Shown here one piece after another: positions 1-60,954 of a stretch of DNA of 60,954 nt. The DNA comes from a virus (taxonomy: Duplodnaviria > Caudoviricetes), in the IMG/VR virus record IMGVR_UViG_3300017776_000012, positions 1 through 60,954 of that record; one strand, written 5' to 3'. The position numbers and the translations under genes were made by a program. Positions within the stretch are counted from its first letter, which is position 1, and each line of letters opens with the position of its first letter. Under the pieces are notes generated by a model, which saw only the letters and a list, made by a program, of their open reading frames with translations, was not told where the DNA came from and made no database searches.

Positions 1-123
1 AGTTTTTTTAGTATAAAGGTACTGACGAATATCTGCAGTGCCTTCAAACTGATGTCCTCCAGAAGCATTGCTTCTAACAACAGCTGGAGCCTCGGCAGAT
101 CGGTCTATTTTACTTTTTAATAC
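1..123. repeat. Terminal direct repeat, left copy (circular assembly overlap)
   Basis: 1-123 is identical to 60832-60954 and falls in frame inside the giant CDS. Confidence 0.95.
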
Positions 124-3100
124 AGAAAAGAATTCTCTTAACTCATTACCCATTCCATCAAAGGAAGAGATTCTTGACTTATACTTATTTAATCCTTCAT
201 CTGTAAGCATTCCCATAAATTCAACATTTAAAGTGGTTTCTTCATCCAACATTGATTTATGTAACGAACCCCCCTCGCTAAAGTACCCCTCCTTGTTGAG
301 GGCATCTAATCGGGCTTTGTCAATTAAAGGAGTCTCTAACTCGGATAACTTTACAAGATGATCATAAATAACAGAAGGCTGTTTGACAATAGAAGCTTTA
401 CGAATGTCCTCAACAGGCAGGATACCTGCAGCAACTAAAGTATTAGTGTCTAAAAGTCTTGACCCTTCCGGATCTTCAATAGAAGAAAGCATTTTACGTT
501 CAGTCAGCTTACCCAATGATCCGGCCCAATTGTCATAAGAAGAACCGCTATCGCTCATCATTTCTGCTCTATCTAATTTTAATTTAAGAGGAACAGGTCC
601 AGACATGTTAATAGTATGACCTTGAAGCATTCCAGACCTATAGCTTAAGTCTTGAACATACTCTGAATTAAGTTTCAGTTCTTCAGCCATCTCTTCTAAG
701 ATAGATCCTACTTCTTTCATTTTAGGATCTTCACTTTCTTTCATTGCTTTGATTTCAGATCTAGCTGAATCACCAGCACGCCCTGAGATAAGACTTTTAC
801 CTGCTAATTGCATAACATCGTCTAAGTCTCTCGATCGTTGCTCAGATCCCATAGAGTTTTCACCAAGTATTCTTCCAGATTTTCCTAATCGGCTATCATA
901 CTTTACAGTTCTAAATAAAGCTGCTCTTAACTTATCTCGATGAAAAGCCATTCTTACATTCAAGTCAGCATCTATGTTTTCTCCAATCTGAGAGAAAGTA
1001 GATAACTTGCTGCCATTGAAAGTACTTTCACTTGATAGAGAGTTATTATCGAATAGCTCAGCTATCATTTGAACAAGCATATACTTTGCATCCCCTGAGG
1101 TAAGGCTTACCTTAGAGTTAATAGTAGCCTCTGTATTAGATCCAGCCAGTGCTAGAGAGTCAATACCACCTTTAAGCTTTTGACCAATTGTTAGTTTTTG
1201 AGCCTTGGATACATAATTGCTATTTGTTGCGGCATCATACAACTCTTCCATACTATAAGTTTTTCCGCTAAGATCAGTATAATCTCCCTTTCTCATATAA
1301 GGAAGCACATGCTTTGCTAAGAATGCAATAGCCAGCTTAGGATCATCATCCACTAATTTTTGGAAATCCACTCTACCATTTGTAATTGTTTTTTGAATTC
1401 TTAGTTCAACATTATTACTAATCGCAGAGAGGGGCATAACTTCTGGCCTATCGTACTCACCGGGCTTAAGGCCTTCGCCAATGCTATTCTCTAATTCTAA
1501 AATTGCCTCATCAAGCTCTTTTACCTCTACACTATCCTTTGATTGACCAAATTCATAGATAAGAGCATCTCGTTCTTTTTTATACGCTTGAATTTGAGCC
1601 AACTTGCTTCCTGTACCCGTATTAAATTGAATGCTACCCTTACGATCCCCTAGATCGCGTAATGGCATTTCGGCCTTACCTAGAAGAACATCAGTCATGC
1701 TGTCTATTTGATTTCTATAGGAAGGATCTAAATCTAAAAATACTTTTCTAATATGCAAAATTTTAGCATATGAGAAGTTAATCATCTTCTGAAGGATGTT
1801 CTTAATAGCAGAACCAGAACCCGATACAGCTTTATCAGCATCTCTATACGCTGCTTCCATTGTTACTCGGTCTTTAAAGGTTCTTGCTTGCATATTATAA
1901 GAGAACAAAGCAGCAACAAACTCATCAGGATTCTCTAAGTAAAACTCAATCTGCCTTTTAGTCTTTCCATCTAATACGCCATTATTCATGGCTAAGACTA
2001 AACGCTTTACAAGCTCGGGAGCTTCTGGGTTATTAAGCATACTATTGGTCATATGCCATTCTGGAGATCCGTGATCATAAAGTCTAGCTTGAGCAGCATG
2101 AGCAATCTCATGAAGAATAACATCAACAGCTGTTAATTCTCTACCCAACCTACCTTTAAGAAGATGCAATGAAATGCCTGTCTTAGACGTATTGATAAAT
2201 CCAGCAGGGCTCCGTCCACCAAAGTTAGGTGCATCCAAACCTTGCTCTTTTGCGAGTTCAATGGCTTTTTGTTTAATGTTACTTGTTTCAAAGAAATCTA
2301 AGTTTTCAAGAAGATTCCCATCCATCTGAGCAAGAACAGCTCTAAGCATTTTAAGTTCTCTAACTGTAAGAGTACCGCTCTGCACTAAGGTTTCTAATTG
2401 CTTATCAATAGCCTCATGAGCTTCACTAGGCTGACCATTCTTATCTTTAATATGATTTCTAAAATTAGTCTTATTCATAAAGTACTCAGCATCACCCGGA
2501 GTACCATCTTCTTTATCGGGATACTCTCCCTTGTACAGCGGCCTATCGGTTTTAATGCCTGTATTAACATCTTGTTCGCTTCTAAGCATGATCTGCCTAG
2601 CAATCTGGACACCCTCATCAATTCTTTTCTTATGATCCTTTTGACGAGGAGTTCCGCCATCCTTGATGTTACCGGGCTCTCGGGCAGCCCGTAGCTCAGG
2701 AGATCCCGGCCTTCCCGGCTCATAATTTAACCATGCTTCATATAATTTTTGATAATCTACATTAGATAATTCTTCACCGTTTAAAATCTTAGTCTGCAGA
2801 TCAGGATCCTCTTGAAGCATCCTCAGTGCAACTGGAGCGTACCCTTGACGAGTTACACCATCACTAACAGCGATATCAATACCATGCTGCAGAATCTTTT
2901 GACTTGCTACGATTTCTTGAGCTGCTGCAAGAACTTTGTCAGTCGCCTTAATGCCATAAGCCGAAGCATATTCAGGATTGTTTAAAATCCTCATGTTAAT
3001 AAACTTAGGATTAATAAAGACAAGGCCTGCTAATCTTTTAGCATCTTTAATCTCAGCATCTGAAAGACCTCCAATCTCTTGAAGCTTCTCTATACTATTA

Positions 3101-6100
3101 CGACCAAAAATTTGCTCGCCTTCTCGGATTTCAGCCTCTTTGGCAACTATAGCTTTTCTAATTCTCTTAAAGTCATCAGCAGTAATATATTGCTTTTTAA
3201 TATCGGCTTTAATAGTTGAGGAGCGACCGCCCAAAATAGCACCTAAAGCTAGTGGTTCAATATCATCTAATCCACTAAGCATTTTTATGTCATCTAAACT
3301 CTTGACACCCAATACTTCTCTTAGCTCTTTTAAACCTACATATTCTACAGGCTCTCCGTCTTGCTTAACGCTAATGATGTATGTAGTGTCTTTGCCTTCT
3401 TTAAGGTTTAACCTGTCTTCTCCTGTAGGATCAAACATTTGACGATCTAACGTATTTAATCGCGAAGCGCTGACTTGATAAGGACTGATAAGATTTAAAT
3501 CTTCTACCCCTAATAGATCCTTTGCTGCAATCTCTTTTTGATCTAGGGTGGACATAATAACTCTATCTCTAAAGCTTTCGTCTTCCCACATTTTCTTTAA
3601 GTCTAAGTAGCGTGTCTGATGGAATGAGGATCGAGACACAACTCCGGGTTCTGCGTTTCTCTCTAAGAAGCCTAAGATTAATTGATTTTCATTATCAAGA
3701 TTTGTAGCAAACTCTCTAGTCTCATTTAAATGACTATCCATCTTAGCGTGACGAGCCTGCACTCTCTTTACATTATTATTTGCTAATGCAGAAGTAAAGA
3801 GCATATCGCCCACGTATCTATTAGAAGAAATCTGAAGAACATGTCTAGCCTGATTGGCACTAGCAACCCGTCGAGTCTGATGCCCAATGATCCTGCCTGA
3901 CATGATCTCTAATCCATTCATGGTAAATCTTACATTCTTATCAGCATTTGGAATCTCAAGATCAGAATGAACAGCTTCATGTAATCGCATGGCTTGATCT
4001 GCATTTAAAGTAAGCTCAATTAATCCATCAGTAATTTTAATCTTCTGATCTGGATACAACTCTGACATATGATTTTGTACAACTTTTCTAAGAACGGTAG
4101 CATCCTTAGCGTGAGTAATTGCAACCACAAAAGCCTCATTAGCGTCTAGGTTTTCAATATCAACATATTCACCATTTTCAGCTCTATACCCAACTGCAAA
4201 CCCTTCTTCAGGAGTGGCAAATCCCTTAACATTAAGTAACCCCCCTGCCTCAATGCGTTCACCTTGTTTCTCCTTTTTAGTAGGATCTTTAACAATAACT
4301 CTATTGTCCGAAGTTTTAAGTAAGAGAGCTCCTGTTTCTGGATCTCTGACATAGCCTATATCTTCTCCTCTAGTTGGAGCTGGCGCTGAGAATTGGGATG
4401 ATGTATCTAACTTATTGCCCTGTAAAGAACCTTGTTCGTCTACCAAGCCAACATTAGACCTACGCCGTTCGTCTTCAGATACAGACAATAAGGCTTCTCT
4501 TAGTGTGAGACGATTGCCTTGTTCGTCTCTTACTTTAAAGGTTCTGATATTCTGATAAGGATCGACAGAATTACTGTCATACGGATTATCTGCAGTGGTT
4601 TCAAAGTCCTCAACTCTTTGGTCTACAACCTTTTGCCATTTTTCTTCTAAAGCTGCAATACCTTTTGTTCTTCTAATCTTGGCTTCACTCTGAGTAATCT
4701 TGCTATCTTTAACTAGTCCGTCAAGAATTTGATCAAACTTCTTAACTTCCTCGTTAAACTTAATAACATTATTAACCCAAACCTGATGACCATAGATTAA
4801 ATCCCATCTTGGTTCTGTTTTATCGACAACTCTTTCAACAGTTCTTTCAATAGTTTTACCAGTAGGAATTTCTTCATCTACGAATTTACCAGTTCCCGCA
4901 CGGCTCTTAGCTCTTTCAGCTAACAGATAATCTAATAGAGGTTCTTTCTTTCCTCTTTTAACTTTAGCAGGAATCGTAATACCTAAGGCTTCTGCCATTT
5001 CAGTTAATTTAGTTTTAGTATATTTTCTATTACCTAAATAAGTTTCTTTAGGAAGATCTAATGTTTCTGCTTTTTCAAGATTGTTTCTTGCATCCTCTTG
5101 AGGAACCTCTCTTCGGACAGAAATCATTTCAGGCTCACTGATAGTTTCAGTAACAGTTTGTTCTCCACCTAATAAATCATCTAAGCCATACTTACGGGCA
5201 TGCTTAGTAAGAATACTTTGAACAATAATATCTGTTTGTTCAGGACTAGATTGAACACCGAGTGTTTCACTTCTACTTAGAGCTTCCATACTAATATCAA
5301 CATCAGCTAAGAATTCTTCATCCGTAAACTCAACCCGATTTCTTTCATCAATATCAAAAAGTACTCCATTCTCTTGGAGGTTTGTATCAATAGTAGTTGA
5401 ATCTCTTTCTGCCAAAAGCTTTCTCTGGACAACAGCTTTCTCGCCATCTGTTCCAGTTGCAAGCTCTTGAGTATAGCCCATAGTCTTAACTTGATGAACT
5501 TCCCTGAGTGCAGGAACACCTAATACATTATCAATATGCTGTGTGGGGTGAATAGCTCTAAAGCCAAGGCCACCGCCCATAGTTCTAGGAGTTTGAGGAG
5601 TAAGCTCCATCAATTTATTTTCAGAATTATTTTGTAATTCTCGTTCTCTTAATCTTTGCTCGATCTCAGGATTTTCTAAATCATCTAATTTTAAATTACC
5701 ATCCTCATCGTACTGCGAGCTCCAAGGATTACCAAATCTTTTACGATACTCTGAATCAGTAGTATCAACATCCTGTTCTTTAATTCTGTTAGACGCTGCT
5801 TCAATGTCATCACTTTGAGCTCTCCACTCTCTAAATGCCTGCTCTTTGGTCATAGGAGGAGTCTGAACAAGAGTACCATCCGCTGTTTTCTGCAACGGTG
5901 CATCAAACTCAGGAGAGATTGTAATAAGAGCATTCTTAAGAGCAAGCCTTCTGATCCTAATTTCTTCTAACTTAGTAGCAGCTGCAATGATATCATCTAC
6001 TGAAGCATCTGGAGAAAGAACACGTTGGCCTTTCTTAGCAAGCTGCTGATTAATCTTACGCCACTCTTCTTGAAGTTGGGTTCTATCTTTAGCCAGTTCT

Positions 6101-9100
6101 TTAATGCGATTAGCAATCTGCTCCCGCTTGGTCATATTACCCATATATTTAATATCGTAAATACCTCCAGCAAAAGCTTTACCCTGATCTACATGCTTTG
6201 CATACCAGTCTGAATGAGACAGTGCTCCTTCAGCATCAGGGTTGTTAGCATAAAGCTCTACAAGCTCAAGATCTTCTCTGGCTTCAGCCTTGCTAGTCTT
6301 AAAGGTTGCATCAGATTCTTCTACAAACTGAACGGGATCCAGAATAACTCTTCTACTTTTCTCACCCTTATGGTCCATCTCCTTAGTATGAGGAGCCACA
6401 AACCGGGTACGCCAGTCCATTAAGTTATTGATATAGATAGCATCATCTGTATTCTCTAAAGCTCTTGAAGGACTCATGCCACCAGCATCTTGACCAGTCA
6501 TCTTAAGAATATGCTTAACACTGGGGTCATCTCTAGCTACAGTAAATGCAGTTCTATTTAAAGCCTGTGTTGTACGATCAAAGAAGGTAAACTTAGATCC
6601 CGTAATAAGACTTTCAAGCTCTTTAATCTTAGGACCATCTTTACTTTCTCTTGCTTTCTGTAATTCATCAATAACAGTAAGCTCTTGCATAAACCTAAGA
6701 CGAGCGATATCCATTGCATCGTCCATAGTTTCGGGGCTTTTGGCTTTCTGTAATTTTTCGCCTACACCCGGAATAGTGCCAACTAGATCAAACTCTTTTT
6801 TACGGAGCATAGATGTTGCAAAAGCTTCAATTTGTAAAGCTCTAAAAATCACATCTACTTCTTTTGCCATAGTAGCTTTATTTTTATTGGCTAGCTTGGC
6901 AAGCTTAGTAGCGTGATCCAGCATAACCTTAATGCCATCAGGGGAATTCCACTCCAGCTTATCATCCAAGATTGCTTTAGGAAGTAAACTATTTCTTAAA
7001 CCATCAGGATCTAAAACAGCTTTCATTCTTCCTGCAGAATCTGGAATACCAGTAGCCTTTTCAACTAATCCCATTAAGGCTCTATCTTTACCGCCAAGCA
7101 TAGCAGTAGTTAATTCTTCAACAACTTGATCGTAGGTAACACCTTCTTTTTTAGCCTGAGCTAACATTGCATTTTTGTACATTGCATTATCAGGATCATC
7201 AAAGAAAGATCTAATTGAGTTTTTAACTGCTTTTCTCTTAGCGTTATAAGGAACAATCATTAAGGGCTTTTTAGCAAAGCTTCGTCCAGCTTTACTCCCT
7301 CTTACCCAGAATGGACGCTCAGTATCAGCATTATTCATTGCATATAAAGCTCGGCGTACACCTATGCTCATGCTGCTATCTCCTGCCTTATCGGGCAGCT
7401 CTGCACCAATCTCATAAGTTAAGTTCTGATAAAAGTCGATATCAGTTGAACCATCTGCTTCCACTAGATCCTTAACTAATTGTAATGCTCCTTCAGCAAC
7501 TTCAGGCTTATCAGAATTTAAAGCTTCAAATAATTGGACTCTTCGTCGGAAAGCGATACTTTCGGCAACACCGTGCTTAGAGCCATTGGTAGATCCATCA
7601 GCCTGTGCAATAAGTCGAGAGCCTTTACCCTTAGAACCCTTAGCTGCCTTAGCTACATCGTCTCCTCTTTCAAAGGCTCTTAAGATCTCAGGAGTCATTT
7701 CGGGATACAACCAAGCAGACGCATCTAAGATTGCATGGGCAATGCTATAGTTATTGTCTGGGTCTGCAAGAGGGATAGCAACAGGGAACCCACCGCTAGG
7801 ATCTGCTTCAGCCCAAGGGTTATCTCTGCCTTCTTCAATGTCATACCTGAAGTATGCTCTTGTGTTGATATCTTCCATGCGAATGCCAAACTGTCCGGGC
7901 AAGGCTTTAAGATCATCATGAATAAAGCTATAATGAGTTGGAGGTAAATCCAACATTTGTTCTACAGTTCGATCAAGGTAAAACTCAATACTCTCTACTC
8001 TATCTAAATCTGTTCTTAGTGGAGGAGGAATCTGATCAGCATGGATAGTTAAGGAAGCTCTATCTTGGGCTGTAGACATATTTTGAGTGAGATTACCATC
8101 TTGAATAAACTTAATAACGTCCTCTTCAGAAGGACCCTTAGGATCATCAAAGTCTAGTTCATTGATTCTACGGACTTTATCCTCATAGATAATCTGATCT
8201 AAAATCTTAGCAATTTGCTTATCAGTTCCGGGTTGAACCGCAGAGAAATCTTTTACTTCTTCACTATTTTTAAACTTAATGACATTAAAAGAATTAGTGT
8301 CTTCATCAAGCTCAATAACCTCAGTATTGTATCGCTTACTGCCATCTACATTATCTCTAAACAAAGAGCGAAGGGCAGCTGCCATTGTATCTGGAGTTTG
8401 GAAATCTAACTCACCATTGCCAAAGATTGCAAGTGCTTTAACGCCTTTTGCTTTTAACTCTGGGCTTATTGGCAGATAGGGAATTACTTCAGCTTCAATA
8501 TACTCAATTGCATTCTTAGTATTTAATAAAGAGCTTCTTGAGAGGTTATCTCCCTTACGGCTACTGAGAGTAATTAAACTTTCTACAAGTTTATTGACAT
8601 AATCTTCTTCATTTGCAGCACCTCTAACTTCAGTACCAGCTTTATTCTTAGCTTCCTGAGCTTCTTGTTTTCTTAACTCAGTCAATAACTGAGATTGCTC
8701 AAGACGTACTTGTTGCGGAGTCTTGCTTGCAGCTGTAGCAGCAGAACTTTGCTCTATTGCCATGTCACGTTGCAGTCCAGCTCTTTTGGCTCTTAACTTG
8801 TCTAATGCTTCCACTTCTTTATTTAGAAGATCTTTAACAGTTTCAAGAGTTTCGCCTTCTTGTAAAGGTTCTTTACCAGAAGCTCTTTTAGTTAAAGATT
8901 CTATTCTATCTTTAGATTTAGCAACACTAGCATTAATTATGGTATACCTTGCAGTGTACTCCTCATTCAGATCTTCTGCTAACTGACGAGTTTTCACATA
9001 TTGAATACCTAAGTCTCTTCTTCGTTCTAAGATCTGAAGAACTTGTTCTAAATTAAAAGTATCAAATTCTCTAGTCGTTCCTTGAGATGCTAACGCTTGT

Positions 9101-12100
9101 CCAAAGACAGCATCAATATCAATGTCAGCTAAAACACTTATGTTGTCATCAATGGCAGATTTAAACAAGGACATGACAGCAGCTCTTGTGCCAGTGCCTT
9201 CATTACCTAAAGATGCATGTTTAGTTTCAGACATCATAACATTCTTAAGTTTTAAGATGGCAGACTCAAGAGCTTGAATATCTTCGTTAATATCATAATC
9301 TAATCTGCTAGCAGCTGCTCTTGCATTTCTAGTTTCAAGGTCTGCTTTAGCATCTGATCTAACTCTAGGTGCTACAAATCTAGACGGATCTCCCATCTTA
9401 ACGTTATCAAGCATTGCTAAAAGAACAGTATTCGCTTGCTTAGCCTGACTCTTCCCTAATTCAAAATCTGCTTCAACGCTTGCTGTATCGTATAAAGTTC
9501 TACGACCAGAAATTGAATTCTGAATATCACGATCATTAACATTTCTTTCGTTAATAACGTCTTGTGCCTCTAAGAGAAGTTGACGCATATTAGCTTCATC
9601 TAATGTCTTTAACTGTAAAAGAGGGTGACTGCTAGGAAGGTATCTTCTAAACAGCTGTCTAGCAAGAGCCTGTGAAACCGTACCATTTGATTTTTCATAG
9701 GCATCTAAGATAGCTTTATTGGTTAAAACTTCAATACTATATTTATCGTAGTTTTTATTAAGCTCTACTTCACGTTGCTCTTCAATGATTCCGCTTTGAT
9801 CTCTAAAGCCAGCACTTGTAGGAATGTCTCCCTGATTATCAGGATCGATGTTTAAATCGCCTGCTTCATTCTGGGCAGCTAACTTTCTAAGTTTTTCTAA
9901 TCGTTCTTTTAAGTATTTGGTTTTCTGATCAGTAATATCTTTTGATTTTCCCCTTTTAGTTTTTCTCTTCTCAGCATTACCAAACTTAGTTTCAACATCA
10001 CTTAACTCTTCTTGGAACTCAATTAAAGTATCTAAAATTTCTCTAGTATCTTTATCCTTTGAATCGACTAATTTCAAGAGCTGCTTAAAAGCTTTTTCTT
10101 TTTTCTTAGGATCAGAGCTCTTAAGATCTTTAACAAGCTTTCTTCTTGCTCCTCTTTTATTTTTACCTATTCTATTGATAACCTTAGGATCAAAAGAAAT
10201 GCCATTAGCTTCTGCAAATGCTTTAATATCAGCAAAGCTGCTTTTAGCTGTAGCAGTTTGTTTCTCAATGCCCACATTCTTTGCCGCAATAAGTTCTTCT
10301 AAACGAGATCTTTGTTCGGCAGTTAAAGGAACTTTACGATTAAGCTCTAACTCTTTAATTGTTTCAGCTGTAAACTTAAAGTTTAAAGCTGCTTCAAAGT
10401 TATTAAGAATGAGCTGAAGCCGTCTTTTTCCTTCAGGAGTCTTTGTTAATTCTTCAGCCGTATTACCTACAGTTAAAAAATCAATCATTCTATTTTTAAT
10501 TCCACCAATAACAGCCTCATCTTCATCAAGCTTAAGTGTAATCTCTGATACTTCTGCATCTACGCCTTCTTGCCTCGTAATTGCTTCAGCAATTCTAGCT
10601 TCAATCAACTCTTGTACTTTAGCACGTCTTTCCTCAGGATCTGGATACGACTTAATGATAGTTTGAAGCTCTGCGTCAACTCCCAATGCTTCTTCTTCTG
10701 CAGCTAAAAGACCGTATTGCTTTTCTTTAAATCTTTTAATATCTTCGTCAGAGTAGAAAGTACCGTCTTTACCCCTCACTTTACTTTGAAACTCTGGGTC
10801 ATCTATAAGCATAGCTCTAAGTCCTTGAGGACCAAGCCCTGAGAAAGTTCCATCTTTTATAGAACTTGCATACTTCTTTTCAATTGATTCTACAGCTCTC
10901 CCTAGGGCCTCTTCCATATCCCCCTCATAGATGGTATTATTCATACCTTCTGTAAATCCAAACCTACTTCTAAGTTCATCTACAGTTGTAACTTGACCAT
11001 CAGTTAAGAGTGATACCATGACATTTGCTCTGGCTCTTTGTCTGGCTCCGCTAAGAAGCAGTTTTGTTCCAACATCTTCTCCTTTAAGCCATCCCATGAA
11101 TCCAACGTTTGATGCCTCATCGAAGTTGTTGTTGGCCTCTGGAGTATCTCCATATACTCTAGCCCAAAGTTCTTTTTGATTTTTAAGTTTATCTGCTGCT
11201 TTAATTCCTTTATTTCCAAATAGCGACTGCAAGTAAAACTCTTTAATCTCTACGTCTTTATTCCCCTTAATGTATTTTTCAACACCAAGGCTAACGCTAG
11301 AACCCATTCCCTTAAATGCAGCACCTAATCCCAAAGAAGCAACAGCACTGGTAAGCGTAGCTGCTGCCCAGTTATCCATAAAGTTAATATCTTCACCTTC
11401 ATTATAAAGGGTAGATAGGATAGATTTTCTTTCTGAATTGCTATAGGCATTTGCAAGGAGTCCTCCAGCAGCTCCATCGATACCCTGAGCACCAGACCAC
11501 ACTAAAGCTTTAGTGGCTCGACTCCAAGTAGTCTGGGTCTCCATTAAAACTTCAGCTAGATTGCCAGTCATGCTTAAGGATCCCGGCCTGACTTTTAACA
11601 AGAGTTCTGTAGCTCTTCCTAAACCTTTGAATTTTTTTGGATCAAGCTTTTCAAGTTGCTTAATCTTTGCTAACTTCTCTTTAACCTTTCTTGACTTATT
11701 AGCAATCTTTCCTGCACGCCGAGCCCACTTAGCGGTAAATACACTCCAGTAAGCTGTAGTTGCTGTAGCACCGATTGGAGCAGCTGCACCTGCTGTAGCT
11801 GTTGTACCTAAGATAGACCCACCTGTTACAATAGCACCTCCTAGTAACTCAATTCCCATTTCTGGAGCCATATCAGGATCTTGGACCAGCATATCTTTAA
11901 TGCTAGTAAGCATGCCTATTTCTGTGTTCCGACTTAACTGCATTTGCTCTAAGACCAACTGATGCTCATAAAGGCGTCTAGATACAGCTTCCATTCCTTT
12001 AACAAAAGCACCTGACTGGCTTTCAGAGAACATCAATGAGTTTTCTTTTGTAACTCCAGCTTGATCTAGCATTTGTTTTAAAACAGGATCTGTTGTTAAA

Positions 12101-12858
12101 GTTCCCCAAAGCCAATCATGGGTATATTCTCCGTCTACAGGAGCGTTTGAGTCTGAGGCAATAATATCTCTTGCATCTTGAACTCTTAACTTTGCTCTTC
12201 CAGTAACATCTGTAGTAGGGTCAAGACCTTTTAAACCCTCGATAAATTGAACACCATACGGATCCGCACCATAAGTAGTATCTAAATCTGCTCTAAGTGA
12301 TTCAAGTTTAGCCTGAGTCTCTTTGCTCATAGCACTCGATAAAAGACCAAGACCAATCAGAGCTTGAGCATCATTAACATTAGCTCTAATATTATCAACA
12401 GCGCCAAAAGCACCTGTTCTAGCTCCTAGCTCCTGTACGCCTGCAGCCTTAAAAGTTGCACCGCCTGTTTGGATGTCCATTGAGATATCGCGTAAACGTT
12501 CTTCTCTTTGCGCTTCTGATTTTTTAAAGGTTGCTTCAGTTAAGCCTTGGTATCCCGGACCAGTAACGTCTGTAATATCCTGTCGGATGCCGCTGTATTC
12601 CAAGCTGCTCGGCAATCCGCTATCTCTTAAAATTTCTTTAAACTCTTGACGCTCTTCTTCCTCTTTAATAAGACTTTCTCTAACAGCATTTTCTTGAGCA
12701 GCAATTGGAGAAAAGGATGATCGATAATACTCTGAAAGAATATTGTCTGCTTCTTGTTGGGCCTCTGTTGGCTGCTCTGCAGGCTCTTGAGTAGGCTCTT
12801 GAATAAAGGGATTATTGAAATTTCTAAGGACATTAATTGGACGATCTTGGTCTACCAT
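1..12858 (-). CDS. Giant internal virion/ejection protein (gp16 slot) with embedded single-subunit RNA polymerase and zincin domains; 5' part of a ~4,983 aa ORF continuing at 60831-58738
   Basis: ATG at 12858 with GAGGA RBS. No stop in the large stretches translated by hand, and the track shows no long minus ORF here, as expected for a frame running off the edge. Motifs: QADGSTNGSKH (A), RSFAKKPLMIVPY (B), LEWNSPDG, HAKDATVLR...KITDG (C candidate), HEIAH...EFVA. Confidence 0.88.
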   Translation of the reverse strand, partial: MVDQDRPINVLRNFNNPFIQEPTQEPAEQPTEAQQEADNILSEYYRSSFSPIAAQENAVRESLIKEEEERQEFKEILRDSGLPSSLEYSGIRQDITDVTGPGYQGLTEATFKKSEAQREERLRDISMDIQTGGATFKAAGVQELGARTGAFGAVDNIRANVNDAQALIGLGLLSSAMSKETQAKLESLRADLDTTYGADPYGVQFIEGLKGLDPTTDVTGRAKLRVQDARDIIASDSNAPVDGEYTHDWLWGTLTTDPVLKQMLDQAGVTKENSLMFSESQSGAFVKGMEAVSRRLYEHQLVLEQMQLSRNTEIGMLTSIKDMLVQDPDMAPEMGIELLGGAIVTGGSILGTTATAGAAAPIGATATTAYWSVFTAKWARRAGKIANKSRKVKEKLAKIKQLEKLDPKKFKGLGRATELLLKVRPGSLSMTGNLAEVLMETQTTWSRATKALVWSGAQGIDGAAGGLLANAYSNSERKSILSTLYNEGEDINFMDNWAAATLTSAVASLGLGAAFKGMGSSVSLGVEKYIKGNKDVEIKEFYLQSLFGNKGIKAADKLKNQKELWARVYGDTPEANNNFDEASNVGFMGWLKGEDVGTKLLLSGARQRARANVMVSLLTDGQVTTVDELRSRFGFTEGMNNTIYEGDMEEALGRAVESIEKKYASSIKDGTFSGLGPQGLRAMLIDDPEFQSKVRGKDGTFYSDEDIKRFKEKQYGLLAAEEEALGVDAELQTIIKSYPDPEERRAKVQELIEARIAEAITRQEGVDAEVSEITLKLDEDEAVIGGIKNRMIDFLTVGNTAEELTKTPEGKRRLQLILNNFEAALNFKFTAETIKELELNRKVPLTAEQRSRLEELIAAKNVGIEKQTATAKSSFADIKAFAEANGISFDPKVINRIGKNKRGARRKLVKDLKSSDPKKKEKAFKQLLKLVDSKDKDTREILDTLIEFQEELSDVETKFGNAEKRKTKRGKSKDITDQKTKYLKERLEKLRKLAAQNEAGDLNIDPDNQGDIPTSAGFRDQSGIIEEQREVELNKNYDKYSIEVLTNKAILDAYEKSNGTVSQALARQLFRRYLPSSHPLLQLKTLDEANMRQLLLEAQDVINERNVNDRDIQNSISGRRTLYDTASVEADFELGKSQAKQANTVLLAMLDNVKMGDPSRFVAPRVRSDAKADLETRNARAAASRLDYDINEDIQALESAILKLKNVMMSETKHASLGNEGTGTRAAVMSLFKSAIDDNISVLADIDIDAVFGQALASQGTTREFDTFNLEQVLQILERRRDLGIQYVKTRQLAEDLNEEYTARYTIINASVAKSKDRIESLTKRASGKEPLQEGETLETVKDLLNKEVEALDKLRAKRAGLQRDMAIEQSSAATAASKTPQQVRLEQSQLLTELRKQEAQEAKNKAGTEVRGAANEEDYVNKLVESLITLSSRKGDNLSRSSLLNTKNAIEYIEAEVIPYLPISPELKAKGVKALAIFGNGELDFQTPDTMAAALRSLFRDNVDGSKRYNTEVIELDEDTNSFNVIKFKNSEEVKDFSAVQPGTDKQIAKILDQIIYEDKVRRINELDFDDPKGPSEEDVIKFIQDGNLTQNMSTAQDRASLTIHADQIPPPLRTDLDRVESIEFYLDRTVEQMLDLPPTHYSFIHDDLKALPGQFGIRMEDINTRAYFRYDIEEGRDNPWAEADPSGGFPVAIPLADPDNNYSIAHAILDASAWLYPEMTPEILRAFERGDDVAKAAKGSKGKGSRLIAQADGSTNGSKHGVAESIAFRRRVQLFEALNSDKPEVAEGALQLVKDLVEADGSTDIDFYQNLTYEIGAELPDKAGDSSMSIGVRRALYAMNNADTERPFWVRGSKAGRSFAKKPLMIVPYNAKRKAVKNSIRSFFDDPDNAMYKNAMLAQAKKEGVTYDQVVEELTTAMLGGKDRALMGLVEKATGIPDSAGRMKAVLDPDGLRNSLLPKAILDDKLEWNSPDGIKVMLDHATKLAKLANKNKATMAKEVDVIFRALQIEAFATSMLRKKEFDLVGTIPGVGEKLQKAKSPETMDDAMDIARLRFMQELTVIDELQKARESKDGPKIKELESLITGSKFTFFDRTTQALNRTAFTVARDDPSVKHILKMTGQDAGGMSPSRALENTDDAIYINNLMDWRTRFVAPHTKEMDHKGEKSRRVILDPVQFVEESDATFKTSKAEAREDLELVELYANNPDAEGALSHSDWYAKHVDQGKAFAGGIYDIKYMGNMTKREQIANRIKELAKDRTQLQEEWRKINQQLAKKGQRVLSPDASVDDIIAAATKLEEIRIRRLALKNALITISPEFDAPLQKTADGTLVQTPPMTKEQAFREWRAQSDDIEAASNRIKEQDVDTTDSEYRKRFGNPWSSQYDEDGNLKLDDLENPEIEQRLRERELQNNSENKLMELTPQTPRTMGGGLGFRAIHPTQHIDNVLGVPALREVHQVKTMGYTQELATGTDGEKAVVQRKLLAERDSTTIDTNLQENGVLFDIDERNRVEFTDEEFLADVDISMEALSRSETLGVQSSPEQTDIIVQSILTKHARKYGLDDLLGGEQTVTETISEPEMISVRREVPQEDARNNLEKAETLDLPKETYLGNRKYTKTKLTEMAEALGITIPAKVKRGKKEPLLDYLLAERAKSRAGTGKFVDEEIPTGKTIERTVERVVDKTEPRWDLIYGHQVWVNNVIKFNEEVKKFDQILDGLVKDSKITQSEAKIRRTKGIAALEEKWQKVVDQRVEDFETTADNPYDSNSVDPYQNIRTFKVRDEQGNRLTLREALLSVSEDERRRSNVGLVDEQGSLQGNKLDTSSQFSAPAPTRGEDIGYVRDPETGALLLKTSDNRVIVKDPTKKEKQGERIEAGGLLNVKGFATPEEGFAVGYRAENGEYVDIENLDANEAFVVAITHAKDATVLRKVVQNHMSELYPDQKIKITDGLIELTLNADQAMRLHEAVHSDLEIPNADKNVRFTMNGLEIMSGRIIGHQTRRVASANQARHVLQISSNRYVGDMLFTSALANNNVKRVQARHAKMDSHLNETREFATNLDNENQLILGFLERNAEPGVVSRSSFHQTRYLDLKKMWEDESFRDRVIMSTLDQKEIAAKDLLGVEDLNLISPYQVSASRLNTLDRQMFDPTGEDRLNLKEGKDTTYIISVKQDGEPVEYVGLKELREVLGVKSLDDIKMLSGLDDIEPLALGAILGGRSSTIKADIKKQYITADDFKRIRKAIVAKEAEIREGEQIFGRNSIEKLQEIGGLSDAEIKDAKRLAGLVFINPKFINMRILNNPEYASAYGIKATDKVLAAAQEIVASQKILQHGIDIAVSDGVTRQGYAPVALRMLQEDPDLQTKILNGEELSNVDYQKLYEAWLNYEPGRPGSPELRAAREPGNIKDGGTPRQKDHKKRIDEGVQIARQIMLRSEQDVNTGIKTDRPLYKGEYPDKEDGTPGDAEYFMNKTNFRNHIKDKNGQPSEAHEAIDKQLETLVQSGTLTVRELKMLRAVLAQMDGNLLENLDFFETSNIKQKAIELAKEQGLDAPNFGGRSPAGFINTSKTGISLHLLKGRLGRELTAVDVILHEIAHAAQARLYDHGSPEWHMTNSMLNNPEAPELVKRLVLAMNNGVLDGKTKRQIEFYLENPDEFVAALFSYNMQARTFKDRVTMEAAYRDADKAVSGSGSAIKNILQKMINFSYAKILHIRKVFLDLDPSYRNQIDSMTDVLLGKAEMPLRDLGDRKGSIQFNTGTGSKLAQIQAYKKERDALIYEFGQSKDSVEVKELDEAILELENSIGEGLKPGEYDRPEVMPLSAISNNVELRIQKTITNGRVDFQKLVDDDPKLAIAFLAKHVLPYMRKGDYTDLSGKTYSMEELYDAATNSNYVSKAQKLTIGQKLKGGIDSLALAGSNTEATINSKVSLTSGDAKYMLVQMIAELFDNNSLSSESTFNGSKLSTFSQIGENIDADLNVRMAFHRDKLRAALFRTVKYDSRLGKSGRILGENSMGSEQRSRDLDDVMQLAGKSLISGRAGDSARSEIKAMKESEDPKMKEVGSILEEMAEELKLNSEYVQDLSYRSGMLQGHTINMSGPVPLKLKLDRAEMMSDSGSSYDNWAGSLGKLTERKMLSSIEDPEGSRLLDTNTLVAAGILPVEDIRKASIVKQPSVIYDHLVKLSELETPLIDKARLDALNKEGYFSEGGSLHKSMLDEETTLNVEFMGMLTDEGLNKYKSRISSFDGMGNELREFFSVLKSKIDRSAEAPAVVRSNASGGHQFEGTADIRQYLYTKKT

Positions 12859-12868
12859 GCTCAGTTCC

Positions 12869-13180
12869 TCACTGTTGGTTTCTTAAGTTCTGTAATAAAA
12901 ACATGTTATTCATGTTTGCAATTTCTTGAGGCTTCTGACCTCTATCTAATAACAGATTATAATCCCGCTCATTTAATTGACCGCGACTAGAGTCTTGTTT
13001 GACATTAACATTAGCAGGAGCTGGATGCCTTTTGATTGTAGGCCTAGATCCTTCTTCTGCAATGAGCTCTACTAGTTCATCTTGCGAGTTCACTTGCATA
13101 GGCTCAATGGTAATTTTTTTACCGTCTAATGGATTTAACCATGTATTTGCGCGTGGTGTTGGTAATAAAAAAGTTCTCAT
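12869..13180 (-). CDS. Hypothetical protein in ejection-protein operon
   Basis: 103 aa ORF; ATGA overlap with the upstream gene; its stop abuts the RBS of the giant gene. Confidence 0.7.
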   Translation of the reverse strand: MRTFLLPTPRANTWLNPLDGKKITIEPMQVNSQDELVELIAEEGSRPTIKRHPAPANVNVKQDSSRGQLNERDYNLLLDRGQKPQEIANMNNMFLLQNLRNQQ

Positions 13181-16100
13181 TCTTCTTCCTCTAGGCTCCT
13201 ATTTAATCGATCAAGGTCTGCTTGGGTGTATGAACTGCCCAGCGTGGCACTCTTCTTTCTAGCCGGAGAAGAAAAGTCTACGTTACCTTTATTAATGGAT
13301 TCAATTCCCCATTGACTTACTGGGATAAACTCACCTTGTAAGGTTTTAGGGAAGTAAAAAGGAAAAGTATCTTGAATGCCTTCGTTAACGCTAGTTGTTG
13401 TTATTGAAAATGTTGTTACGTTTTGTTCAGATTGATTAACATCAAATGAATAGTTATCTGGATTTTTCCACAAACTATATCGTAATGATGGAGTACCAGA
13501 TACTCCTGCGGTAGTTCTATCTAACATGAAGTACATATTTTTCACAGATAGACCTCTTGCCATCTCTACAAGCGCCTGATCAATTTCTTTGGGACTAAAA
13601 AACTCTGGATCGGCACGCTTTCTTTTATAGATTTTAAATTCATCTAAAATATCAAGTTCTTTTGCTAAGGTTTCGTCTAAGTTGTCTTTTAAAAACATCT
13701 CAATACGAAGTGCTCTCTCTTGTCTAATTTCTGCCTCAGGAAAAACTAGAGATAACCCATGCTCTAACACAGTTGTTGTCCGTCTTACTTTGTTTTGAGA
13801 TATAGCATCAGCAATAGCACCTATGTTAGCCTGCACAAGGCGTCTGCCATAGCGAGAGTCACCTACGCCTCTACGTTGATTTCCCGTAAGGTTTGCTTTA
13901 GGGTCGGCATACTGAGCATCTAAAGCCTGCATCGTTCGATGAGCGTGCCTCAATGTACCTGCATCAGAAGCACTGTCTCGTTTAATTATTAGAGGTGTTT
14001 TATTCTCTTGATTTATAACTATAAACGTACCATTTTCTTCATTAAAAGTAGTAGATAAAGCAGCAATATGTGAATCCTGAAGGATTTGATAATAAAGCCT
14101 AGTTTCTCCGTCCACATTTTGATCTGCTTGCAGTCCAGCTAGCTCATCTTTGTTTCTACCTACATTAATCCGTATCTGTCTCTGAAGCTCTCTTTGATAC
14201 TCTTGATTCACTTCAGAGTTAACGTTTGTAAGCTCTGTAATAACTCTACGATTAATACCTTTGTCTTCAAAATGCTTTACAAGACCAGAGAACATGGACT
14301 TATCTGTTCCCTCAAATGTTTTTGTAAATTGTCTTCTAAGCTGTGCCGCGTCTGATCCTTTTGAATCAATCATTCCTAGATAGGTCCTAGCCTTTGCAAC
14401 ACCACCCTCTTGAAGTGTAGAGGGATTTTGGAGAAATGCCATACTTGCCTGCATAAAGGGATTATTATAATTATCTATATCCTGAGATAAACTCATAATA
14501 TTACTTTCTAAGGTTCCCGGAGCAGCTAGTATTAGCTTAGCAGTGACATCAACTTGTGCAGCTAAAGATGTATTTCCTGCTACTTGGCCATTAAGAAAAG
14601 TGCTTCCTTCTATGTGATTTCTATTATCCTGTTCAATAGTGATAGAAGCATCAGCTCCACTTCTGACCGCTACAGCCTCTTCTGTTATACTAAAAGTATT
14701 TCTAACCATTTGTTCATACTCGCCGAAAAAACTATAAATTTCTTCTTCATTCCCAAGCTGTCTATTTAACTGCACTAAAGCGGAGTTAATAAATACTCTA
14801 GCCTCATTGGTAGTAAATACAGCGTTATCTTGTAAAGTAGAACCATCTTTATTAAACGTAATATCTTTATTCTCGTTGCTAGCAAAACTTGCTAAGATAT
14901 CACGAAGGGCTGAAGACTGAGCATCTGTGTCCATTAATATATTGACACCGTTTTGAAGTCCGGTACTCTCACTAGCCAGTCTAGCGTTTTCTAACTCATA
15001 AACATAAGCAGCTGCGGCAATATGTCCTCTTAAGTGTGTAATTATTTCACCTTTAGTTTCAGCGATTTTTGTGATTTTATCGCTCTCGCTTAATCCTTCG
15101 GTTTGATTTATACCATTTACAGTTGTATTATATTCTTCCTTTAAAACCTTAAACAATTGAGGATCCATGCGGAGAACACCAGCAAATTCAGTTTGAACAT
15201 CATCAAACCATTGAGGACTAAGATCCCCTCCGGGGGCAACAAAGCGATTGTTAAATCCTCTTAATACCGCAATAGAGGGCCTTCCTGAATCCTTAGCTAC
15301 TCCTACAGGAGTAACATCTGTTTCTTTAGTATCTAAATTTTGATTTAAAAGCTTTGCCATATCTCCGGGCTCTGCAGTAGAACTTCCAGACATACCTCGC
15401 AGTAAACTCTCATCGTGGCTAGTTAATACTTTTACAATAGACTGCTCTAAAGGATTCAGCAAAGGCATTTCGGCCCTGATAGCTAACACAGTACCTCTCC
15501 TGTTTGGTTCTGTTTGAAGGGTATTAGCTCTAGCTTCAGTAACAAGAGCCATCTCTCTGTCAACTAAATTATCCCAAGTTTTCTTTGCTGCTTCGTAAGA
15601 ATCAAACTTAAAAATGCCTTCAATCTTAGAAGGATCATCACCAATTTGAATCTCATTTAAATCAACCTTAGAGCCATCTCGATTTGAAATGCCAGGATAA
15701 ACAAAGTATTCTCCTTCAGATTCTCCAATCTGCCAGTCATGGACCACAGGCTGACGTTCATTAGGATTAGACGTACTTTGCCATAGGTTAACTCCTACGT
15801 CTACTTTTTCACCCAATGCATCTTTAACTGAGTATTGCCTATAAAGAAAGCTGCCGTTGCTATCAGAGGCAAAAAGACCATTAACTGTATCCATCTCTTC
15901 AGGAAAATAATTGGTTAAGAGAGGAGCAATATTCTCTAAAAAGTATCCCTGAAGAGCTTCAGGATTACCTCTAAATTTGCCTTCAGATGCGTTTAATAAT
16001 GATTCTACTGTAGTCAATACAGGAGCAGCTAATTTTTTCTTAACTTCATCAACAACGCCCTGTCTAAATTCTACATACTCTGCATTAATATCACCAAGAA

Positions 16101-17424
16101 TACTTTGAAAAATATCAGCATCTTCGTTTTTATCTAAACCTGCAGCTATAAATTCATTATAGGTAGGAGAAATAGATTCTAAAGCTTTGTCGCCATAATC
16201 TTCAGTAAAGGTTGTAATGTCTTCAGGCACGAATGTAGTCAAGGCATTAAATCTATTTACGCGATCTATGCGATTAACTTCGGCTTCTTCTAAAGTAGCC
16301 CCTTCATTTGAAGGAATTCCTGTTAAATAAGGTTTATCTAATTCACCTTGTACAAGAGAGGCAAACCTTTGAGCCCAAGAAATAGATTCCCCCCTAGAGT
16401 TTATTGAGGGAGTTTCAGCTAATAAGGCAGCAGCTTCAGAACTAATATCTCTACCAGCATCAATAGCTCCCTGTAACGATAATGTCTTAGACTGCAATCG
16501 CCTGCTGTTTACTTCAGCCCGATCTGCTTCCCGGATTATTTTTTGTGCATTTTGTACAATAGGAACTAAAGCTTCATCTAAAGTACTGTTTAAAGCATCA
16601 AGAGTAAACTGATCTAAAGCTCCTTCTTGTTCTAATTGTTCTAATTCAGGCTGTACTAATGCTGTATAAAAACTATTTCCAATAGCAAGAAAATCATAAT
16701 TACCGTCTTTATCTGGAACAACATTAGTATCTGCAAAAAGGCTTCTTAAGCCTTCTGTATACGCAGGAGTACCCGGAGCCGCACCAATTTTGTCTTGAAT
16801 GCCTTGAGTAACTGCAATAGAAAGCTGCGACTGGGCAGCAGTTAAAGCTCTTTTTTGATTGTTTGCATTAATAGTATCGATTATAGGTCTTGCTTGAGGC
16901 TCTAATTGTTCCCAGACTTGTCCGCCTTCCCACGCATTCTCTAAACTTTTATACTGCTCCATAATCCCATCTTCATCGAAGGGATTGTTTTTAACATAAT
17001 CTTTAAACTCACTAAATCTAGTTTCAGCAATAGCGTCAACATTTAAGCCAGTAGCATTGGCATGCCTCTTAGAAAACTCTTTATGAGCACTGGTTCTATT
17101 AGGGATAACACCTCTACTTGCGACATCTTGATACCGATTAAGGTTCCGTGAAGCTACATCTTCTGTGGTATATCCGTCAATGATGTCTTGGTTCTTTTTA
17201 GTTTCAAGTTCATCTAATACAGAATAACCTTTATTTTCAATAGCCTTACTGAACACATCAAAGGTTCTTTGAAAGTTTTTATCAAAGGCATAGAAGTGGT
17301 CTAAGGCAGATACCTTAGGAGCAACTTGAAGAACAGGAACAGTCTCAACGCCTTGAAACGGAGTTACAGCCGTAGGAACCTTTGCTGGCGTAAATTTATT
17401 ATCTTGTCCAAAAATTATGCTCAT
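13177..17424 (-). CDS. Internal virion protein, T7 gp15-like position (1415 aa)
   Basis: Long helical-composition ORF between the gp14-like and gp16-like genes; call is from synteny only. Confidence 0.65.
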   Translation of the reverse strand: MSIIFGQDNKFTPAKVPTAVTPFQGVETVPVLQVAPKVSALDHFYAFDKNFQRTFDVFSKAIENKGYSVLDELETKKNQDIIDGYTTEDVASRNLNRYQDVASRGVIPNRTSAHKEFSKRHANATGLNVDAIAETRFSEFKDYVKNNPFDEDGIMEQYKSLENAWEGGQVWEQLEPQARPIIDTINANNQKRALTAAQSQLSIAVTQGIQDKIGAAPGTPAYTEGLRSLFADTNVVPDKDGNYDFLAIGNSFYTALVQPELEQLEQEGALDQFTLDALNSTLDEALVPIVQNAQKIIREADRAEVNSRRLQSKTLSLQGAIDAGRDISSEAAALLAETPSINSRGESISWAQRFASLVQGELDKPYLTGIPSNEGATLEEAEVNRIDRVNRFNALTTFVPEDITTFTEDYGDKALESISPTYNEFIAAGLDKNEDADIFQSILGDINAEYVEFRQGVVDEVKKKLAAPVLTTVESLLNASEGKFRGNPEALQGYFLENIAPLLTNYFPEEMDTVNGLFASDSNGSFLYRQYSVKDALGEKVDVGVNLWQSTSNPNERQPVVHDWQIGESEGEYFVYPGISNRDGSKVDLNEIQIGDDPSKIEGIFKFDSYEAAKKTWDNLVDREMALVTEARANTLQTEPNRRGTVLAIRAEMPLLNPLEQSIVKVLTSHDESLLRGMSGSSTAEPGDMAKLLNQNLDTKETDVTPVGVAKDSGRPSIAVLRGFNNRFVAPGGDLSPQWFDDVQTEFAGVLRMDPQLFKVLKEEYNTTVNGINQTEGLSESDKITKIAETKGEIITHLRGHIAAAAYVYELENARLASESTGLQNGVNILMDTDAQSSALRDILASFASNENKDITFNKDGSTLQDNAVFTTNEARVFINSALVQLNRQLGNEEEIYSFFGEYEQMVRNTFSITEEAVAVRSGADASITIEQDNRNHIEGSTFLNGQVAGNTSLAAQVDVTAKLILAAPGTLESNIMSLSQDIDNYNNPFMQASMAFLQNPSTLQEGGVAKARTYLGMIDSKGSDAAQLRRQFTKTFEGTDKSMFSGLVKHFEDKGINRRVITELTNVNSEVNQEYQRELQRQIRINVGRNKDELAGLQADQNVDGETRLYYQILQDSHIAALSTTFNEENGTFIVINQENKTPLIIKRDSASDAGTLRHAHRTMQALDAQYADPKANLTGNQRRGVGDSRYGRRLVQANIGAIADAISQNKVRRTTTVLEHGLSLVFPEAEIRQERALRIEMFLKDNLDETLAKELDILDEFKIYKRKRADPEFFSPKEIDQALVEMARGLSVKNMYFMLDRTTAGVSGTPSLRYSLWKNPDNYSFDVNQSEQNVTTFSITTTSVNEGIQDTFPFYFPKTLQGEFIPVSQWGIESINKGNVDFSSPARKKSATLGSSYTQADLDRLNRSLEEEE

Positions 17425-17426
17425 TT

Positions 17427-18467
17427 TTAAATTCCTTGTCCGCCAATTGGCGCACTGTATGAAGTACCTGTAGGTGAGTTATATGTATAATAGCCTGAAG
17501 GTATTCCTCCGCCTGTAACTACTGAGTCACCCCCCGGTAAAGTTACTGTATTTGTTGCGGGGGATCCCCCAAAACCTTGTCCCCCTGCATTGACGTATGC
17601 TCCAACACCGCCCGCAATACTACCTGCAACGCCCATTAACATCTGAGAATTTGCAGCACTCTTAGCCGCTTGATAGCCTGTTGCGATATTCTGAGTTTCA
17701 GCTTTCTTTGCAATCTCAGCATTGCTTCTAATAAGATCTGCCATTGTTCTAATGTTTGCAGCTTCTGCATCAGCAGAGGCTCTTAAAGAGGCTGAGCTAT
17801 CATATAGGGTAGGCTTTCTACCGGGGACAAATAATGATTTTGAAGACTTTCTTGCTTTAACTTTAATGCTGCGTCTAGCATTTCTTTCAGCTGATCTCAG
17901 TTGAAGCCTTGCAGTAGTATCGTTATTTATAATCTCTTTATCTAAACTATTATAGGCTGCAGCTTTGTACCTCATGACTGAAGAAGAGTAAGGATTAAGA
18001 TTTCTTTTATTAGCAGTATTAGAGAAAGCGTTTAGAGATTTACTAAACTGTTGGTTTGCTGTAGTGTTGGCTTTTTCTTGTTGCATTAAAATGCCCATCT
18101 GCTGATCAGCAAGCTCGTCAGCTAGACCTAAAGGAATGCTTACTCCTCCGCCAGCTCCTGAAGAACTTTGAAAATTCTTCTGCATGACTGCCAGTTGTTC
18201 TCTGTGACTAGCATACTTATAGTTAGCCATAGCAACTTTATTGTTCATATTCTCTTGAGCAATAGCAGCATTAGTCTGTGCAAAGATTCCTTGAATCTGC
18301 ATAGCTTCTTCAGTATCTGCTTTTTGCATAGTCATTTGATAGTTAGCTGCAGCAGCCCGTCTTCTATTTTCTGCCTCTGCTTTTGCTGCTTTTTTAGCGG
18401 CACTGCTTCCAAAAATGCTAGAAGCAATACCTGCTCCTGCTACAATACTTGCTGCTACAATTGGCAT
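17427..18467 (-). CDS. Internal virion protein, T7 gp14-like
   Basis: Ala/Gly hydrophobic N-terminus (MPIVAASIVAGAGIASSIFG), then Ala/Gln coiled coil, then a C-terminal GVAGSIAGGVG segment. Confidence 0.7.
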   Translation of the reverse strand: MPIVAASIVAGAGIASSIFGSSAAKKAAKAEAENRRRAAAANYQMTMQKADTEEAMQIQGIFAQTNAAIAQENMNNKVAMANYKYASHREQLAVMQKNFQSSSGAGGGVSIPLGLADELADQQMGILMQQEKANTTANQQFSKSLNAFSNTANKRNLNPYSSSVMRYKAAAYNSLDKEIINNDTTARLQLRSAERNARRSIKVKARKSSKSLFVPGRKPTLYDSSASLRASADAEAANIRTMADLIRSNAEIAKKAETQNIATGYQAAKSAANSQMLMGVAGSIAGGVGAYVNAGGQGFGGSPATNTVTLPGGDSVVTGGGIPSGYYTYNSPTGTSYSAPIGGQGI

Positions 18468-18468
18468 A

Positions 18469-18921
18469 TTAGTCTCCTAAATATGATATAATATCTTTAA
18501 TCTTATTGTCAAGCTCCTCTGTGTAACAAAAGAAATGAGGTAGCTTCATAAGCTTCTTCTTCTGCTCCAAAAAATGCTCTATAATGTCTAAATGAGTCTG
18601 CTGATTAAATCGAATCTTTTCATTTACAGTCTCCATGCTCTTTAACTGAGCTGCTTTATCTTCACGTTCAAGTATGACAAGTCGTTGTATTTTCTTCCTA
18701 AAAGGCCAAGGATCCCAGAGTTTAACGACAACATCCCTATAGTCTAGGGGCCTTATCTCCTCATCCCACGGCATTTCATAGAAGCCGTTAGGGTTGTCTT
18801 TCTTATCCACATACCAGGGGAAAGACTCACCTACTACAGGCAACCCGCTCAAATGAGCTTCGTGCATTGTAAAAGATGTACCTACTCTAGGGCCAATACC
18901 TGTCACAACTTTCATTACCAC
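18469..18921 (-). CDS. Sulfotransferase-like P-loop protein
   Basis: VVTGIGPRVGTS resembles the PAPS-binding GxxRSGTS loop; downstream DNPNGFYE motif. Confidence 0.6.
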   Translation of the reverse strand: MVMKVVTGIGPRVGTSFTMHEAHLSGLPVVGESFPWYVDKKDNPNGFYEMPWDEEIRPLDYRDVVVKLWDPWPFRKKIQRLVILEREDKAAQLKSMETVNEKIRFNQQTHLDIIEHFLEQKKKLMKLPHFFCYTEELDNKIKDIISYLGD

Positions 18922-20666
18922 TCCCGTTTATTTGATCTCGTTTTAATTTTATCCCAACCAATGAGACGAAGAGGAGCCCTATTGTCTTTCTTAAGCACCT
19001 TAACAGCACCAGAAAGACCTCTAGAGATCATGGCGGACCTACGCCCATCATTCTCCCACCTGTCATACTCATCTTGTTTGTTCTTATGTTCCTGAGCAAC
19101 AATCATCTTATCTACATCAACGCCAAGCATGTCGGTATAGTAGCTTACAGAATGAGCTAAGGCATCAATCCGGTCATCTCGCTTCAATGCTCCTCGCCGT
19201 CTAGAGATGCGAGTTAATTGGATCTGATTCTCTTGATCGCTCAGAACCCTAGGGTCCATGACAAGTCGCCCATTGGCAATTACTGGTTCAATGGTATCTA
19301 AGATTCTCTGCTCTTTATGACCATGAACCCTAAACCCGTCGATGCCTACATGACTGCAATACTTAGCGATAATAGGATGTAGGATGGTTCCAAACATACC
19401 ATCACCAAAGTTCTCTTCATACCGAATAAGCTTGACCTTATATTGCATAGCCAGTTCGGCGATCTTGACAAGAACAGTCTCATCATATCCGCCATCTAGC
19501 CCTAACATCTCATGAATACATATGTATCCAGTAGGGGTAGCTGAGGCAACAATAACACCTGTCTCATCATGACCCCTACCTGAGGGGTCTACATGGATAG
19601 TAGTAATAGTATAATCTTCAAATGCCTCAGACTTGTACATAGGGTGATAAACTTTATCCCCAGACATCCCAACACTATTGATACTCTTATGAGGATTGGA
19701 ACGGGCATGCTGAACTTTCTGGTGGAAGGAATCTAAGCCTACATCCGTACAGATAATATCCTTCAATTTAAGAGGATACTTCTCTTCATCTGAGAGAGAG
19801 GTGTCAAGCAGGAACTGGAGCGCATAATTTGCCGGTCCAATCTTAGCCAGCCTCTCATCTAAAGTTTCTCTATCGAACCTCTCAGGCTGCGTAGGATCGC
19901 CCGGACTAGCTTCGAGCTCTACCATACGTTCTGTGATCCACGGGCTGATGTGCTCCATCCTAGTGGGTATAGTGGGGTCAGGAAACTCTGCCGGGAACTT
20001 AATGAAGGGATATCCTGAGGCTGCCAGCTTATTGTAGTTAGAATCACGGGTATGGGGAGTACCTAGGAAGATAACCCTACCGCCCTTATTACGGATAGAT
20101 TCAAATTCATGGATCCGACCTAACAGCTTGTCCCTCATCTCCTGAGTATCGCAGTTGCCCCGAACCTCAAGGTCATCGCCCACGATATAGTCAGCGTGCC
20201 GACCAATGATCTGGGAGGTAATACCTGCAGCACTTACCGACTTGTCCTGAGATACCTTAACTCGACATGCCGTATTAAAGGCCATAGCGTTATCGGTATC
20301 ATCATCCCCCGGAAGGAGATGGTTCATGAAGGGGACCGCAGTCAGAATGCTTCTCGTCATAGAGATAAAATCAATAGCCTTCTGAGCTGTAGCAGAAGTG
20401 ACCAAGATGGTTGCATTAGGGTCACGTAAGAGCCACCACGAAGCAAGCATAGATGTGATAACACTCTTACCTGTACCACGACCTGCAGCCAGAACCATAT
20501 CATTATCGTGGTTCTGAAGGGAATCCATAATGCCATACTGAATAGGGGTTGGTTCCCCAAATCCCATGTATTTCATTACGTAATAGCCGTAGTTCCTAAA
20601 GTCCTGTATAGCCTCATCAGGCACATTAGATGGGATCATTCTCTCATCTAGTTTATTGTTAATCAT
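18915..20666 (-). CDS. terL: Terminase large subunit (T7 gp19-like)
   Basis: AGRGTGKS Walker A, GRHADYIVGDDLE Walker B, FLGTP, HVDPSGRGHDETG nuclease motif, DDRIDALA. Confidence 0.95.
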   Translation of the reverse strand: MINNKLDERMIPSNVPDEAIQDFRNYGYYVMKYMGFGEPTPIQYGIMDSLQNHDNDMVLAAGRGTGKSVITSMLASWWLLRDPNATILVTSATAQKAIDFISMTRSILTAVPFMNHLLPGDDDTDNAMAFNTACRVKVSQDKSVSAAGITSQIIGRHADYIVGDDLEVRGNCDTQEMRDKLLGRIHEFESIRNKGGRVIFLGTPHTRDSNYNKLAASGYPFIKFPAEFPDPTIPTRMEHISPWITERMVELEASPGDPTQPERFDRETLDERLAKIGPANYALQFLLDTSLSDEEKYPLKLKDIICTDVGLDSFHQKVQHARSNPHKSINSVGMSGDKVYHPMYKSEAFEDYTITTIHVDPSGRGHDETGVIVASATPTGYICIHEMLGLDGGYDETVLVKIAELAMQYKVKLIRYEENFGDGMFGTILHPIIAKYCSHVGIDGFRVHGHKEQRILDTIEPVIANGRLVMDPRVLSDQENQIQLTRISRRRGALKRDDRIDALAHSVSYYTDMLGVDVDKMIVAQEHKNKQDEYDRWENDGRRSAMISRGLSGAVKVLKKDNRAPLRLIGWDKIKTRSNKREW

Positions 20667-20884
20667 GATCCATTCTTAAGCTTAAATGGGGCTTCACCCA
20701 TAGCCATTTGGATCCTTTCAGCTTGCTTCTCGGACAACTCAACGTCCTCTCTAGGAGCTAAGTCCTTGAGTACAGCTCTAGCCGCATTAATAGACTTATC
20801 TGAGACTTCAGTCTCTAAGTAATCAATGGTGCTATCAATGAGTAAATCTTTTAATTTGCTTAATCTTTCATCTAATGTTGTCAT
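20663..20884 (-). CDS. Terminase small subunit (T7 gp18-like)
   Basis: Start moved to ATG 20884 (AAGGAG RBS); INAARAVLKD resembles the gp18-family motif; directly upstream of terL. Confidence 0.65.
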   Translation of the reverse strand: MTTLDERLSKLKDLLIDSTIDYLETEVSDKSINAARAVLKDLAPREDVELSEKQAERIQMAMGEAPFKLKNGS

Positions 20885-21125
20885 GATACAACTCCTTAAA
20901 TTCAATAATATTCTGTTTACAGATTTTGTGACATGTACTTGTAGTCTCACCTAGAATTGTATCAGTAAGCACCACGTATAGGGGAGTTTCGTGAAAAAGA
21001 AATCCTACAGTCTGAGCCGTAGGTAAGTCCTCTTCCGCCCATTCTTTTTGATCCTCAACTGGTTCCCAGCCCGGACCACCGTTTGATTCATGGTCTGTCC
21101 ATATAATGTGCACAATTTTCATCAT
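20868..21125 (-). CDS. Small hypothetical phage protein
   Basis: 85 aa, IxWxD...GW...GFL pattern; coupled to the tail tube B stop. Confidence 0.6.
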   Translation of the reverse strand: MMKIVHIIWTDHESNGGPGWEPVEDQKEWAEEDLPTAQTVGFLFHETPLYVVLTDTILGETTSTCHKICKQNIIEFKELYHDNIR

Positions 21126-24100
21126 TCAATACTCACATTCACACCAATATTTGCATCTACTTGCGCTTCAACATTCGTAAGATTAACAGGAGCATGATAT
21201 GTAGATTTAAGAATAATCTCTACATCGTCAGCATTGCCTGCAATTCTTGCGCTAAATTGACCATTCTTTTGAGTATGCAAGGGGGTACTCGTATCAGCAT
21301 CGTTAATAGTAATCAGAGCATTGCTGGTCCTAGACGGATCGAATAGAAGATCACTCTTCTTATTGGTTCTACCCCGACGAGTAATATCAACTTCATACTT
21401 ACCTGTCTTGTGATGCCTCACATTCAAGCTCTTAAGTTGAACCAATGAGTCAATATGAGTACTGTTCTCATCCCTAAGGATAAAGGGGCTGAGTTCCAGT
21501 TTCATGGTAAATGGCTCCCCAATCGTTACAGATTCGCTTACATGCGTAATGCCTGACTTAGCTACAGTAGTCGTAGTGCCGTCATTAGAATAAGTAAGTC
21601 CAGTTAATGGTTCAAAGTTATTAGAATCACGAACAATAGACACTGAGTCTGTAACATACGGTACAGTCCAATTGGTATTGCCAGAGTTATTGCTACCTGT
21701 GGTTGTTACTTTCTTGTCAAGTAGAATATCAGTCTCTAAAACACGAGACATTGACATTGTTTGTACGTAATATTTATTACTTTCTTTTGTGACAATATGC
21801 AAGTCATCCGAGGTCGTCGAGATGTTTTTAATCTCAGGCGGGGATGCATCATTCTCTCCGTAAATCCAACGATAGAATGACTGCTGACCAATCTTACCGT
21901 CAGGCATAAGCCTTTGATGGAATACATAAACATGATTTTTCTTACTAGTATCATTAGTAGTAAATAAGGCGTAATCATTTGAGGGAACTAAAAGGGTCTG
22001 AGTTACAGTTGTTGGGAAATACCCAAAGACTGGTTCACTGACAGAGTAAGAATACTCTTTACCATTCTTAGTCTTGTTATAGACAAACAAACGCCCAGCA
22101 TCACTGAAGTATAAAGACTCACCAATGTTTAGGGGTTTCGCTGTCTTTGAGGTGCTGTATTCACTAGCCTTACTTAGAACAATAGTGCTAGGAGAAATGT
22201 AATCGTCAGCCCCACTAAGGATAAACTGCTGTGTACCGTCAGTACCTAAGAAACATGAAGAAGCAAACGGCACAATCCATTGGATCTTTGTTGCATCAGT
22301 CTCACTGAGGCTAAGATCAATAGGATCGTCATCAGTAGGATCATCTCCATCATCAAACCACATGTTATATGGATTGTTTCTCTGAGAACTTACAATAGTA
22401 TTACCGGAAGCCATCCACAATCTGTTCTCCCAGTATCCAATAGCACTAATAGTTCCACCAGTATTTGTAGCTGCTTGGTTAATAGTCCCTTCACCCCCTG
22501 TAAAATTACCGGGATCTAATACTAATACTGAATTTTTATAAGAAGGAGCATCATTAAGGGTTTTAACCATATCAGCACCTAAAGTAACAGTAGTATTACC
22601 TTGAGTACCAGTACTCTTTTGAGTTAATACAATCTTAGGATAATGCTCAATATCAACTAAAATAGTACCGTTATGTCCACTGCTTCCTTCAACGGCGGCT
22701 TTAAAGTTACAAGCCCATTCATGACCATTTTGACCATGATGAAAATAAACAGTATTTGAAGGAGGAGTCTGATCCATATCATAAATAGACACTTGCTTGT
22801 ATGTCTTAGTTGTAGGAGAACTTTCACCGTCAATTAATTGGATGGTAGCATTATCGCTTAACCCATAAGGATCACTGTTTGATACTGATGTATATGGATC
22901 TGCTATTTTAGGAGTTTCGCCTCCGCCAACAGGAGAAGTAAATCCAAAATAAGCTTTACCCGGATCTGCTGCAATTAATTCAAGAGAAGCGGCTTTTGCT
23001 GAAATATCATAAGGCTTCTCACTAAGAGAAATAAAAGAGGGACCCGGATTATTAAACTTATTCCCTGATAATCTAGGAGCCCAAGGACCTTCTGAAACTA
23101 AAAAGTCAGGGCTGGAAACAGTACCATCCCATGCAATTAAGTGAGGCATGGTTGTTCTATCAAACACAGATCCTAATTCTGGTGTTCTAACTCTTTGGTA
23201 ATAAGGAGCAAGTCCCTTAAAGTTTGTTAATGAAACCTCAGGATATGCATTTGTATCTGCAATTCTTGGCCCGGGTTCAGGTCTAATTGTTTGGTATACA
23301 GGGACTCCGTGGTCATTTTCACCAAAAGTACTACCGCCGCTTGGATTACCAAATCTTTTAAATTCTTTAACAATTTTGCCTTCTTCTCCTCCGTATAGAT
23401 CGTAATCAATAGGAGTTGAAATAGTTCTATAATAGCCTGAAGGAAAAGGACCGCTTTTTTCTCTAATATAAAAGATAAACCCATCACCATCAGCAGGATT
23501 TCCTAGCAAGTAATGCGCTCCAAATCGTTGTTTATAATCTAAAGATTCTCCATCTCTGAATACCCAAGTAACATCATCTACACCTTCGCTATGTAAAGCT
23601 TTCATAGCATCCCTAACTTCACTCTTATTACGAACAAAAGGTGTTCGGGTTACGGGCCAATTAGCAGTAGTAATGCCTTCAACAACACTAGAACTAAGAG
23701 CATTACTAAACCGTAAAGAGTCAGGACTACCGCCTAAGTCTAAATACTTTCCTACGCTAACTGAGTTTTGATTATCAGCAATACTAGCAAAAGTAGAGTT
23801 ATAAGTTCTATCTCTATTATCAGAAGGAATATATCCAAACTCTTCCCAGTAATCAACATTTCCTAATTGCGAAGAAGTAGCACCTGCAAAATCTGTTTGA
23901 GTAAATTGAGAATCATACCGACTAACTAATTTATAAAGAGGGAAAAATCCATAGGGATAATTAATATAGTCTATATTACCTACAGCTGGAGCAGTATCTA
24001 CGGGATCTGAACCGTCTCCTGTAGCAGCTTGATTTGCCCCATCAGATCCTATGTATATTTTTCGGCCTAATGCTTGTACAAATGATAAGTCATTTGTAAA

Positions 24101-24793
24101 GTTATACTCAAAAAATCTTTTATCGCTAGCTGAAGAGTCAGAACTAGCGTCATCTGAGCCATGATACTTAACTGCCGCTTGATCGGCCATAAAAGGAGGT
24201 GTTCCGTTAAAAAGCCTAGTTTGATTTGAATCACTCATATCTCCCTCCTCTCTAACAGTAAACCTATCCAAAGCTTCATAGGTTAACTCTTGACCTTCAT
24301 CCGTCAACTTAAACTTAGCTTCAGCTTCAGTGTTAAGAATAACAAGAGAGTCTTGAACTCTAAGAACCTTAATCTTATCACTGTAAGCTCCGGATCCAAT
24401 GTTCAAGTAGGTCTTCAACTTTGTCATGTTACCATTGGTATCATTTAAAGAAGAGGCAGTAATTTTATTACCTGTCTGCATGTTAAACAACTGAACAACA
24501 TTAGCTGCAGCAGCTGCAGGATTAACGACAACAAAGATGCTATTGTCTTTATCTAATCTAAAGTTTTCAAAGATTAGCTCTCCTGCTGTAGGCTCAGTAA
24601 TGTTTAAGTCTCCACCAGATCGGTTATCGCTTTTAACAAAGGTAGTGCCATGTCTCTTCTCACTGCTACGTTCAAGGGATAAGAATACGTTATCAGCTTC
24701 CTCTACTTGGTCAGGTCTTCTCTTACTGGGAGCAGTCTTTGCCACACCCCCAGAGAATGAGGGCATCTTAATTGTTGTCTTCTGTGTAGGCAT
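21122..24793 (-). CDS. Tail tubular protein B / nozzle (T7 gp12-like), enlarged
   Basis: N-terminal FSGGV...KRHGT, YWENRLW, DDDPID, QQFIL; follows tail tube A. Confidence 0.9.
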   Translation of the reverse strand: MPTQKTTIKMPSFSGGVAKTAPSKRRPDQVEEADNVFLSLERSSEKRHGTTFVKSDNRSGGDLNITEPTAGELIFENFRLDKDNSIFVVVNPAAAAANVVQLFNMQTGNKITASSLNDTNGNMTKLKTYLNIGSGAYSDKIKVLRVQDSLVILNTEAEAKFKLTDEGQELTYEALDRFTVREEGDMSDSNQTRLFNGTPPFMADQAAVKYHGSDDASSDSSASDKRFFEYNFTNDLSFVQALGRKIYIGSDGANQAATGDGSDPVDTAPAVGNIDYINYPYGFFPLYKLVSRYDSQFTQTDFAGATSSQLGNVDYWEEFGYIPSDNRDRTYNSTFASIADNQNSVSVGKYLDLGGSPDSLRFSNALSSSVVEGITTANWPVTRTPFVRNKSEVRDAMKALHSEGVDDVTWVFRDGESLDYKQRFGAHYLLGNPADGDGFIFYIREKSGPFPSGYYRTISTPIDYDLYGGEEGKIVKEFKRFGNPSGGSTFGENDHGVPVYQTIRPEPGPRIADTNAYPEVSLTNFKGLAPYYQRVRTPELGSVFDRTTMPHLIAWDGTVSSPDFLVSEGPWAPRLSGNKFNNPGPSFISLSEKPYDISAKAASLELIAADPGKAYFGFTSPVGGGETPKIADPYTSVSNSDPYGLSDNATIQLIDGESSPTTKTYKQVSIYDMDQTPPSNTVYFHHGQNGHEWACNFKAAVEGSSGHNGTILVDIEHYPKIVLTQKSTGTQGNTTVTLGADMVKTLNDAPSYKNSVLVLDPGNFTGGEGTINQAATNTGGTISAIGYWENRLWMASGNTIVSSQRNNPYNMWFDDGDDPTDDDPIDLSLSETDATKIQWIVPFASSCFLGTDGTQQFILSGADDYISPSTIVLSKASEYSTSKTAKPLNIGESLYFSDAGRLFVYNKTKNGKEYSYSVSEPVFGYFPTTVTQTLLVPSNDYALFTTNDTSKKNHVYVFHQRLMPDGKIGQQSFYRWIYGENDASPPEIKNISTTSDDLHIVTKESNKYYVQTMSMSRVLETDILLDKKVTTTGSNNSGNTNWTVPYVTDSVSIVRDSNNFEPLTGLTYSNDGTTTTVAKSGITHVSESVTIGEPFTMKLELSPFILRDENSTHIDSLVQLKSLNVRHHKTGKYEVDITRRGRTNKKSDLLFDPSRTSNALITINDADTSTPLHTQKNGQFSARIAGNADDVEIILKSTYHAPVNLTNVEAQVDANIGVNVSIE

Positions 24794-25491
24794 TAGTATC
24801 CCCTTCTCACGCTATCTGAAATGTTAGATCCTGATCTAGGGAAATTGTTTCTACTGACAGCAAAGTACCTATTGAAGTCACCTGTAAAGAGATTTCTGCC
24901 TTTATTATTAATATCATTAGATCTACCTTGAGCTCTAGAGAGTTGAGCCCTACCGCTAAGCATAGCGTCCACATTGGTAGCACCTTGGGTAAGCATTTGA
25001 TATCGTCTTGCAGCCTCTTCCATGACCATACGTCTAGTGTTTACATTAAGGCTAGTAAAGGGGAGATACACCTTAACAACCAATCTAAATCCACCTTGAT
25101 CGCTAACCTTACTCGTATAAGCACTAAAGTCATCAGTTTGAGAAGTCACATTAAAGAGCTTACCGTCACGAACAGCGACATTCATTTGACCTTTATTTTC
25201 ACCACTAGAGTCAGTAACCTCAAGTAAGTCTTGGAGGTAAGCATCAATAGTCCCTGCTGGCAGGGTCACTGTGCTACCACCTCCTGCTGCAGCAATGATT
25301 GTTTCATAAACATTCTCATCGATGCCTCGTTCTTGGACTTCCTTAGTAACTACGTCGTTAAGAATAAACTGTGCAGTAACCGTATCAGTACCTTGATCAG
25401 CTGTCCCTAACGCTGCTACTGGCTGTTCACCAGCACTAATTAACATGTAGTTTACAGCTTCTAATTCAGTTAAGCTATCTGTTGCGGACAT
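24793..25491 (-). CDS. Tail tubular protein A / adaptor (T7 gp11-like)
   Basis: TELEAVNYMLISAGEQPV N-terminus; AARRYQ. Confidence 0.92.
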   Translation of the reverse strand: MSATDSLTELEAVNYMLISAGEQPVAALGTADQGTDTVTAQFILNDVVTKEVQERGIDENVYETIIAAAGGGSTVTLPAGTIDAYLQDLLEVTDSSGENKGQMNVAVRDGKLFNVTSQTDDFSAYTSKVSDQGGFRLVVKVYLPFTSLNVNTRRMVMEEAARRYQMLTQGATNVDAMLSGRAQLSRAQGRSNDINNKGRNLFTGDFNRYFAVSRNNFPRSGSNISDSVRRGY

Positions 25492-25512
25492 ATGTACCTC
25501 TCTTTAAATAGT

Positions 25513-25554
25513 AAAATAAAAAATAATCCCCTTAGCCGTTAAGCCAAGGGGATT
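25513..25554 (-). terminator. Intrinsic terminator after the major capsid gene (T-phi equivalent)
   Basis: Minus-strand AATCCCCTTGGC-TTAACG-GCTAAGGGGATT followed by a T-rich tail. Confidence 0.85.
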
Positions 25555-25570
25555 GGGATTAAAATGTATA

Positions 25571-26899
25571 TCAGACCGAGATCTGAACGTCAGTACCAGC
25601 GTTAAACGCTTCTCTTGACGCGCGGTTATCAAAACCGTTGTTAACAAAGTTATTATTGCCGTCGGTAGTTACACCAGACAAATTCCAAATGGAAGCACAA
25701 AGCTCAGGACGCAAGATACCGCCACCCATGTAGGTGGAAGCAACCGTAAACACGGTATTTCTACGAACGTCTTCAACCGTATCAACCTTCAGACCTTGCT
25801 TACGAACCGAAGCAATAGCACCTCTAGAGAAGATAGCTCCTCTAAAGTTACCTTGAAGTGCTCGGTTTGCATCAGCTTGATCATCACCATCAGCAGGGTT
25901 AATGAATGGGCTTAATGCAACCTGATAGTTAGCATCACCAGCAACATAATTACCTTGTGCTTGAGAAATGTGGTTAGAAGCCATGATGGTGCAACCCATG
26001 TAGTCAAGGGTAGAACTCATGCTAGTAGCTTGAGCAATACCCATAAACAGAGGATCGCTGTATCCACCTTGACTAAACATAGATCCAGCCACGTTACCTA
26101 CACCGTTAGGAGCAACATGAGAAACAGAAGCGATACCCAATCGACGAATCTCGTTAAAGACATTAGCAGGGATCACACAGACCAAGCCGGTATCAGGAAT
26201 ATCTAATTCCTTGTACTTGACCATTTCTTTCTCAATGGCAGCAAGAACAAAGAGGCCTTGCTTTTCGCCACTTAAGGAATCAAAGTGAGTAGTACTATCA
26301 GGATTGTAAATACGTCCGCTATAGCGGGTATCCATACCCTCGTAATCACCTGAGGTATCAACATCTGCGGTAGGAGTTTCCCCTTCTCTCTTATGGACTC
26401 TAGAGCCCTCAATAGAGCAGCTGTGAAGAAGCCGAGCTAATTGACGATCTCTTTCATTAGCAAGCGTAAGACCAGCTTGACGAGCGAGCTCAGATCGGAA
26501 TTCGAACTGCTCACGCATTAAGTCAAGGTTATCGAGCTCGAAGTGAGCAGCGATAGGTCTACGGTCTAATGAGATCGTAAAGGTAGAGGTCGTTGAACCG
26601 CCACCTGAAAGCTCTTCGCCTGATTCCCAAGCGTCTTTAAGAGCAATGGTGCCAGTCACTGGGAACTCAATAGTAGTACCAGAGTCAATGGTTCTTTGAT
26701 CGACTAAGCCTTCAAAGACATTATAGGCATCATAAGAGTGAAGAACTTCACCAGCCCAAGTATTAAGCCAGAGATTCATATCTCCGATTCCGGCCTCTAA
26801 ACCGACTTGCTTGATAGCAGCTGTAGCATCTCCAGATTTCGCACCCCATCTAACAAGATTGAGGTTAGGTTGTGAATGTGAATTATTAAAAGTTGGCAT
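25571..26899 (-). CDS. Major capsid protein (T7 gp10-like)
   Basis: LWLNTWAGEVL, RTIDSGTTIEFPVTG, RSELARQAGLTLANERD, GGGILRPE. Confidence 0.93.
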   Translation of the reverse strand: MPTFNNSHSQPNLNLVRWGAKSGDATAAIKQVGLEAGIGDMNLWLNTWAGEVLHSYDAYNVFEGLVDQRTIDSGTTIEFPVTGTIALKDAWESGEELSGGGSTTSTFTISLDRRPIAAHFELDNLDLMREQFEFRSELARQAGLTLANERDRQLARLLHSCSIEGSRVHKREGETPTADVDTSGDYEGMDTRYSGRIYNPDSTTHFDSLSGEKQGLFVLAAIEKEMVKYKELDIPDTGLVCVIPANVFNEIRRLGIASVSHVAPNGVGNVAGSMFSQGGYSDPLFMGIAQATSMSSTLDYMGCTIMASNHISQAQGNYVAGDANYQVALSPFINPADGDDQADANRALQGNFRGAIFSRGAIASVRKQGLKVDTVEDVRRNTVFTVASTYMGGGILRPELCASIWNLSGVTTDGNNNFVNNGFDNRASREAFNAGTDVQISV

Positions 26900-27030
26900 T
26901 TTAATTTTCCTTTTTAGGTTTAAATAATTAGCTAGAGCAAAAATAGATAAACCCAGAGCTGATTGTTCTCGTTAGAGAGTCAGCTTTACCCGGGGGAGTT
27001 GTTATATCGTAACATCTTGAATACTAATCA

Positions 27031-27042
27031 CTAGTTTCTAGT
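27031..27042 (-). promoter_or_regulatory. Candidate phage promoter motif ACTAGAAACTAG upstream of the capsid gene
   Basis: Exact copy at 52893-52904 and a 1-mismatch copy at 48231-48242; all intergenic. Confidence 0.5.
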
Positions 27043-27073
27043 CTTGTTATAACTCATCCGAGTCGGCGGTCGC

Positions 27074-28036
27074 TCAATTACCGCCATTTGTTAACCAAGG
27101 AGTCATTGCTAATCTTTGAGAGACAAAGGCTCTATACTCAGGATCTTGAACGTATCGTTGATCCCTCATAGCGCCATTCATTTCATGCGGATTAGCAAAC
27201 CCTTGGACTGCCTCGACAGCACTTGCATTTGCAACTCTGCCGGGGACTTGTTGTGGTTCTTCAGCTCGCATAGAGACTGAATCAGCCTCATAACGCGACA
27301 TCAAACCACGCAGTACATACTCGGAACCGGGACCAGCAAGTGCTTCATTCGTTGCAACTCTTTCTTCAGCACTTAAATTTTCCGCTGCCCAAGCAATAAC
27401 TTGTTTCAATTTATCAGGAGTACCTGCAACGCTTACTGCCTTGCTAACATTCTGCTGTTCAACAGATTTCATACCCTGATAGAAGGTGTAAATCATATCA
27501 TCACTTACACCGGGAAATGATTCTTTAATAGACTGAAGGGTTTCAGATGTAAACTGTCCCTGATTCTGCATGTATTCTTGTGACCATGCATCAGTCATTT
27601 CTGTAGTAACTTCTCTTGGTTGAGAAGCATATTTTAAATCTTCCAGAGCCTTGGCCTTAAGGACCTCAGATGGATCTGGAATATTTAAGAAGCCATCATA
27701 GGATCCCTGCTCACCTTCCTGAACTTCAGGGGCTGGTTGAGCTAAAGCATCGGTAGCCATTTGGGCTTTCAATGTTGAGATCTCTTGTCTGGCTTGTGTA
27801 TATTGACCTTGGGCTTCCTTCAATGAATCAAAGTAATCTCCAAAGTCTTTAAAGTTTCCGGGCAAGTCCATGCTGCCCTGAGCACCTTTAACAAACATGT
27901 CTCGCTCATAGTTATACTGCTGAGCTTCGGCACTCAATTGAGGAGGAGCCGTAGCCTGTTGTTCAGTATTAGGTGCTTGGACTTGCTGCTCAACACTAGG
28001 CTGAGCTGGTTGTGGTACTTGTGTATTTTCTTCCAT
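27074..28036 (-). CDS. Capsid scaffolding protein (T7 gp9-like)
   Basis: WAAENLS and C-terminal AMRDQRYVQDPEYRAFV; lies between portal and capsid genes. Confidence 0.88.
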   Translation of the reverse strand: MEENTQVPQPAQPSVEQQVQAPNTEQQATAPPQLSAEAQQYNYERDMFVKGAQGSMDLPGNFKDFGDYFDSLKEAQGQYTQARQEISTLKAQMATDALAQPAPEVQEGEQGSYDGFLNIPDPSEVLKAKALEDLKYASQPREVTTEMTDAWSQEYMQNQGQFTSETLQSIKESFPGVSDDMIYTFYQGMKSVEQQNVSKAVSVAGTPDKLKQVIAWAAENLSAEERVATNEALAGPGSEYVLRGLMSRYEADSVSMRAEEPQQVPGRVANASAVEAVQGFANPHEMNGAMRDQRYVQDPEYRAFVSQRLAMTPWLTNGGN

Positions 28037-28051
28037 GTATTATCTCCTTGG

Positions 28052-29650
28052 TTACATCATTTGCTGAACAGCTTCATTGACTTGTTGAGCTGCTGCAGGT
28101 TGACCTTGTTGTTGCATTTGTGTTGCACTGTTCTGAGCATGAGCAGTAGTCATGGCATTAACGGCTTGCATCTTGGCTTGATCGGCCATTGCTGCCTCTT
28201 TCTCTTCCTCAAGCTCATCAGGACTCTTGACCCAATTTCTAGGATCAAAGCCAAGGCTTGTGATAAGAGCTCTTGCATACTCATCAAACTTAAAGTTTTG
28301 AATAGCTTCTGGTGGGAGGTTGCGAATCATCTCGCCCATAGCCATCAGACGCTCTCTGTCAGACTCTCTACTAAGAGCCTGCAGACCAGTAACAATATCA
28401 ACAGACAGAACACCTGAGTCTTCATCTTGGAATTCGGACACTAAGCGTTCATCAACTTCTTTATTATCTACCATTAAGTAGAATGTTCTTTTTACGATTG
28501 GAACCAATAAGTCTCTAGCAATAGACGAGAACACCCCACCTAAGACTTGCTCTAACTCTTGTCCAATCATACGCACTGCGGTAGCCGTCACTCTGTCACC
28601 AGATGGGATAGCACTACCAGACATGAGGAAGCTTTGAGCCACCTCTTTACGCATGGTTTCCACAGCTTGCATACTTAAAGATACTTGAGGGTTCATGGTA
28701 CTAGAAGGAGTAATAGCAAAGACGTCTTGCTGTCTTGCTGAAACCCAAGTACCATTAGGCTGGGTAGAAATATCATCAAGGGCAGTAATGCCTGATGGAT
28801 CTACAGCCATCCAGAATGCGGAGCTAGCCGAGAGGCCTTCAATAAGGGCTGCAGTGTAAGACTCTAAGGATTTGATATCACCAATATTCATCTCAACATG
28901 GGATCTACCGTAGTTCTCATTGGTAACTGACTGCCATCGCAGTGCAATAACCGGGAGAACCTTATAGATTCCTTCTGAAATAATTTCCTTATTCTTCTCT
29001 ACACTGACTTCCCAATGCTTTGCCTCGTCATTCCATACCAATCTATTAAAGATAGTATCATAACCTTTCTTAGTGACTGATGCTTGATACACCACTCCAG
29101 GGCTGTGAGCGTCTTCCATAGCACCTGTAGTGCTGGATTTAGCTGCATGCTCTAGATAGATAATCTCAATTACTTCACCTCTATGGTTACGTTTAATGAC
29201 GTAATGATCTAACCTTACAGTTCTAAAGATCATGTCATCCTCAAGAATCATTAAGGCATCACCAAGGACCAACAGTTGTTGGAGAGCTTGGTAGATGGAT
29301 TCTCTAAGATTCTTACTATTTAACTTCTTATGTAATTTAGAAGCCATTGACTCAAGGTATTCCTGAGTTTCCAGAGGAGGGTACTCACCAGTCTTAGGAA
29401 AGAACCTAAAGAATGGCAAATCATTGAGAGGCAAAAGCGCACTCATGATTCTAGAGGCTAGAGCATTGACTCCTCTAGCGGGAATGCTAGAGTATGGAGT
29501 AACCAGTTGCTCAGTCTCAGAGTAGCCAATAGGTGGTAACAACTCAGGCAATGTTAATGCAGAACAACCCCTCGCTCTGTCTAGCTTTGCTGTGCGAAGA
29601 GAATCGAATGCAAAGAAGCGATCCTCGATAGATTTTTCTGCCATTTCCAT
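28052..29650 (-). CDS. Portal / head-tail connector (T7 gp8-like)
   Basis: ARGVNALASR, PFFR, ENYGRSHVE, RVTATAVR, ELEQVLGGVFS, IVTGLQALSR. Confidence 0.95.
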   Translation of the reverse strand: MEMAEKSIEDRFFAFDSLRTAKLDRARGCSALTLPELLPPIGYSETEQLVTPYSSIPARGVNALASRIMSALLPLNDLPFFRFFPKTGEYPPLETQEYLESMASKLHKKLNSKNLRESIYQALQQLLVLGDALMILEDDMIFRTVRLDHYVIKRNHRGEVIEIIYLEHAAKSSTTGAMEDAHSPGVVYQASVTKKGYDTIFNRLVWNDEAKHWEVSVEKNKEIISEGIYKVLPVIALRWQSVTNENYGRSHVEMNIGDIKSLESYTAALIEGLSASSAFWMAVDPSGITALDDISTQPNGTWVSARQQDVFAITPSSTMNPQVSLSMQAVETMRKEVAQSFLMSGSAIPSGDRVTATAVRMIGQELEQVLGGVFSSIARDLLVPIVKRTFYLMVDNKEVDERLVSEFQDEDSGVLSVDIVTGLQALSRESDRERLMAMGEMIRNLPPEAIQNFKFDEYARALITSLGFDPRNWVKSPDELEEEKEAAMADQAKMQAVNAMTTAHAQNSATQMQQQGQPAAAQQVNEAVQQMM

Positions 29651-29660
29651 TTATAGTACC

Positions 29661-30164
29661 TCAGTTAAACATGGTTCCTTGGCCACCTTGTCCGGGCAAC
29701 CCTGAACCATCTGGAATTCTAAATGCGCTAAGTCGCTTAAACATACGGCCTCTTCTGCCGCCCTTGCCTCTACGATCAAGCATTTCTTTTCTCATAGCCT
29801 GACCTCTAGAAAGCTTAGAAACTTCTTGTTGACGTTCCTTGTTAATTCTTTGAACTTCAGCCTTGCTTGCAGCTTCTTTAGCCTTGTTGTCTCTTAACCG
29901 AGCTGCTGCCATCGCCGCCCCTTTTTGATCACTTCTTTGCTGCTTAAGTTGGGCTGCAAGGAATTCAGAGACTTCTTTAGCTTCTGCTCTCAGTGCTTCT
30001 TCATCAACTAAATCGTCAGTATCGATCATGTCTGGATCTAAGGTAGCTGGACCGGGAATCATAATGTTTCCCATCTCGTCCGTAATGCCTACCTCTTCAG
30101 CTTCCATGCCTTCGTAACCAACAATGTTGCCTTCTCTATCGTAAATTGGATCACCGTCTGCCAT
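29661..30164 (-). CDS. Hypothetical protein, probable virion assembly protein
   Basis: Acidic N-half, basic C-half; position just before the portal matches T7 gp6.7/7.3. Confidence 0.55.
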   Translation of the reverse strand: MADGDPIYDREGNIVGYEGMEAEEVGITDEMGNIMIPGPATLDPDMIDTDDLVDEEALRAEAKEVSEFLAAQLKQQRSDQKGAAMAAARLRDNKAKEAASKAEVQRINKERQQEVSKLSRGQAMRKEMLDRRGKGGRRGRMFKRLSAFRIPDGSGLPGQGGQGTMFN

Positions 30165-30173
30165 AATACACCT

Positions 30174-30347
30174 TTATTTTTTCTTTTGAATTTTAAATTG
30201 GTTTTGAAGTAAAGCCACTACAGACCTCTGTCCAGCCAAATGAAAACGTTCGCTTTCACTTTTGCTTAAAACATCGTCTGTAAGTTTAAACTTTTCTTCT
30301 AGAATTTCAATCAGCCTCTTGTCGATAAAAGGCCAGTCTTGTTGTTT
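30174..30347 (-). CDS. Small hypothetical protein
   Basis: Likely start MKQQDWPFIDKRLIEILEEKF...AGQRSVVALL, a pattern common before portals of T7-like phages. Confidence 0.6.
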   Translation of the reverse strand, partial: KQQDWPFIDKRLIEILEEKFKLTDDVLSKSESERFHLAGQRSVVALLQNQFKIQKKK

Positions 30348-30774
30348 CATTCTTAACTCTTTCGTATAACTCATCTGGAGTTTGGATATCATCATCCCAT
30401 ATTCTGAGTACCTGCTTACAGCAATGTACGCAGTTATTTTGAGGCTTAGGATAAAGCGCGTGTCCTGTAGATTCCCTTATAATATTAAACAGTAGTGTAT
30501 CTATTACAGGTAGACGCGTAGATTCAAGATATTTATAATCATCAATCTCTTTATCCGTAGGCCCAAAATCGAAAGCCATATCAGGCTTACTAAATCTCTC
30601 CTCGGTGGTCGGATCTTTCAAAGAAACCCAAGCATTTCCTTCAGGCCATGTGCCCAAGTACCAGTGACCCAATAGTATCGCACAATGAGCATACTTAGGG
30701 GAGGCTAAAGAAATATACCAATGGTCTACGAAAGTTTCAGGTTTCCAAAACCCCAGAATCATTCTTTTTTGCAT
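30307..30774 (-). CDS. Permuted papain-like (NlpC/P60 superfamily) hydrolase
   Basis: His before Cys: YAHCAI ... NNCVHCC ... TPDEL. Confidence 0.6.
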   Translation of the reverse strand: MQKRMILGFWKPETFVDHWYISLASPKYAHCAILLGHWYLGTWPEGNAWVSLKDPTTEERFSKPDMAFDFGPTDKEIDDYKYLESTRLPVIDTLLFNIIRESTGHALYPKPQNNCVHCCKQVLRIWDDDIQTPDELYERVKNETTRLAFYRQEAD

Positions 30775-31003
30775 CTGTCTTTTTTCTTGGTCTTCCTACT
30801 TTAGGTTTCTTAAGTTCCTCAATCTCAGCCTTGAATTCTTCAATCTCAGCTTCTAATTGATTGATTACAGATTTGGTACTATTAAGGGCTGTCCACAAAG
30901 GGACAATCCAAGGATGGGCATTTCTTACGCCACCCGCATTACTCTTAAGAGCTTCCTCAATACCTTTAAGTAAGGATGCTCTTGGATCATACATTTCACT
31001 CAT
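30737..31003 (-). CDS. Hypothetical coiled-coil protein
   Basis: Likely start MSEMYDP (GGAG RBS); heptad repeat and KVGRPRKK tail. Confidence 0.6.
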   Translation of the reverse strand: MSEMYDPRASLLKGIEEALKSNAGGVRNAHPWIVPLWTALNSTKSVINQLEAEIEEFKAEIEELKKPKVGRPRKKTDAKKNDSGVLET

Positions 31004-32015
31004 TACATTCTCCCCATTCAGATAAAACTTTGAGTACGGCATTAAAGCCATTATTTGTCTGTGGATGATACTTAAAAGCGGCAACATCTGCAAGAACTTT
31101 TAATAAATCTTGAAATCCTACCATACCATCCTCATTTAAATCAGAAGGACAGCTGTTGTCTGGGTAGTAGTCCACGAAGTACGGCGCTCGGTCACAGTTG
31201 TAACCTTGGTTGCAGGCGAACCTTATAACCCCACCACTACCGAAGTAGTCAGGACCAGTGAAGCGGGCAATGTGGAACGAACCGGGATGCTTCTCGCTCT
31301 CCCAGTCCACGCTATAGCCCCTCCACATGATCAGATCGGCGTAGTCATTTTGGCTGGGTGAATCGCAGCAGACCTCACCCACGATGGTCTGACGGTGCGG
31401 CCAGAAGATCAGCGTGTCGGATTCAATAAGATCCGTGTACTGAGCCTGCACCTGCGGATACTTGAGTTGGCTGAAGGCTCCATACTTCTTGCCGGGTTCA
31501 CCGTGCAAGATCCAAGAGTCAGCCCAGAAGTATTCCAGTCCTACCTGATCGAAGGTATTGGGCACTCCGCTCACCGTGTCCCAGTTGACTGGGGTGTGGT
31601 TCTGACCAAGGTACATCCAACGCTGGTGCGGGTTGCCTTGGATGCAGTCCCAATATTCGCCCGGTGTAGGGCAAGCAATGCTGGTGTACTGCTCCCAGTA
31701 GTCAATACACTCAGGGCAGTTCTCAAGGAACGGGTAGGTTGCGTCGTTGCGGTTCTTGAACACGTCACCCTCAACAGTCCACGCAAACGCACGAGTAGGC
31801 ACTTCGCTGCCTCTGGTGCTGCCAATAGTGTACGGAGGGCGTGGGCTGCCATTTGGTTGGGAAAACTCAGGGTCAAACCCAGTCTGGATGTACACATCGA
31901 ACGTACGTCCAAACGGAGTAAGTCTACCTAAGTCATCTACCCACATCTCTACAGTGTCAGGGTTAGCAGGAGGACCAGCTAATACGGATAATAATAAAGT
32001 TATTAGCATTTCCAT
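30996..32015 (-). CDS. Secreted protein with C-terminal dockerin-like (EF-hand) domain of Phycisphaerales type
   Basis: Signal-peptide-like N-terminus (start may be 32009); C-terminal CPSDLNEDGMVGFQDLLKVL...LSEWGEC; GC-rich core. Confidence 0.7.
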   Translation of the reverse strand: MEMLITLLLSVLAGPPANPDTVEMWVDDLGRLTPFGRTFDVYIQTGFDPEFSQPNGSPRPPYTIGSTRGSEVPTRAFAWTVEGDVFKNRNDATYPFLENCPECIDYWEQYTSIACPTPGEYWDCIQGNPHQRWMYLGQNHTPVNWDTVSGVPNTFDQVGLEYFWADSWILHGEPGKKYGAFSQLKYPQVQAQYTDLIESDTLIFWPHRQTIVGEVCCDSPSQNDYADLIMWRGYSVDWESEKHPGSFHIARFTGPDYFGSGGVIRFACNQGYNCDRAPYFVDYYPDNSCPSDLNEDGMVGFQDLLKVLADVAAFKYHPQTNNGFNAVLKVLSEWGECNE

Positions 32016-32266
32016 CTCCTACGAGCTTTTCTTAAGCGGCTGTTCGGATCTTTAGCAGCCTTAGGGAACTTCTTCATCTGTCCAGCTGAGCGGGCACAAT
32101 ATGATTTCTTTCTTGACCCACCCCCCGGTTGAGGTGCTTTTAAGTTAGACCCTGTTCTTTTATTAATCATGGCACGGCCCTTAGCAGTTAAACCACCAGC
32201 TTTGCTCTTACACTTGTTGCCGATGTTGCAGCCCTTCATGGCTCCCTTTTTCTTGCTCTTTGCCAT
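32003..32266 (-). CDS. Small basic protein (RKKSYCARS family, DUF6321-like)
   Basis: GGLTAKGR...NLKAP...RKKSYCARSAGQMK...SRLRKARRRWKC; start moved to MAKSKK. Confidence 0.7.
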   Translation of the reverse strand: MAKSKKKGAMKGCNIGNKCKSKAGGLTAKGRAMINKRTGSNLKAPQPGGGSRKKSYCARSAGQMKKFPKAAKDPNSRLRKARRRWKC

Positions 32267-32267
32267 A

Positions 32268-32516
32268 TTATTTTCCTTTTTTCTTTTTACTCCATGAGAT
32301 TGAAGCAGGACCTTTTTTCTTGCTTTTAGCAGAGTTGCACATAGCCTTGGTAGGGCGACAGGCAGGATATGGTCTTTTGCTGCCGCCCTTTGCTGACTTC
32401 CGACCACATGTTTTACCAGTCTTGCAGTCTACCCAGCCCTTCCCTTTGTTACGAGAGAACCAGCCGTGTAGACCCTTCTTCTTCTCTGCACTAAAGTTAG
32501 CTTTTTTCTTAGCCAT
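32268..32516 (-). CDS. Small basic Cys-containing protein
   Basis: GLHGWF...WVDC...CGR...YPACRP pattern. Confidence 0.7.
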   Translation of the reverse strand: MAKKKANFSAEKKKGLHGWFSRNKGKGWVDCKTGKTCGRKSAKGGSKRPYPACRPTKAMCNSAKSKKKGPASISWSKKKKGK

Positions 32517-32677
32517 TACTTCTTCCTACTCTTGCCTTTATTGCCCCAGTTTTTTGCCCCAACTTTACGGCATTTAACAAGAGCTCCAGAAGCATATGCA
32601 CTAGGCCACTTTGTATATCTACTCTTTACCTTGTGATAACAAGCATCCTTCTTACCACCGCTTTTCTTTTTAGCCAT
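32516..32677 (-). CDS. Small basic protein (not in ORF track)
   Basis: Hand translation MAKKKSGGKKDACYHKVKSRYTKWPSAYASGALVKCRKVGAKNWGNKGKSRKK; TAATG coupling to the next gene. Confidence 0.75.
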   Translation of the reverse strand: MAKKKSGGKKDACYHKVKSRYTKWPSAYASGALVKCRKVGAKNWGNKGKSRKK

Positions 32678-32697
32678 ATCCTGTCTCCGCTTTTAGA

Positions 32698-32814
32698 TTA
32701 CATCTTCTTACGACGAGCAACCTTCTTCTTCTTCTTAGTAACCTTTGCGTCAGCCATGATGCCCTTAGGCTTCATGCCTGCACTTTTCTTACCCATTTTC
32801 TTTCTTCCGCGCAT
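32698..32814 (-). CDS. Very small Lys-rich peptide (not in ORF track)
   Basis: MRGRKKMGKKSAGMKPKGIMADAKVTKKKKKVARRKKM fills the gap between genes. Confidence 0.55.
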   Translation of the reverse strand: MRGRKKMGKKSAGMKPKGIMADAKVTKKKKKVARRKKM

Positions 32815-33319
32815 GTTCAGCTCTCTTTCTAGTATTGATATAATCCATAAAATCTTTAGAACAATGATCGTAGTAGCCCTGTTTGTTGAGCATTTCCGAG
32901 TACTTGTTCAGTTCCGATAGGCTTTGTATAAACACAAGCCCGTACACAAAATCCACATGACATGGTAAATGTTCCATGTCGTAATCTGGATCCTCAACCT
33001 CGTCCTGAGATGCAGATACCATTAAGTACAGATTGTCCTGGGCTAGTGTCTTGTTACGGACATCTGCCCAGCTTTCTGCATCTTCATCTGACCACAGTTC
33101 CGGATCGTAAGCAATGCCTACCAGCTCGTAAGAAGAGTCCCAGTTAGAGATCTTTTCTTCGACAGTAGACGCATCGCCTATAATTATTTTAGTCTTATTA
33201 TCTCTCCACGCTTTTAACGCGAAAGGACAAGGCTTTAAGCCGTTATAGAATTCACTAGGAACATCAAGGTATTCTTGTATCCATTGATCAATCTCTTTGT
33301 GAATTGCCTCTATATTCAT
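32789..33319 (-). CDS. DUF1415-like hypothetical protein
   Basis: WIQEYL...PCPFA N-terminal motif. Confidence 0.55.
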   Translation of the reverse strand: MNIEAIHKEIDQWIQEYLDVPSEFYNGLKPCPFALKAWRDNKTKIIIGDASTVEEKISNWDSSYELVGIAYDPELWSDEDAESWADVRNKTLAQDNLYLMVSASQDEVEDPDYDMEHLPCHVDFVYGLVFIQSLSELNKYSEMLNKQGYYDHCSKDFMDYINTRKRAEHARKKENG

Positions 33320-33435
33320 CGCTTCTTAGAGCCCTTTGGTGTTTTCTTCATTGGTGAGCTATTGACGTACTTCTCAGCACTCTTGCCCTGATAGCTAGTG
33401 GTTCGACCACAGGCACATGGAAATTTCTTAATCAT
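33316..33435 (-). CDS. Small hypothetical peptide (not in ORF track)
   Basis: MIKKFPCACGRTTSY..., ATGA-coupled at both ends. Confidence 0.55.
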   Translation of the reverse strand: MIKKFPCACGRTTSYQGKSAEKYVNSSPMKKTPKGSKKR

Positions 33436-33572
33436 AAGATTCTTCCAATCCAGTTTTGCAGGTCCTGTAATCTATTGACCAAGAAATCTGCTGCAGTTCT
33501 AACGGAAACTTTGATGCCTCCTACAAATCCAATGAGCCCAAGCTCCATCCATTCTACAAATTTAGTAAGCAT
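33432..33572 (-). CDS. Small hypothetical peptide (not in ORF track)
   Basis: MLTKFVEWMELGLIGFVGGIKV..., 46 aa, AAGGA RBS, coupled stop. Confidence 0.5.
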   Translation of the reverse strand: MLTKFVEWMELGLIGFVGGIKVSVRTAADFLVNRLQDLQNWIGRIL

Positions 33573-33574
33573 AT

Positions 33575-33802
33575 TTAATCCTTTATCTCACCTTCAATCC
33601 GTGAGACTTTATTCTCTAAGGATCGTAATCTTTCTTCTAATGCGACAAGAGATTTATCTAATCTCCCAACCGCATTGTCTAATCTAGCAGCAGTGTCGTG
33701 CATGCATGCAAATACTCCTTGCAATTTACCCGCAGCCCATATAACACCGCCAATAACGGCTATTAATTCTAGCCAGTTGTTTACTTCTGAAATGTCAACC
33801 AT
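33575..33802 (-). CDS. Membrane-anchored coiled-coil protein (lysis cassette)
   Basis: One TM (LIAVIGGVIWAAG) plus heptads ending VSRIEG. Confidence 0.6.
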   Translation of the reverse strand: MVDISEVNNWLELIAVIGGVIWAAGKLQGVFACMHDTAARLDNAVGRLDKSLVALEERLRSLENKVSRIEGEIKD

Positions 33803-33804
33803 GT

Positions 33805-33978
33805 TTAATCTCTATTTTGCTGAAACATCATTGCTAATAGTAGTAATAACAGTAATACTACAAAACACAAAGAAGAGTCAGGGTCGATGGTTGGCGGTAG
33901 TTTAGGGTTAAGGGTTTCATATTCTACTTGAGGTGTACTGGAACATCCAGTTGCAAGGAGTAATAATAATCTCATCAT
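33805..33978 (-). CDS. Small lipoprotein with C-terminal TM (u-spanin-like; not in ORF track)
   Basis: MMRLLLLLATG-C lipobox, Pro-rich linker, CFVVLLLLLLLAMMF; ATGA overlap with the holin stop. Confidence 0.6.
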   Translation of the reverse strand: MMRLLLLLATGCSSTPQVEYETLNPKLPPTIDPDSSLCFVVLLLLLLLAMMFQQNRD

Positions 33979-34403
33979 GGTTTAGCACTGCTTGTGCCAA
34001 AGTAAAACCCAACAATAGCAAGAAGCACTTGTCGTAGCTCAGGGATAAGAACCACACCATTGATCTCAGTAAAGACCTTGGTGGTTGGTTCAGCAATTAA
34101 ACCCCACAGAACGCTAGTACCTTGTACGTCATTCTCTAAGATTACTGGGAGGCCCCATAACGGGGCAAGTAAGGGCAGGAATACCACTGCAAATAGAATT
34201 GCAATAACAATAAACCGCCTTACAAACTTACCAGCCTTAGATGAAACTCTTGCTGCTGCCTTATCAGCGGACTGATCTGAAACTTCCCTAAGTTTTAGGG
34301 AAGTCATTAATAAATCTTGCTGATTCTGAGAACGAATAGCTAAGAGTTTCATTACATAGCCAGCCAATGTGCCGCCTAGTGTAGTTAAAAGCTCTATAGT
34401 CAT
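33975..34403 (-). CDS. Putative 3-TM holin
   Basis: Start MTIELLTTLGG (GAGG RBS); three hydrophobic segments; C-terminal IVGFYFG. Confidence 0.65.
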   Translation of the reverse strand: MTIELLTTLGGTLAGYVMKLLAIRSQNQQDLLMTSLKLREVSDQSADKAAARVSSKAGKFVRRFIVIAILFAVVFLPLLAPLWGLPVILENDVQGTSVLWGLIAEPTTKVFTEINGVVLIPELRQVLLAIVGFYFGTSSAKP

Positions 34404-34404
34404 A

Positions 34405-34677
34405 TCAGTCCTCTGAAGACTCTTCTTCTTTTTCCTTAGTTCCGTCCTCAATTTTGCCCATTACGTCTTCAATGGCCTCGTGATACATTCCTAAGATTGC
34501 ATCAATCTGAACCGTTAAACCGATAATAAGACTTCGATCTCCTACAGGAGCCTTTGGGGTAACTTCAACTAAGGTTTGAACGCATTTAGCTAAACCATTT
34601 AATAGGTCTACTACATTTTGGCTATTTGTATTAGCCTCTGATTTAACTTCTTGCACTTCTTCCATTACTTCAGACAT
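34405..34677 (-). CDS. Hypothetical protein
   Basis: 90 aa with AAGGAG RBS. Confidence 0.65.
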   Translation of the reverse strand: MSEVMEEVQEVKSEANTNSQNVVDLLNGLAKCVQTLVEVTPKAPVGDRSLIIGLTVQIDAILGMYHEAIEDVMGKIEDGTKEKEEESSED

Positions 34678-34795
34678 TTGTTTCTCCTTGATATTGTCTC
34701 TCGAAAGACCTTAAAGGGGGCGTGAGCCCCCTCCAAGGGCCAAGGAGAGACTAGTTGTATGTCTTTTCGCTGTTCTTTTGTTGGAACTAAGTGGG

Positions 34796-35584
34796 CTACC
34801 ACGGCATCTTATGCGTAATAGCCTTAGTTTCCTTGTCGTATTCTTCAGGCCTAAGCAAATGAAGAGAGATGAATTGAGAATCTAAATAGTCATCAGGATC
34901 AGTAAACCCTGCTGCCATTGCGTTCTTTTTCTTCTCTTCATATTTAGGTTTAACGTTGTTCCAAGCATCTCTATTTTCCTGTCTGATCTCTTTAACCTTA
35001 TCTTCAATAGATAAAGAGCCGCTTAAAACCTTTTTAGCCCAAGCTGGGCCTCGTCCAAAGATACCCCAGATATTATCCGAGGAATCTCCTGACACTAACT
35101 GGGTCAATTCGTTTAGTTCTGCTTCTTCTTTGCTGACATAAACTGGTTCATCTTCTTTTCGAGGATTCCAATGCCAACCAGCAACAGTTCTAAAGTCTTT
35201 ATCAACACCAATAGAAGTCCAAAGCCCATTAGAAACGAGCATGGAGACGATATCATCGGCTTCCAGTCGATCAATTGCAACGCTTTTCTCCACAGAATCT
35301 GAGGCTGTAGCGTAAGCACACGCATCACCTAAGAATACTGGTTTTGGTTTGTTGTTTCTGTTATTCTTATACAAAGGCCAAAAAGCCTTACGGAAGTTAT
35401 CTTCACGACTGCATGAGAATGCAATGTATGTAGTCTCAAAGTTAGAGGATAAGTCTTTTAAGTCGTACTCAATGCGATCCTCTAAATAATCGTAGCCCTC
35501 ATTATCTGCATAGCATGCAGCAGTGTAGGCTAACCAATCTCCGTCAATTATGCATTTCGTCGGAGTCGTCTTCGTCTGGGTCAT
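34796..35584 (-). CDS. 5'-3' exonuclease (T7 gp6-like)
   Basis: IIDGDWLAY, NFRK...YKNNR, LEADD, DKDF, GDSSDNIWGIFGRG. Confidence 0.92.
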   Translation of the reverse strand: MTQTKTTPTKCIIDGDWLAYTAACYADNEGYDYLEDRIEYDLKDLSSNFETTYIAFSCSREDNFRKAFWPLYKNNRNNKPKPVFLGDACAYATASDSVEKSVAIDRLEADDIVSMLVSNGLWTSIGVDKDFRTVAGWHWNPRKEDEPVYVSKEEAELNELTQLVSGDSSDNIWGIFGRGPAWAKKVLSGSLSIEDKVKEIRQENRDAWNNVKPKYEEKKKNAMAAGFTDPDDYLDSQFISLHLLRPEEYDKETKAITHKMPW

Positions 35585-36371
35585 AGAAATCCAATCCTTC
35601 ATTAGTTAGAAAATCATCATTATTTTTATCAAACAGATCTCGAAGTGCAGTGTGAATCTGTCTCAACAGCTCTTCTTTTTCTTCTTCTGTTAAGTCATCT
35701 AAGTATACCTCTTCTTTATCTACTGAGGCTACAACTTTGAGTCCTAAAACAAAAGGTGCAACCAGTTTAACTAGCTGCTCAAGATCTTCTAAGGAAGTCT
35801 CGTTTGTCATCCAATACATGTCATGTTGCACTGGACCTTCCCAAGGCATCTTTACGTTAAAGAATCGTTCGATACGATGCTGTACGCCTTGAGTCTTGTC
35901 AAGAGACTTAGCTAGCTTTTCTGATTCGTGGTTTCTCCACCTTGCTTTGGGGTAAGGCAATCGTTCTCCAGCACAGATATGCATAAGCTGCCCACCTTGT
36001 TTTAGGATCATGTCTACCTCGTTCTGATACCGAACATCGTCAATGATAATAATACGTTCCCAGTACTTCTCATTACATTCAATATCAAGGTTTTCATTAT
36101 CAATAGCTGTAAGAATCTTCATTTGTGCCTCATCCAAGAAAAAGCTAGGATCTCCGGAACGTTTCTCTGCTCCAAACTTTTGGCAAAACTTTCTGTATTT
36201 TACGTGATCTTTTTCTTTTGTAAGCCCTTGCTCCTTTGCTGCATCTTTGATAGGATCAGCAAAAGAAACAAGCTCAGGTACAAACCCCTTAGAAAAGGCA
36301 ATAGCCATGAGCTGTCTAGCCACATGAGTCTTACCTGCTCTTGCTTGTCCTGTTAGTCCGATTAATCTCAT
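35544..36371 (-). CDS. Deoxynucleoside monophosphate kinase
   Basis: LIGLTGQARAGKT, SFADPIK, IIDDVRYQNE, HESE. Confidence 0.85.
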   Translation of the reverse strand: MRLIGLTGQARAGKTHVARQLMAIAFSKGFVPELVSFADPIKDAAKEQGLTKEKDHVKYRKFCQKFGAEKRSGDPSFFLDEAQMKILTAIDNENLDIECNEKYWERIIIIDDVRYQNEVDMILKQGGQLMHICAGERLPYPKARWRNHESEKLAKSLDKTQGVQHRIERFFNVKMPWEGPVQHDMYWMTNETSLEDLEQLVKLVAPFVLGLKVVASVDKEEVYLDDLTEEEKEELLRQIHTALRDLFDKNNDDFLTNEGLDFYDPDEDDSDEMHN

Positions 36372-36703
36372 ATTTCAATTCCACATAAAGGGATCTCATA
36401 GTAAATTGAGATACCTAATTCTTTAGCATATGCCCATTCCCAGTTAGCACCGGGGCTATTTTCATAACCAGACATCATGTATATTGCGTCTACAGTCTTG
36501 AGTGCTTTTAAATCTCTACGAGCTGCCTTCATGTAGTCTTCCCGTGTGAACTCTACGTCAGGCTTTAAGCCCTCTTTTAAGTCCATCTCACAAGGATTAA
36601 TGACTTCCCATCGTGCTGCTTCTAGTTCTTCTTGCTTACGAAGAAAAGCACCATAGTTATTATCAGGATGGCCCGACATAGGGCCTGCTATATAAATCTT
36701 CAT
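36368..36703 (-). CDS. DUF4406 / nucleoside 2-deoxyribosyltransferase-like protein
   Basis: KIYIAGPMSG, VINP, DAIYMMSGYENSPGANWE. Confidence 0.8.
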   Translation of the reverse strand: MKIYIAGPMSGHPDNNYGAFLRKQEELEAARWEVINPCEMDLKEGLKPDVEFTREDYMKAARRDLKALKTVDAIYMMSGYENSPGANWEWAYAKELGISIYYEIPLCGIEI

Positions 36704-38514
36704 TAGTGACACTCCGACCAGTTTTTACCGATAGTTGCTTCTGCTGCAATAGGCATACGAATATTCAACAGTTTACCAGCTTCCTCAGCTGCGTCAACCA
36801 GAATATTAGACACTTCTTCAGCATATTTCTCTTGACACTCCCACTGCATTTCGTCATGGATAAAGCCAATCTGATATGCTGGGAGTCCCGCTTCTTGAAT
36901 CATACGATTAGCAGTAATGCACCACATCTTAGATACAATAGCACCTGCACCCTGAAGCAGCACATTTAGTGCCTTATGTACAGAGCGGACAGGCGTTACC
37001 CTACCATCAAGTAGTTTAATATTACCTTGCCTACCGGCTTGGGTAGTAACATTATCTATAAGCTTCTTAAGTGCTGGGATATTCTCAAAGAAACGATTCT
37101 TCATCTGACCACCCTGTTTAGAGGAGCCGTCAATGATAGAGCCGATCTTTGTATTGCCTGCACCATAGATCAAGGCATAGATAAAGACCTTAGCTTGGTT
37201 TCTTGTTTGAAGACCTGCAGCTTTCTGGTTCATAGTATGAATATCATCATTAAGAATAATATGAGCATACTGACCACCATCGTTAGGATGCATGTAATGT
37301 GCGAGGCACCTAAGCTCTAGACCAGATAGGTCTGAACCCACTTGTACCATACCTGGGCTAGGGCCCCATAGGGAGCGAGCCTCTTTGTTACTAGACACTT
37401 GCTGAATGTTAGGTTGGCTTGCACTGGTTCTACCAGTAACTGTACCTAATGTATTCAGAGAGCCATGTATTCTATTGTCCCTAGAATACTGAGCCCTAAG
37501 ATTCCAATCTTCTACTTGACCCCGAAGCTTATCTAAGTCTCGATACTCAAGCAGTAACTTGGCTTCTGGAAAATCTAGTTCCTTAAGTACCTGCACATCA
37601 CATACAGGGTTTCCAGTTTCAGGATTGTACTTGGGTTCCCAAGTGTACTTCTCCTTAAATCTCTCTACAATCTGTTGAGAGCTACCGGGATTAAAGGGAA
37701 TAAGCTTAAACTTATTAGGACCTTTAACCAAGCGTTCCTTGATAACGCTAGAACCCTTGCCCTTGACCTCTCCTTTTGTCAAGTACTGCAGGTTGGTTTC
37801 AGGATCTACGTAGTATGCTACAGACTTAAGGTACTCTTTCTTGTCAGGAAAGATTTTACGAAGGTCATCTTCAATGCCTCGCTTGTCTGAGAGCAGCTTG
37901 AATAAGATTTGCTCACCTAACTTAAAGTTGTACCACCAGCCTCTGCCGGTTTGGCCTGCAATGATCTTAGCAAAAGCATGCTCAAACTTCATCACATTTG
38001 CAGGAACATGCTTACACTTTTCAGTTAACACATTAAATAAATCTGCATTTGTTTTTACATCTTGTATGCAATACTTAAGCATAGATGCATTGAAGTCTTC
38101 CCACGATCCTTCATACTCTGATTTCTGATTATCTAATCCAAAAGCTTGGGACAATGCCTTGAGGCCATAGCCCTTTGCTTCATTGGTTTGCCTATCAGGA
38201 TACAAAAGCATAGCCATAAGCATTGTATCTATAACCTTCTTGTCCTCTAGGACTTCAGCATTGTGAAGTCTTTTGAGGACAGGAAGATCATAGTTGATGA
38301 TATTGTGACCAATTAACACATCTCCTGTGGCTAGGAAATCAATACCATCTTGAATCTGATGAGGATAGAAAACATGCTCAGCCCTTGTATTTAAATCTAT
38401 AACTACAAGGCAGTGAACAGTAGTGCATTCAGTAAACACCTGACCTTTTTGATTAATCTTTAGTTCATTGTAGCCGTTTGTTTCGATGTCAAAGACAAAG
38501 ACTTTTTGTTTCAT
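36703..38514 (-). CDS. DNA polymerase, family A (T7 gp5-like)
   Basis: FDIET exo I, GHNIINYD exo II, YCIQDV exo III, DLSGLELR, RNQAKVFIYALIYG, IHDE. Confidence 0.97.
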   Translation of the reverse strand: MKQKVFVFDIETNGYNELKINQKGQVFTECTTVHCLVVIDLNTRAEHVFYPHQIQDGIDFLATGDVLIGHNIINYDLPVLKRLHNAEVLEDKKVIDTMLMAMLLYPDRQTNEAKGYGLKALSQAFGLDNQKSEYEGSWEDFNASMLKYCIQDVKTNADLFNVLTEKCKHVPANVMKFEHAFAKIIAGQTGRGWWYNFKLGEQILFKLLSDKRGIEDDLRKIFPDKKEYLKSVAYYVDPETNLQYLTKGEVKGKGSSVIKERLVKGPNKFKLIPFNPGSSQQIVERFKEKYTWEPKYNPETGNPVCDVQVLKELDFPEAKLLLEYRDLDKLRGQVEDWNLRAQYSRDNRIHGSLNTLGTVTGRTSASQPNIQQVSSNKEARSLWGPSPGMVQVGSDLSGLELRCLAHYMHPNDGGQYAHIILNDDIHTMNQKAAGLQTRNQAKVFIYALIYGAGNTKIGSIIDGSSKQGGQMKNRFFENIPALKKLIDNVTTQAGRQGNIKLLDGRVTPVRSVHKALNVLLQGAGAIVSKMWCITANRMIQEAGLPAYQIGFIHDEMQWECQEKYAEEVSNILVDAAEEAGKLLNIRMPIAAEATIGKNWSECH

Positions 38515-38636
38515 ATCTTCTCATGTTCTTTTAGAGTGTTCATAATCCATGTGAATGCTGCCTTCAGGTCTCGTGTAAGAAAAGACTTACGATCAGGGTG
38601 AGTTAGAATTAACCTTAAGATCTGCATAAAGCCCAT
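38511..38636 (-). CDS. Small hypothetical peptide (not in ORF track)
   Basis: 41 aa MGFMQILRLIL...; stop overlaps the polymerase ATG. Confidence 0.4.
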   Translation of the reverse strand: MGFMQILRLILTHPDRKSFLTRDLKAAFTWIMNTLKEHEKI

Positions 38637-38661
38637 AGATACTTCATAAGTAAATTTAGGT

Positions 38662-40371
38662 TTAGGCACTGGCAAACTCCGGCACTCCTCCTACGAACGT
38701 AGGATCTACTTCTTCCAGCCGATTAGTATTATGGCTGTAGAACAGACCTGTAGCAACTCCAGCCCTACCTGTCAAACGATTCTTAAGAACACGAACAACA
38801 GTAGTGTTGGCTTCATCATGGTTACTTGCTTGGCGATTACGTTCCAAACCAATAACGGTATTAGGAACGGATGAAAGAGAGCCTGAGCCACGAAGGTCTT
38901 GCAAGGTAATGCGAGAGCCTTCTTCGTAGGGCTTGTCAGTCTTCTTCAATTGTGAGATAATATCAACATGAACACCTGTCCTCACACAGAGGGAACGAAT
39001 ACCCTTCATAAGAGTATCGATCAGTAAGCGTTCGCTATTATTATCTTCTGAGGCCATCATAGCGGTAGCTGCCGCAGTAATGTGGTCAAGAACAATAACC
39101 TTGACTCCCAAGCTGGCAGCCATAAATTCCATTCTTTGCAAGAGATTTTGCATAGCGTTGTGACCTTCATGATCATAAACATAGAACCCTGTCTCCGATA
39201 GCCATTTCTTAGCACCCATATACTCATCTTCTGAGTAGTCATTGCACACAGTGTAATCAACACGTTCAACACCCATGTTTTCTCTAAGATCATTCATGGT
39301 ATTGGCTGCTCGAATAGATCGAATAGGTTTATTAATATGAAGAGAAACAATATCATCCACAGTCTCCTGCGGTGTCTCCTCTAGCATAATAGCACCCACA
39401 CTACGATTCTCATTCAAGTGGGAGTAGATTAGCTCACGCACAATGGTACTCTTGCCTGAGCCTGTACCTGATGTCCAGAGCGTAATCTCACCGCTACGCT
39501 GACCGATAAGAAACTCATTGAGTCCGGGCCAAGGAATAGACCACACTTCAGTGTTGGTATTATTATCAGCAATAACATTACTGACGTGCAAGATTTCGTC
39601 TGGGCTGTATAGCTGGGCTTCCCAGATAGCATTGATAAGACTCTTGGTTTCTCCAGCAAGCAGGTGCTCATTGGGATCCTTAAGCATGATCTTAGCAATC
39701 TTAGCTTTGCCCGGAGGCAAGACATCTGCAACAGCCTTGGCTGCTTCACGTCCTGCATCGTCGTTGTCAAAGAGTAAGACTACTTCTTCATACGATGCAA
39801 CAAAATCATAGTTGTTCTTAATGTCTCGTACAGCACTGGCTGCACCGTTAGGTAGAGAGACAACTGGCCACTTGTTCTCCATGAGCTGAGACACTGTAAG
39901 ACAGTCAATCTCGCCTTCTGTGATAACAAGTCGTTTACCGTTCATCTTGAATAGACCTTGACCAAAGAGCTCAGGGTTACGACTGTTGCCTACCCACTTG
40001 AAGTCCTTTGTGTCATTCTTACGTAGCTTCTGAGCAATGAGAGTTCCATCCTTGAAAGCATTCCAGAATTGGAAATCTTGCTCACCCACCTTAGCACACT
40101 TGTAGCCATAGAGCCTACAAGTCTTCACGTTAATCTGTCTATCTTCTAGATCAGTATAGTATCCATTGTATGGATTCCAGTTGCCTTCTACCTTAACAGC
40201 TTTCTTGACATAAGAACCGCTGGCGTTTTCATGATAACCGCAAGCAAAGCAGTGAGCATGACCGTCATTATACCTAGCAAGGTTGTCACAGGATGTGTCC
40301 TTGCCTTGACGATTGCATTCAGGGCATTGTTCCCTGTCTACAACAAAAGTAATTTCTTCTTCGTTTTTCAT
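38662..40371 (-). CDS. Primase-helicase (T7 gp4-like)
   Basis: CPEC...HCFAC zinc finger, ITEGEID and FDNDDAG TOPRIM motifs, SGTGSGKS, LDHI, DLRGSG, KNR. Confidence 0.97.
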   Translation of the reverse strand: MKNEEEITFVVDREQCPECNRQGKDTSCDNLARYNDGHAHCFACGYHENASGSYVKKAVKVEGNWNPYNGYYTDLEDRQINVKTCRLYGYKCAKVGEQDFQFWNAFKDGTLIAQKLRKNDTKDFKWVGNSRNPELFGQGLFKMNGKRLVITEGEIDCLTVSQLMENKWPVVSLPNGAASAVRDIKNNYDFVASYEEVVLLFDNDDAGREAAKAVADVLPPGKAKIAKIMLKDPNEHLLAGETKSLINAIWEAQLYSPDEILHVSNVIADNNTNTEVWSIPWPGLNEFLIGQRSGEITLWTSGTGSGKSTIVRELIYSHLNENRSVGAIMLEETPQETVDDIVSLHINKPIRSIRAANTMNDLRENMGVERVDYTVCNDYSEDEYMGAKKWLSETGFYVYDHEGHNAMQNLLQRMEFMAASLGVKVIVLDHITAAATAMMASEDNNSERLLIDTLMKGIRSLCVRTGVHVDIISQLKKTDKPYEEGSRITLQDLRGSGSLSSVPNTVIGLERNRQASNHDEANTTVVRVLKNRLTGRAGVATGLFYSHNTNRLEEVDPTFVGGVPEFASA

Positions 40372-40382
40372 AATTCTCCGAT

Positions 40383-40414
40383 AAAAAAATCCCCTTCCAT
40401 TGCTGAAAGGGGAT
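40383..40414 (-). terminator. Intrinsic terminator between resolvase and primase genes
   Basis: Minus RNA AUCCCCUUUCA-GCAA-UGGAAGGGGAU followed by a U run. Confidence 0.75.
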
Positions 40415-40418
40415 CTCG

Positions 40419-40763
40419 TTAATCTACTGGTTCTTGCGATAAGCCGGTTAGCTTAAATGATATGTATTCCTTGCTCTTCTCCGTCTTAACCTTAGTAACT
40501 TCAAGATAGTATATTCTATTATCGTTAAAGCCATAATGTTTTTGTAAGACATCTATGAAGGGCTTGAGGCAGTTGTCAATGTCAGAAGCTCTATTACTGT
40601 ACCCAACCCGGATACGCAAGGACAGAGGACCTGTCCTTGGTATCCTGAGCTTTGGGAGCATTTTGGGTAACTTAATTTCATAGTTTCTGTACTTAGCAGA
40701 CTTGCGTTTTCTGCCCATGAATGCTTCATTCATACTAAGCGGCTTGATAGCCAGCTTATGCAT
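40419..40763 (-). CDS. RusA-like Holliday junction resolvase
   Basis: PLSMN...DIDNCLKPFIDVLQ...NDNRI. Confidence 0.85.
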   Translation of the reverse strand: MHKLAIKPLSMNEAFMGRKRKSAKYRNYEIKLPKMLPKLRIPRTGPLSLRIRVGYSNRASDIDNCLKPFIDVLQKHYGFNDNRIYYLEVTKVKTEKSKEYISFKLTGLSQEPVD

Positions 40764-40766
40764 TCA

Positions 40767-41303
40767 TTAGAATGGCATGTCCGCGCCCTCTTCGGGCTCT
40801 GCTTCCTCAGTCATTGCGGCAGCAACCTTCTCCGAAACATAACCGCCTTCGACCTTATCGAAGCCGCTGCTCGCAGAACCTTGCTCGTTCTTTTCAATAA
40901 TTTGAACACCATCAAGATAGAGAGACATGCTGTTATCTCTTTCAAGAAGTGCTGGAACCAAACGCAAACGAACTACATCCCCACCAAAGGGAGTATCAGT
41001 AGTCTTTGTGTTTTGCGAGTCAAAGCATGGGAACATAGATGCACTAGGGTTATCCTTAGCGTACTGACTGTTCTTAACTTTGAGCAATTTGACTCCATCC
41101 CGTTCAGACACACCATTGACCTTAGATACCTTAGCGAAGTTGCATTTCTTTGCAGCATCGTTAATAAGGGTATTAAGTTCTTCTGTCAGTTCAACAGTAA
41201 TGTTATGGTTTGGATTACCAAACTTAACATCAGGCTTGTGTAAGTGGGCCCAAGTAACCGTGGCGTTAGGTGTAACAAAAGACTTTCCGTATTTGTTAGC
41301 CAT
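40767..41303 (-). CDS. ssDNA-binding protein (T7 gp2.5-like)
   Basis: FVTP...WAHLHKPD.KFG, GGDVVR, SLYLDGVQII, acidic tail ending in Phe. Confidence 0.88.
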   Translation of the reverse strand: MANKYGKSFVTPNATVTWAHLHKPDVKFGNPNHNITVELTEELNTLINDAAKKCNFAKVSKVNGVSERDGVKLLKVKNSQYAKDNPSASMFPCFDSQNTKTTDTPFGGDVVRLRLVPALLERDNSMSLYLDGVQIIEKNEQGSASSGFDKVEGGYVSEKVAAAMTEEAEPEEGADMPF

Positions 41304-41338
41304 AAATAATCTCCTTCAGTAGAAAACAATTGAGTAGT

Positions 41339-41367
41339 ATTATAGTGAAAGGTACTCCCAATGTGAG
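41339..41367 (-). promoter_or_regulatory. Candidate promoter upstream of SSB
   Basis: Minus strand CTCACA-17 nt-TATAAT (sigma70-like); also contains the T7-like core TCACTATA. Confidence 0.35.
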
Positions 41368-41399
41368 AGCATAATAACTTAATTTCTGTAAAATTTCTT

Positions 41400-42080
41400 T
41401 CATAACGGCATAGGCTCAAATACAGCGAGCTCTCCGTCTATAACTACTCCGCACCCAAGAATGGGTTTCTGATTAAACTTTTTGCCATAGTTCATTGCAG
41501 CAGACTTTACATCAATACCACAACCAACTTGCATACCGAAGCATCTAAAGCGTTCATTATTATAGAACTCTACTCCGGCTTGACTGTGAAAGTGTCCTTG
41601 CACAATCGAAGAGAACTGAGCTTTTGCATTATTAAAAGCTACATTTCTCTGTCCACTAGAACCTCTGTCACCGTGTTGATACATAACGTCATCAATAACC
41701 TTACTACCAAAACGTGGAATAACTTCCCAACCTTGGACACCCCATATATCTGCGTATGATTTTAGTACGCTTAGAGGTAGACCGCAGTCTTGAGCATGCC
41801 GTTCTGTTAGGGCATCATGATTACCTACGAACCATGTAACATCAGGTCCTAATTCTGCGTATAACATTTGAACTTGTTCATACGCTTTACGATATTCTAA
41901 TTCACTGTTTTTAAGACTTGGAGCCTTAGGATGATAAGAGATACTTGCCCAATCGACAAGATCTCCAATGTGAACTACCGTGTCACACGACCATTCATCT
42001 CTCACATCGGCAAGAAACTGAACATATGTAGGGTGCATGACAGGAGCATGTGTATCTCCTACAACCAAAACTCTACTCAT
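41400..42080 (-). CDS. Calcineurin-like metallophosphoesterase
   Basis: GDTH, HIGDLVD, GNHD, HGD, GHFH. Confidence 0.9.
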   Translation of the reverse strand: MSRVLVVGDTHAPVMHPTYVQFLADVRDEWSCDTVVHIGDLVDWASISYHPKAPSLKNSELEYRKAYEQVQMLYAELGPDVTWFVGNHDALTERHAQDCGLPLSVLKSYADIWGVQGWEVIPRFGSKVIDDVMYQHGDRGSSGQRNVAFNNAKAQFSSIVQGHFHSQAGVEFYNNERFRCFGMQVGCGIDVKSAAMNYGKKFNQKPILGCGVVIDGELAVFEPMPL

Positions 42081-42336
42081 TTTTTGTCTCCTTTGGTTTA
42101 ATACCATGAACAATGTAACGCCACTCTTCTAGTGTAATTTCATTTCTTGTGTACGCCTCATTAGCTTCCACGGCATCTCTATACTTTTTAGTATGAATCC
42201 GACTTGCAGAAACATGATCCCCTTTGCCCGCACTTAGTTTGCGACCTTGGGAATCCCATTTATCTAAGTCAGCATTGACCCCGCCTAGTTGACGAGCGTC
42301 TTCATTACCTCTTCTAACAAAGGTATCTTTACCCAT
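42073..42336 (-). CDS. Hypothetical protein
   Basis: 87 aa with GAGG RBS right after the RNAP gene. Confidence 0.65.
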   Translation of the reverse strand: MGKDTFVRRGNEDARQLGGVNADLDKWDSQGRKLSAGKGDHVSASRIHTKKYRDAVEANEAYTRNEITLEEWRYIVHGIKPKETKNE

Positions 42337-42342
42337 ATTACC

Positions 42343-44826
42343 TCACGAAAAAAAGTATTCTGATGTTAACACATCATGAATATCTAAAGAACTCTTAGAA
42401 GGCGGATGAATTGTACAAGATTCCCAGTCATGTGTACCTGTTTTCTTTGCAGTAGTTTCTGCCAGTACAATAGCTGGGTTGTAATTATCATACATCTCTA
42501 CAAACGATTCCCTAATGTGCTTGTGCATCTTAGGTACATCGTTCGCATGACATCCAAATGAGTCATGAATCATAGAGAAAGAATCAATACCATCATTATA
42601 CATTCTATTAATGGTATCAAGCATATGGCTTGCATCAAGCGAATGAATAAAATTAGGGGCAATACCTGAAGTCATTTCAGATGTGCTTAACTTCGCGTCT
42701 TTCTCTGCAGGAATGGAAAAGACAACCAACTGAGCATCAACACGCAATCGAACCTTACGGTCTTCATAGTAATTGTGTTTAATGGTATTCCCAATTGGAG
42801 TCTCCCACTCTAGATAGTCATCAACCTTGTTTACCTGCTTAGCCAACTCCTTAGCCCATGCCATAAACTGGTAAGAGGCTGAGACTACTGAGGGAATAGC
42901 CTCGTTCATAAGAACAGTACCAATGTACTTAGCTGCCAATCCCTTCTTCTCCCCAGCCCAATCACAATGACCGTCTTCCTTTAAAGCTCTTACGCAACCA
43001 TGCAACGTTACACCATAGGCGTAAGTCATGCAAGGTCGCTTGGCGCACTTCCTGCTTACTCTTTCTTCTCTCCACGCTGAATGCCACTCGTCTTCTACCT
43101 TTGTAGATAGATACTTATTAGCAGCATCTGCAACCTCTGTATAGAGGTCACATGGTTCAGAAACAGGAATTAAATTTGTAGCTCTAGCTCCAACAGGATC
43201 TCTACCGATAGCTGACCAATGCTGGATACCATTACACGATCCATCCATTTGTACAGCAACGTAGTTCAATCCAGATTCATTATAATAATCTAACAATGAA
43301 GCTAACAATTGCCACTTCTTACGATCATCTCCTTGCTTTGCCCAGAATGTATTGTCAATGGGGTCTGCAGCAGAGGCTTTAAGATAGGCCTCGTTCTTGT
43401 TAAACCATTGTACACGCTCATCAAAAGAGAGTTTATCCTCGCCACACAAGTTAGCGATCTGGACCTTCATCCAGTATCGACCTTCTTGGGTGTAGGGCTT
43501 ACCCTCGGCAAAGCAACATAAAGCCTTGTCAAAGTCGGAGCCTTGAGGGCTAAGCATTTCTGTAGCAGTATAACATCTACCTCTAAAATCTACAGTGATT
43601 GGAAGATAGAATTGTTTAAAGTTAGCAAGATCCTTAGCCAAATCAAGGCGTTGAATCATACGTAACCTATCTGCCCAGAGCTTTGCCCACTCCTTGTGAG
43701 CGTTCTCTAACTGAGACAGGTGTTGAGCAAACTCTACAGTATACTTACCGTCTTCGTCTTTTGGTTCACCTTCGTAGTCTTGGAAAACAAAGTTGTCCTG
43801 AGAGTATCTAGGACAATCTGCTAGTTCTAAGTTACTGGTAAACACATGCTTCATGACTTCTAAGACATCAGCATTTACTTTATACTTGGTATTCTGCAAA
43901 GAGTTGATAGCCCGTACACTGGCATGAGACATTTGAGATAGACCAAATGAGTCATACCCCGGAGATGCAGGTCTGACGAACTTCATCTGCATGCCTGGAA
44001 CAATGTAGCCCCCCTCCCATCGACCATTCTTTTTGGTCCAAGGGTTAGGAGTGCAAATCATTGGAGCCCATTTGGGTCTTAACCATTGTCTGAATTTATG
44101 ATTATCTACCATATCAGAAACAATGTTAGGATTGACCTCAATGTATGAGGTTCGCTTCCTGCCGTCCCAATGCAAGATACGTTGAGCAAAGTAATTGCCC
44201 TCTCGTATGTCTTCATCTTTGACAGCATTGACGATACATTGCAACAAGGCTACACCAAACTGAAGCTTAACCTTCTTGGGCATAAAAGCCATAGTTGAAA
44301 CTTCTTTGATAAACCTATTGCGTTTCTTAGCAGTCCAGTTTTTAATAATTTTAGATCTATATCCCCAAATCTCTTTATGCTCGTCTCTTGCCTTGATGTA
44401 GTGCAAAAGCTGCCATGTCTGCTCAGCAATGTTTTGGGCTACAGTCTGTAGCTTAATACGATTACCTAACACAGAGACACCATGATCTCGTTTAGGGTAA
44501 GCAGAAGGGATGAGGCACTTAAAGGTGATAAGTGCTAAGTGTTCAGGGGTTAAGAATAAGGCTGGTACTTGCCAGCTAGTAAACTGTCGCATGCCTTCTA
44601 AGATGCTTACTTGCATCTCTTTAAAGGCTGGAATAAAGTAAGGACCATAATAATGAATGATCTCTTCTTCGGTAGTACGAAGCACTGAAGGGTCTTGAGA
44701 GATAGCTAATTCAGCTTCAGAAGCCGTAGACTCAAGGCCAGTAGTGCCCCAATACCTACGTAAGCCAGCTAATAGCATGTCTTCTTCTCTAGCTATTTCT
44801 AGTCCAATTAAGTATGTGTTATCCAA
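42343..44826 (-). CDS. T7-like single-subunit DNA-directed RNA polymerase (full length)
   Basis: PMICTPNPW...GGY, DFRGR, LSPQG, DGSCNGIQH, RKCAKRPCMTYAYG, WETPIG, PNFIHSLD, IHDSFG, C-terminal YFFS. Confidence 0.97.
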   Translation of the reverse strand: MDNTYLIGLEIAREEDMLLAGLRRYWGTTGLESTASEAELAISQDPSVLRTTEEEIIHYYGPYFIPAFKEMQVSILEGMRQFTSWQVPALFLTPEHLALITFKCLIPSAYPKRDHGVSVLGNRIKLQTVAQNIAEQTWQLLHYIKARDEHKEIWGYRSKIIKNWTAKKRNRFIKEVSTMAFMPKKVKLQFGVALLQCIVNAVKDEDIREGNYFAQRILHWDGRKRTSYIEVNPNIVSDMVDNHKFRQWLRPKWAPMICTPNPWTKKNGRWEGGYIVPGMQMKFVRPASPGYDSFGLSQMSHASVRAINSLQNTKYKVNADVLEVMKHVFTSNLELADCPRYSQDNFVFQDYEGEPKDEDGKYTVEFAQHLSQLENAHKEWAKLWADRLRMIQRLDLAKDLANFKQFYLPITVDFRGRCYTATEMLSPQGSDFDKALCCFAEGKPYTQEGRYWMKVQIANLCGEDKLSFDERVQWFNKNEAYLKASAADPIDNTFWAKQGDDRKKWQLLASLLDYYNESGLNYVAVQMDGSCNGIQHWSAIGRDPVGARATNLIPVSEPCDLYTEVADAANKYLSTKVEDEWHSAWREERVSRKCAKRPCMTYAYGVTLHGCVRALKEDGHCDWAGEKKGLAAKYIGTVLMNEAIPSVVSASYQFMAWAKELAKQVNKVDDYLEWETPIGNTIKHNYYEDRKVRLRVDAQLVVFSIPAEKDAKLSTSEMTSGIAPNFIHSLDASHMLDTINRMYNDGIDSFSMIHDSFGCHANDVPKMHKHIRESFVEMYDNYNPAIVLAETTAKKTGTHDWESCTIHPPSKSSLDIHDVLTSEYFFS

Positions 44827-44884
44827 TTATGATTCCTATGTATACCTAAGTTCCTTGCGACTGTAGTTGATACTAAGTGGTTAG

Positions 44885-44957
44885 TAGTCCCGATGGGATT
44901 CGAACCCATACTGGGAGGATTTTAAGTCCTCTGCCTCTGCCATTGGGCTACGGGACC
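44885..44957 (-). tRNA. tRNA-Leu(UAA), short variable loop
   Basis: Cloverleaf: GGTCCCG acceptor, GAGGA-CTTAAAA-TCCTC anticodon arm, GTTCGAATC T loop, discriminator A; no encoded CCA. Confidence 0.85.
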
Positions 44958-44962
44958 TGAAA

Positions 44963-45036
44963 CGCTCTCGGCAAGACTCGAACTTGCAACCTACTGCTTA
45001 GAAGGCAGTTGCTCTATCCAATTGAGCTACGAAAGC
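44963..45036 (-). tRNA. tRNA-Arg(UCU)
   Basis: GCTTTCG acceptor, AGCTCAATTGGATAGAGC D arm, ACTGC-CTTCTAA-GCAGT anticodon arm, GTTCGAGTC. Confidence 0.92.
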
Positions 45037-45045
45037 TAGAATCAA

Positions 45046-45273
45046 TCACTCATTTGTTGGAGCGGTTGACCATGAAACACAACACTGATTTACAAACTCA
45101 ATGTTTGGGACAGCAAACTCACGAGAGATCCATCCATCTCCCTCGCTGCGTCCGTCCATCTTAATGATGAATGCGTTTTGAATACGACGCACTGTAAAAT
45201 CATCATCAACAGACTTAAACTCTCCCATAAAATCTTGAACTTGCTCTAAACAACAGCTTTGGTTTTCACCCAT
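45046..45273 (-). CDS. Hypothetical protein
   Basis: 75 aa with AAGGA RBS. Confidence 0.6.
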   Translation of the reverse strand: MGENQSCCLEQVQDFMGEFKSVDDDFTVRRIQNAFIIKMDGRSEGDGWISREFAVPNIEFVNQCCVSWSTAPTNE

Positions 45274-45291
45274 AGTATTATTTCCTTGTAT

Positions 45292-45714
45292 TTAAACGAA
45301 GTACTCTTTAAGATCATCTGAAAGGGCATACCCGCATCCACAGCGGACCCAGATCCAAGTACCGTCATCTATCTCAATTATAGCATCTCTAGTTAAAGGG
45401 TGTGCTAACATTTTCTCAGCTAAATAAGAAGAAATAAGAAAATATTGCATAGGCTCAAAGTAATCGTCATCTTCAAGTTCAGGGTAATGGATTGTAACCC
45501 AAGGAACATCATCTTTCATCAGGTACTCACCAATAAGATTTGCACGGCAGTACACCTCTTGGTCTACCCGTTTTAGAAGCTGAGCCTCTTCATAACTATT
45601 CATTATCATAAACTTCTTCCTCGATTTGTCGATCATACTCATCAAGGTGTTCTTGAACTGCGGATTGATCTGCTCGCATAACAGCTTCGACAAGATCTCT
45701 CCAGTATTCCTCAT
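45292..45714 (-). CDS. Hypothetical protein
   Basis: 140 aa with C-terminal WIWVRCGCGYAL. Confidence 0.65.
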   Translation of the reverse strand: MRNTGEILSKLLCEQINPQFKNTLMSMIDKSRKKFMIMNSYEEAQLLKRVDQEVYCRANLIGEYLMKDDVPWVTIHYPELEDDDYFEPMQYFLISSYLAEKMLAHPLTRDAIIEIDDGTWIWVRCGCGYALSDDLKEYFV

Positions 45715-45844
45715 AATTCACGGTTTTTATTCCTTTTTAAATATAATGCAATAAAACCTAAACTCATAAGTGATGAGTAAAGTCCTAAAGAATAGATGTG
45801 ATACTGTATTTCAGCATGATAATAAAACCAATAATACCAACTCA

Positions 45845-46060
45845 TTAGTCCTCCCTCGTCATGTCGCGCATTTTATCTTCATGTTCTTCTTTAAAGATTT
45901 TATATGTCTCATAAATGTAATGAAGACGTTCAATCATATGGGGAATATCCGTTGATCTTATTTTAGGTACAACTTCTTCGCCATAACAAAATCTAAAATC
46001 GCCACACGAACCATACTTAGCAGTTGATTCGTCCAATGTAATGTGATTAAATCGTATCAT
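45845..46060 (-). CDS. Hypothetical protein
   Basis: Likely start MIRFNH, ATGA-coupled to the upstream stop. Confidence 0.5.
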   Translation of the reverse strand: MIRFNHITLDESTAKYGSCGDFRFCYGEEVVPKIRSTDIPHMIERLHYIYETYKIFKEEHEDKMRDMTRED

Positions 46061-46485
46061 TCTTCTGGCAACCAACCTGCAATTTGCATGCCGGGTTCCT
46101 TGTAGAACCATTCATTGAAATCAATGTTCCAATCATGTTCTTTAATACGTTCTATAATCTTATCATAAATAACATAAGGCGGATTCCATGCAGTATCATA
46201 ACTACCATCAAGATGAATCCACTCGTTATCATTAAACTCTTCGGTTGATGTAGCAAGAGCGTACTCTGTCATCTCCCACTTGCAGCCCCAAGCGTCACGC
46301 TGGGCTTCAATAGTAGAGAAACCAGTTTCATCTTCTTCAAAGTTACCCATAGGCGAGATCTTTTCGTATAAAAAACGATAAGAATCTTTCTGATTAGGAT
46401 CTTCTTCACAGTATGTAGCAAGAAAGTCTTCCATATCGGATTTATTGCCACTTATACTAACATCATTTTCACACCAGTTAGGCAT
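46057..46485 (-). CDS. DUF1281/YubB ferredoxin-like domain protein
   Basis: MPNWCEN...WGCKW...YDTAWNPP...EPGM signature. Confidence 0.75.
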   Translation of the reverse strand: MPNWCENDVSISGNKSDMEDFLATYCEEDPNQKDSYRFLYEKISPMGNFEEDETGFSTIEAQRDAWGCKWEMTEYALATSTEEFNDNEWIHLDGSYDTAWNPPYVIYDKIIERIKEHDWNIDFNEWFYKEPGMQIAGWLPEE

Positions 46486-46530
46486 TTGTTCTCCATCTGC
46501 ACAATAGATTGCGCGGTTGTGGGACACAGA

Positions 46531-46977
46531 TCATTCTCCGTCAGTAGTCTTAAAGCTTTGATTGCAAGCATCTGCTTCTTGCTTTTCATGGCTTTTAAGC
46601 TGATCACGAAGATGAGTAATTACATCATTTCTTTCTTTAAGCTGACCTAGCAAGCCTTCTCGTTGGTTGACAAAACCTACAGCCATTGCAGTATGAAAAC
46701 CATCTTGACGAGAAGCGATGCAATTAATAATTCCAGTAATAAAATCATCAATCTTAGAACAACAATCTCGTTCCAGAGCTTCATTAACCTGATCAAGAAC
46801 TGGTTCAAGATCTACATGTGCAGCAATGTCACATGAAAGATCTTCTACAATACTATTACGAAGATCGTATTCACGATTGTCAAAGACATCTTCAGCAATA
46901 GTTTCAACATCCATTTGATCTTTAATTTTATCTACAAGATAATCAACTTCATAGTCATCAAACTCAACACTAGCCAT
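46531..46977 (-). CDS. Hypothetical acidic protein
   Basis: Start MASVEFDD with AAGGAG RBS. Confidence 0.65.
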   Translation of the reverse strand: MASVEFDDYEVDYLVDKIKDQMDVETIAEDVFDNREYDLRNSIVEDLSCDIAAHVDLEPVLDQVNEALERDCCSKIDDFITGIINCIASRQDGFHTAMAVGFVNQREGLLGQLKERNDVITHLRDQLKSHEKQEADACNQSFKTTDGE

Positions 46978-47251
46978 CGTGATTCTCCTTGTTAATTTCA
47001 AAGGTTTTAAAAGTTTTAGAGAAATCTAAAACAACATCATTTAAATCTTTATCTGAATTCTCTGTCCACTCACCGCCCCAGTCAAGAACTGTACCGTTCT
47101 CGTTGCAATGAAAGATCATAGTTTCAGGTTTATTGGTATCAAAAGCAAGAACCTTACTACAGAAAAAGTATTGTCCGTTAATAAGGTGTACTTCCTGCTG
47201 AATAGATCCCTCTTTAGTACACTCATAACAAAATGTATTGTGAGCAATCAT
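46970..47251 (-). CDS. Hypothetical protein
   Basis: 93 aa, ETMIF motif, coupled to neighbours. Confidence 0.6.
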   Translation of the reverse strand: MIAHNTFCYECTKEGSIQQEVHLINGQYFFCSKVLAFDTNKPETMIFHCNENGTVLDWGGEWTENSDKDLNDVVLDFSKTFKTFEINKENHDG

Positions 47252-47373
47252 CTTAGTTTAGCTCCATTGCCGGATCTGCTTGTCTTAGCTTTCCCGCGTT
47301 CTTTTGGGCCTAGCTTTGAGCGTCGAGGTTTTCCGGGTTTTACAGAACCAATAGATTTATTTTGTTTAGCCAT
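47248..47373 (-). CDS. Small basic peptide (not in ORF track)
   Basis: MAKQNKSIGSVKPGKPRRSKLGPKERGK..., coupled at both ends. Confidence 0.5.
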   Translation of the reverse strand: MAKQNKSIGSVKPGKPRRSKLGPKERGKAKTSRSGNGAKLR

Positions 47374-47561
47374 TAAAAGAAATCCTTGTATCTAGGGTGA
47401 TGCTTTAAGTCAGTCCATCTTTTCTTATCTACAATTCTTGGAACTCTTTTGCCTGTTAGGCGAGCTTTCTGTTTTGTAGTAGCAAAGTCTCTAGCTAGGT
47501 GATCAAGTCGTGCCATACGAATCATTTCACCTAAAGAAAAGTCCGAGTTTTCTTCGGTCAT
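47373..47561 (-). CDS. Hypothetical protein
   Basis: 62 aa with AAGGA RBS. Confidence 0.55.
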   Translation of the reverse strand: MTEENSDFSLGEMIRMARLDHLARDFATTKQKARLTGKRVPRIVDKKRWTDLKHHPRYKDFF

Positions 47562-47670
47562 TTAGCTATCCTTATCTTCTTCAAACACTACTAAAGATGA
47601 GTCATTAGTTACATCGTCCCAAGGTGGTTCGATATAATAATCCTCACATTGAATATCATCCAACGGTAAA

Positions 47671-47847
47671 TTAGGCTTCGGGGTCAAAGTCATACCATTC
47701 TGTCAGCCAGTCGGGCTGCCCTTCTTCGTCGTCGAGATGATTATAATACCACTGTGTGGCCTCTTCGTCTACGTCTCCTTCGAGATCATAGACTTCTTCG
47801 TTCTTTTCCTCGTTGTCTTCAGGATCAGGATCACATGTACAAATCAT
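47671..47847 (-). CDS. Small highly acidic protein
   Basis: Start MICTCD with GGAGG RBS; Asp/Glu- and aromatic-rich. Confidence 0.6.
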   Translation of the reverse strand: MICTCDPDPEDNEEKNEEVYDLEGDVDEEATQWYYNHLDDEEGQPDWLTEWYDFDPEA

Positions 47848-48220
47848 TGATATCCTCCGGTACATTAGCATCATTAATACGGGATAAAGCCATACCAATA
47901 TCTTCAACTGTAACATCAACAGTTTCACCTGTGTCATCTGTCCGGAAGAGTACGGCATTGCCTACCAAGTGTGGAAAGATCTGAGATACAAAAGCGGCAT
48001 AAAAGTTAGGAGCTTTGCCGGTAAAAAGACCTTCATCGTCCATCCACATGGTTACTGTGTCGTAATTATCGTCTTCTGGGTTATTGTTCTTAACTCCAAC
48101 AATAGTGCCGCAATCGCAATCGACTGCTGCGTTAAAATCTTTGTAGTCATTTACATTAATAACTTCAAGATTACCAGATACGGGAATAAAAAGTGCTTTA
48201 GCCATTAGTTTTACTTTCAT
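47831..48220 (-). CDS. DUF3846-like protein
   Basis: MWMDDEGL...PN..A...LVGNAVL. Confidence 0.65.
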   Translation of the reverse strand: MKVKLMAKALFIPVSGNLEVINVNDYKDFNAAVDCDCGTIVGVKNNNPEDDNYDTVTMWMDDEGLFTGKAPNFYAAFVSQIFPHLVGNAVLFRTDDTGETVDVTVEDIGMALSRINDANVPEDINDLYM

Positions 48221-48230
48221 TCTGGAAAAG

Positions 48231-48242
48231 CTAGTCTCTAGT
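48231..48242 (-). promoter_or_regulatory. Candidate phage promoter motif ACTAGAGACTAG
   Basis: 1-mismatch copy of the 27031/52893 motif, just downstream of a strong terminator. Confidence 0.45.
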
Positions 48243-48286
48243 GATAGTGACTAGAAAAATGTAGATATACATTATCTCTACATATG

Positions 48287-48341
48287 AAAAAAAAAATGGG
48301 CTATCCTAGGATAATTCCTAGGACAGCCCATATACGAAGTT
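48287..48341 (-). terminator. Strong intrinsic terminator ending the short-RNAP operon
   Basis: Minus RNA AUGGGCUGUCCUAGGA-AUUA-UCCUAGGAUAGCCCAU followed by a long U run. Confidence 0.9.
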
Positions 48342-48347
48342 AAATTA

Positions 48348-48533
48348 TTAGTTTACGATATTTGAGATAAACTCATTATCGTTTGCATTCTGTTCTTTGG
48401 CTTCAATAGCATCGAGACGATCTTGAGCCATCTTACGCTTTTCTTCACTAGTATTGATCATAGCGACAATATTAGTCAAGATCACTTTACCTTCAGAACC
48501 TTCCAAATGATTATAGTTTTTAGGTTGTGCCAT
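48348..48533 (-). CDS. Hypothetical protein
   Basis: Start MAQPKNY with AAGGA RBS. Confidence 0.55.
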   Translation of the reverse strand: MAQPKNYNHLEGSEGKVILTNIVAMINTSEEKRKMAQDRLDAIEAKEQNANDNEFISNIVN

Positions 48534-48555
48534 TTTCTTTCCTTTATAGTTTATG

Positions 48556-48620
48556 ACAAACAAATAAACAAACAAACAAAACGATCGGGACACCGATCTG
48601 TCGAGCGAAGCGAGTGGGGA
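48556..48620. other. Candidate replication origin / ssDNA initiation element
   Basis: (AAAC)n-like tract, GATCGG-GACA-CCGATC hairpin, CGAGCGAAGCGAGT. Confidence 0.35.
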
Positions 48621-48632
48621 CAAGGTGTAATG

Positions 48633-50558
48633 TTAGGATATAAGAGATATTGACATATCATTAATATCCCATGAACCTTTATTCGGTATCGATTTAGTTG
48701 GAAGTCCATCAAGTTCATTGAATGATAATTCCATATGAGTATCAATCATGCCTTGACGTACAATTTCTTTGATTTTAATACAATCTATAATTCTTGTACC
48801 CCATGAATCATGAATAGGAGATACAGGAATATTTTCTTTAAACGCTAAACTACATGAATATAACATTACTGCTGCATCAATAGAGTGAATTCTGTTAGGA
48901 CTTTGGCCTGCGGTACTTGCTACATTTTGCAAGACTTCAGAGATGCCTCTACTTTTGCTGTATGGTACAGTAAAGTTAATATCTTTTTCTAGTGTTACTG
49001 CTTTTTGATTGAAACAGAACATACCAATAGGTGATTTCCATTGAACACTTCTGTTATGAAGATTAAATGTCTTTTGAGACACTTGTTTCATGAAATTAAT
49101 AAATTCAGTAATAGATGGGAATAACAATTGAAGAGATCTAGAATAAGCATTTGCTAGACAAAGTAAAAGATGTCCGGGTTTAACTCCAGCTTCTCTTGCT
49201 GCTTTAACAGTTTTAGGAAATGGGATTTCATTCTTATTAATGACTTGACCCCATGTTAACTTGTCAAGTACATCAATTTCTTTCTGATCTTCTTCTAGCG
49301 TATACTTTACGTCTGCGTCATTTAGCCAGCCTCTTGCAATACCCATGATTGATGAACCATAAGCAATGATCATAACTGGTTTCTTTGCAGATTTACGAGA
49401 AGACAATTCATCATAAACTTCTTTGTTTTCAAGTAATGAAGATACATCGTACTCTTTGCCATATTCTTTGTATGTAAAGAAACGATTGTTTTCTACTGCA
49501 TGAGACGCAGTAACGCTGTACAGATCTTCATTTTTATCAATCTTAGTTCTAAGTGCCGTATGGTATGCAAGTCTAGCATCTTTCATAATACAGGCCATGT
49601 GACCCATACCTGAGCATGTAGCATCTTGTTGCATGATGTATGAAGTTTCACCATACTGCAAGCACTCGTACAATGCCAGTGCTGCCCTGTAACGACACCA
49701 TACTTTATCTTTAGATTTGTATATTTTCTTTTCAATGCCGTAATACGGATCATTTAGGATATGTGCATAGTTATCTACATTGATATTATACTCATCTTGT
49801 AAATGTTGTAAGAAGAGTTTGAAGTATGCACAACTTATATCAACTGCATAATTCTCAGCATAGTCACACAAGGCTCTGTGTATATCGCCATTCTGATATG
49901 ACAACAATGAGCCTGAATCTGTGTAAATGCGACCACGCCAGTCTAAGAAACACGGAAGATAATACTCATGTTCTTGTTCTTTTTTGGCATATTCAATACA
50001 ATAACTCTCAATGTGTTGATCATCTGAAAGAACAATATGTCTTTTCATAGCTTGAAGTACATGTTGATTTATTTTGTAAGGTACTTCTTGAATAGTATTA
50101 ATAGCATCTACTTGTTTCTGAGAAGCCCATGTCATAGGTCTACCACTAATTAAATAGTCTGAACTAGTGTTTGTAATTTCTAGTTTTCTTGGTTTATTTT
50201 TCAACGGTCTAATAGGTTCTAGAGCATTATCTCGATGATCATGATCAAAGAATACCTTGTTTGTTTTACCGTTAACTAGAATGATTCCATTTTCTTGCCA
50301 TGTTCCAATGAGTTTCCATAATTGGATTTGAACATGAGCACAATCATTTGGATTCTCTAGTGCTGCAATAGTAGGTGCATGCTTTCTAATCCATTCGTAT
50401 GCTTTTAGATTAAACTTATCAAAACCTCTCATTTCTCGCCAAAAGTCTACGGATAGAGGTGTTACCCACTCATCCATATAAGATGGCATATATTTAATAG
50501 ATTTAGCAGAGTCAATTAGCTTATCTAAGGTTTTGTTCAACTTTATTCCTTTTTGCAA
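48633..50558 (-). CDS. Second single-subunit RNA polymerase, short (N-terminal domain reduced)
   Basis: AINTIQEVPYKIN, LDWRGRIY, SYQNG, QQDATCSGMGH, DLY, RKSAKKPVMIIAYG, WKSPIG, PNRIHSIDA, IHDSWG. Confidence 0.93.
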   Translation of the reverse strand: MQKGIKLNKTLDKLIDSAKSIKYMPSYMDEWVTPLSVDFWREMRGFDKFNLKAYEWIRKHAPTIAALENPNDCAHVQIQLWKLIGTWQENGIILVNGKTNKVFFDHDHRDNALEPIRPLKNKPRKLEITNTSSDYLISGRPMTWASQKQVDAINTIQEVPYKINQHVLQAMKRHIVLSDDQHIESYCIEYAKKEQEHEYYLPCFLDWRGRIYTDSGSLLSYQNGDIHRALCDYAENYAVDISCAYFKLFLQHLQDEYNINVDNYAHILNDPYYGIEKKIYKSKDKVWCRYRAALALYECLQYGETSYIMQQDATCSGMGHMACIMKDARLAYHTALRTKIDKNEDLYSVTASHAVENNRFFTYKEYGKEYDVSSLLENKEVYDELSSRKSAKKPVMIIAYGSSIMGIARGWLNDADVKYTLEEDQKEIDVLDKLTWGQVINKNEIPFPKTVKAAREAGVKPGHLLLCLANAYSRSLQLLFPSITEFINFMKQVSQKTFNLHNRSVQWKSPIGMFCFNQKAVTLEKDINFTVPYSKSRGISEVLQNVASTAGQSPNRIHSIDAAVMLYSCSLAFKENIPVSPIHDSWGTRIIDCIKIKEIVRQGMIDTHMELSFNELDGLPTKSIPNKGSWDINDMSISLIS

Positions 50559-50820
50559 TAGCTTGATCAGCTTCTTTCAAAGCGTCATGGAATTTAAGAG
50601 TCTTTTTTATCTGATCAGCAATAACTTTTAAGTCTTTACCTTGACAGATAAAATCCCAAGTATCATAATTGTGATTCAATGCATCTTTGTTTGCTTTTTC
50701 AATAGCTCCTTCAGGATTTTCAGGGAAGTGACCTAGATATTGGAACCCTGTTTCACATTGATACACGTAATACAGGTGATCGTACTTCTTTTTAATATTT
50801 TCAATCATCATCGTCTCCAA
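50521..50820 (-). CDS. Hypothetical early protein
   Basis: 99 aa ORF tiled in the operon. Confidence 0.55.
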   Translation of the reverse strand: METMMIENIKKKYDHLYYVYQCETGFQYLGHFPENPEGAIEKANKDALNHNYDTWDFICQGKDLKVIADQIKKTLKFHDALKEADQAIAKRNKVEQNLR

Positions 50821-51037
50821 ATGTTTGTTTCCATCCCATTGGTGAGATGCCTGAAATTAGAAATTCTCTAGTTTCTGCCGATTCATTAGGAAGATAATCT
50901 TGAATCATCTTACTTGGATCTTTTTGATCAATATATTCTTGGATTACATTTGGTACTTGTACTTCAAAGTACTCCTCTGTAACAACACACGTTCCTTCAA
51001 TAAGGTAATCTCCGTTTTCCAATTGGATTACGGCCAT
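50801..51037 (-). CDS. Hypothetical early protein
   Basis: Start MAVIQL (GGAGG RBS); IQDYLP...REFLISGI...W pattern. Confidence 0.65.
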   Translation of the reverse strand: MAVIQLENGDYLIEGTCVVTEEYFEVQVPNVIQEYIDQKDPSKMIQDYLPNESAETREFLISGISPMGWKQTFGDDDD

Positions 51038-51056
51038 ATTACCTCCTAACAGTCCA

Positions 51057-51278
51057 TTAAGTGCTCTGTCCAATTTGAATCTCCATGTTTTTGATCATTG
51101 TGAAAAGAGTTTCATACGCTTTCAAATCATTGTAGGCTTTATCAGCTTCTTCATTACCACTTAGTGCAAGGTTAGTAACACGTGATAAAGCTGATTCCCA
51201 GTAATGGTTTTTAAGTTCAACAAGATCGTCCTTAGAAGGATCTTGTTTACTCTGGAGGGTTTTTACATTTACTAGCAT
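51057..51278 (-). CDS. Hypothetical early protein
   Basis: 73 aa with GAGGA RBS. Confidence 0.55.
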   Translation of the reverse strand: MLVNVKTLQSKQDPSKDDLVELKNHYWESALSRVTNLALSGNEEADKAYNDLKAYETLFTMIKNMEIQIGQST

Positions 51279-51528
51279 AATTTAATTCCTCTACATAAGC
51301 CATAATAACTTCGTCTTTTGCTAGACGACGTTTCATTTTAGTTTCGGCAACAGTTATAATTCTACGAATTTTGTCATAACTTAAAGGATCATCTGGATGA
51401 AGGGCATTCCAAGCAGCATGAATTTCAACTGCTTGGGCTACGGGCTTATTCCAGACAGATCTACTCCAGTTTTCTTTTTCTTTAGACATATCTAAAGCTG
51501 AATGTGGTTCATTATTTGAGATCGACAT
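51247..51528 (-). CDS. Hypothetical early protein, possible HTH
   Basis: LSYDKIRRIITVAETKMKR loosely resembles a sigma region-4-type HTH. Confidence 0.45.
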   Translation of the reverse strand: MSISNNEPHSALDMSKEKENWSRSVWNKPVAQAVEIHAAWNALHPDDPLSYDKIRRIITVAETKMKRRLAKDEVIMAYVEELNYASKCKNPPE

Positions 51529-52009
51529 AACCTACATGCTCCTTAATATGGTCTTCGATAGTATTGACAAGTCCATACATGTCACCAAAATCAGTAGTTC
51601 CATATTTATGACGAATTAAATGAAGAATAGAACACAAGAATCCTGTACTTTTACGAGCTTCATTACGCTCATTTTGATACATATCTTTTGTATAATTCAG
51701 GCACTTGTTAAGTTCTTTAATTTCAGTTTGCTGTTTGTAATGAGAGTCTCGACAATTCGCAAGTTTCTCATTCAACTTATTAGACCAATCTCGTGCTTTC
51801 TGAAGTTCTTTTTCATGGATGGATTTGGCTACTGTATCGTCAGATTTTAAGTCTTCGTTTTCTTCAGATGCAGTATGATATCGTTTCTTTAATTCAGTAA
51901 ACGATTTATAGGCGTTCTTGATTCTTCGAGCATCTTCTTCAATCTTTTCTTGTAAAGATTCAATAAGTTTTTCTCGTTCATCATTAACAAACTCTTCGTT
52001 ATTAGTCAT
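51512..52009 (-). CDS. Coiled-coil early protein
   Basis: Start MTNNEE (AAGGAG RBS); long heptad repeat. Confidence 0.65.
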   Translation of the reverse strand: MTNNEEFVNDEREKLIESLQEKIEEDARRIKNAYKSFTELKKRYHTASEENEDLKSDDTVAKSIHEKELQKARDWSNKLNEKLANCRDSHYKQQTEIKELNKCLNYTKDMYQNERNEARKSTGFLCSILHLIRHKYGTTDFGDMYGLVNTIEDHIKEHVGYVDLK

Positions 52010-52413
52010 AAGTTCTCCTTTACTTTGTTCCAATGTGGCAGAGTACAAGACTTCTTGTGTCCATTAGGGCCACCATTATGCATCCTAGAAACATGCTCTT
52101 GGGTAGGTTCACATCCAAGTCTACGAGCATTGCAGTATCTTGCCATATAGGCCCGTACAATACGCTCTGCGTACTTAGGATTGAAACAATCCTCATATAC
52201 CCCTCCAATACTTGGATCGTATTCTACGGCATCCTGCCAATAACTACGGTGAATCTGATAAATGCCAATTGCATCTCCTCCATCGCCAATGGCATCTGGA
52301 TTATTGTTTGACTCTACTACGCGAATAGCAGCAAGAACCTCAGTCATCTCTTGTTCAGAGATTGACCAAGATTGAGATGTCATGACACACATTAAGATAA
52401 TAATACGAAACAT
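52006..52413 (-). CDS. Invertebrate-type (destabilase-like) lysozyme with signal peptide
   Basis: IRVVES...GIYQIHRSYWQDA...AYMARY...RMHNGGPNG...WNKV; hydrophobic N-terminus. Confidence 0.8.
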   Translation of the reverse strand: MFRIIILMCVMTSQSWSISEQEMTEVLAAIRVVESNNNPDAIGDGGDAIGIYQIHRSYWQDAVEYDPSIGGVYEDCFNPKYAERIVRAYMARYCNARRLGCEPTQEHVSRMHNGGPNGHKKSCTLPHWNKVKENL

Positions 52414-52427
52414 AATTTAAATCTCCT

Positions 52428-52507
52428 ACCTAGGTTTCCTAGGTTATAAAGGTATATAGTATTATCCTTAGGACAACCTAGGTCTTAGGTCCCTATAGAT
52501 AATACTA
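52428..52507. repeat. CCTAGG-rich overlapping inverted repeats
   Basis: CCTAGG at 52429, 52438 and 52477, plus variants; TAGTATTATC/GATAATACTA pair at 52457/52498. Confidence 0.7.
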
Positions 52508-52508
52508 A

Positions 52509-52868
52509 CTAGTTTTCATCCATTTCTAGGATGGTTAAGATTTGATTCAATTGTTTACTAGTAGCAGTTGTTTCAATGAGCCTTGAGATTTTATTCCTTT
52601 GCAGTTCTTGAGCATCAGCAATAGAATTTAGAAACTCATTCATATATTCCTTGATGTGTTCAATTTCTTCTTCATACATCTTGATTTGTTCTAGGAAATA
52701 ACTATGGCTAAATTCTTGATCTATGGTATCGTGAGAAGGAATGTCACCTGTAATTGAGGAGTTTGTATTGTGTGTTAAGGAAAATGTCCAATCTGCCTTA
52801 ATGAATCGATGAATCTTACAATCCAGTTTATTGGTCAAGTGATTACGATTAAAGTAAATTCTATCCAT
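52509..52868 (-). CDS. Hypothetical early protein
   Basis: 119 aa with AAGGA RBS. Confidence 0.6.
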   Translation of the reverse strand: MDRIYFNRNHLTNKLDCKIHRFIKADWTFSLTHNTNSSITGDIPSHDTIDQEFSHSYFLEQIKMYEEEIEHIKEYMNEFLNSIADAQELQRNKISRLIETTATSKQLNQILTILEMDEN

Positions 52869-52892
52869 AATTTTACAATCCTTTCGAATTTG

Positions 52893-52904
52893 CTAGTTTC
52901 TAGT
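52893..52904 (-). promoter_or_regulatory. Candidate phage promoter motif ACTAGAAACTAG
   Basis: Identical to 27031-27042; lies between a terminator and the next RBS. Confidence 0.5.
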
Positions 52905-52916
52905 GGCAATACAACG

Positions 52917-52953
52917 TGAAAGCCCCGGACACGTGATAGTGTGCCCGGGGCTT
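52917..52953 (-). terminator. Intrinsic terminator
   Basis: Minus RNA AAGCCCCGGGCAC...GUGUCCGGGGCUU followed by a short U tract. Confidence 0.7.
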
Positions 52954-52963
52954 CCGTCGTTAG

Positions 52964-53011
52964 TTACCCTTGTTCTTCACGTTGGGTAATGTATTCTTCT
53001 AAATCGTCCAT
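52964..53011 (-). CDS. Possible 15 aa micropeptide MDDLEEYITQREEQG
   Basis: TAAGGAG RBS overlapping the upstream stop. Confidence 0.35.
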   Translation of the reverse strand: MDDLEEYITQREEQG

Positions 53012-53021
53012 GTGACTCTCC

Positions 53022-53726
53022 TTAGATTGCGAGTTCTTCACTTGCAGCCTTGACATTTTCCTCTTGAGGTTCAAGCATTTGCTCTTCCTCACTTGGAATG
53101 TTCATGTCAATCTTGAATGAGGGATCAAAGGGATTGATTGCATTCTGCCGACAGTAGGCAAGGTGCTCTTGGAAATTCTCAGACCAGCAGGCCTTGCGAG
53201 GAGCACCTTTGATCCCACGACTGGCAATTGTTTTTTCGTGTCCCTTTAGAATTCGATTTTGATCTGTGGTTCGCTGAGCTTCTGGCAATGCCTTGATCTC
53301 TGCGAGTCCTTCAAGACTGAACCAAGTTGTCAATCCACGGGACCAATTAACTGGTTTCTTTTCCATTTGCATGGTATCAGGATTGAGCTCTTGTCCGCCA
53401 TCTACGAACTGGTAGATGGTTCTTGTTGTTCCAGTCTCCAAGGTTTCGTTAAGAATGACAGGGAATCCATCCTCATTCAATTGAACTTCAGGGATGATTC
53501 CAGCAATGTATGATCGTCCTTTGTCATGCTTATCCCACTTGAGGGTCATGATGTCTCCACGCTGAGGAGCCTGAAGGCCTTGGTTTTGAGGACTGCTCAT
53601 CCAGAGGGCTGTGATTCGCTTGAAAGAATAGTATCGATCAAAAGCATTGGCATGATCTTCGCTAAGGGTTTCACGGTATGTTTTTTGAGCGTTCTTGTAG
53701 TTTGCAATTTGAGGAATCTCGTTCAT
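53022..53726 (-). CDS. Hypothetical early protein with acidic tail
   Basis: 234 aa, GGAG RBS, bracketed by a hairpin element and a terminator. Confidence 0.75.
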   Translation of the reverse strand: MNEIPQIANYKNAQKTYRETLSEDHANAFDRYYSFKRITALWMSSPQNQGLQAPQRGDIMTLKWDKHDKGRSYIAGIIPEVQLNEDGFPVILNETLETGTTRTIYQFVDGGQELNPDTMQMEKKPVNWSRGLTTWFSLEGLAEIKALPEAQRTTDQNRILKGHEKTIASRGIKGAPRKACWSENFQEHLAYCRQNAINPFDPSFKIDMNIPSEEEQMLEPQEENVKAASEELAI

Positions 53727-53792
53727 TGTAATTCTCCATTAGAATTGATAAAAGCAGGTCAGACACACAACGTGTCCAACCACATGGATGCA

Positions 53793-53806
53793 CGCCCGCA
53801 AGGGCG
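53793..53806 (-). promoter_or_regulatory. Candidate hairpin promoter (CGCCC-GCAA-GGGCG on the template strand), copy 2
   Basis: Identical 14-mer at 54820; 67 nt upstream of an early ATG; no U tract. Confidence 0.55.
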
Positions 53807-53930
53807 TATCCGTAGTCTCGGAAGATGTCAAACGTGCAACCAGTGCTCGTCGTAAAGGTCAGTCGTAGTAGTAGTCGCTAGTCTCGCGTAAGCGTAAGCC
53901 ACTATCACGCTGTCGTGCCTAGTGCAGGGC

Positions 53931-53957
53931 AAAAAAAGAAAGCCCCCGAAGGGGCTT
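53931..53957 (-). terminator. Intrinsic terminator
   Basis: AAGCCCC-TTCG-GGGGCTT followed by TCTTTTTTT. Confidence 0.9.
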
Positions 53958-53960
53958 AAT

Positions 53961-54050
53961 TTATTTCGCTGCTTTCTTTCGAGCCTGAGCCTTCTTGATT
54001 ACAGCCTTCAATGGATTACTTAATAACACTTTAAACTGATTGTGAGTCAT
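53961..54050 (-). CDS. Small basic peptide (not in ORF track)
   Basis: MTHNQFKVLLSNPLKAVIKKAQARKKAAK; AAGGAG RBS; ATGA coupling. Confidence 0.5.
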   Translation of the reverse strand: MTHNQFKVLLSNPLKAVIKKAQARKKAAK

Positions 54051-54403
54051 ACTAACTCTCCTTTTTCATACATTGTGATCAGCTTTTGAGCATGGTTCCC
54101 GATCTTGAGATTGTTGTCGTACTCCTGCCGAGCTTGTCTTCGGATCTCTTGCTCTTCTGGAGTAGGATCCTCATGCACATCGCATGAGATACGATCCTGC
54201 ACCACGTCATTAATCCAATCTATTTGGACAAGAGTAGCATCATCCAATCTCTTGTTCAAGTTCTTCCATTGTCTAGCCTCTCGCTCATCGTGACGAGTTC
54301 GAGTAGAGATGCCGGTCTTGCTTCGCTGATTTCTTCGGATATGCCGAGCATGCTCCAGTTCTCGCTTTGCAATAGTCTTTGTCATGTAAGTATGATTACG
54401 CAT
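54047..54403 (-). CDS. Hypothetical early protein
   Basis: Start MRNHTY with AAGGAG RBS. Confidence 0.65.
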   Translation of the reverse strand: MRNHTYMTKTIAKRELEHARHIRRNQRSKTGISTRTRHDEREARQWKNLNKRLDDATLVQIDWINDVVQDRISCDVHEDPTPEEQEIRRQARQEYDNNLKIGNHAQKLITMYEKGELV

Positions 54404-54425
54404 TGTAAATCTCCTTGATTGAATA

Positions 54426-54749
54426 TTAACCGTTGTAAGTACCAAACTCATTCTCGTACTCTCCGATGAGCACAAGTCTTCTTGAGCAGTCTTCTTCTCT
54501 CTCAATCATCTTGCGAAGATCCCGCTCAGCTTCCTTAAATTCAGCCTTCATAAAGCATTTGAAACAGAGGCCATCAGCATCACAGTGTGTACCCTCTGGA
54601 GCTACGTCCTCAGACGAACCACACCAAGCACACAGCCCGTTCTCGTGACGGTACTCCAAGAGCTGATCCTCAGTCATGTAGCCAGTATTGACCACATCCT
54701 TAGGAACAGGACGGAAGAAGGCAAGAAACAGTTCAAATAGTTTACGCAT
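54426..54749 (-). CDS. First early gene, CxxC...CxxC zinc-binding protein
   Basis: CAWC...CFKC; AAGGAG RBS. Confidence 0.7.
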   Translation of the reverse strand: MRKLFELFLAFFRPVPKDVVNTGYMTEDQLLEYRHENGLCAWCGSSEDVAPEGTHCDADGLCFKCFMKAEFKEAERDLRKMIEREEDCSRRLVLIGEYENEFGTYNG

Positions 54750-54819
54750 GGTAGTATCTCCTTGACATGCATTAACAGACAGGATGTGTTACACTCTGCA
54801 ACACAATCATAAAAGGGCC

Positions 54820-54833
54820 CGCCCGCAAGGGCG
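54820..54833 (-). promoter_or_regulatory. Candidate hairpin promoter (CGCCC-GCAA-GGGCG), copy 1
   Basis: 71 nt upstream of the first early ATG; preceded by AAAA on the template strand. Confidence 0.5.
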
Positions 54834-54941
54834 GCCTGTGACGCACAAATTTCGGGGGGTGATGGGGGTCCAAATAATTACCATACTGCAGGGGGACCCC
54901 TCTTGAATACGCGACCCCATTTTAGGATGGGGCCCTAGGAC

Positions 54942-55205
54942 CTACTTCTTCTTAGGTCTGCCCCCAGATCCCTGTCTCGCCCTGTTCTTTGCCGGGCTCT
55001 CAAGCCTCATAGAGCCGTTCTTGGTGTGACTTAGGTCTTTGCCACCCTTGCCCATGATGCCTCTCCTGCGCCGCTCACGGGCCAGTGTGGCCCTATACTT
55101 CTTTCTAGCAGGAGATTTATGATATTCTGTATCATATTGAGCCTTTTTGGCCCTAGATTTTGGGTTCTTGGCGTAAAACGCTGCACTCTTGCTCTTCTTA
55201 GCCAT
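54942..55205 (-). CDS. Small basic HNH-like protein
   Basis: GKDLSH...ESPAKNRARQG pattern; last late gene. Confidence 0.55.
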   Translation of the reverse strand: MAKKSKSAAFYAKNPKSRAKKAQYDTEYHKSPARKKYRATLARERRRRGIMGKGGKDLSHTKNGSMRLESPAKNRARQGSGGRPKKK

Positions 55206-56070
55206 AATATTCTGTCAAATTATTTAAATATGCTGTTAATTCATCGCCAGACATGGCATCGATCTGCTCTTGGTCCATTAAATCAAAGCCCATACCTGTA
55301 TTGCCACCTAACTCGGCAAGATCGCTCTCTTCCATGAAGTCTCCAGCGTAATCTTCACCGTATTTCATACCAGATACTTTCTTAAAGGACTCTTCATACT
55401 GATCATAGGCAGCCTGAGCCTCGGCACTCGACTCGCCGTACTGGTCCCTCATGGCCTGTACCTGACTCGCCGCTGCGGTCAACTCGGGAGCAAACTCAGC
55501 TTGAGCTGCGTCGTAATCCTCAGAGAACTGCAACTCAGTAAACTGACGATCTTGATCCTTTAGCTTTTCAACCATTTGATTGTATTGGTCCTCACTACCG
55601 AATTGTTTCATGTTATCTAACATGCCTCGGAAATCTTCGTCGGAGTACCTATACTCGCCTGTATTCTCGCCCCTGTCTAGACGTAAATCAGCATTCTCAA
55701 TCATTCGATCAAATTGAGTCATTGCTCTATTAGCGTTATAGTCCTCTCCAAAGCCTTTCTTATAGCCTTTGGTTGAATGACCAGTGACATTACCAAATTG
55801 ATCCTTGGTTTCAACAAACATAGCCTTATTCTTAGCATCGAGTACATCAGTTCTTTGGCCTTCTAAACCTTGATACTGAGCTAATGCCTCATCATATGAA
55901 GTCTGTGCTCCACCCATACCCTCTTGTAACCCTTGCAATTGAGTCAAAGATTCAATATAATTAAGATAATCTTGCTTAGCGGTATCACTAAGACCGCTAT
56001 AGGTATCTTTAAAGCTTGTAGTCTTCTTGCCTTCTTTTCTAGCCTTTGTTCTGCTTCCACTGCTTGACAT
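55198..56070 (-). CDS. Hypothetical helical protein (late region)
   Basis: 290 aa, AAGGA RBS. Confidence 0.7.
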   Translation of the reverse strand: MSSSGSRTKARKEGKKTTSFKDTYSGLSDTAKQDYLNYIESLTQLQGLQEGMGGAQTSYDEALAQYQGLEGQRTDVLDAKNKAMFVETKDQFGNVTGHSTKGYKKGFGEDYNANRAMTQFDRMIENADLRLDRGENTGEYRYSDEDFRGMLDNMKQFGSEDQYNQMVEKLKDQDRQFTELQFSEDYDAAQAEFAPELTAAASQVQAMRDQYGESSAEAQAAYDQYEESFKKVSGMKYGEDYAGDFMEESDLAELGGNTGMGFDLMDQEQIDAMSGDELTAYLNNLTEYYG

Positions 56071-56086
56071 GTCAATATTCCTTTTC

Positions 56087-57223
56087 TTATGCGTCTGGGT
56101 CTACGTACCCATCTCTAGGGATAATATCATTTAGGATCCATCCCCCTCTATTTGCGATTGTGCCAGCTACTTCGCCGACAGCCCTTTCGAGGGAGGTATG
56201 AATCCCGCCCACATGTGTCTTGTTATATGTCACTACCCAAGTATCAGTGAAGATACTTTTGATCTCACATAACTGGAGATCTCCGTGAAATTTCTTAGAT
56301 ACCCGAAGGCCAAGCTTTACATCAGCTACCTCAGCTGGTTCTAAGAAGTCTAAGTACTTTGTAAAGGTATCTACTGAGGCATCAAAGGATCCTTCAATAG
56401 TGCCAATTTTCCGGGTGGCGCCTGTGTCTACAAAGATGTCTAATACTGTGCTTCCTGCGCCACCTAAGCCCAATACGGTTACGGTGGGGGCGGCGGCTTT
56501 GTAAGTATGGTCTGCTGGCAGATTGCGGGCTAAGCCGTACTTATGGGCTAGATAACCCTCGATCTTTAAACGGTCTGCATCTGTAAGTGTGGCGCCGCCA
56601 ACCAAGATTTCAGCAATATCGCCAGTCATGGCTCCAGCACCAACAGCACGCGCACCTATGTCAAAGTTGGATGAGTTTGAAATGCTCGTCGTATTGGTTG
56701 TGCCTGTAGTACTACTTGCAGTTCCATTGACGAACCCGTTGCACGTTGCTGAGACTCGTGAGGCTGTAGCCAGCACAAACTCGATGCGGCTCCAACTGCC
56801 TGAGTTCTGCAAGGGCGTGTTTGTGGTTGCACCAAGTGTCATTTCTAACTTGCCATTTGACAGACACCGAAGCCCGAAAGCGGTAGCACCCTTTTCAAAG
56901 AAGTTCTGTGCCCCGGAATCGTCAGTTGACTTGAACACGCAAGCAAGCCAGATATCGCCTGTTCCCACATCAAGATCTGCGATGTCGCCATCGCTTACAA
57001 TGTCGTTGCTGCCGTCAAACCGAACTACCGGAAGACTGTTTAACTCACTAGTCTGAAGGGTTGGCTGTCTGGACGAAGTGGCCTGAGCAGCGTTATGTCC
57101 ATTACCACTAGAATCAGCCCATGCAGATATACTGTCACCGTCAGAGCCTGATATCGAATCGGCCTTGAACCACGCTGTTAATGTACTTCCTAAATTTGAA
57201 GGAGTCCATGCTTGACTTCCCAT
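56087..57223 (-). CDS. LamG/ConA-like lectin virion protein (lectin domain + domain X)
   Basis: WTPS..LTAWFKAD, WADSSGNG, RFDG, GDIAEI, IEGYLAHKYGL; C-terminal domain shared with the neighbour. Confidence 0.75.
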   Translation of the reverse strand: MGSQAWTPSNLGSTLTAWFKADSISGSDGDSISAWADSSGNGHNAAQATSSRQPTLQTSELNSLPVVRFDGSNDIVSDGDIADLDVGTGDIWLACVFKSTDDSGAQNFFEKGATAFGLRCLSNGKLEMTLGATTNTPLQNSGSWSRIEFVLATASRVSATCNGFVNGTASSTTGTTNTTSISNSSNFDIGARAVGAGAMTGDIAEILVGGATLTDADRLKIEGYLAHKYGLARNLPADHTYKAAAPTVTVLGLGGAGSTVLDIFVDTGATRKIGTIEGSFDASVDTFTKYLDFLEPAEVADVKLGLRVSKKFHGDLQLCEIKSIFTDTWVVTYNKTHVGGIHTSLERAVGEVAGTIANRGGWILNDIIPRDGYVDPDA

Positions 57224-57233
57224 TTAATTATCC

Positions 57234-58379
57234 TTATTTATTGGGTCTAAATTCTTTATAAAGGTGTCTGGCAGATAATAAGCTGGTTAATCCAAACTTA
57301 TGACAGTGCCATCCTTCTAGTTTTTTACGTTCTAACTCTGTAGGGATGTAAGATAATAAAATAAAATCTGCCATCAGACCTGCAAAACTTTGAACACTGT
57401 TGTCTGCAATACTAGCTGTATCCCCAAGAGTAAGCTCATCGGTAGCTCCTAGTGTTTCAGCGTCCTCATCATTCGTGGTATCTGCTAAAACTGTATTTAA
57501 AAAGCCTTTAAGTTGACCCCCACCGCTATCTGGATCTCCTTCATACTCATAGGAATGAGCTACGAGGGTCCACGAATTACCGCTTACAGAGCCTAAGCTT
57601 ACGTTTCCGCTTTTTAAATTAGAATACACATTCCTGCTCCCACTGCTTAGTCCTGAAAAGTAAATTCTATTTGTAGTTCCGCCTAAGGCATAGACAGTAT
57701 CGTTACCTGTCTGACCTTCAGGTTTAGCTAAAACTTGAATAAACCGATCTGTGATGGTACTAAAATTAGGAGTGCTTAGCTCAGAAGAGTAGAAATCCTG
57801 TCCCTCATCCTCAAAGTTTAAGATTCTATTATTTTTTGTAGATGCTGAAGGCCCAAAAATACTAGAAGTCTTCTCATCTAAGGTAGGACCACCATTACCA
57901 TCATTGGTAAAGGCAGTATCTTTAAAGGTTCCTGTAGGGTACAGCACGCCTGCGTCTCCATTGAGAGAGCCTGCAGCATCATTAAAGTTCAACCACAGCG
58001 TGACCCCATTCGGCAAATCTGAAGGTGTCCACTCTTCAGGAGCATCAAAGCCATTCTTGGCAATAACGGCGGATAAAAGCCATCCTCCCCTTCGAGCAAA
58101 AGTACCGTTAGCCTTACCTAAAGCCTTGTAGATCGAATCAAACTTTCCGCCATAAATAACCTCATTAAATTTTAATACGTACTGAGTACTGGTTACTTCA
58201 GTAATAGTAAAACGATTTAACGGGCCATGAATAGGCACAGATAATCTAGAAGTACTTAAAATCTCATCTACATTTTCACTAGTTAAGCTATTCAGCCAAT
58301 CATTGTAGTTATCGTAATCAGTGGTTACTTCAATTTCGCCCAGGACTCTAGATCCAACTTTAACTTCTAATGTGCTCAT
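57234..58379 (-). CDS. LamG/ConA-like lectin virion protein (domain X + lectin domain)
   Basis: WTPSDL..LWL, FAGLMADFI, LEGWHCHKFGL; N-terminal domain shared with the neighbour. Confidence 0.7.
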   Translation of the reverse strand: MSTLEVKVGSRVLGEIEVTTDYDNYNDWLNSLTSENVDEILSTSRLSVPIHGPLNRFTITEVTSTQYVLKFNEVIYGGKFDSIYKALGKANGTFARRGGWLLSAVIAKNGFDAPEEWTPSDLPNGVTLWLNFNDAAGSLNGDAGVLYPTGTFKDTAFTNDGNGGPTLDEKTSSIFGPSASTKNNRILNFEDEGQDFYSSELSTPNFSTITDRFIQVLAKPEGQTGNDTVYALGGTTNRIYFSGLSSGSRNVYSNLKSGNVSLGSVSGNSWTLVAHSYEYEGDPDSGGGQLKGFLNTVLADTTNDEDAETLGATDELTLGDTASIADNSVQSFAGLMADFILLSYIPTELERKKLEGWHCHKFGLTSLLSARHLYKEFRPNK

Positions 58380-58735
58380 TCTTCAAAGAGAGCGTCAGCC
58401 CTCGTATCCTTTCTAACAGGACCTGACTGGAGCCCTCTCATAGGATCTCTAGGAGGAGCCGGAGCCGGTCTTTGGGGAGCAGGCGGTTGAGGAGATGGCG
58501 GCACAGGCTGTACTTGGGGTTCCTGTTCTATGGTTGGAACTTCTTCGACAGGGGGCTGCATAATAGAAGGCTCTGCCATAGGTGCAGGAGGACCTGCAAA
58601 TCCTTCAGGAAGGTTTAAAGGCTCCATTGGCGTATCGTTATCAAAGAAAGTAGGATCCATTTTTAAGATCTCTTCTTCCATTACATCAAAAACAAGGCGA
58701 AGATCAATATCATCTCTTAATCCTAAAGTATCCAT
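58376..58735 (-). CDS. Proline-rich hypothetical protein
   Basis: 119 aa, AGGAG RBS. Confidence 0.65.
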   Translation of the reverse strand: MDTLGLRDDIDLRLVFDVMEEEILKMDPTFFDNDTPMEPLNLPEGFAGPPAPMAEPSIMQPPVEEVPTIEQEPQVQPVPPSPQPPAPQRPAPAPPRDPMRGLQSGPVRKDTRADALFEE

Positions 58736-58737
58736 AA

Positions 58738-60831
58738 TTAGTTACTCCTAAATTTATCTACGTTTTGTTGCATACGATCAATTATCTGTTGCCGCATTTC
58801 ATTGGCTTTTGCTCGATTGTGCTTTCTAACTTGCTCTCGATCTAAGAACATCATATTTCTTTGATTATCATATTTCATCTGTTCTCGCAACGTACGCGGT
58901 TTAGTACGATCTCGGTAGATTCTTGAAAACATTGAAGAAAGAATTGGAAGAGTTTCATAGAAAGAGTCAGTAGTCGATCGGCTATACGGTGAGTCACCGC
59001 CTATAGCGGTTTCACCTAAGAAATCAACACCAGTTCCAATGAGGTTAAAGGTTTTATCAAAGACTCCTTCAGCTGGGCTTCCAAAAGGATCAAAAGGAAT
59101 TAAGTCATTTGTGTAATAAGGCTGCTTACGCCCCAAAACATCTTCATTAATAAAACGACTTTTTTGAGCTTGCTGTGCTAGATATCCTAAAACTGCCGTT
59201 CCATACTTACCCCCAAATATAGGCATTCGCATCGCTTTTTTAGCTGCAAAGAAACCGTAATCATTCTTAGCCTCGTGTATAACTTGCTCTGAGCTCTTAC
59301 CTCTAGCCATTTCCATAAGTGTTGTATAAACGGTATCCCAAACTAGGTGACTGAAATAGATTCCCGCTAATCTACCGATGCCTTTACTAGCCAGTCTTGA
59401 TGCCCCTATGAAAGTTTTTTGCTCATAGAAAGCTCTGACCCAAGACATGTAAATGTTTTGGAATGCATTGAATCCGGTATTGTTTAATAGCGGTCTATCA
59501 AAAATACGGGGTTCCACATTAAAAGCATCTACACGCATCACAACAAAGGTGTTCATAGCATTTCTAAATCTGTCCTGTAACGCCGCATCTTTCCGTAAGA
59601 CGCTAGCTTGAGCCTGTAAAGACCTAGAGTCGCTAGCATCCATAGTATGTCCGATTCTAGCCTTTCTGTTTAATTCAGTAGCTCTTTGGCCTTTAAGTCT
59701 AGCTTCTTTAAATGTTCTAGCATAATCAATATATCTAGTTTCTACTGCGTTAGAGTTTTTTATGGTAGCTTCTAAGATAGGTAATAATTCTCTATCCAAT
59801 AAACCGGATTTTTGTAATTCTAAGGCTGTTGAATAGTCAATACCAGCTTTAGTAGTAGCCTGTTTAAATCTCTTCTGAGCTGCTTTTCTATTAGCCCTAT
59901 CTGAAGACATAATGTTATCCATATTAGACTCAGGTAAACCAGTTGTTGACAATGAGTCCTTAATGCTTTCTAACTCTGTAATAAGCTTTTCCAAACGACC
60001 ATCGATGACATACCCAATAATCTTATCATGAGCTTGTAATCCTACTAATTCTTTATTCGCATTAATCATCATTTGAGAAGGTTTTCCGATTAAACCTACA
60101 GCAGCTTTAGCTCCTTTTGCTAAAGAACTTCTATCTCTGCCGCCTAGCTCATGCTCACGGGTGTCAACTTCTAAGTTAATATTAGTCCTACTTATAGCTT
60201 CTGCTCTTAAAGTTTGTAGAACAATTGAAGTTTGTTTTAAGGCTCTTGACCTGTCAATAGGTCGCAATCCTTGAGTAAGACCTTTAGCTATCAGGCTAAA
60301 TGCTGCTACAGGATGTGTGACCATCTTGCGCATTAGGGGAAGAGTACTTTGGCCTGTTTCTTCTAACAAAGCTCCGGGTAAGTTAGCACCATAATAAATA
60401 AATGTCAGAGGATTTAATACAGACAAAGCGGTATCATATGCTGCATCAGATTTATCAAAAGATGAGCGATAGCCTAAAATATTTTCTCTAGCTCTATTAA
60501 AGTATTCTAAACTTTTTCTCAAAGATTCTTTTGTTTCAGGCTCCATAGGAACTTGATCAGTAAAATCACTTAATGCTTTAGTAAGTGTTCTTGTGTTTAA
60601 ATTCTTCACACCTACTTTATTACCTTTATCTCCTATTTCAATACTCTTACCTATTGCAGCAGTAAAGTTTAAGGAATCTGCAGCATCTGCCCCAATACCT
60701 CTTGCCATACCTGAGGATAAAATAACAGGATTATAATCAAGCATTGCTGATAAAGTTTCATCTTCAAAGATATCATTAATTTCAAAATAATCTAAATCTC
60801 CCGGATCAAAACGAACTGAGTTTTTAGCTAC
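58738..60831 (-). CDS. 3' part of the giant gp16-slot protein (continues from position 1)
   Basis: Frame is open from 60831 into the track ORF at 60744 and in phase with 12858->1; C-terminal FQNIYMSW...hydrophobic helix arrangement loosely resembles gp16 C-termini. Confidence 0.85.
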   Translation of the reverse strand, partial: VAKNSVRFDPGDLDYFEINDIFEDETLSAMLDYNPVILSSGMARGIGADAADSLNFTAAIGKSIEIGDKGNKVGVKNLNTRTLTKALSDFTDQVPMEPETKESLRKSLEYFNRARENILGYRSSFDKSDAAYDTALSVLNPLTFIYYGANLPGALLEETGQSTLPLMRKMVTHPVAAFSLIAKGLTQGLRPIDRSRALKQTSIVLQTLRAEAISRTNINLEVDTREHELGGRDRSSLAKGAKAAVGLIGKPSQMMINANKELVGLQAHDKIIGYVIDGRLEKLITELESIKDSLSTTGLPESNMDNIMSSDRANRKAAQKRFKQATTKAGIDYSTALELQKSGLLDRELLPILEATIKNSNAVETRYIDYARTFKEARLKGQRATELNRKARIGHTMDASDSRSLQAQASVLRKDAALQDRFRNAMNTFVVMRVDAFNVEPRIFDRPLLNNTGFNAFQNIYMSWVRAFYEQKTFIGASRLASKGIGRLAGIYFSHLVWDTVYTTLMEMARGKSSEQVIHEAKNDYGFFAAKKAMRMPIFGGKYGTAVLGYLAQQAQKSRFINEDVLGRKQPYYTNDLIPFDPFGSPAEGVFDKTFNLIGTGVDFLGETAIGGDSPYSRSTTDSFYETLPILSSMFSRIYRDRTKPRTLREQMKYDNQRNMMFLDREQVRKHNRAKANEMRQQIIDRMQQNVDKFRSN

Positions 60832-60954
60832 AGTTTTTTTAGTATAAAGGTACTGACGAATATCTGCAGTGCCTTCAAACTGATGTCCTCCAGAAGCATT
60901 GCTTCTAACAACAGCTGGAGCCTCGGCAGATCGGTCTATTTTACTTTTTAATAC
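60832..60954. repeat. Terminal direct repeat, right copy
   Basis: Identical to 1-123. Confidence 0.95.

Follow-up and report, generated by a model that had tools for sequence, protein, structure and literature searches.

The open reading frame at 48633-50558 on the minus strand of the window, the whole 60,954-nt stretch of viral DNA analysed here (60,831 bp without a 123-bp overlap), encodes what is, judging from its sequence, an intact single-subunit RNA polymerase (RNAP) of the T7 family. The protein is considerably shorter than the canonical T7-like RNAP encoded by the same genome, and in the reading that we favour, to which we assign a probability of about one half, it is an active, minimal, single-chain enzyme which is made early and, probably with the assistance of additional factors, serves as an early or middle transcriptase.

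The frame is open from a TTG codon at 50558, which yields the length of 641 aa given in the first-pass annotation, and the residue numbering used here starts at that codon. The true start is probably the TTG at 50540, which is favoured by the homologues and by an AGGA ribosome-binding site lying 6 nt ahead of it and would result in a protein of 635 aa. The product (P0001) matches Pfam PF00940 with 103.7 bits (cut-off 22) over residues 261-616 and phrog_414 with 1.7e-51. As the first-pass annotation had claimed, the catalytic motifs are all intact, and the T/DxxGR motif and motifs A, B and C follow each other with T7-like spacing. The coding sequence, its motifs and the gene of the longer enzyme are located as follows:

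48633-50540, minus strand: short single-subunit RNAP coding sequence, 635 aa from the TTG at 50540
49929-49943, minus strand: DWRGR (T/DxxGR motif), residues 206-210, aligned to T7 D421-R425 and invariant in 12 of 12 family members
49608-49625, minus strand: motif A, DATCSG, residues 312-317, with D312 corresponding to T7 D537
49356-49397, minus strand: motif B, residues 388-401, with R388, K392, Y400 and G401 corresponding to T7 R627, K631, Y639 and G640
48798-48812, minus strand: motif C, HDSWG, residues 583-587, with H583 and D584 corresponding to T7 H811 and D812
42343-44826, minus strand: canonical 827-aa T7-like RNAP with PF00940 and RPOL_N, 5.7 kb downstream on the same strand

Motif B of the short RNAP reads RKSAKK...YGS (388-402). 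The residues invariant in a six-row alignment that includes T7 RNAP are D421, R423, G424, R425, Y427, D537, R627, K631, Y639, G640, H784, H811 and D812 (T7 numbering), and the P0001 residues D206, R208, G209, R210, Y212, D312, R388, K392, Y400, G401, H558, H583 and D584 were checked and found unchanged in all 12 family members. The residues by which T7 and mitochondrial RNAPs select rNTPs are likewise all retained. The features that had been reported to set the gene apart from that of the 827-aa enzyme are likewise seen. The T/DxxGR motif, earlier placed near residue 205 as against approximately 413, begins at residue 206 in the short RNAP and at 413 in the longer one (DFRGR, residues 413-417), motif A is DATCSG at residue 312 rather than the DGSCNG found at residue 528, and the gene is AT-rich, its GC content being 34.3%, whereas the 827-aa gene has 41.9% and the record as a whole 40.6%.

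In the alignment, the short RNAP lacks approximately 150 aa at the N-terminus, corresponding to T7 residues 1-199 (roughly 1-190), and in the Pfam scan the RPOL_N domain (PF14700) is absent from it, whereas the 827-aa enzyme has a match. None of its residues align to the AT-rich recognition loop of T7 (93-101), and the thumb is shortened by about 50 aa, as T7 residues 326-411 comprise 86 aa to which only 36 residues of the short RNAP are aligned. The offset of about 207 aa between the two enzymes had been taken to represent the loss of an approximately 200-aa promoter-binding N-terminal domain; some 150 aa of it are indeed N-terminal, but the remaining 50 or so belong to the thumb. The catalytic palm and fingers are wholly kept, the fingers containing an additional stretch of about 60 aa (residues ~415-480) that is specific to the family, and the specificity-loop hairpin is retained as well:

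48915-49007, minus strand: beta-hairpin, residues 518-548, aligned to the T7 specificity loop (739-770)

Model confidence is low at the tip of this hairpin, and its length differs among the family members. The C-terminus ends in ...LIS as opposed to ...FAFA in T7. The AF2 model of the short RNAP has a pLDDT of 81.6, shows the right-hand fold of Pol A-type RNAPs and matches T7 RNAP with a Z of 31.8 (448 aligned residues, rmsd 4.1) and the yeast mitochondrial RNAP with a Z of 30.1, and the best profile match among the T7 and mitochondrial RNAPs has an E-value of 1.3e-25. A predicted hairpin is also positioned where the intercalating hairpin would be.

The close family of the short RNAP, comprising P0001 and 11 homologues, consists of single chains of 625-663 aa, beyond which the profile score falls from 930 to 258 bits. 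Other short metagenomic single-subunit RNAPs (477-632 aa) are 24-30% identical to P0001, some of them being 150 aa shorter. A tree was built on the last 460 residues of 109 rows, and in its unconstrained version, which is a quick one, the family forms a clade with 100% support and has 25 other short rows as the nearest neighbours, joined with it at 88% SH-aLRT. The short RNAP and the 827-aa enzyme are 22% identical, and their clades are divided by the deepest split in the tree (96% SH-aLRT). Recent duplication and truncation of the 827-aa RNAP, an outcome that the first-pass annotation had suggested looking for, is ruled out by this identity and by the placement of the two enzymes on opposite sides of the split. 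The shorter length and the AT-rich composition are the only features that would speak for a duplicate or an inactive remnant, which in view of the invariant catalytic residues and the dN/dS of 0.11 against the orthologue in the relative G001, calculated over 635 codons, is barely credible; the latter value indicates that the gene is under purifying selection.

The short RNAP gene is accompanied by a long one with striking regularity. An RNAP of approximately 809-850 aa is present in all seven near-complete records (viral records at least 90% complete) that carry the short RNAP, namely the window, G002 and G003-G007, and in each of these, as well as in four out of six fragments, its gene follows downstream at a distance of 6-11 kb and with the same orientation. 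Other short single-subunit RNAPs that were checked in near-complete genomes also lie upstream of a long RNAP (5/5), and the order is kept in each of the short-RNAP size families (480, 590 and 640 aa). The same arrangement has been described for AG-10.1, a group of marine Autographiviridae with 23 members (Commun Biol 2025;8:1240, PMC12361551), in which, according to the available text of that report, an "additional RNAP" of about 650 aa is encoded among small unknown genes upstream of the typical RNAP of about 800 aa, the genomes are unusually large, and one gene encodes a protein of 3274-5566 aa, with PF00940 present in some of the copies. The published description matches the genome studied here in the ~650-aa RNAP upstream of a typical one, the small unknown neighbours, the enlarged genome and a gene for a protein of ~4983 aa, and the short RNAP is probably the "additional RNAP" of this lineage of large (54-70 kb) marine T7-like podoviruses. 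One difference is that AG-10.1 is said in the available text to be without an SSB gene (PMC12361551), whereas the window contains a gp2.5-like ORF (phrog_112, 3.4e-12). The existence of the second RNAP gene has already been published, and the report suggests that different RNAPs serve different genes (PMC12361551, available text); the same text contains no architecture, motif or structural analysis of the additional RNAP and no comparison with N4. What is new here is the architecture, the correspondence to N4 RNAPII, the conservation of gene order in several short-RNAP families and the argument, made from motifs, that the giant protein contains an RNAP module.

In the window, the short RNAP and a 91-aa ORF are part of an AT-rich leftmost operon (52868 down to 48348, 34-35% GC), the borders of which carry the following elements:

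52918-52955, minus strand: terminator-like hairpin just upstream of the short-RNAP operon
52893-52904, minus strand: second exact copy of the element, ACTAGAAACTAG, at the head of the operon
48296-48331, minus strand: strong intrinsic-terminator-like hairpin with a 16-bp stem followed by T10, at the operon end and identical in the relative G001
48231-48242, minus strand: ACTAGAGACTAG element directly past the terminator, a candidate promoter or operator

Terminator-like sites amount to 15, compared with 7.4 +/- 2.8 in shuffles, and the ACTAGAGACTAG element is kept in G001 with one change, across a 29-nt deletion. The only conserved neighbour common to the short-RNAP families is a 135-aa Destabilase/SLT lysozyme-like protein, which was considered as a cofactor and rejected on account of this identity.

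The position of the gene fits a role as a middle polymerase. We propose that the short RNAP would be made early from the leftmost operon, bounded by the terminator hairpins, and that it would transcribe the next gene block, including the 827-aa RNAP and the replication genes, with the opening of its promoters probably aided by one or more phage or host factors; the 827-aa enzyme would then take over the late genes. The retained specificity-loop hairpin, along with the hairpin modelled in the place of the intercalating one, could also mean that a cofactor is unneeded.

The roles might instead be reversed or split otherwise, with the short enzyme dedicated to a special set of genes, such as the giant gene or the tail and late genes, or to its own early operon, and the 827-aa enzyme responsible for both middle and late transcription as in T7. 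The element ACTAGARACTAG occurs in three exact copies, of which two flank the short-RNAP operon and the third, at 27031-27042, immediately precedes the major capsid gene, and the copies at the head of the operon, past it and before the capsid gene would constitute one candidate signal across the early and late regions. However, a near-identical motif, ACTAGTGACTAGC, also occurs in phages with short RNAPs of only about 27% identity, which speaks against a function as the promoter of the short enzyme itself, and the upstream location of the short gene in every near-complete genome fits an earlier role, making such a division of labour unlikely. Searches for a promoter family by genome-wide direct repeats and intergenic k-mer enrichment returned only start-codon, ribosome-binding-site and terminator words and none that was clear for either enzyme, and a scan for sigma-70-type promoters gave 31 sites where 33.8 were expected, that is, no enrichment.

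The short RNAP might also be a horizontally acquired alternative or back-up transcriptase, standing in for the canonical enzyme in certain situations, such as when a host or a defence state blocks one of the polymerases. For the additional RNAP of AG-10.1, horizontal transfer has been inferred from its low identity to typical RNAPs and its separate tree position (PMC12361551, available text), and the early region of the present phage is mosaic: a 156-aa ORF there shares 74-77% identity with ORFs of phages that carry short RNAPs just ~27% identical to P0001. Nevertheless, all three size families strictly retain the short gene together with the long one and in the same order, and the low dN/dS suggests a fixed and non-redundant role, so that a back-up function seems improbable.

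The first-pass annotation had also put forward a dedicated replication-priming RNAP, which would produce primer RNA at an origin or on ssDNA rather than mRNA. Both T7 RNAP and mitochondrial RNAP prime replication. An enzyme without the promoter-binding domain might favour single-stranded or opened DNA, a preference that N4 RNAPII displays in vitro (PMC4496689, available text). The gene, however, is located outside the replication module, among small early ORFs and 5.7 kb upstream of the long RNAP, and the phage encodes its own gp4-like primase-helicase (phrog_239, 8.5e-162) along with a full T7-like replication module, and we consider priming quite unlikely.

A further RNAP-like region is present in the giant protein:

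7189-7620, minus strand: RNAP motif A-to-B region, residues 1747-1890 of a ~4983-aa ORF, matched by motif with T7 spacing

The motifs are DGxxNGxxH, D-F-Y and RxxxKxxxMxxxY, and the region is matched by hhalign with a probability of 70% (E 4e-5) and by phrog_414 with 1.6e-5. Motif C was sought in the giant protein and not located, a profile search of the PDB with the RNAP region gave no relevant match, and an AF2 model of residues 1380-2567, calculated from a three-sequence alignment, has a pLDDT of 36.8, which is too low for a fold to be assigned. In the ESM Atlas, viral PF00940-bearing clusters come up for this region at 0.90-0.93, which is a lead only. The giant ORF is encoded where T7-like phages place the ejected internal-core proteins. 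With motifs A and B in this neighbour, a cascade of three phage-encoded single-subunit RNAPs becomes possible, in which the giant module would be injected like the N4 vRNAP and transcribe the leftmost operon, the 635-aa enzyme, as a one-chain counterpart of N4 RNAPII, would transcribe the middle genes and the 827-aa enzyme the late ones. We regard this as a tentative and rather doubtful extension; were it true, the phage would be independent of the host RNA polymerase and the lineage would represent a living link from the transcription strategy of N4 to that of T7.

In vitro RNA synthesis relies heavily on phage single-subunit RNAPs, which also serve as a model of promoter finding and opening by a minimal enzyme. 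The enzyme described here is a natural minimal version of about 635 aa that retains the catalytic core and dispenses with the AT-rich loop and the greater part of both the N-terminal domain and the thumb, and as its genome always encodes a full-length enzyme too, it offers a ready comparison of the parts involved in promoter recognition, melting and processivity.

Among the known systems, N4 RNAPII has the same minimal architecture, and in this respect the resemblance to a fused form of that enzyme, as proposed in the first-pass annotation, is borne out. First, the two are of similar size, the gp15 (269 aa) and gp16 (404 aa) of N4 adding up to 673 residues as compared with 635-641 in the short RNAP, and the truncated N-terminal domain and thumb, which define N4 RNAPII as a minimal enzyme of ~670 aa (PMC4496689, available text), are common to both. 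Next, the N-terminal regions correspond, with about 146 aa preceding the conserved "IQxTxYxIN" helix in the short RNAP and about 157 in gp15, an hhalign probability of 61% (E 8e-5) against the gp15 family, and a BLASTP alignment of the gp15 end (residues 224-269) to P0001 194-240. The gp15/gp16 boundary falls at P0001 residue ~241-243, and, of the N4 RNAPII structures (PDB 6dt7, 6dt8 and 6dta), 6dt7_B gives a superposition of model residues 243-641 on gp16 4-404 with a Z of 12.7 and an rmsd of 3.2 over 287 aligned residues at 17% identity. N4 RNAPII surfaced in a wide fold search and was not among the 50 matches listed in a narrower fold comparison. Finally, motif A opens with DAT.SG in both enzymes. 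In the phylogeny, N4 RNAPII and the short RNAPs are not separated by the deepest split, but the quick free tree leaves the family outside the N4 clade (99% support). A constrained tree that unites the family with the N4 clade is better by 24.9 log-likelihood units (p-AU 0.78), and a sister position to N4 RNAPII would thus be compatible with the tree test.

The two enzymes also differ in several respects. The short RNAP is one chain and N4 RNAPII a heterodimer; a search for split forms among the shorter homologues gave a single match, a 235-aa fragment. Sequence similarity between them is limited to the motifs (BLASTP E 5e-4 and 0.004), and both by sequence and by fold the short RNAP is closer to the T7 and mitochondrial RNAPs than to N4 RNAPII. 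No transcription-cofactor family was detected in PHROGs scans of seven ORFs of 150 aa or more in the early region (46057-58379), which were among 28 proteins scanned, and 18 smaller ORFs (40419-55205). When every window ORF of 40 aa or more was searched by phmmer with N4 gp1 and gp2, the best E-value was above 1, although sequence-unrelated analogues would escape such searches. The present phage is T7-like rather than a schitovirus and, unlike in the N4 scheme, also encodes a full-length T7-type RNAP. The arrangement hints that the N4 scheme, with an injected giant RNAP followed by a minimal RNAP, and the T7 scheme, with one self-sufficient RNAP, coexist in a single widespread marine lineage, which would bear on the evolution of transcription strategies.

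The short RNA polymerase (RNAP), P0001, is encoded on the minus strand by an open reading frame (ORF) at 48633-50558, which corresponds to 641 aa when counted from the first TTG. Residue 7 marks the start position in eleven homologues and an AGGA lies 6 nt before TTG 50540, so the protein is probably 635 aa long; residue numbers here count from TTG 50558. The DWRGR motif is found at residue 206 and motif A, DATCSG, at 312, as opposed to DFRGR at 413 and DGSCNG at 528 in the canonical 827-aa T7-like enzyme (42343-44826, minus strand), and its gene has a GC content of 34.3%, lower than in the gene of the latter (41.9%) and in the whole record (40.6%). All elements listed in the first-pass annotation, namely the ORF, the position of DWRGR, the DATCSG motif and the AT-richness, are present, which confirms the observation. 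In Pfam, the short RNAP matches PF00940 (103.7 bits) without RPOL_N, whereas the 827-aa protein carries both domains. The claim that about 200 aa are missing at the N-terminus holds only in part: in the alignment with T7 RNAP, T7 residues 1-199 account for about 150 aa of the ~207-aa deficit, but another ~50 aa are lost from the thumb, where T7 residues 326-411 have 36 aligned residues in P0001. The AT-rich recognition loop of T7 has no counterpart. The T7 intercalating hairpin is matched in position by a hairpin at 93-104 and the specificity loop by a β-hairpin at 518-548, and an insert of ~60 aa in the fingers is peculiar to the short-RNAP family. When the whole model was used in a wide fold search, its residues ~5-117 repeatedly drew low-scoring hits (Z 5-6) to winged-helix DNA-binding domains, a consistent pattern for the N-terminal ~110 residues with Z scores too low for a finding.

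The short RNAP is an intact, conserved and minimal RNAP. In a six-row alignment with T7, the equivalents of D421, R423, G424, R425, Y427, D537, R627, K631, Y639, G640, H784, H811 and D812 are invariant, and the checked counterparts of the T7 catalytic residues are likewise invariant in 12 of 12 family members (625-663 aa, 33-88% identity). Compared with the 89%-identical orthologue in the record G001, the dN/dS ratio is 0.11 over 635 codons. The structure predicted by AlphaFold has good confidence (pLDDT 81.6, pTM 0.80) and matches T7 RNAP with a Z-score of 31.8 (448 aligned residues, rmsd 4.1), the yeast mitochondrial RNAP with 30.1 and the N4 mini-vRNAP with 17.9. The protein is probably catalytically active, and that it is an inactive remnant, much shortened as it is, seems highly improbable.

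The window, 60,954 bases long, is a complete IMG/VR virus record whose first and last 123 bases are identical. Since a giant ORF spans the record junction, this repeat stems from overlap in the assembly and does not mark a physical terminus. Every long ORF is on the minus strand, and the layout annotated with PHROGs is of the T7 type. In transcription order, small early ORFs and the 827-aa RNAP are followed by a phosphoesterase, a gp2.5-like SSB, a gp4-like primase-helicase, a Pol A DNA polymerase and an exonuclease, next by the portal, scaffold, capsid, tail tube A and B and large terminase, and finally by ORFs of 346 and 1415 aa and the giant ORF. Cultured relatives are distant by sequence: compared with their Autographiviridae equivalents, the 827-aa RNAP and the portal show no more than 27-32% identity, and megablast matches of 42000-51000 are limited to tRNA-like stretches.

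Features of the early and replication regions
52955-52918, minus strand: terminator-like hairpin, directly after which the block with the short RNAP begins
52006-52413, minus strand: Destabilase/SLT lysozyme-like protein of 135 aa in the early operon, with a hydrophobic N-terminus
48331-48296, minus strand: terminator-like hairpin (16-bp stem and T10) closing the block
46057-46527, minus strand: 156-aa ORF of unassigned function with homologues in four other viral records (L030, L032, L033, L034)
44884-45036, minus strand: adjacent tRNA-Leu(TAA) and tRNA-Arg(TCT), immediately upstream of the 827-aa RNAP gene
40767-41303, minus strand: gp2.5-like SSB ORF (phrog_112, 3.4e-12)

The short RNAP gene resides in a nine-ORF block of 34-35% GC that runs from 52868 down to 48348 and is followed by further small ORFs, tRNA-Arg(TCT), tRNA-Leu(TAA) and then the 827-aa RNAP. 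Terminator-like sites total 15, against 7.4 +/- 2.8 in shuffles. The tRNA-Arg is similar to tRNAs from cyanophages and from one roseophage (85-95% identity over ~60 nt). In G002, L023 and L024, homologues of the lysozyme-like protein are encoded no more than 1-2 kb away from the short RNAP; with 41-49% identity, this protein is better conserved than the short RNAP itself. The 156-aa ORF is 74-77% identical to its four homologues, in records where the short RNAPs are only ~27% identical, a pattern that points either to an early-region cassette having been exchanged recently or to constraint that is very strong.

The short RNAP is encoded early and upstream of the canonical RNAP. In the recurring order, it is followed after 6-11 kb by the long RNAP on the same strand; this is seen in all seven records that are at least 90% complete, the window included, although, the records having been found via a short-RNAP search, the count means that the short RNAP comes with the long one and not the reverse. 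The order is shared by G002, whose short RNAP is 35% identical, and by 5 of 5 near-complete genomes (54-70 kb) with two other groups of short RNAPs (477-497 and 572-622 aa), and both genes are present in four of six fragments, the other two (G008, G009) having the short RNAP only. The existence of a second RNAP in such phages is already known from a report in Commun Biol 2025;8:1240 (PMC12361551), and the short RNAP is of a kind already reported descriptively. The available portion of that paper describes 23 AG-10.1 members with an additional ~650-aa RNAP, located upstream of the typical RNAP among small unknown genes, in unusually large genomes; a gene of 3274-5566 aa is present in all members, with PF00940 in four. 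The same portion reports an SSB gene to be missing from AG-10.1 members, while the window has a gp2.5-like one, and contains no account of motifs, architecture or a comparison with N4, which are given here. Nothing closer was among the papers listed by other literature searches.

We favor, with a probability of roughly one half, a scheme in which the short RNAP would be made first and would transcribe the block that comes next, to which the canonical RNAP and the replication genes belong, after which the canonical enzyme would transcribe the late genes. Since the AT-rich loop and most of the N-terminal domain and thumb are gone, the short RNAP would probably need help in opening promoters and have lower processivity. 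The available text of PMC12361551 proposes horizontal transfer and the use of different RNAPs for different genes. A division of labor other than the one we favor we regard, with the recurrent short-long order, as unlikely; no more likely is a horizontally acquired back-up enzyme, and a primer-making enzyme, in a genome with its own gp4-like primase-helicase, is slightly less probable still.

Candidate signals
52893-52904, 48231-48242 and 27031-27042, minus strand: ACTAG-N2-ACTAG copies in the window
L003 4268-4279, L031 3064-3075 and L034 5114-5125: ACTAG-N2-ACTAG outside the window, likewise intergenic and on the gene strand
53794-53805 and 54821-54832, minus strand: GC-rich hairpin core GCCCTTGCGGGC

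The element ACTAGARACTAG may be a promoter or an operator. It occurs in exactly three copies, at 52904, 48242 and 27042, all intergenic and on the gene strand; two of them are immediately preceded by terminator hairpins, and the third is found upstream of the capsid gene. At up to one mismatch there are 4 matches against 1.04 expected, a number reached in 0 of 100 shuffles. G001 preserves the 48242 copy across a 29-nt deletion, with a single change, and two phages with short RNAPs only ~27% identical carry an intergenic variant, ACTAGTGACTAGC, ~800 nt downstream of that gene. Conservation of the variant in distant dual-RNAP phages, together with the near-palindromic form of the element, is more in keeping with an operator or a signal read by the host than with a short-RNAP-specific promoter. 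The GCCCTTGCGGGC core (2 matches, 0.10 expected) is found upstream of the early operon, in intergenic stretches rich in both GC and structure, and its copies are possibly promoters or terminators of the hairpin type, close to the true end of the genome.

Features of the giant gene
1-12858 continuing at 58738-60831, minus strand: giant ORF, 4983 aa read circularly, crossing the record ends
7189-7620, minus strand: RNAP motif A-to-B region (aa 1747-1890), motifs invariant in six of six giants
2098-2112, minus strand: HExxH (...DVILHEIAHA...; aa 3583-3587), invariant in six of six giants

A third polymerase might reside in the giant protein, residues 1808-1980 of which match a T7-type RNAP PHROG (1.6e-5). 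Giant frames in G002 (4253 aa) and G007 (5140 aa), homologous or analogous, weakly match PF00940 (22.3 and 15.7 bits). The five homologues of 4801-5003 aa come from contigs of 29-62 kb, four of which measure 58-62 kb, and the G002 counterpart (4245 aa) shows 25-29% identity along most of the protein. In an alignment of six giants (4286-5003 aa), the invariant residues are D1754, G1755, N1758, G1759 and H1762 (DGxxNGxxH, with the spacing of T7 D537...H545), D1808, F1809 and Y1810, and R1859, K1863, M1867 and Y1871 (RxxxKxxxMxxxY, with the spacing of T7 R627, K631, M635 and Y639); hhalign pairs residues 1747-1890 with T7 527-655 (probability 70%, E 4e-5). Motif C was not located in the giant protein, a profile search of the PDB with it found nothing, and fold prediction of the region gave no usable model. 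The HExxH, far downstream of the RNAP motifs, suggests a zinc-metalloprotease-like site. Coming after the terminase and two further large ORFs, the gene has a position at which T7-like phages encode ejected core proteins, and the product could possibly be a virion-delivered RNAP like N4 gp50.

The short-RNAP family is small, with three full-length representatives and two fragments in a library clustered at 50% identity, and at its edge the profile score falls from 930 to 258 bits, where many diverse RNAPs of 470-630 aa follow. A quick IQ-TREE phylogeny of the gp16-equivalent C-terminal part (109 rows trimmed to the last 460 residues, 374 of 1199 columns kept) covered the 12 family members, 56 other proteins of 440-700 aa, 24 of 71 proteins of 780-900 aa (every third) with T7 and the 827-aa enzyme, 9 of 17 of at least 950 aa (every second) and six N4-type large subunits, leaving aside fragments below 440 aa and other lengths. 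A branch with 96% SH-aLRT support splits the tree into 46 rows of T7-like and mitochondrial type and 63 rows that comprise the short ones, the family and N4 RNAPII. A recent truncated duplicate of the 827-aa RNAP, which the first-pass annotation named as counting against its reading, is excluded, as the short RNAP shares 22% identity with that enzyme and the two fall on opposite sides of this split. The family is a clade (100%), which 25 other short RNAPs adjoin in the free tree (88%). A tree forced to unite the family with the N4 clade is 24.9 log-likelihood units better than the free quick tree (p-AU 0.78), and a sister relationship to N4 RNAPII is hence compatible with this phylogeny; long branches may attract each other in this tree. 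P0070, a metagenomic single chain of 581 aa, is sister to the N4-type gp16 clade (99% SH-aLRT) and may be a natural unsplit relative of N4 RNAPII.

N4 RNAPII consists of gp15 (269 aa) and gp16 (404 aa); according to the available part of PMC4496689, its thumb and N-terminal domain are truncated, it binds only single-stranded DNA in vitro, and it requires gp2 and probably gp1. BLASTP relates the short RNAP to gp15 over the DxxGR block only (E 5e-4) and to gp16 over the motif A block only (E 0.004; DATSSG in gp16, DATCSG here). Profile comparison aligns P0001 147-240 with gp15 158-269 (probability 61%, E 8e-5), so that the shared helix is preceded by 146 and 157 residues, respectively, and both thumbs are short. 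Among 48,161 PDB representatives, gp16 (6dt7_B, residues 4-404) superimposes on model residues 243-641 (Z 12.7, rmsd 3.2, 287 aligned, 17% identity), placing the N4 subunit boundary at about residue 241-243 of the continuous chain. A search for shorter forms gave one match, a 235-aa fragment, and no split relatives, and no gp1 or gp2 homologues were found by a PHROGs scan of 18 small ORFs between 40419 and 55205 or by phmmer against the window ORFs of at least 40 aa. Overall, the T7 and mitochondrial enzymes are closer to the short RNAP than N4 RNAPII is; phrog_414 scores 1.7e-51 against 1e-14 and 1.7e-12 for the N4-type PHROGs, and the PDB profile search matched T7 and mitochondrial RNAPs only. 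The earlier interpretation as a fused N4 RNAPII is thus partly supported, by the minimal architecture and the subunit boundary, but not by cofactor homologues or overall proximity. Worth testing are the N4-like architecture, distributed over two gene products in N4 and contained in one chain here, and a possible three-polymerase cascade.

Follow-up and report, generated by a model that had tools for sequence, protein, structure and literature searches.

Twin GC-rich hairpins before the first early genes of an uncultured marine T7-like phage, candidate promoters for an ejected polymerase

Two GC-rich hairpins with an identical core, hp1 and hp2, precede the first two early units of an uncultured, marine phage that is T7-like in layout. 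The best single reading, which we put forward tentatively, is that they are immediate-early promoters for an ejected polymerase; that they are promoters of some kind is somewhat more probable. The wider proposal, that a rare marine T7-like lineage ejects a core protein of ~5000 aa whose polymerase starts at template-strand hairpins with a GNNA tetraloop, is possible and more tentative still. The lineage is rare and little explored; blastn of positions 52000-56000 against phage records gave no match, neither this early region nor the polymerase region of the giant protein had a match among 50,697 phage records, and a literature search, which leaves absence unproven, found no paper on it.

Genome layout and the twin hairpins

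The window, that is the whole stretch of DNA analysed here, is a complete virus record of 60,954 nt; the same 123 nt stand at both of its ends, giving a circular map of 60,831 unique nt (~60.8 kb). Credible genes lie on the - strand throughout the window, so that the + strand, which bears GCAA, is the template. PHROG matches give a T7-like gene order that begins with small early genes; RNAP1 is followed in this order by SSB, primase-helicase, DNA polymerase and exonuclease, and then by portal, scaffold, major capsid protein, tail tube A and B, large terminase, a 1415-aa protein and the giant ORF (Table 1). Five more genes lie beyond the giant ORF, the final one encoding an 87-aa protein (54942-55205), and the region with hp1 and hp2 separates this last late gene from the first early genes. 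Of the two hairpins, hp1 is found 105 nt beyond the last late gene, and hp2 130 nt beyond the strong terminator that closes unit 1, a unit whose second ORF, after the 107-aa gene, ends at 54047. Both come before units 1 and 2 and are the first conserved structured elements past a genome-end-like motif (AAAATGGGGTCGCGTATTCAA), which may itself mark a genome end or serve as a packaging or promoter signal. Among the contigs of public runs, the sole RNA run covers only 52400-52604, and neither starts, ends nor variants were seen within the hairpins. Contigs end at 54894 in two public runs, which is no more than a hint at a physical genome end.

Table 1. Features of the window discussed in the text
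Feature	Position	Strand	Remarks
Giant ORF, N-terminal 4286 codons	1..12858	-	resumes in frame from 60831 down to 58738
Giant ORF, C-terminal part	58738..60954	-	last 123 nt repeat the window's first 123 nt
RNAP1, full-length T7-like polymerase, 827 aa	42343-44826		phrog_414, E 6e-173
RNAP2, T7-like polymerase, 641 aa	48633-50558		
Unit 2 gene, 234 aa	53022..53726	-	ATG 53726
Second stem-loop, unit 2	53757..53781	-	G.U in mRNA sense; followed by TGCTTTTATC
Conserved G, putative unit 2 start	53781	-	first base of the second stem-loop
hp2	53786..53811	-	14-mer core (53793-53806) identical to that of hp1, 2-nt bulge and 4 further pairs
Strong intrinsic terminator closing unit 1	53940..53957	-	UUCG loop, U7
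First early gene, unit 1, 107 aa	54426..54749	-	ATG 54749
Second stem-loop, unit 1	54785..54805	-	co-varying, G.U in mRNA sense
Conserved G of GAT, putative unit 1 start	54808	-	G position in 7/7 elements
T-rich spacer after hp1	54809..54814	-	TTTTAT in mRNA sense
hp1	54815..54837	-	6-bp core stem, bulged G and 2 further pairs; 14-mer at 54820-54833
Non-coding motif AAAATGGGGTCGCGTATTCAA, between last late gene and hp1	54903..54923	-	kept in 7 lineages

The preliminary description had reported identical hairpins at 54820 and 53793 with their GCAA loop on the template strand, and this is what we find. The 14-mer CGCCCGCAAGGGCG (CGCCC-GCAA-GGGCG) occurs on the + strand in exactly two copies, at 53793-53806 and 54820-54833, with no further copy in the window when up to two mismatches were allowed, and the repeat extends to 17 nt as GC[A/C]CGCCCGCAAGGGCG. 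In mRNA sense hp1 reads GGCCGCCC-TTGC-GGGCGGGCC, with CTTTTATGATTG next, and hp2 reads GGATACGCCC-TTGC-GGGCGTGCATCC, with ATGTGGTTGG next, the TTGC loop being GCAA on the template strand. The distances to the start codons (71 nt to ATG 54749, 67 nt to ATG 53726), the differing stem extensions (a bulged G and 2 pairs in hp1, a 2-nt bulge and 4 pairs in hp2) and the presence of a second small hairpin after each (54785-54805 and 53757-53781) are likewise as first described. So are the terminators given for comparison, which carry their loops on the mRNA strand (53940-53957, UUCG and U7; near 40383, GCAA and U7). Folding of the two strands with DNA parameters gave -9.4 vs -10.0 kcal/mol for hp1 and -9.7 vs -9.1 kcal/mol for hp2, energies so nearly equal that the active strand cannot be named by them.

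A chance repeat or a recent duplication without function is hardly credible as an explanation of the pair. It would draw on the frequency of the exact 14-mer, found in at least 118 stretches in unrelated contigs when viral contigs were scanned; none of the fetched 14-mer loci encodes a relative of this phage, except L082, which was found by another search, and the bare hairpin is therefore not diagnostic. Against chance, shuffling of the window gives a mean of 0.06 copies (100 shuffles, 0/100 with two copies), and the core is kept with compensatory changes while its flanks diverge.

Conservation in relatives and the elements downstream

The best anchor for relatives was the 21-nt motif at 54903-54923; viral and metagenome contigs were scanned for it and then filtered by tblastn with the proteins of the window. 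The seven lineages are the window itself, G002 (L251/L287, with the variant L266), L276/L311, L264, L292/L303, L252 and G001 (L253/L305). Other anchors were discarded. With the 87-aa protein of the last gene, 80 loci were kept, 47 of them with tblastn matches, and this gene is promiscuous, since neighbouring genes were common only to L002 and L005. RNAP2, used as a single protein or as a 3-sequence profile, brought up only G002 and G001 as close relatives, the rest being generic T7-like polymerases at ~22% identity. A profile search with the C terminus of the giant protein added one contig (L322), which ends ~700 nt past the gene.

The preliminary description had proposed to look for hairpin and giant gene together in relatives, and relatives with the giant gene do retain the hairpins. 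We aligned seven distinct copies, taken from the window, G002 (L287), L266 and L276 (three related sub-lineages); as all seven share recent common ancestors, their invariance is only partly independent. The TTGC loop and the upper four pairs are unchanged in 7/7 copies, while the fifth pair is C:G, T:A or A:T and the sixth C:G or A:T, with one mismatch. Both sides have changed in two of the six pairs, 97.6% of the 42 cells are paired, and G.U is absent from the pair types listed for these 42 cells. The observed covariation was equalled by only 3/500 shuffles, and slid alignment registers fall to 24-60% paired.

The conservation extends beyond the hairpins. In all seven copies GGGCRKGC is followed by 8 nt and a G (GAT or GGT), the eight letters themselves being variable; at hp1, the 8 nt separating GGGCGGGC from the conserved G are 54809-54816, and this G lies 7 nt beyond the extended stem. 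From the hairpin centre, the distance to the G is ~19 nt in the elements of the window. The second stem-loops begin at once thereafter; they co-vary and display one or two G.U pairs in mRNA sense in 6/6 cases, with an antisense fold weaker by 3.6-5.9 kcal/mol; in unit 2, the G.U pairs number two in the RNAfold structure and three in the 11-pair stem drawn by eye. The G.U pairs on the sense strand and the weaker antisense fold indicate that the second stem-loop is an RNA structure and must be transcribed. As the strong terminator at 53940-53957 precedes unit 2 and the stem-loop at 53781-53757 must be transcribed, a promoter is required upstream of unit 2 and its start is placed within 53939-53781, an interval in which the hairpin core is the sole element common to all copies.

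The hairpins might instead be recognised as duplex DNA, either as the operator of a dimeric regulator, as a promoter element for one of the T7-like polymerases of the phage or for that of the host, or as a hot spot at which recombination shuffles a cassette of early genes lying between the copies, a set of explanations that we hold to be quite improbable. Their Watson-Crick symmetry is strict and both-side changes preserve the palindrome, as duplex recognition would have it. A cassette would also fit the 17-nt direct repeats that the two copies form on either side of genes A and B, the passage in G001, L252, L264 and L292 from the end motif to a gene-C-like (ACCTGCTTTTATC-like) leader without an A/B unit, and the depth of a 1958-nt contig of run X3 (52938-54894), which is 31 vs 3-9 in the flanks. 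On the other side, an operator would be expected to be larger than half-sites of 5-6 bp around a 4-nt centre, and duplex recognition leaves unexplained the fixed spacing to the G and to the 5' stem-loop. Sigma-70 hexamers are absent, no sigma-70-like site of at least 10/12 being present on the - strand in 50000-55000; sites in total are fewer than the mean of the shuffles. Another motif, not palindromic (ACTAGARACTAG), precedes three other units and is a better candidate for the duplex promoter of the T7-like enzymes of the phage. TTGAT and TATGAT were considered as sigma-70 hexamers and rejected, as neither has a partner hexamer at 16-18 nt and, by eye, they are not conserved in relatives. 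An Rfam scan returned a single chance-level match, located elsewhere.

A further explanation has the hairpins act in RNA only, with the start further upstream: they would terminate or attenuate transcription, stabilise a 3' end, mark a processing site between two stem-loops or serve as a protein-bound hairpin in the early leader. We regard it as less likely than not, though not far behind the promoter reading. The preliminary description had pointed to the 4-U tail of the 54820 copy as a possible sign of termination. The tail is there, and hp1 was flagged as terminator-like in our scan, its tail being U4 in the window and U5 in G002 and L276; hp2, by contrast, was not flagged, has no U tract in the window or in L276 (two of the three lineages) and stands 130 nt past a strong terminator. 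Unlike the loop of the real terminator of unit 1, which changes from UUCG in the window to GAAA in G002, both RNA-stable tetraloops on the mRNA strand, the loop and upper stem of the hairpins are invariant. The lack of any G.U pair across the 42 cells also argues against folding in RNA only. In favour of such a reading, the real start that it calls for could be signalled by the conserved motif of 21 nt that lies upstream (54903-54923).

The RNA-only reading also draws on G001 and L264. Ten copies of GGCTCC-N4-TGAT are found in G001, each of them on the coding strand and inside nt 225-3648 of 63,334, the last copy adjoining RNAP2; reverse and control patterns gave no copies in G001. Each of these modules is preceded by an 11-bp hairpin, with a '7 nt + TGAT' spacing equal to that of hp1, and the modules lie 10-15 nt past stop codons. 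The first hairpins of G001 and L264 have G.U pairs in mRNA sense in 11/13 cases and in none in the antisense fold, which favours RNA-level folding there, and the third hairpin of the window (52918-52955) is of the same type, with two G.U pairs by eye. Should these modules be homologous to hp1 and hp2, both hairpins may be RNA elements with the true start upstream. However, ten serial hairpins, if efficient terminators, would starve RNAP2, and no G001 element lies beyond the first 3.65 kb, the middle and late regions making no use of them, an early-only spread that is compatible with a class of promoters. Since hp1 and hp2 have no G.U pair and a fixed loop, they may be a different kind of element built on the same scaffold as the G001/L264 modules.

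The giant protein and the proposed route to early transcription

The promoter reading needs an enzyme, for which the giant protein is the candidate. Joined across the ends of the window, its ORF encodes ~4983 aa with one terminal stop. Residues 1808-1980 match phrog_414 (E 1.6e-5), and hhalign aligns the motif A/B region with the phage's own RNAP2 (probability 67%, E 5e-5), the alignments of the same segment to RNAP1 and to the N4 mini-vRNAP being weaker. DGxxNGxRH (1754-1762) and RxxxKxPxMxxPYxA (1859-1873) are invariant in 7/7 homologues, and we take them to be the A and B motifs of T7-type polymerases. AlphaFold modelled residues 1480-2560 poorly (mean pLDDT 45), so that the model is usable only near motifs A and B; a fold search with it against 48,161 chains ranked T7 RNAP first (Z 8.0, 96 aligned) and human mitochondrial RNAP second (Z 7.4), the match falling on model residues 328-453. 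In the ESM-Atlas, 27 of the 30 named matches contain PF00940.

Sequence searches returned less. Among 5.8 billion proteins, six are homologues of the polymerase region; they are 4243-5003 aa long and all lack a Pfam domain. With the giant protein as query, neither phmmer nor profile searches against PDB sequences recovered a polymerase, and tblastn of residues 1480-2560 against the 50,697 phage records gave no match. Altogether, four weak, concordant lines, from PHROG, hhalign, the invariant motifs and the fold search, fall on one segment, from which we conclude that the giant protein likely carries a diverged single-subunit polymerase core of the T7/N4 type near residues 1750-1935. The position of its gene matches that of the ejected core (internal virion) proteins in T7-type phages and, judged by this position alone, the giant protein would be packaged and ejected.

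In the promoter reading, the polymerase would enter the cell together with the leading DNA end and bind the GC hairpin extruded on the template (+) strand, with its 6-bp core and G..A-closed GCAA loop. RNA would begin at the conserved G, 8 nt past GGGCRKGC (54808 and 53781), and each transcript would open with a protective 5' stem-loop ahead of the ribosome site; hairpin extrusion, the strand read and the start sites are what we infer here. With its U4-U5 tail, hp1 may in addition stop late transcripts on concatemers. The central proposal of the preliminary description, that the hairpins are cognate promoters for the RNAP of the giant protein, gains from their placement, their conservation pattern, the N4-like layout and the polymerase-like core. 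It sits less well with the loop of 4 nt, with a G at 8 nt (4 in N4), with folding energies that do not favour the template strand and with the G001/L264 hairpins, which at equal spacing carry mRNA-sense G.U pairs and point to RNA-level folding there.

To our knowledge, N4-like phages are the only ones in which an injected polymerase is known to use hairpin promoters. If the promoter reading is true, an N4-style strategy is joined with two T7-like polymerases in one genome, in a lineage that carries three polymerase-type genes, and a variant of the N4 kind of promoter, different in loop size and spacing, exists on a T7-like backbone. Polymerase ejection together with structure-specific promoters would then be a more general route to host-independent early expression, and the phage would offer a compact new polymerase-promoter pair to study.

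Comparison with known systems

Intrinsic terminators share with the twin hairpins a GC stem-loop and, after hp1, a run of 4-5 U; they differ in that hp2 has no U tract and lies behind another terminator, and in that the loop here is invariant and the stem without G.U. The duplex promoters of the T7 group are non-palindromic, ~20 bp long and spread over many units, while the hairpin core is palindromic and present in two copies. The early regions of T4-type phages hold cassettes of a sigma-70-type promoter and a stem-loop before small genes, which may mediate cassette shuffling. The ten G001 modules resemble these cassettes, from which they differ in that no sigma-70-type promoter is seen here.

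Phage LUZ7 is N4-like. Its early promoters combine a 3-nt loop with a stem of at least 4 bp, and transcription starts at a G that is 13-14 bp away from the centre of the hairpin; in its middle promoters, a GC hairpin (stem of at least 6 bp, loop of 3-4 nt) lies ~15 bp before a G start (PMC9163698). The LUZ7 middle promoters are like the hairpins studied here in their GC-rich stem of at least 6 bp, their loop of 3-4 nt and their place ahead of a G start, here a putative one; they are unlike them in serving the early-expressed heterodimeric RNAPII with Drc and no virion enzyme.

For N4, promoters P1 and P2 were read from the N4 record as GTTGC-TTC-GCAAC-TTAT-G and GAAGC-TCC-GCTTC-TTTT-G. In mRNA sense the N4 promoters resemble small terminators, a hairpin and then a T-run, and in the record the P1 and P2 transcripts both open with a 5' stem-loop. 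When the G of P1/P2 is taken as +1, the template reads -8G, -9C, -10G, -11 purine and -12A, which agrees with PMC4496689. In that review, the conserved hairpin bases of N4 vRNAP promoters are described as required, pairing alone being asked of the others; a sheared G:A closes the loop, and it is on the template strand that the hairpin is active (PMC4496689).

The phage studied here departs from N4 on several counts. The N4 loop has 3 nt with a central purine, whereas the loop here has 4 nt (GCAA) and keeps only the G..A ends; the N4 stem is of 5-7 bp, here a 6-bp core plus an extension; and N4 transcripts start 4 nt beyond the stem, with the centre of the hairpin at -11, the conserved G here lying 8 nt after GGGCRKGC. 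The backbone is T7-like, with genes on one strand and two further T7-like polymerase genes, and outside the motif A/B segment no match in sequence could be detected between the giant protein and N4 vRNAP. The likeness lies in the design. As in P1 and P2, a short GC-rich hairpin presents a template-strand loop with G..A ends, and an unchanging loop and upper stem stand above a lower stem that is free to vary as long as it pairs, a rule taken on the N4 side from PMC4496689. Both continue with a spacer rich in T, a G at which RNA starts, putatively so here, and a stem-loop that opens the transcript at its 5' end. The early end is laid out in both as promoter, gene, terminator and promoter, with candidate promoters in the present phage, and in both a polymerase domain, here a likely one, is found inside a giant protein.

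The conserved 21-nt motif and the unit that follows it

We observed that the non-coding 21-nt motif AAAATGGGGTCGYGTATTCA, present in one copy in the window, is retained with hardly a base changed across seven lineages that share 20–90% protein identity, and that it is followed by purine-rich sequence and a second, CCCCCGGTACCCC-like motif. Its role may be that of a promoter or of a packaging site, or it may mark a genome end. Close to it lies a long-loop stem, GGGGTCC..GGACCCC (54865–54871 with 54894–54900), whose counterpart in the related lineage G002 is GGGGGCTAC..GTAGCCCCC; this swap is a compensatory change.

When window positions 53727–54941 are compared with the loci L208, L252, L264 and L292, these other lineages display the end-like 21-nt motif and then a unit with the leader ACCTGCTTTTATC, like that of the window's gene C. 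In the window clade there is an additional unit, comprising genes A and B and a terminator, which is flanked by the twin small GC hairpins hp1 and hp2 and looks like an inserted cassette. In the public sequencing run X3, a 1958-nt contig corresponds exactly to window 52938–54894, with a depth of 31 versus 3–9 in the flanks; position 54894 is also the end of a contig in a second run, X5, while the other end of the X3 contig falls within the loop of the third hairpin. This stretch could be either a module common to several strains or a long terminal repeat.

Features in the window and in related loci
Feature	Position	Strand	Remark
RNAP1 and RNAP2, two distinct T7-like polymerase genes	42343–44826 and 48633–50558	-	
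tRNA-Leu(taa) and tRNA-Arg(tct)	44884–45036	-	immediately upstream of RNAP1
Third hairpin	52918–52955	-	15 bp, 2 G.U pairs; before third unit
Ten near-identical modules	L207 (G001) 225–3648		before small early genes and RNAP2
Long CCTAGG-rich palindromes	52414–52508 and 48296–48331		two intergenic regions
Giant ORF, 4983 aa	1–12858 and 58738–60954	-	single ORF across the record's junction
21-nt motif	54903–54923; L208 about 706–729; L252 12971–12991	- (window)	non-coding
ACTAGARACTAG	52893–52904, 48231–48242, 27031–27042	-	three intergenic regions

The third hairpin and its relatives

The third hairpin co-varies in G002, and its base, GCCCC..GGGGC, is typical of the modules of G001, another related lineage. 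Each of these modules combines an 11-bp hairpin with TCCTKKT and TGAT, and also has a small hairpin that co-varies (GGCA-ATGG-TGCC) as well as a ribosome site, where GGATCA offers an alternative pairing with TGATC. Palindromes comparable to the CCTAGG-rich ones of the window (CCTAGG/CCTAAGG) are also found in G001 (L207, about 1850–1960) and at L264.

Polymerases and a candidate duplex promoter

The giant protein carries, besides its polymerase-like core, an HExxH-type motif near residues 3583–3587, which is invariant in all seven homologues (7/7). CACTATCAC occurs in exactly three copies, every one intergenic, with one antisense at 53900–53908. Of the ACTAGARACTAG sites, one precedes gene D, one follows the RNAP2 terminator and one precedes the capsid gene; the sequence is kept together with its flanks in G002 and is a candidate duplex promoter of the two T7-like polymerases. 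RNAP2 itself lacks the usual N-terminal part while retaining the DATCSGM and HDS motifs, and its closest phage records are Autographiviridae polymerases, with 22–24% identity.
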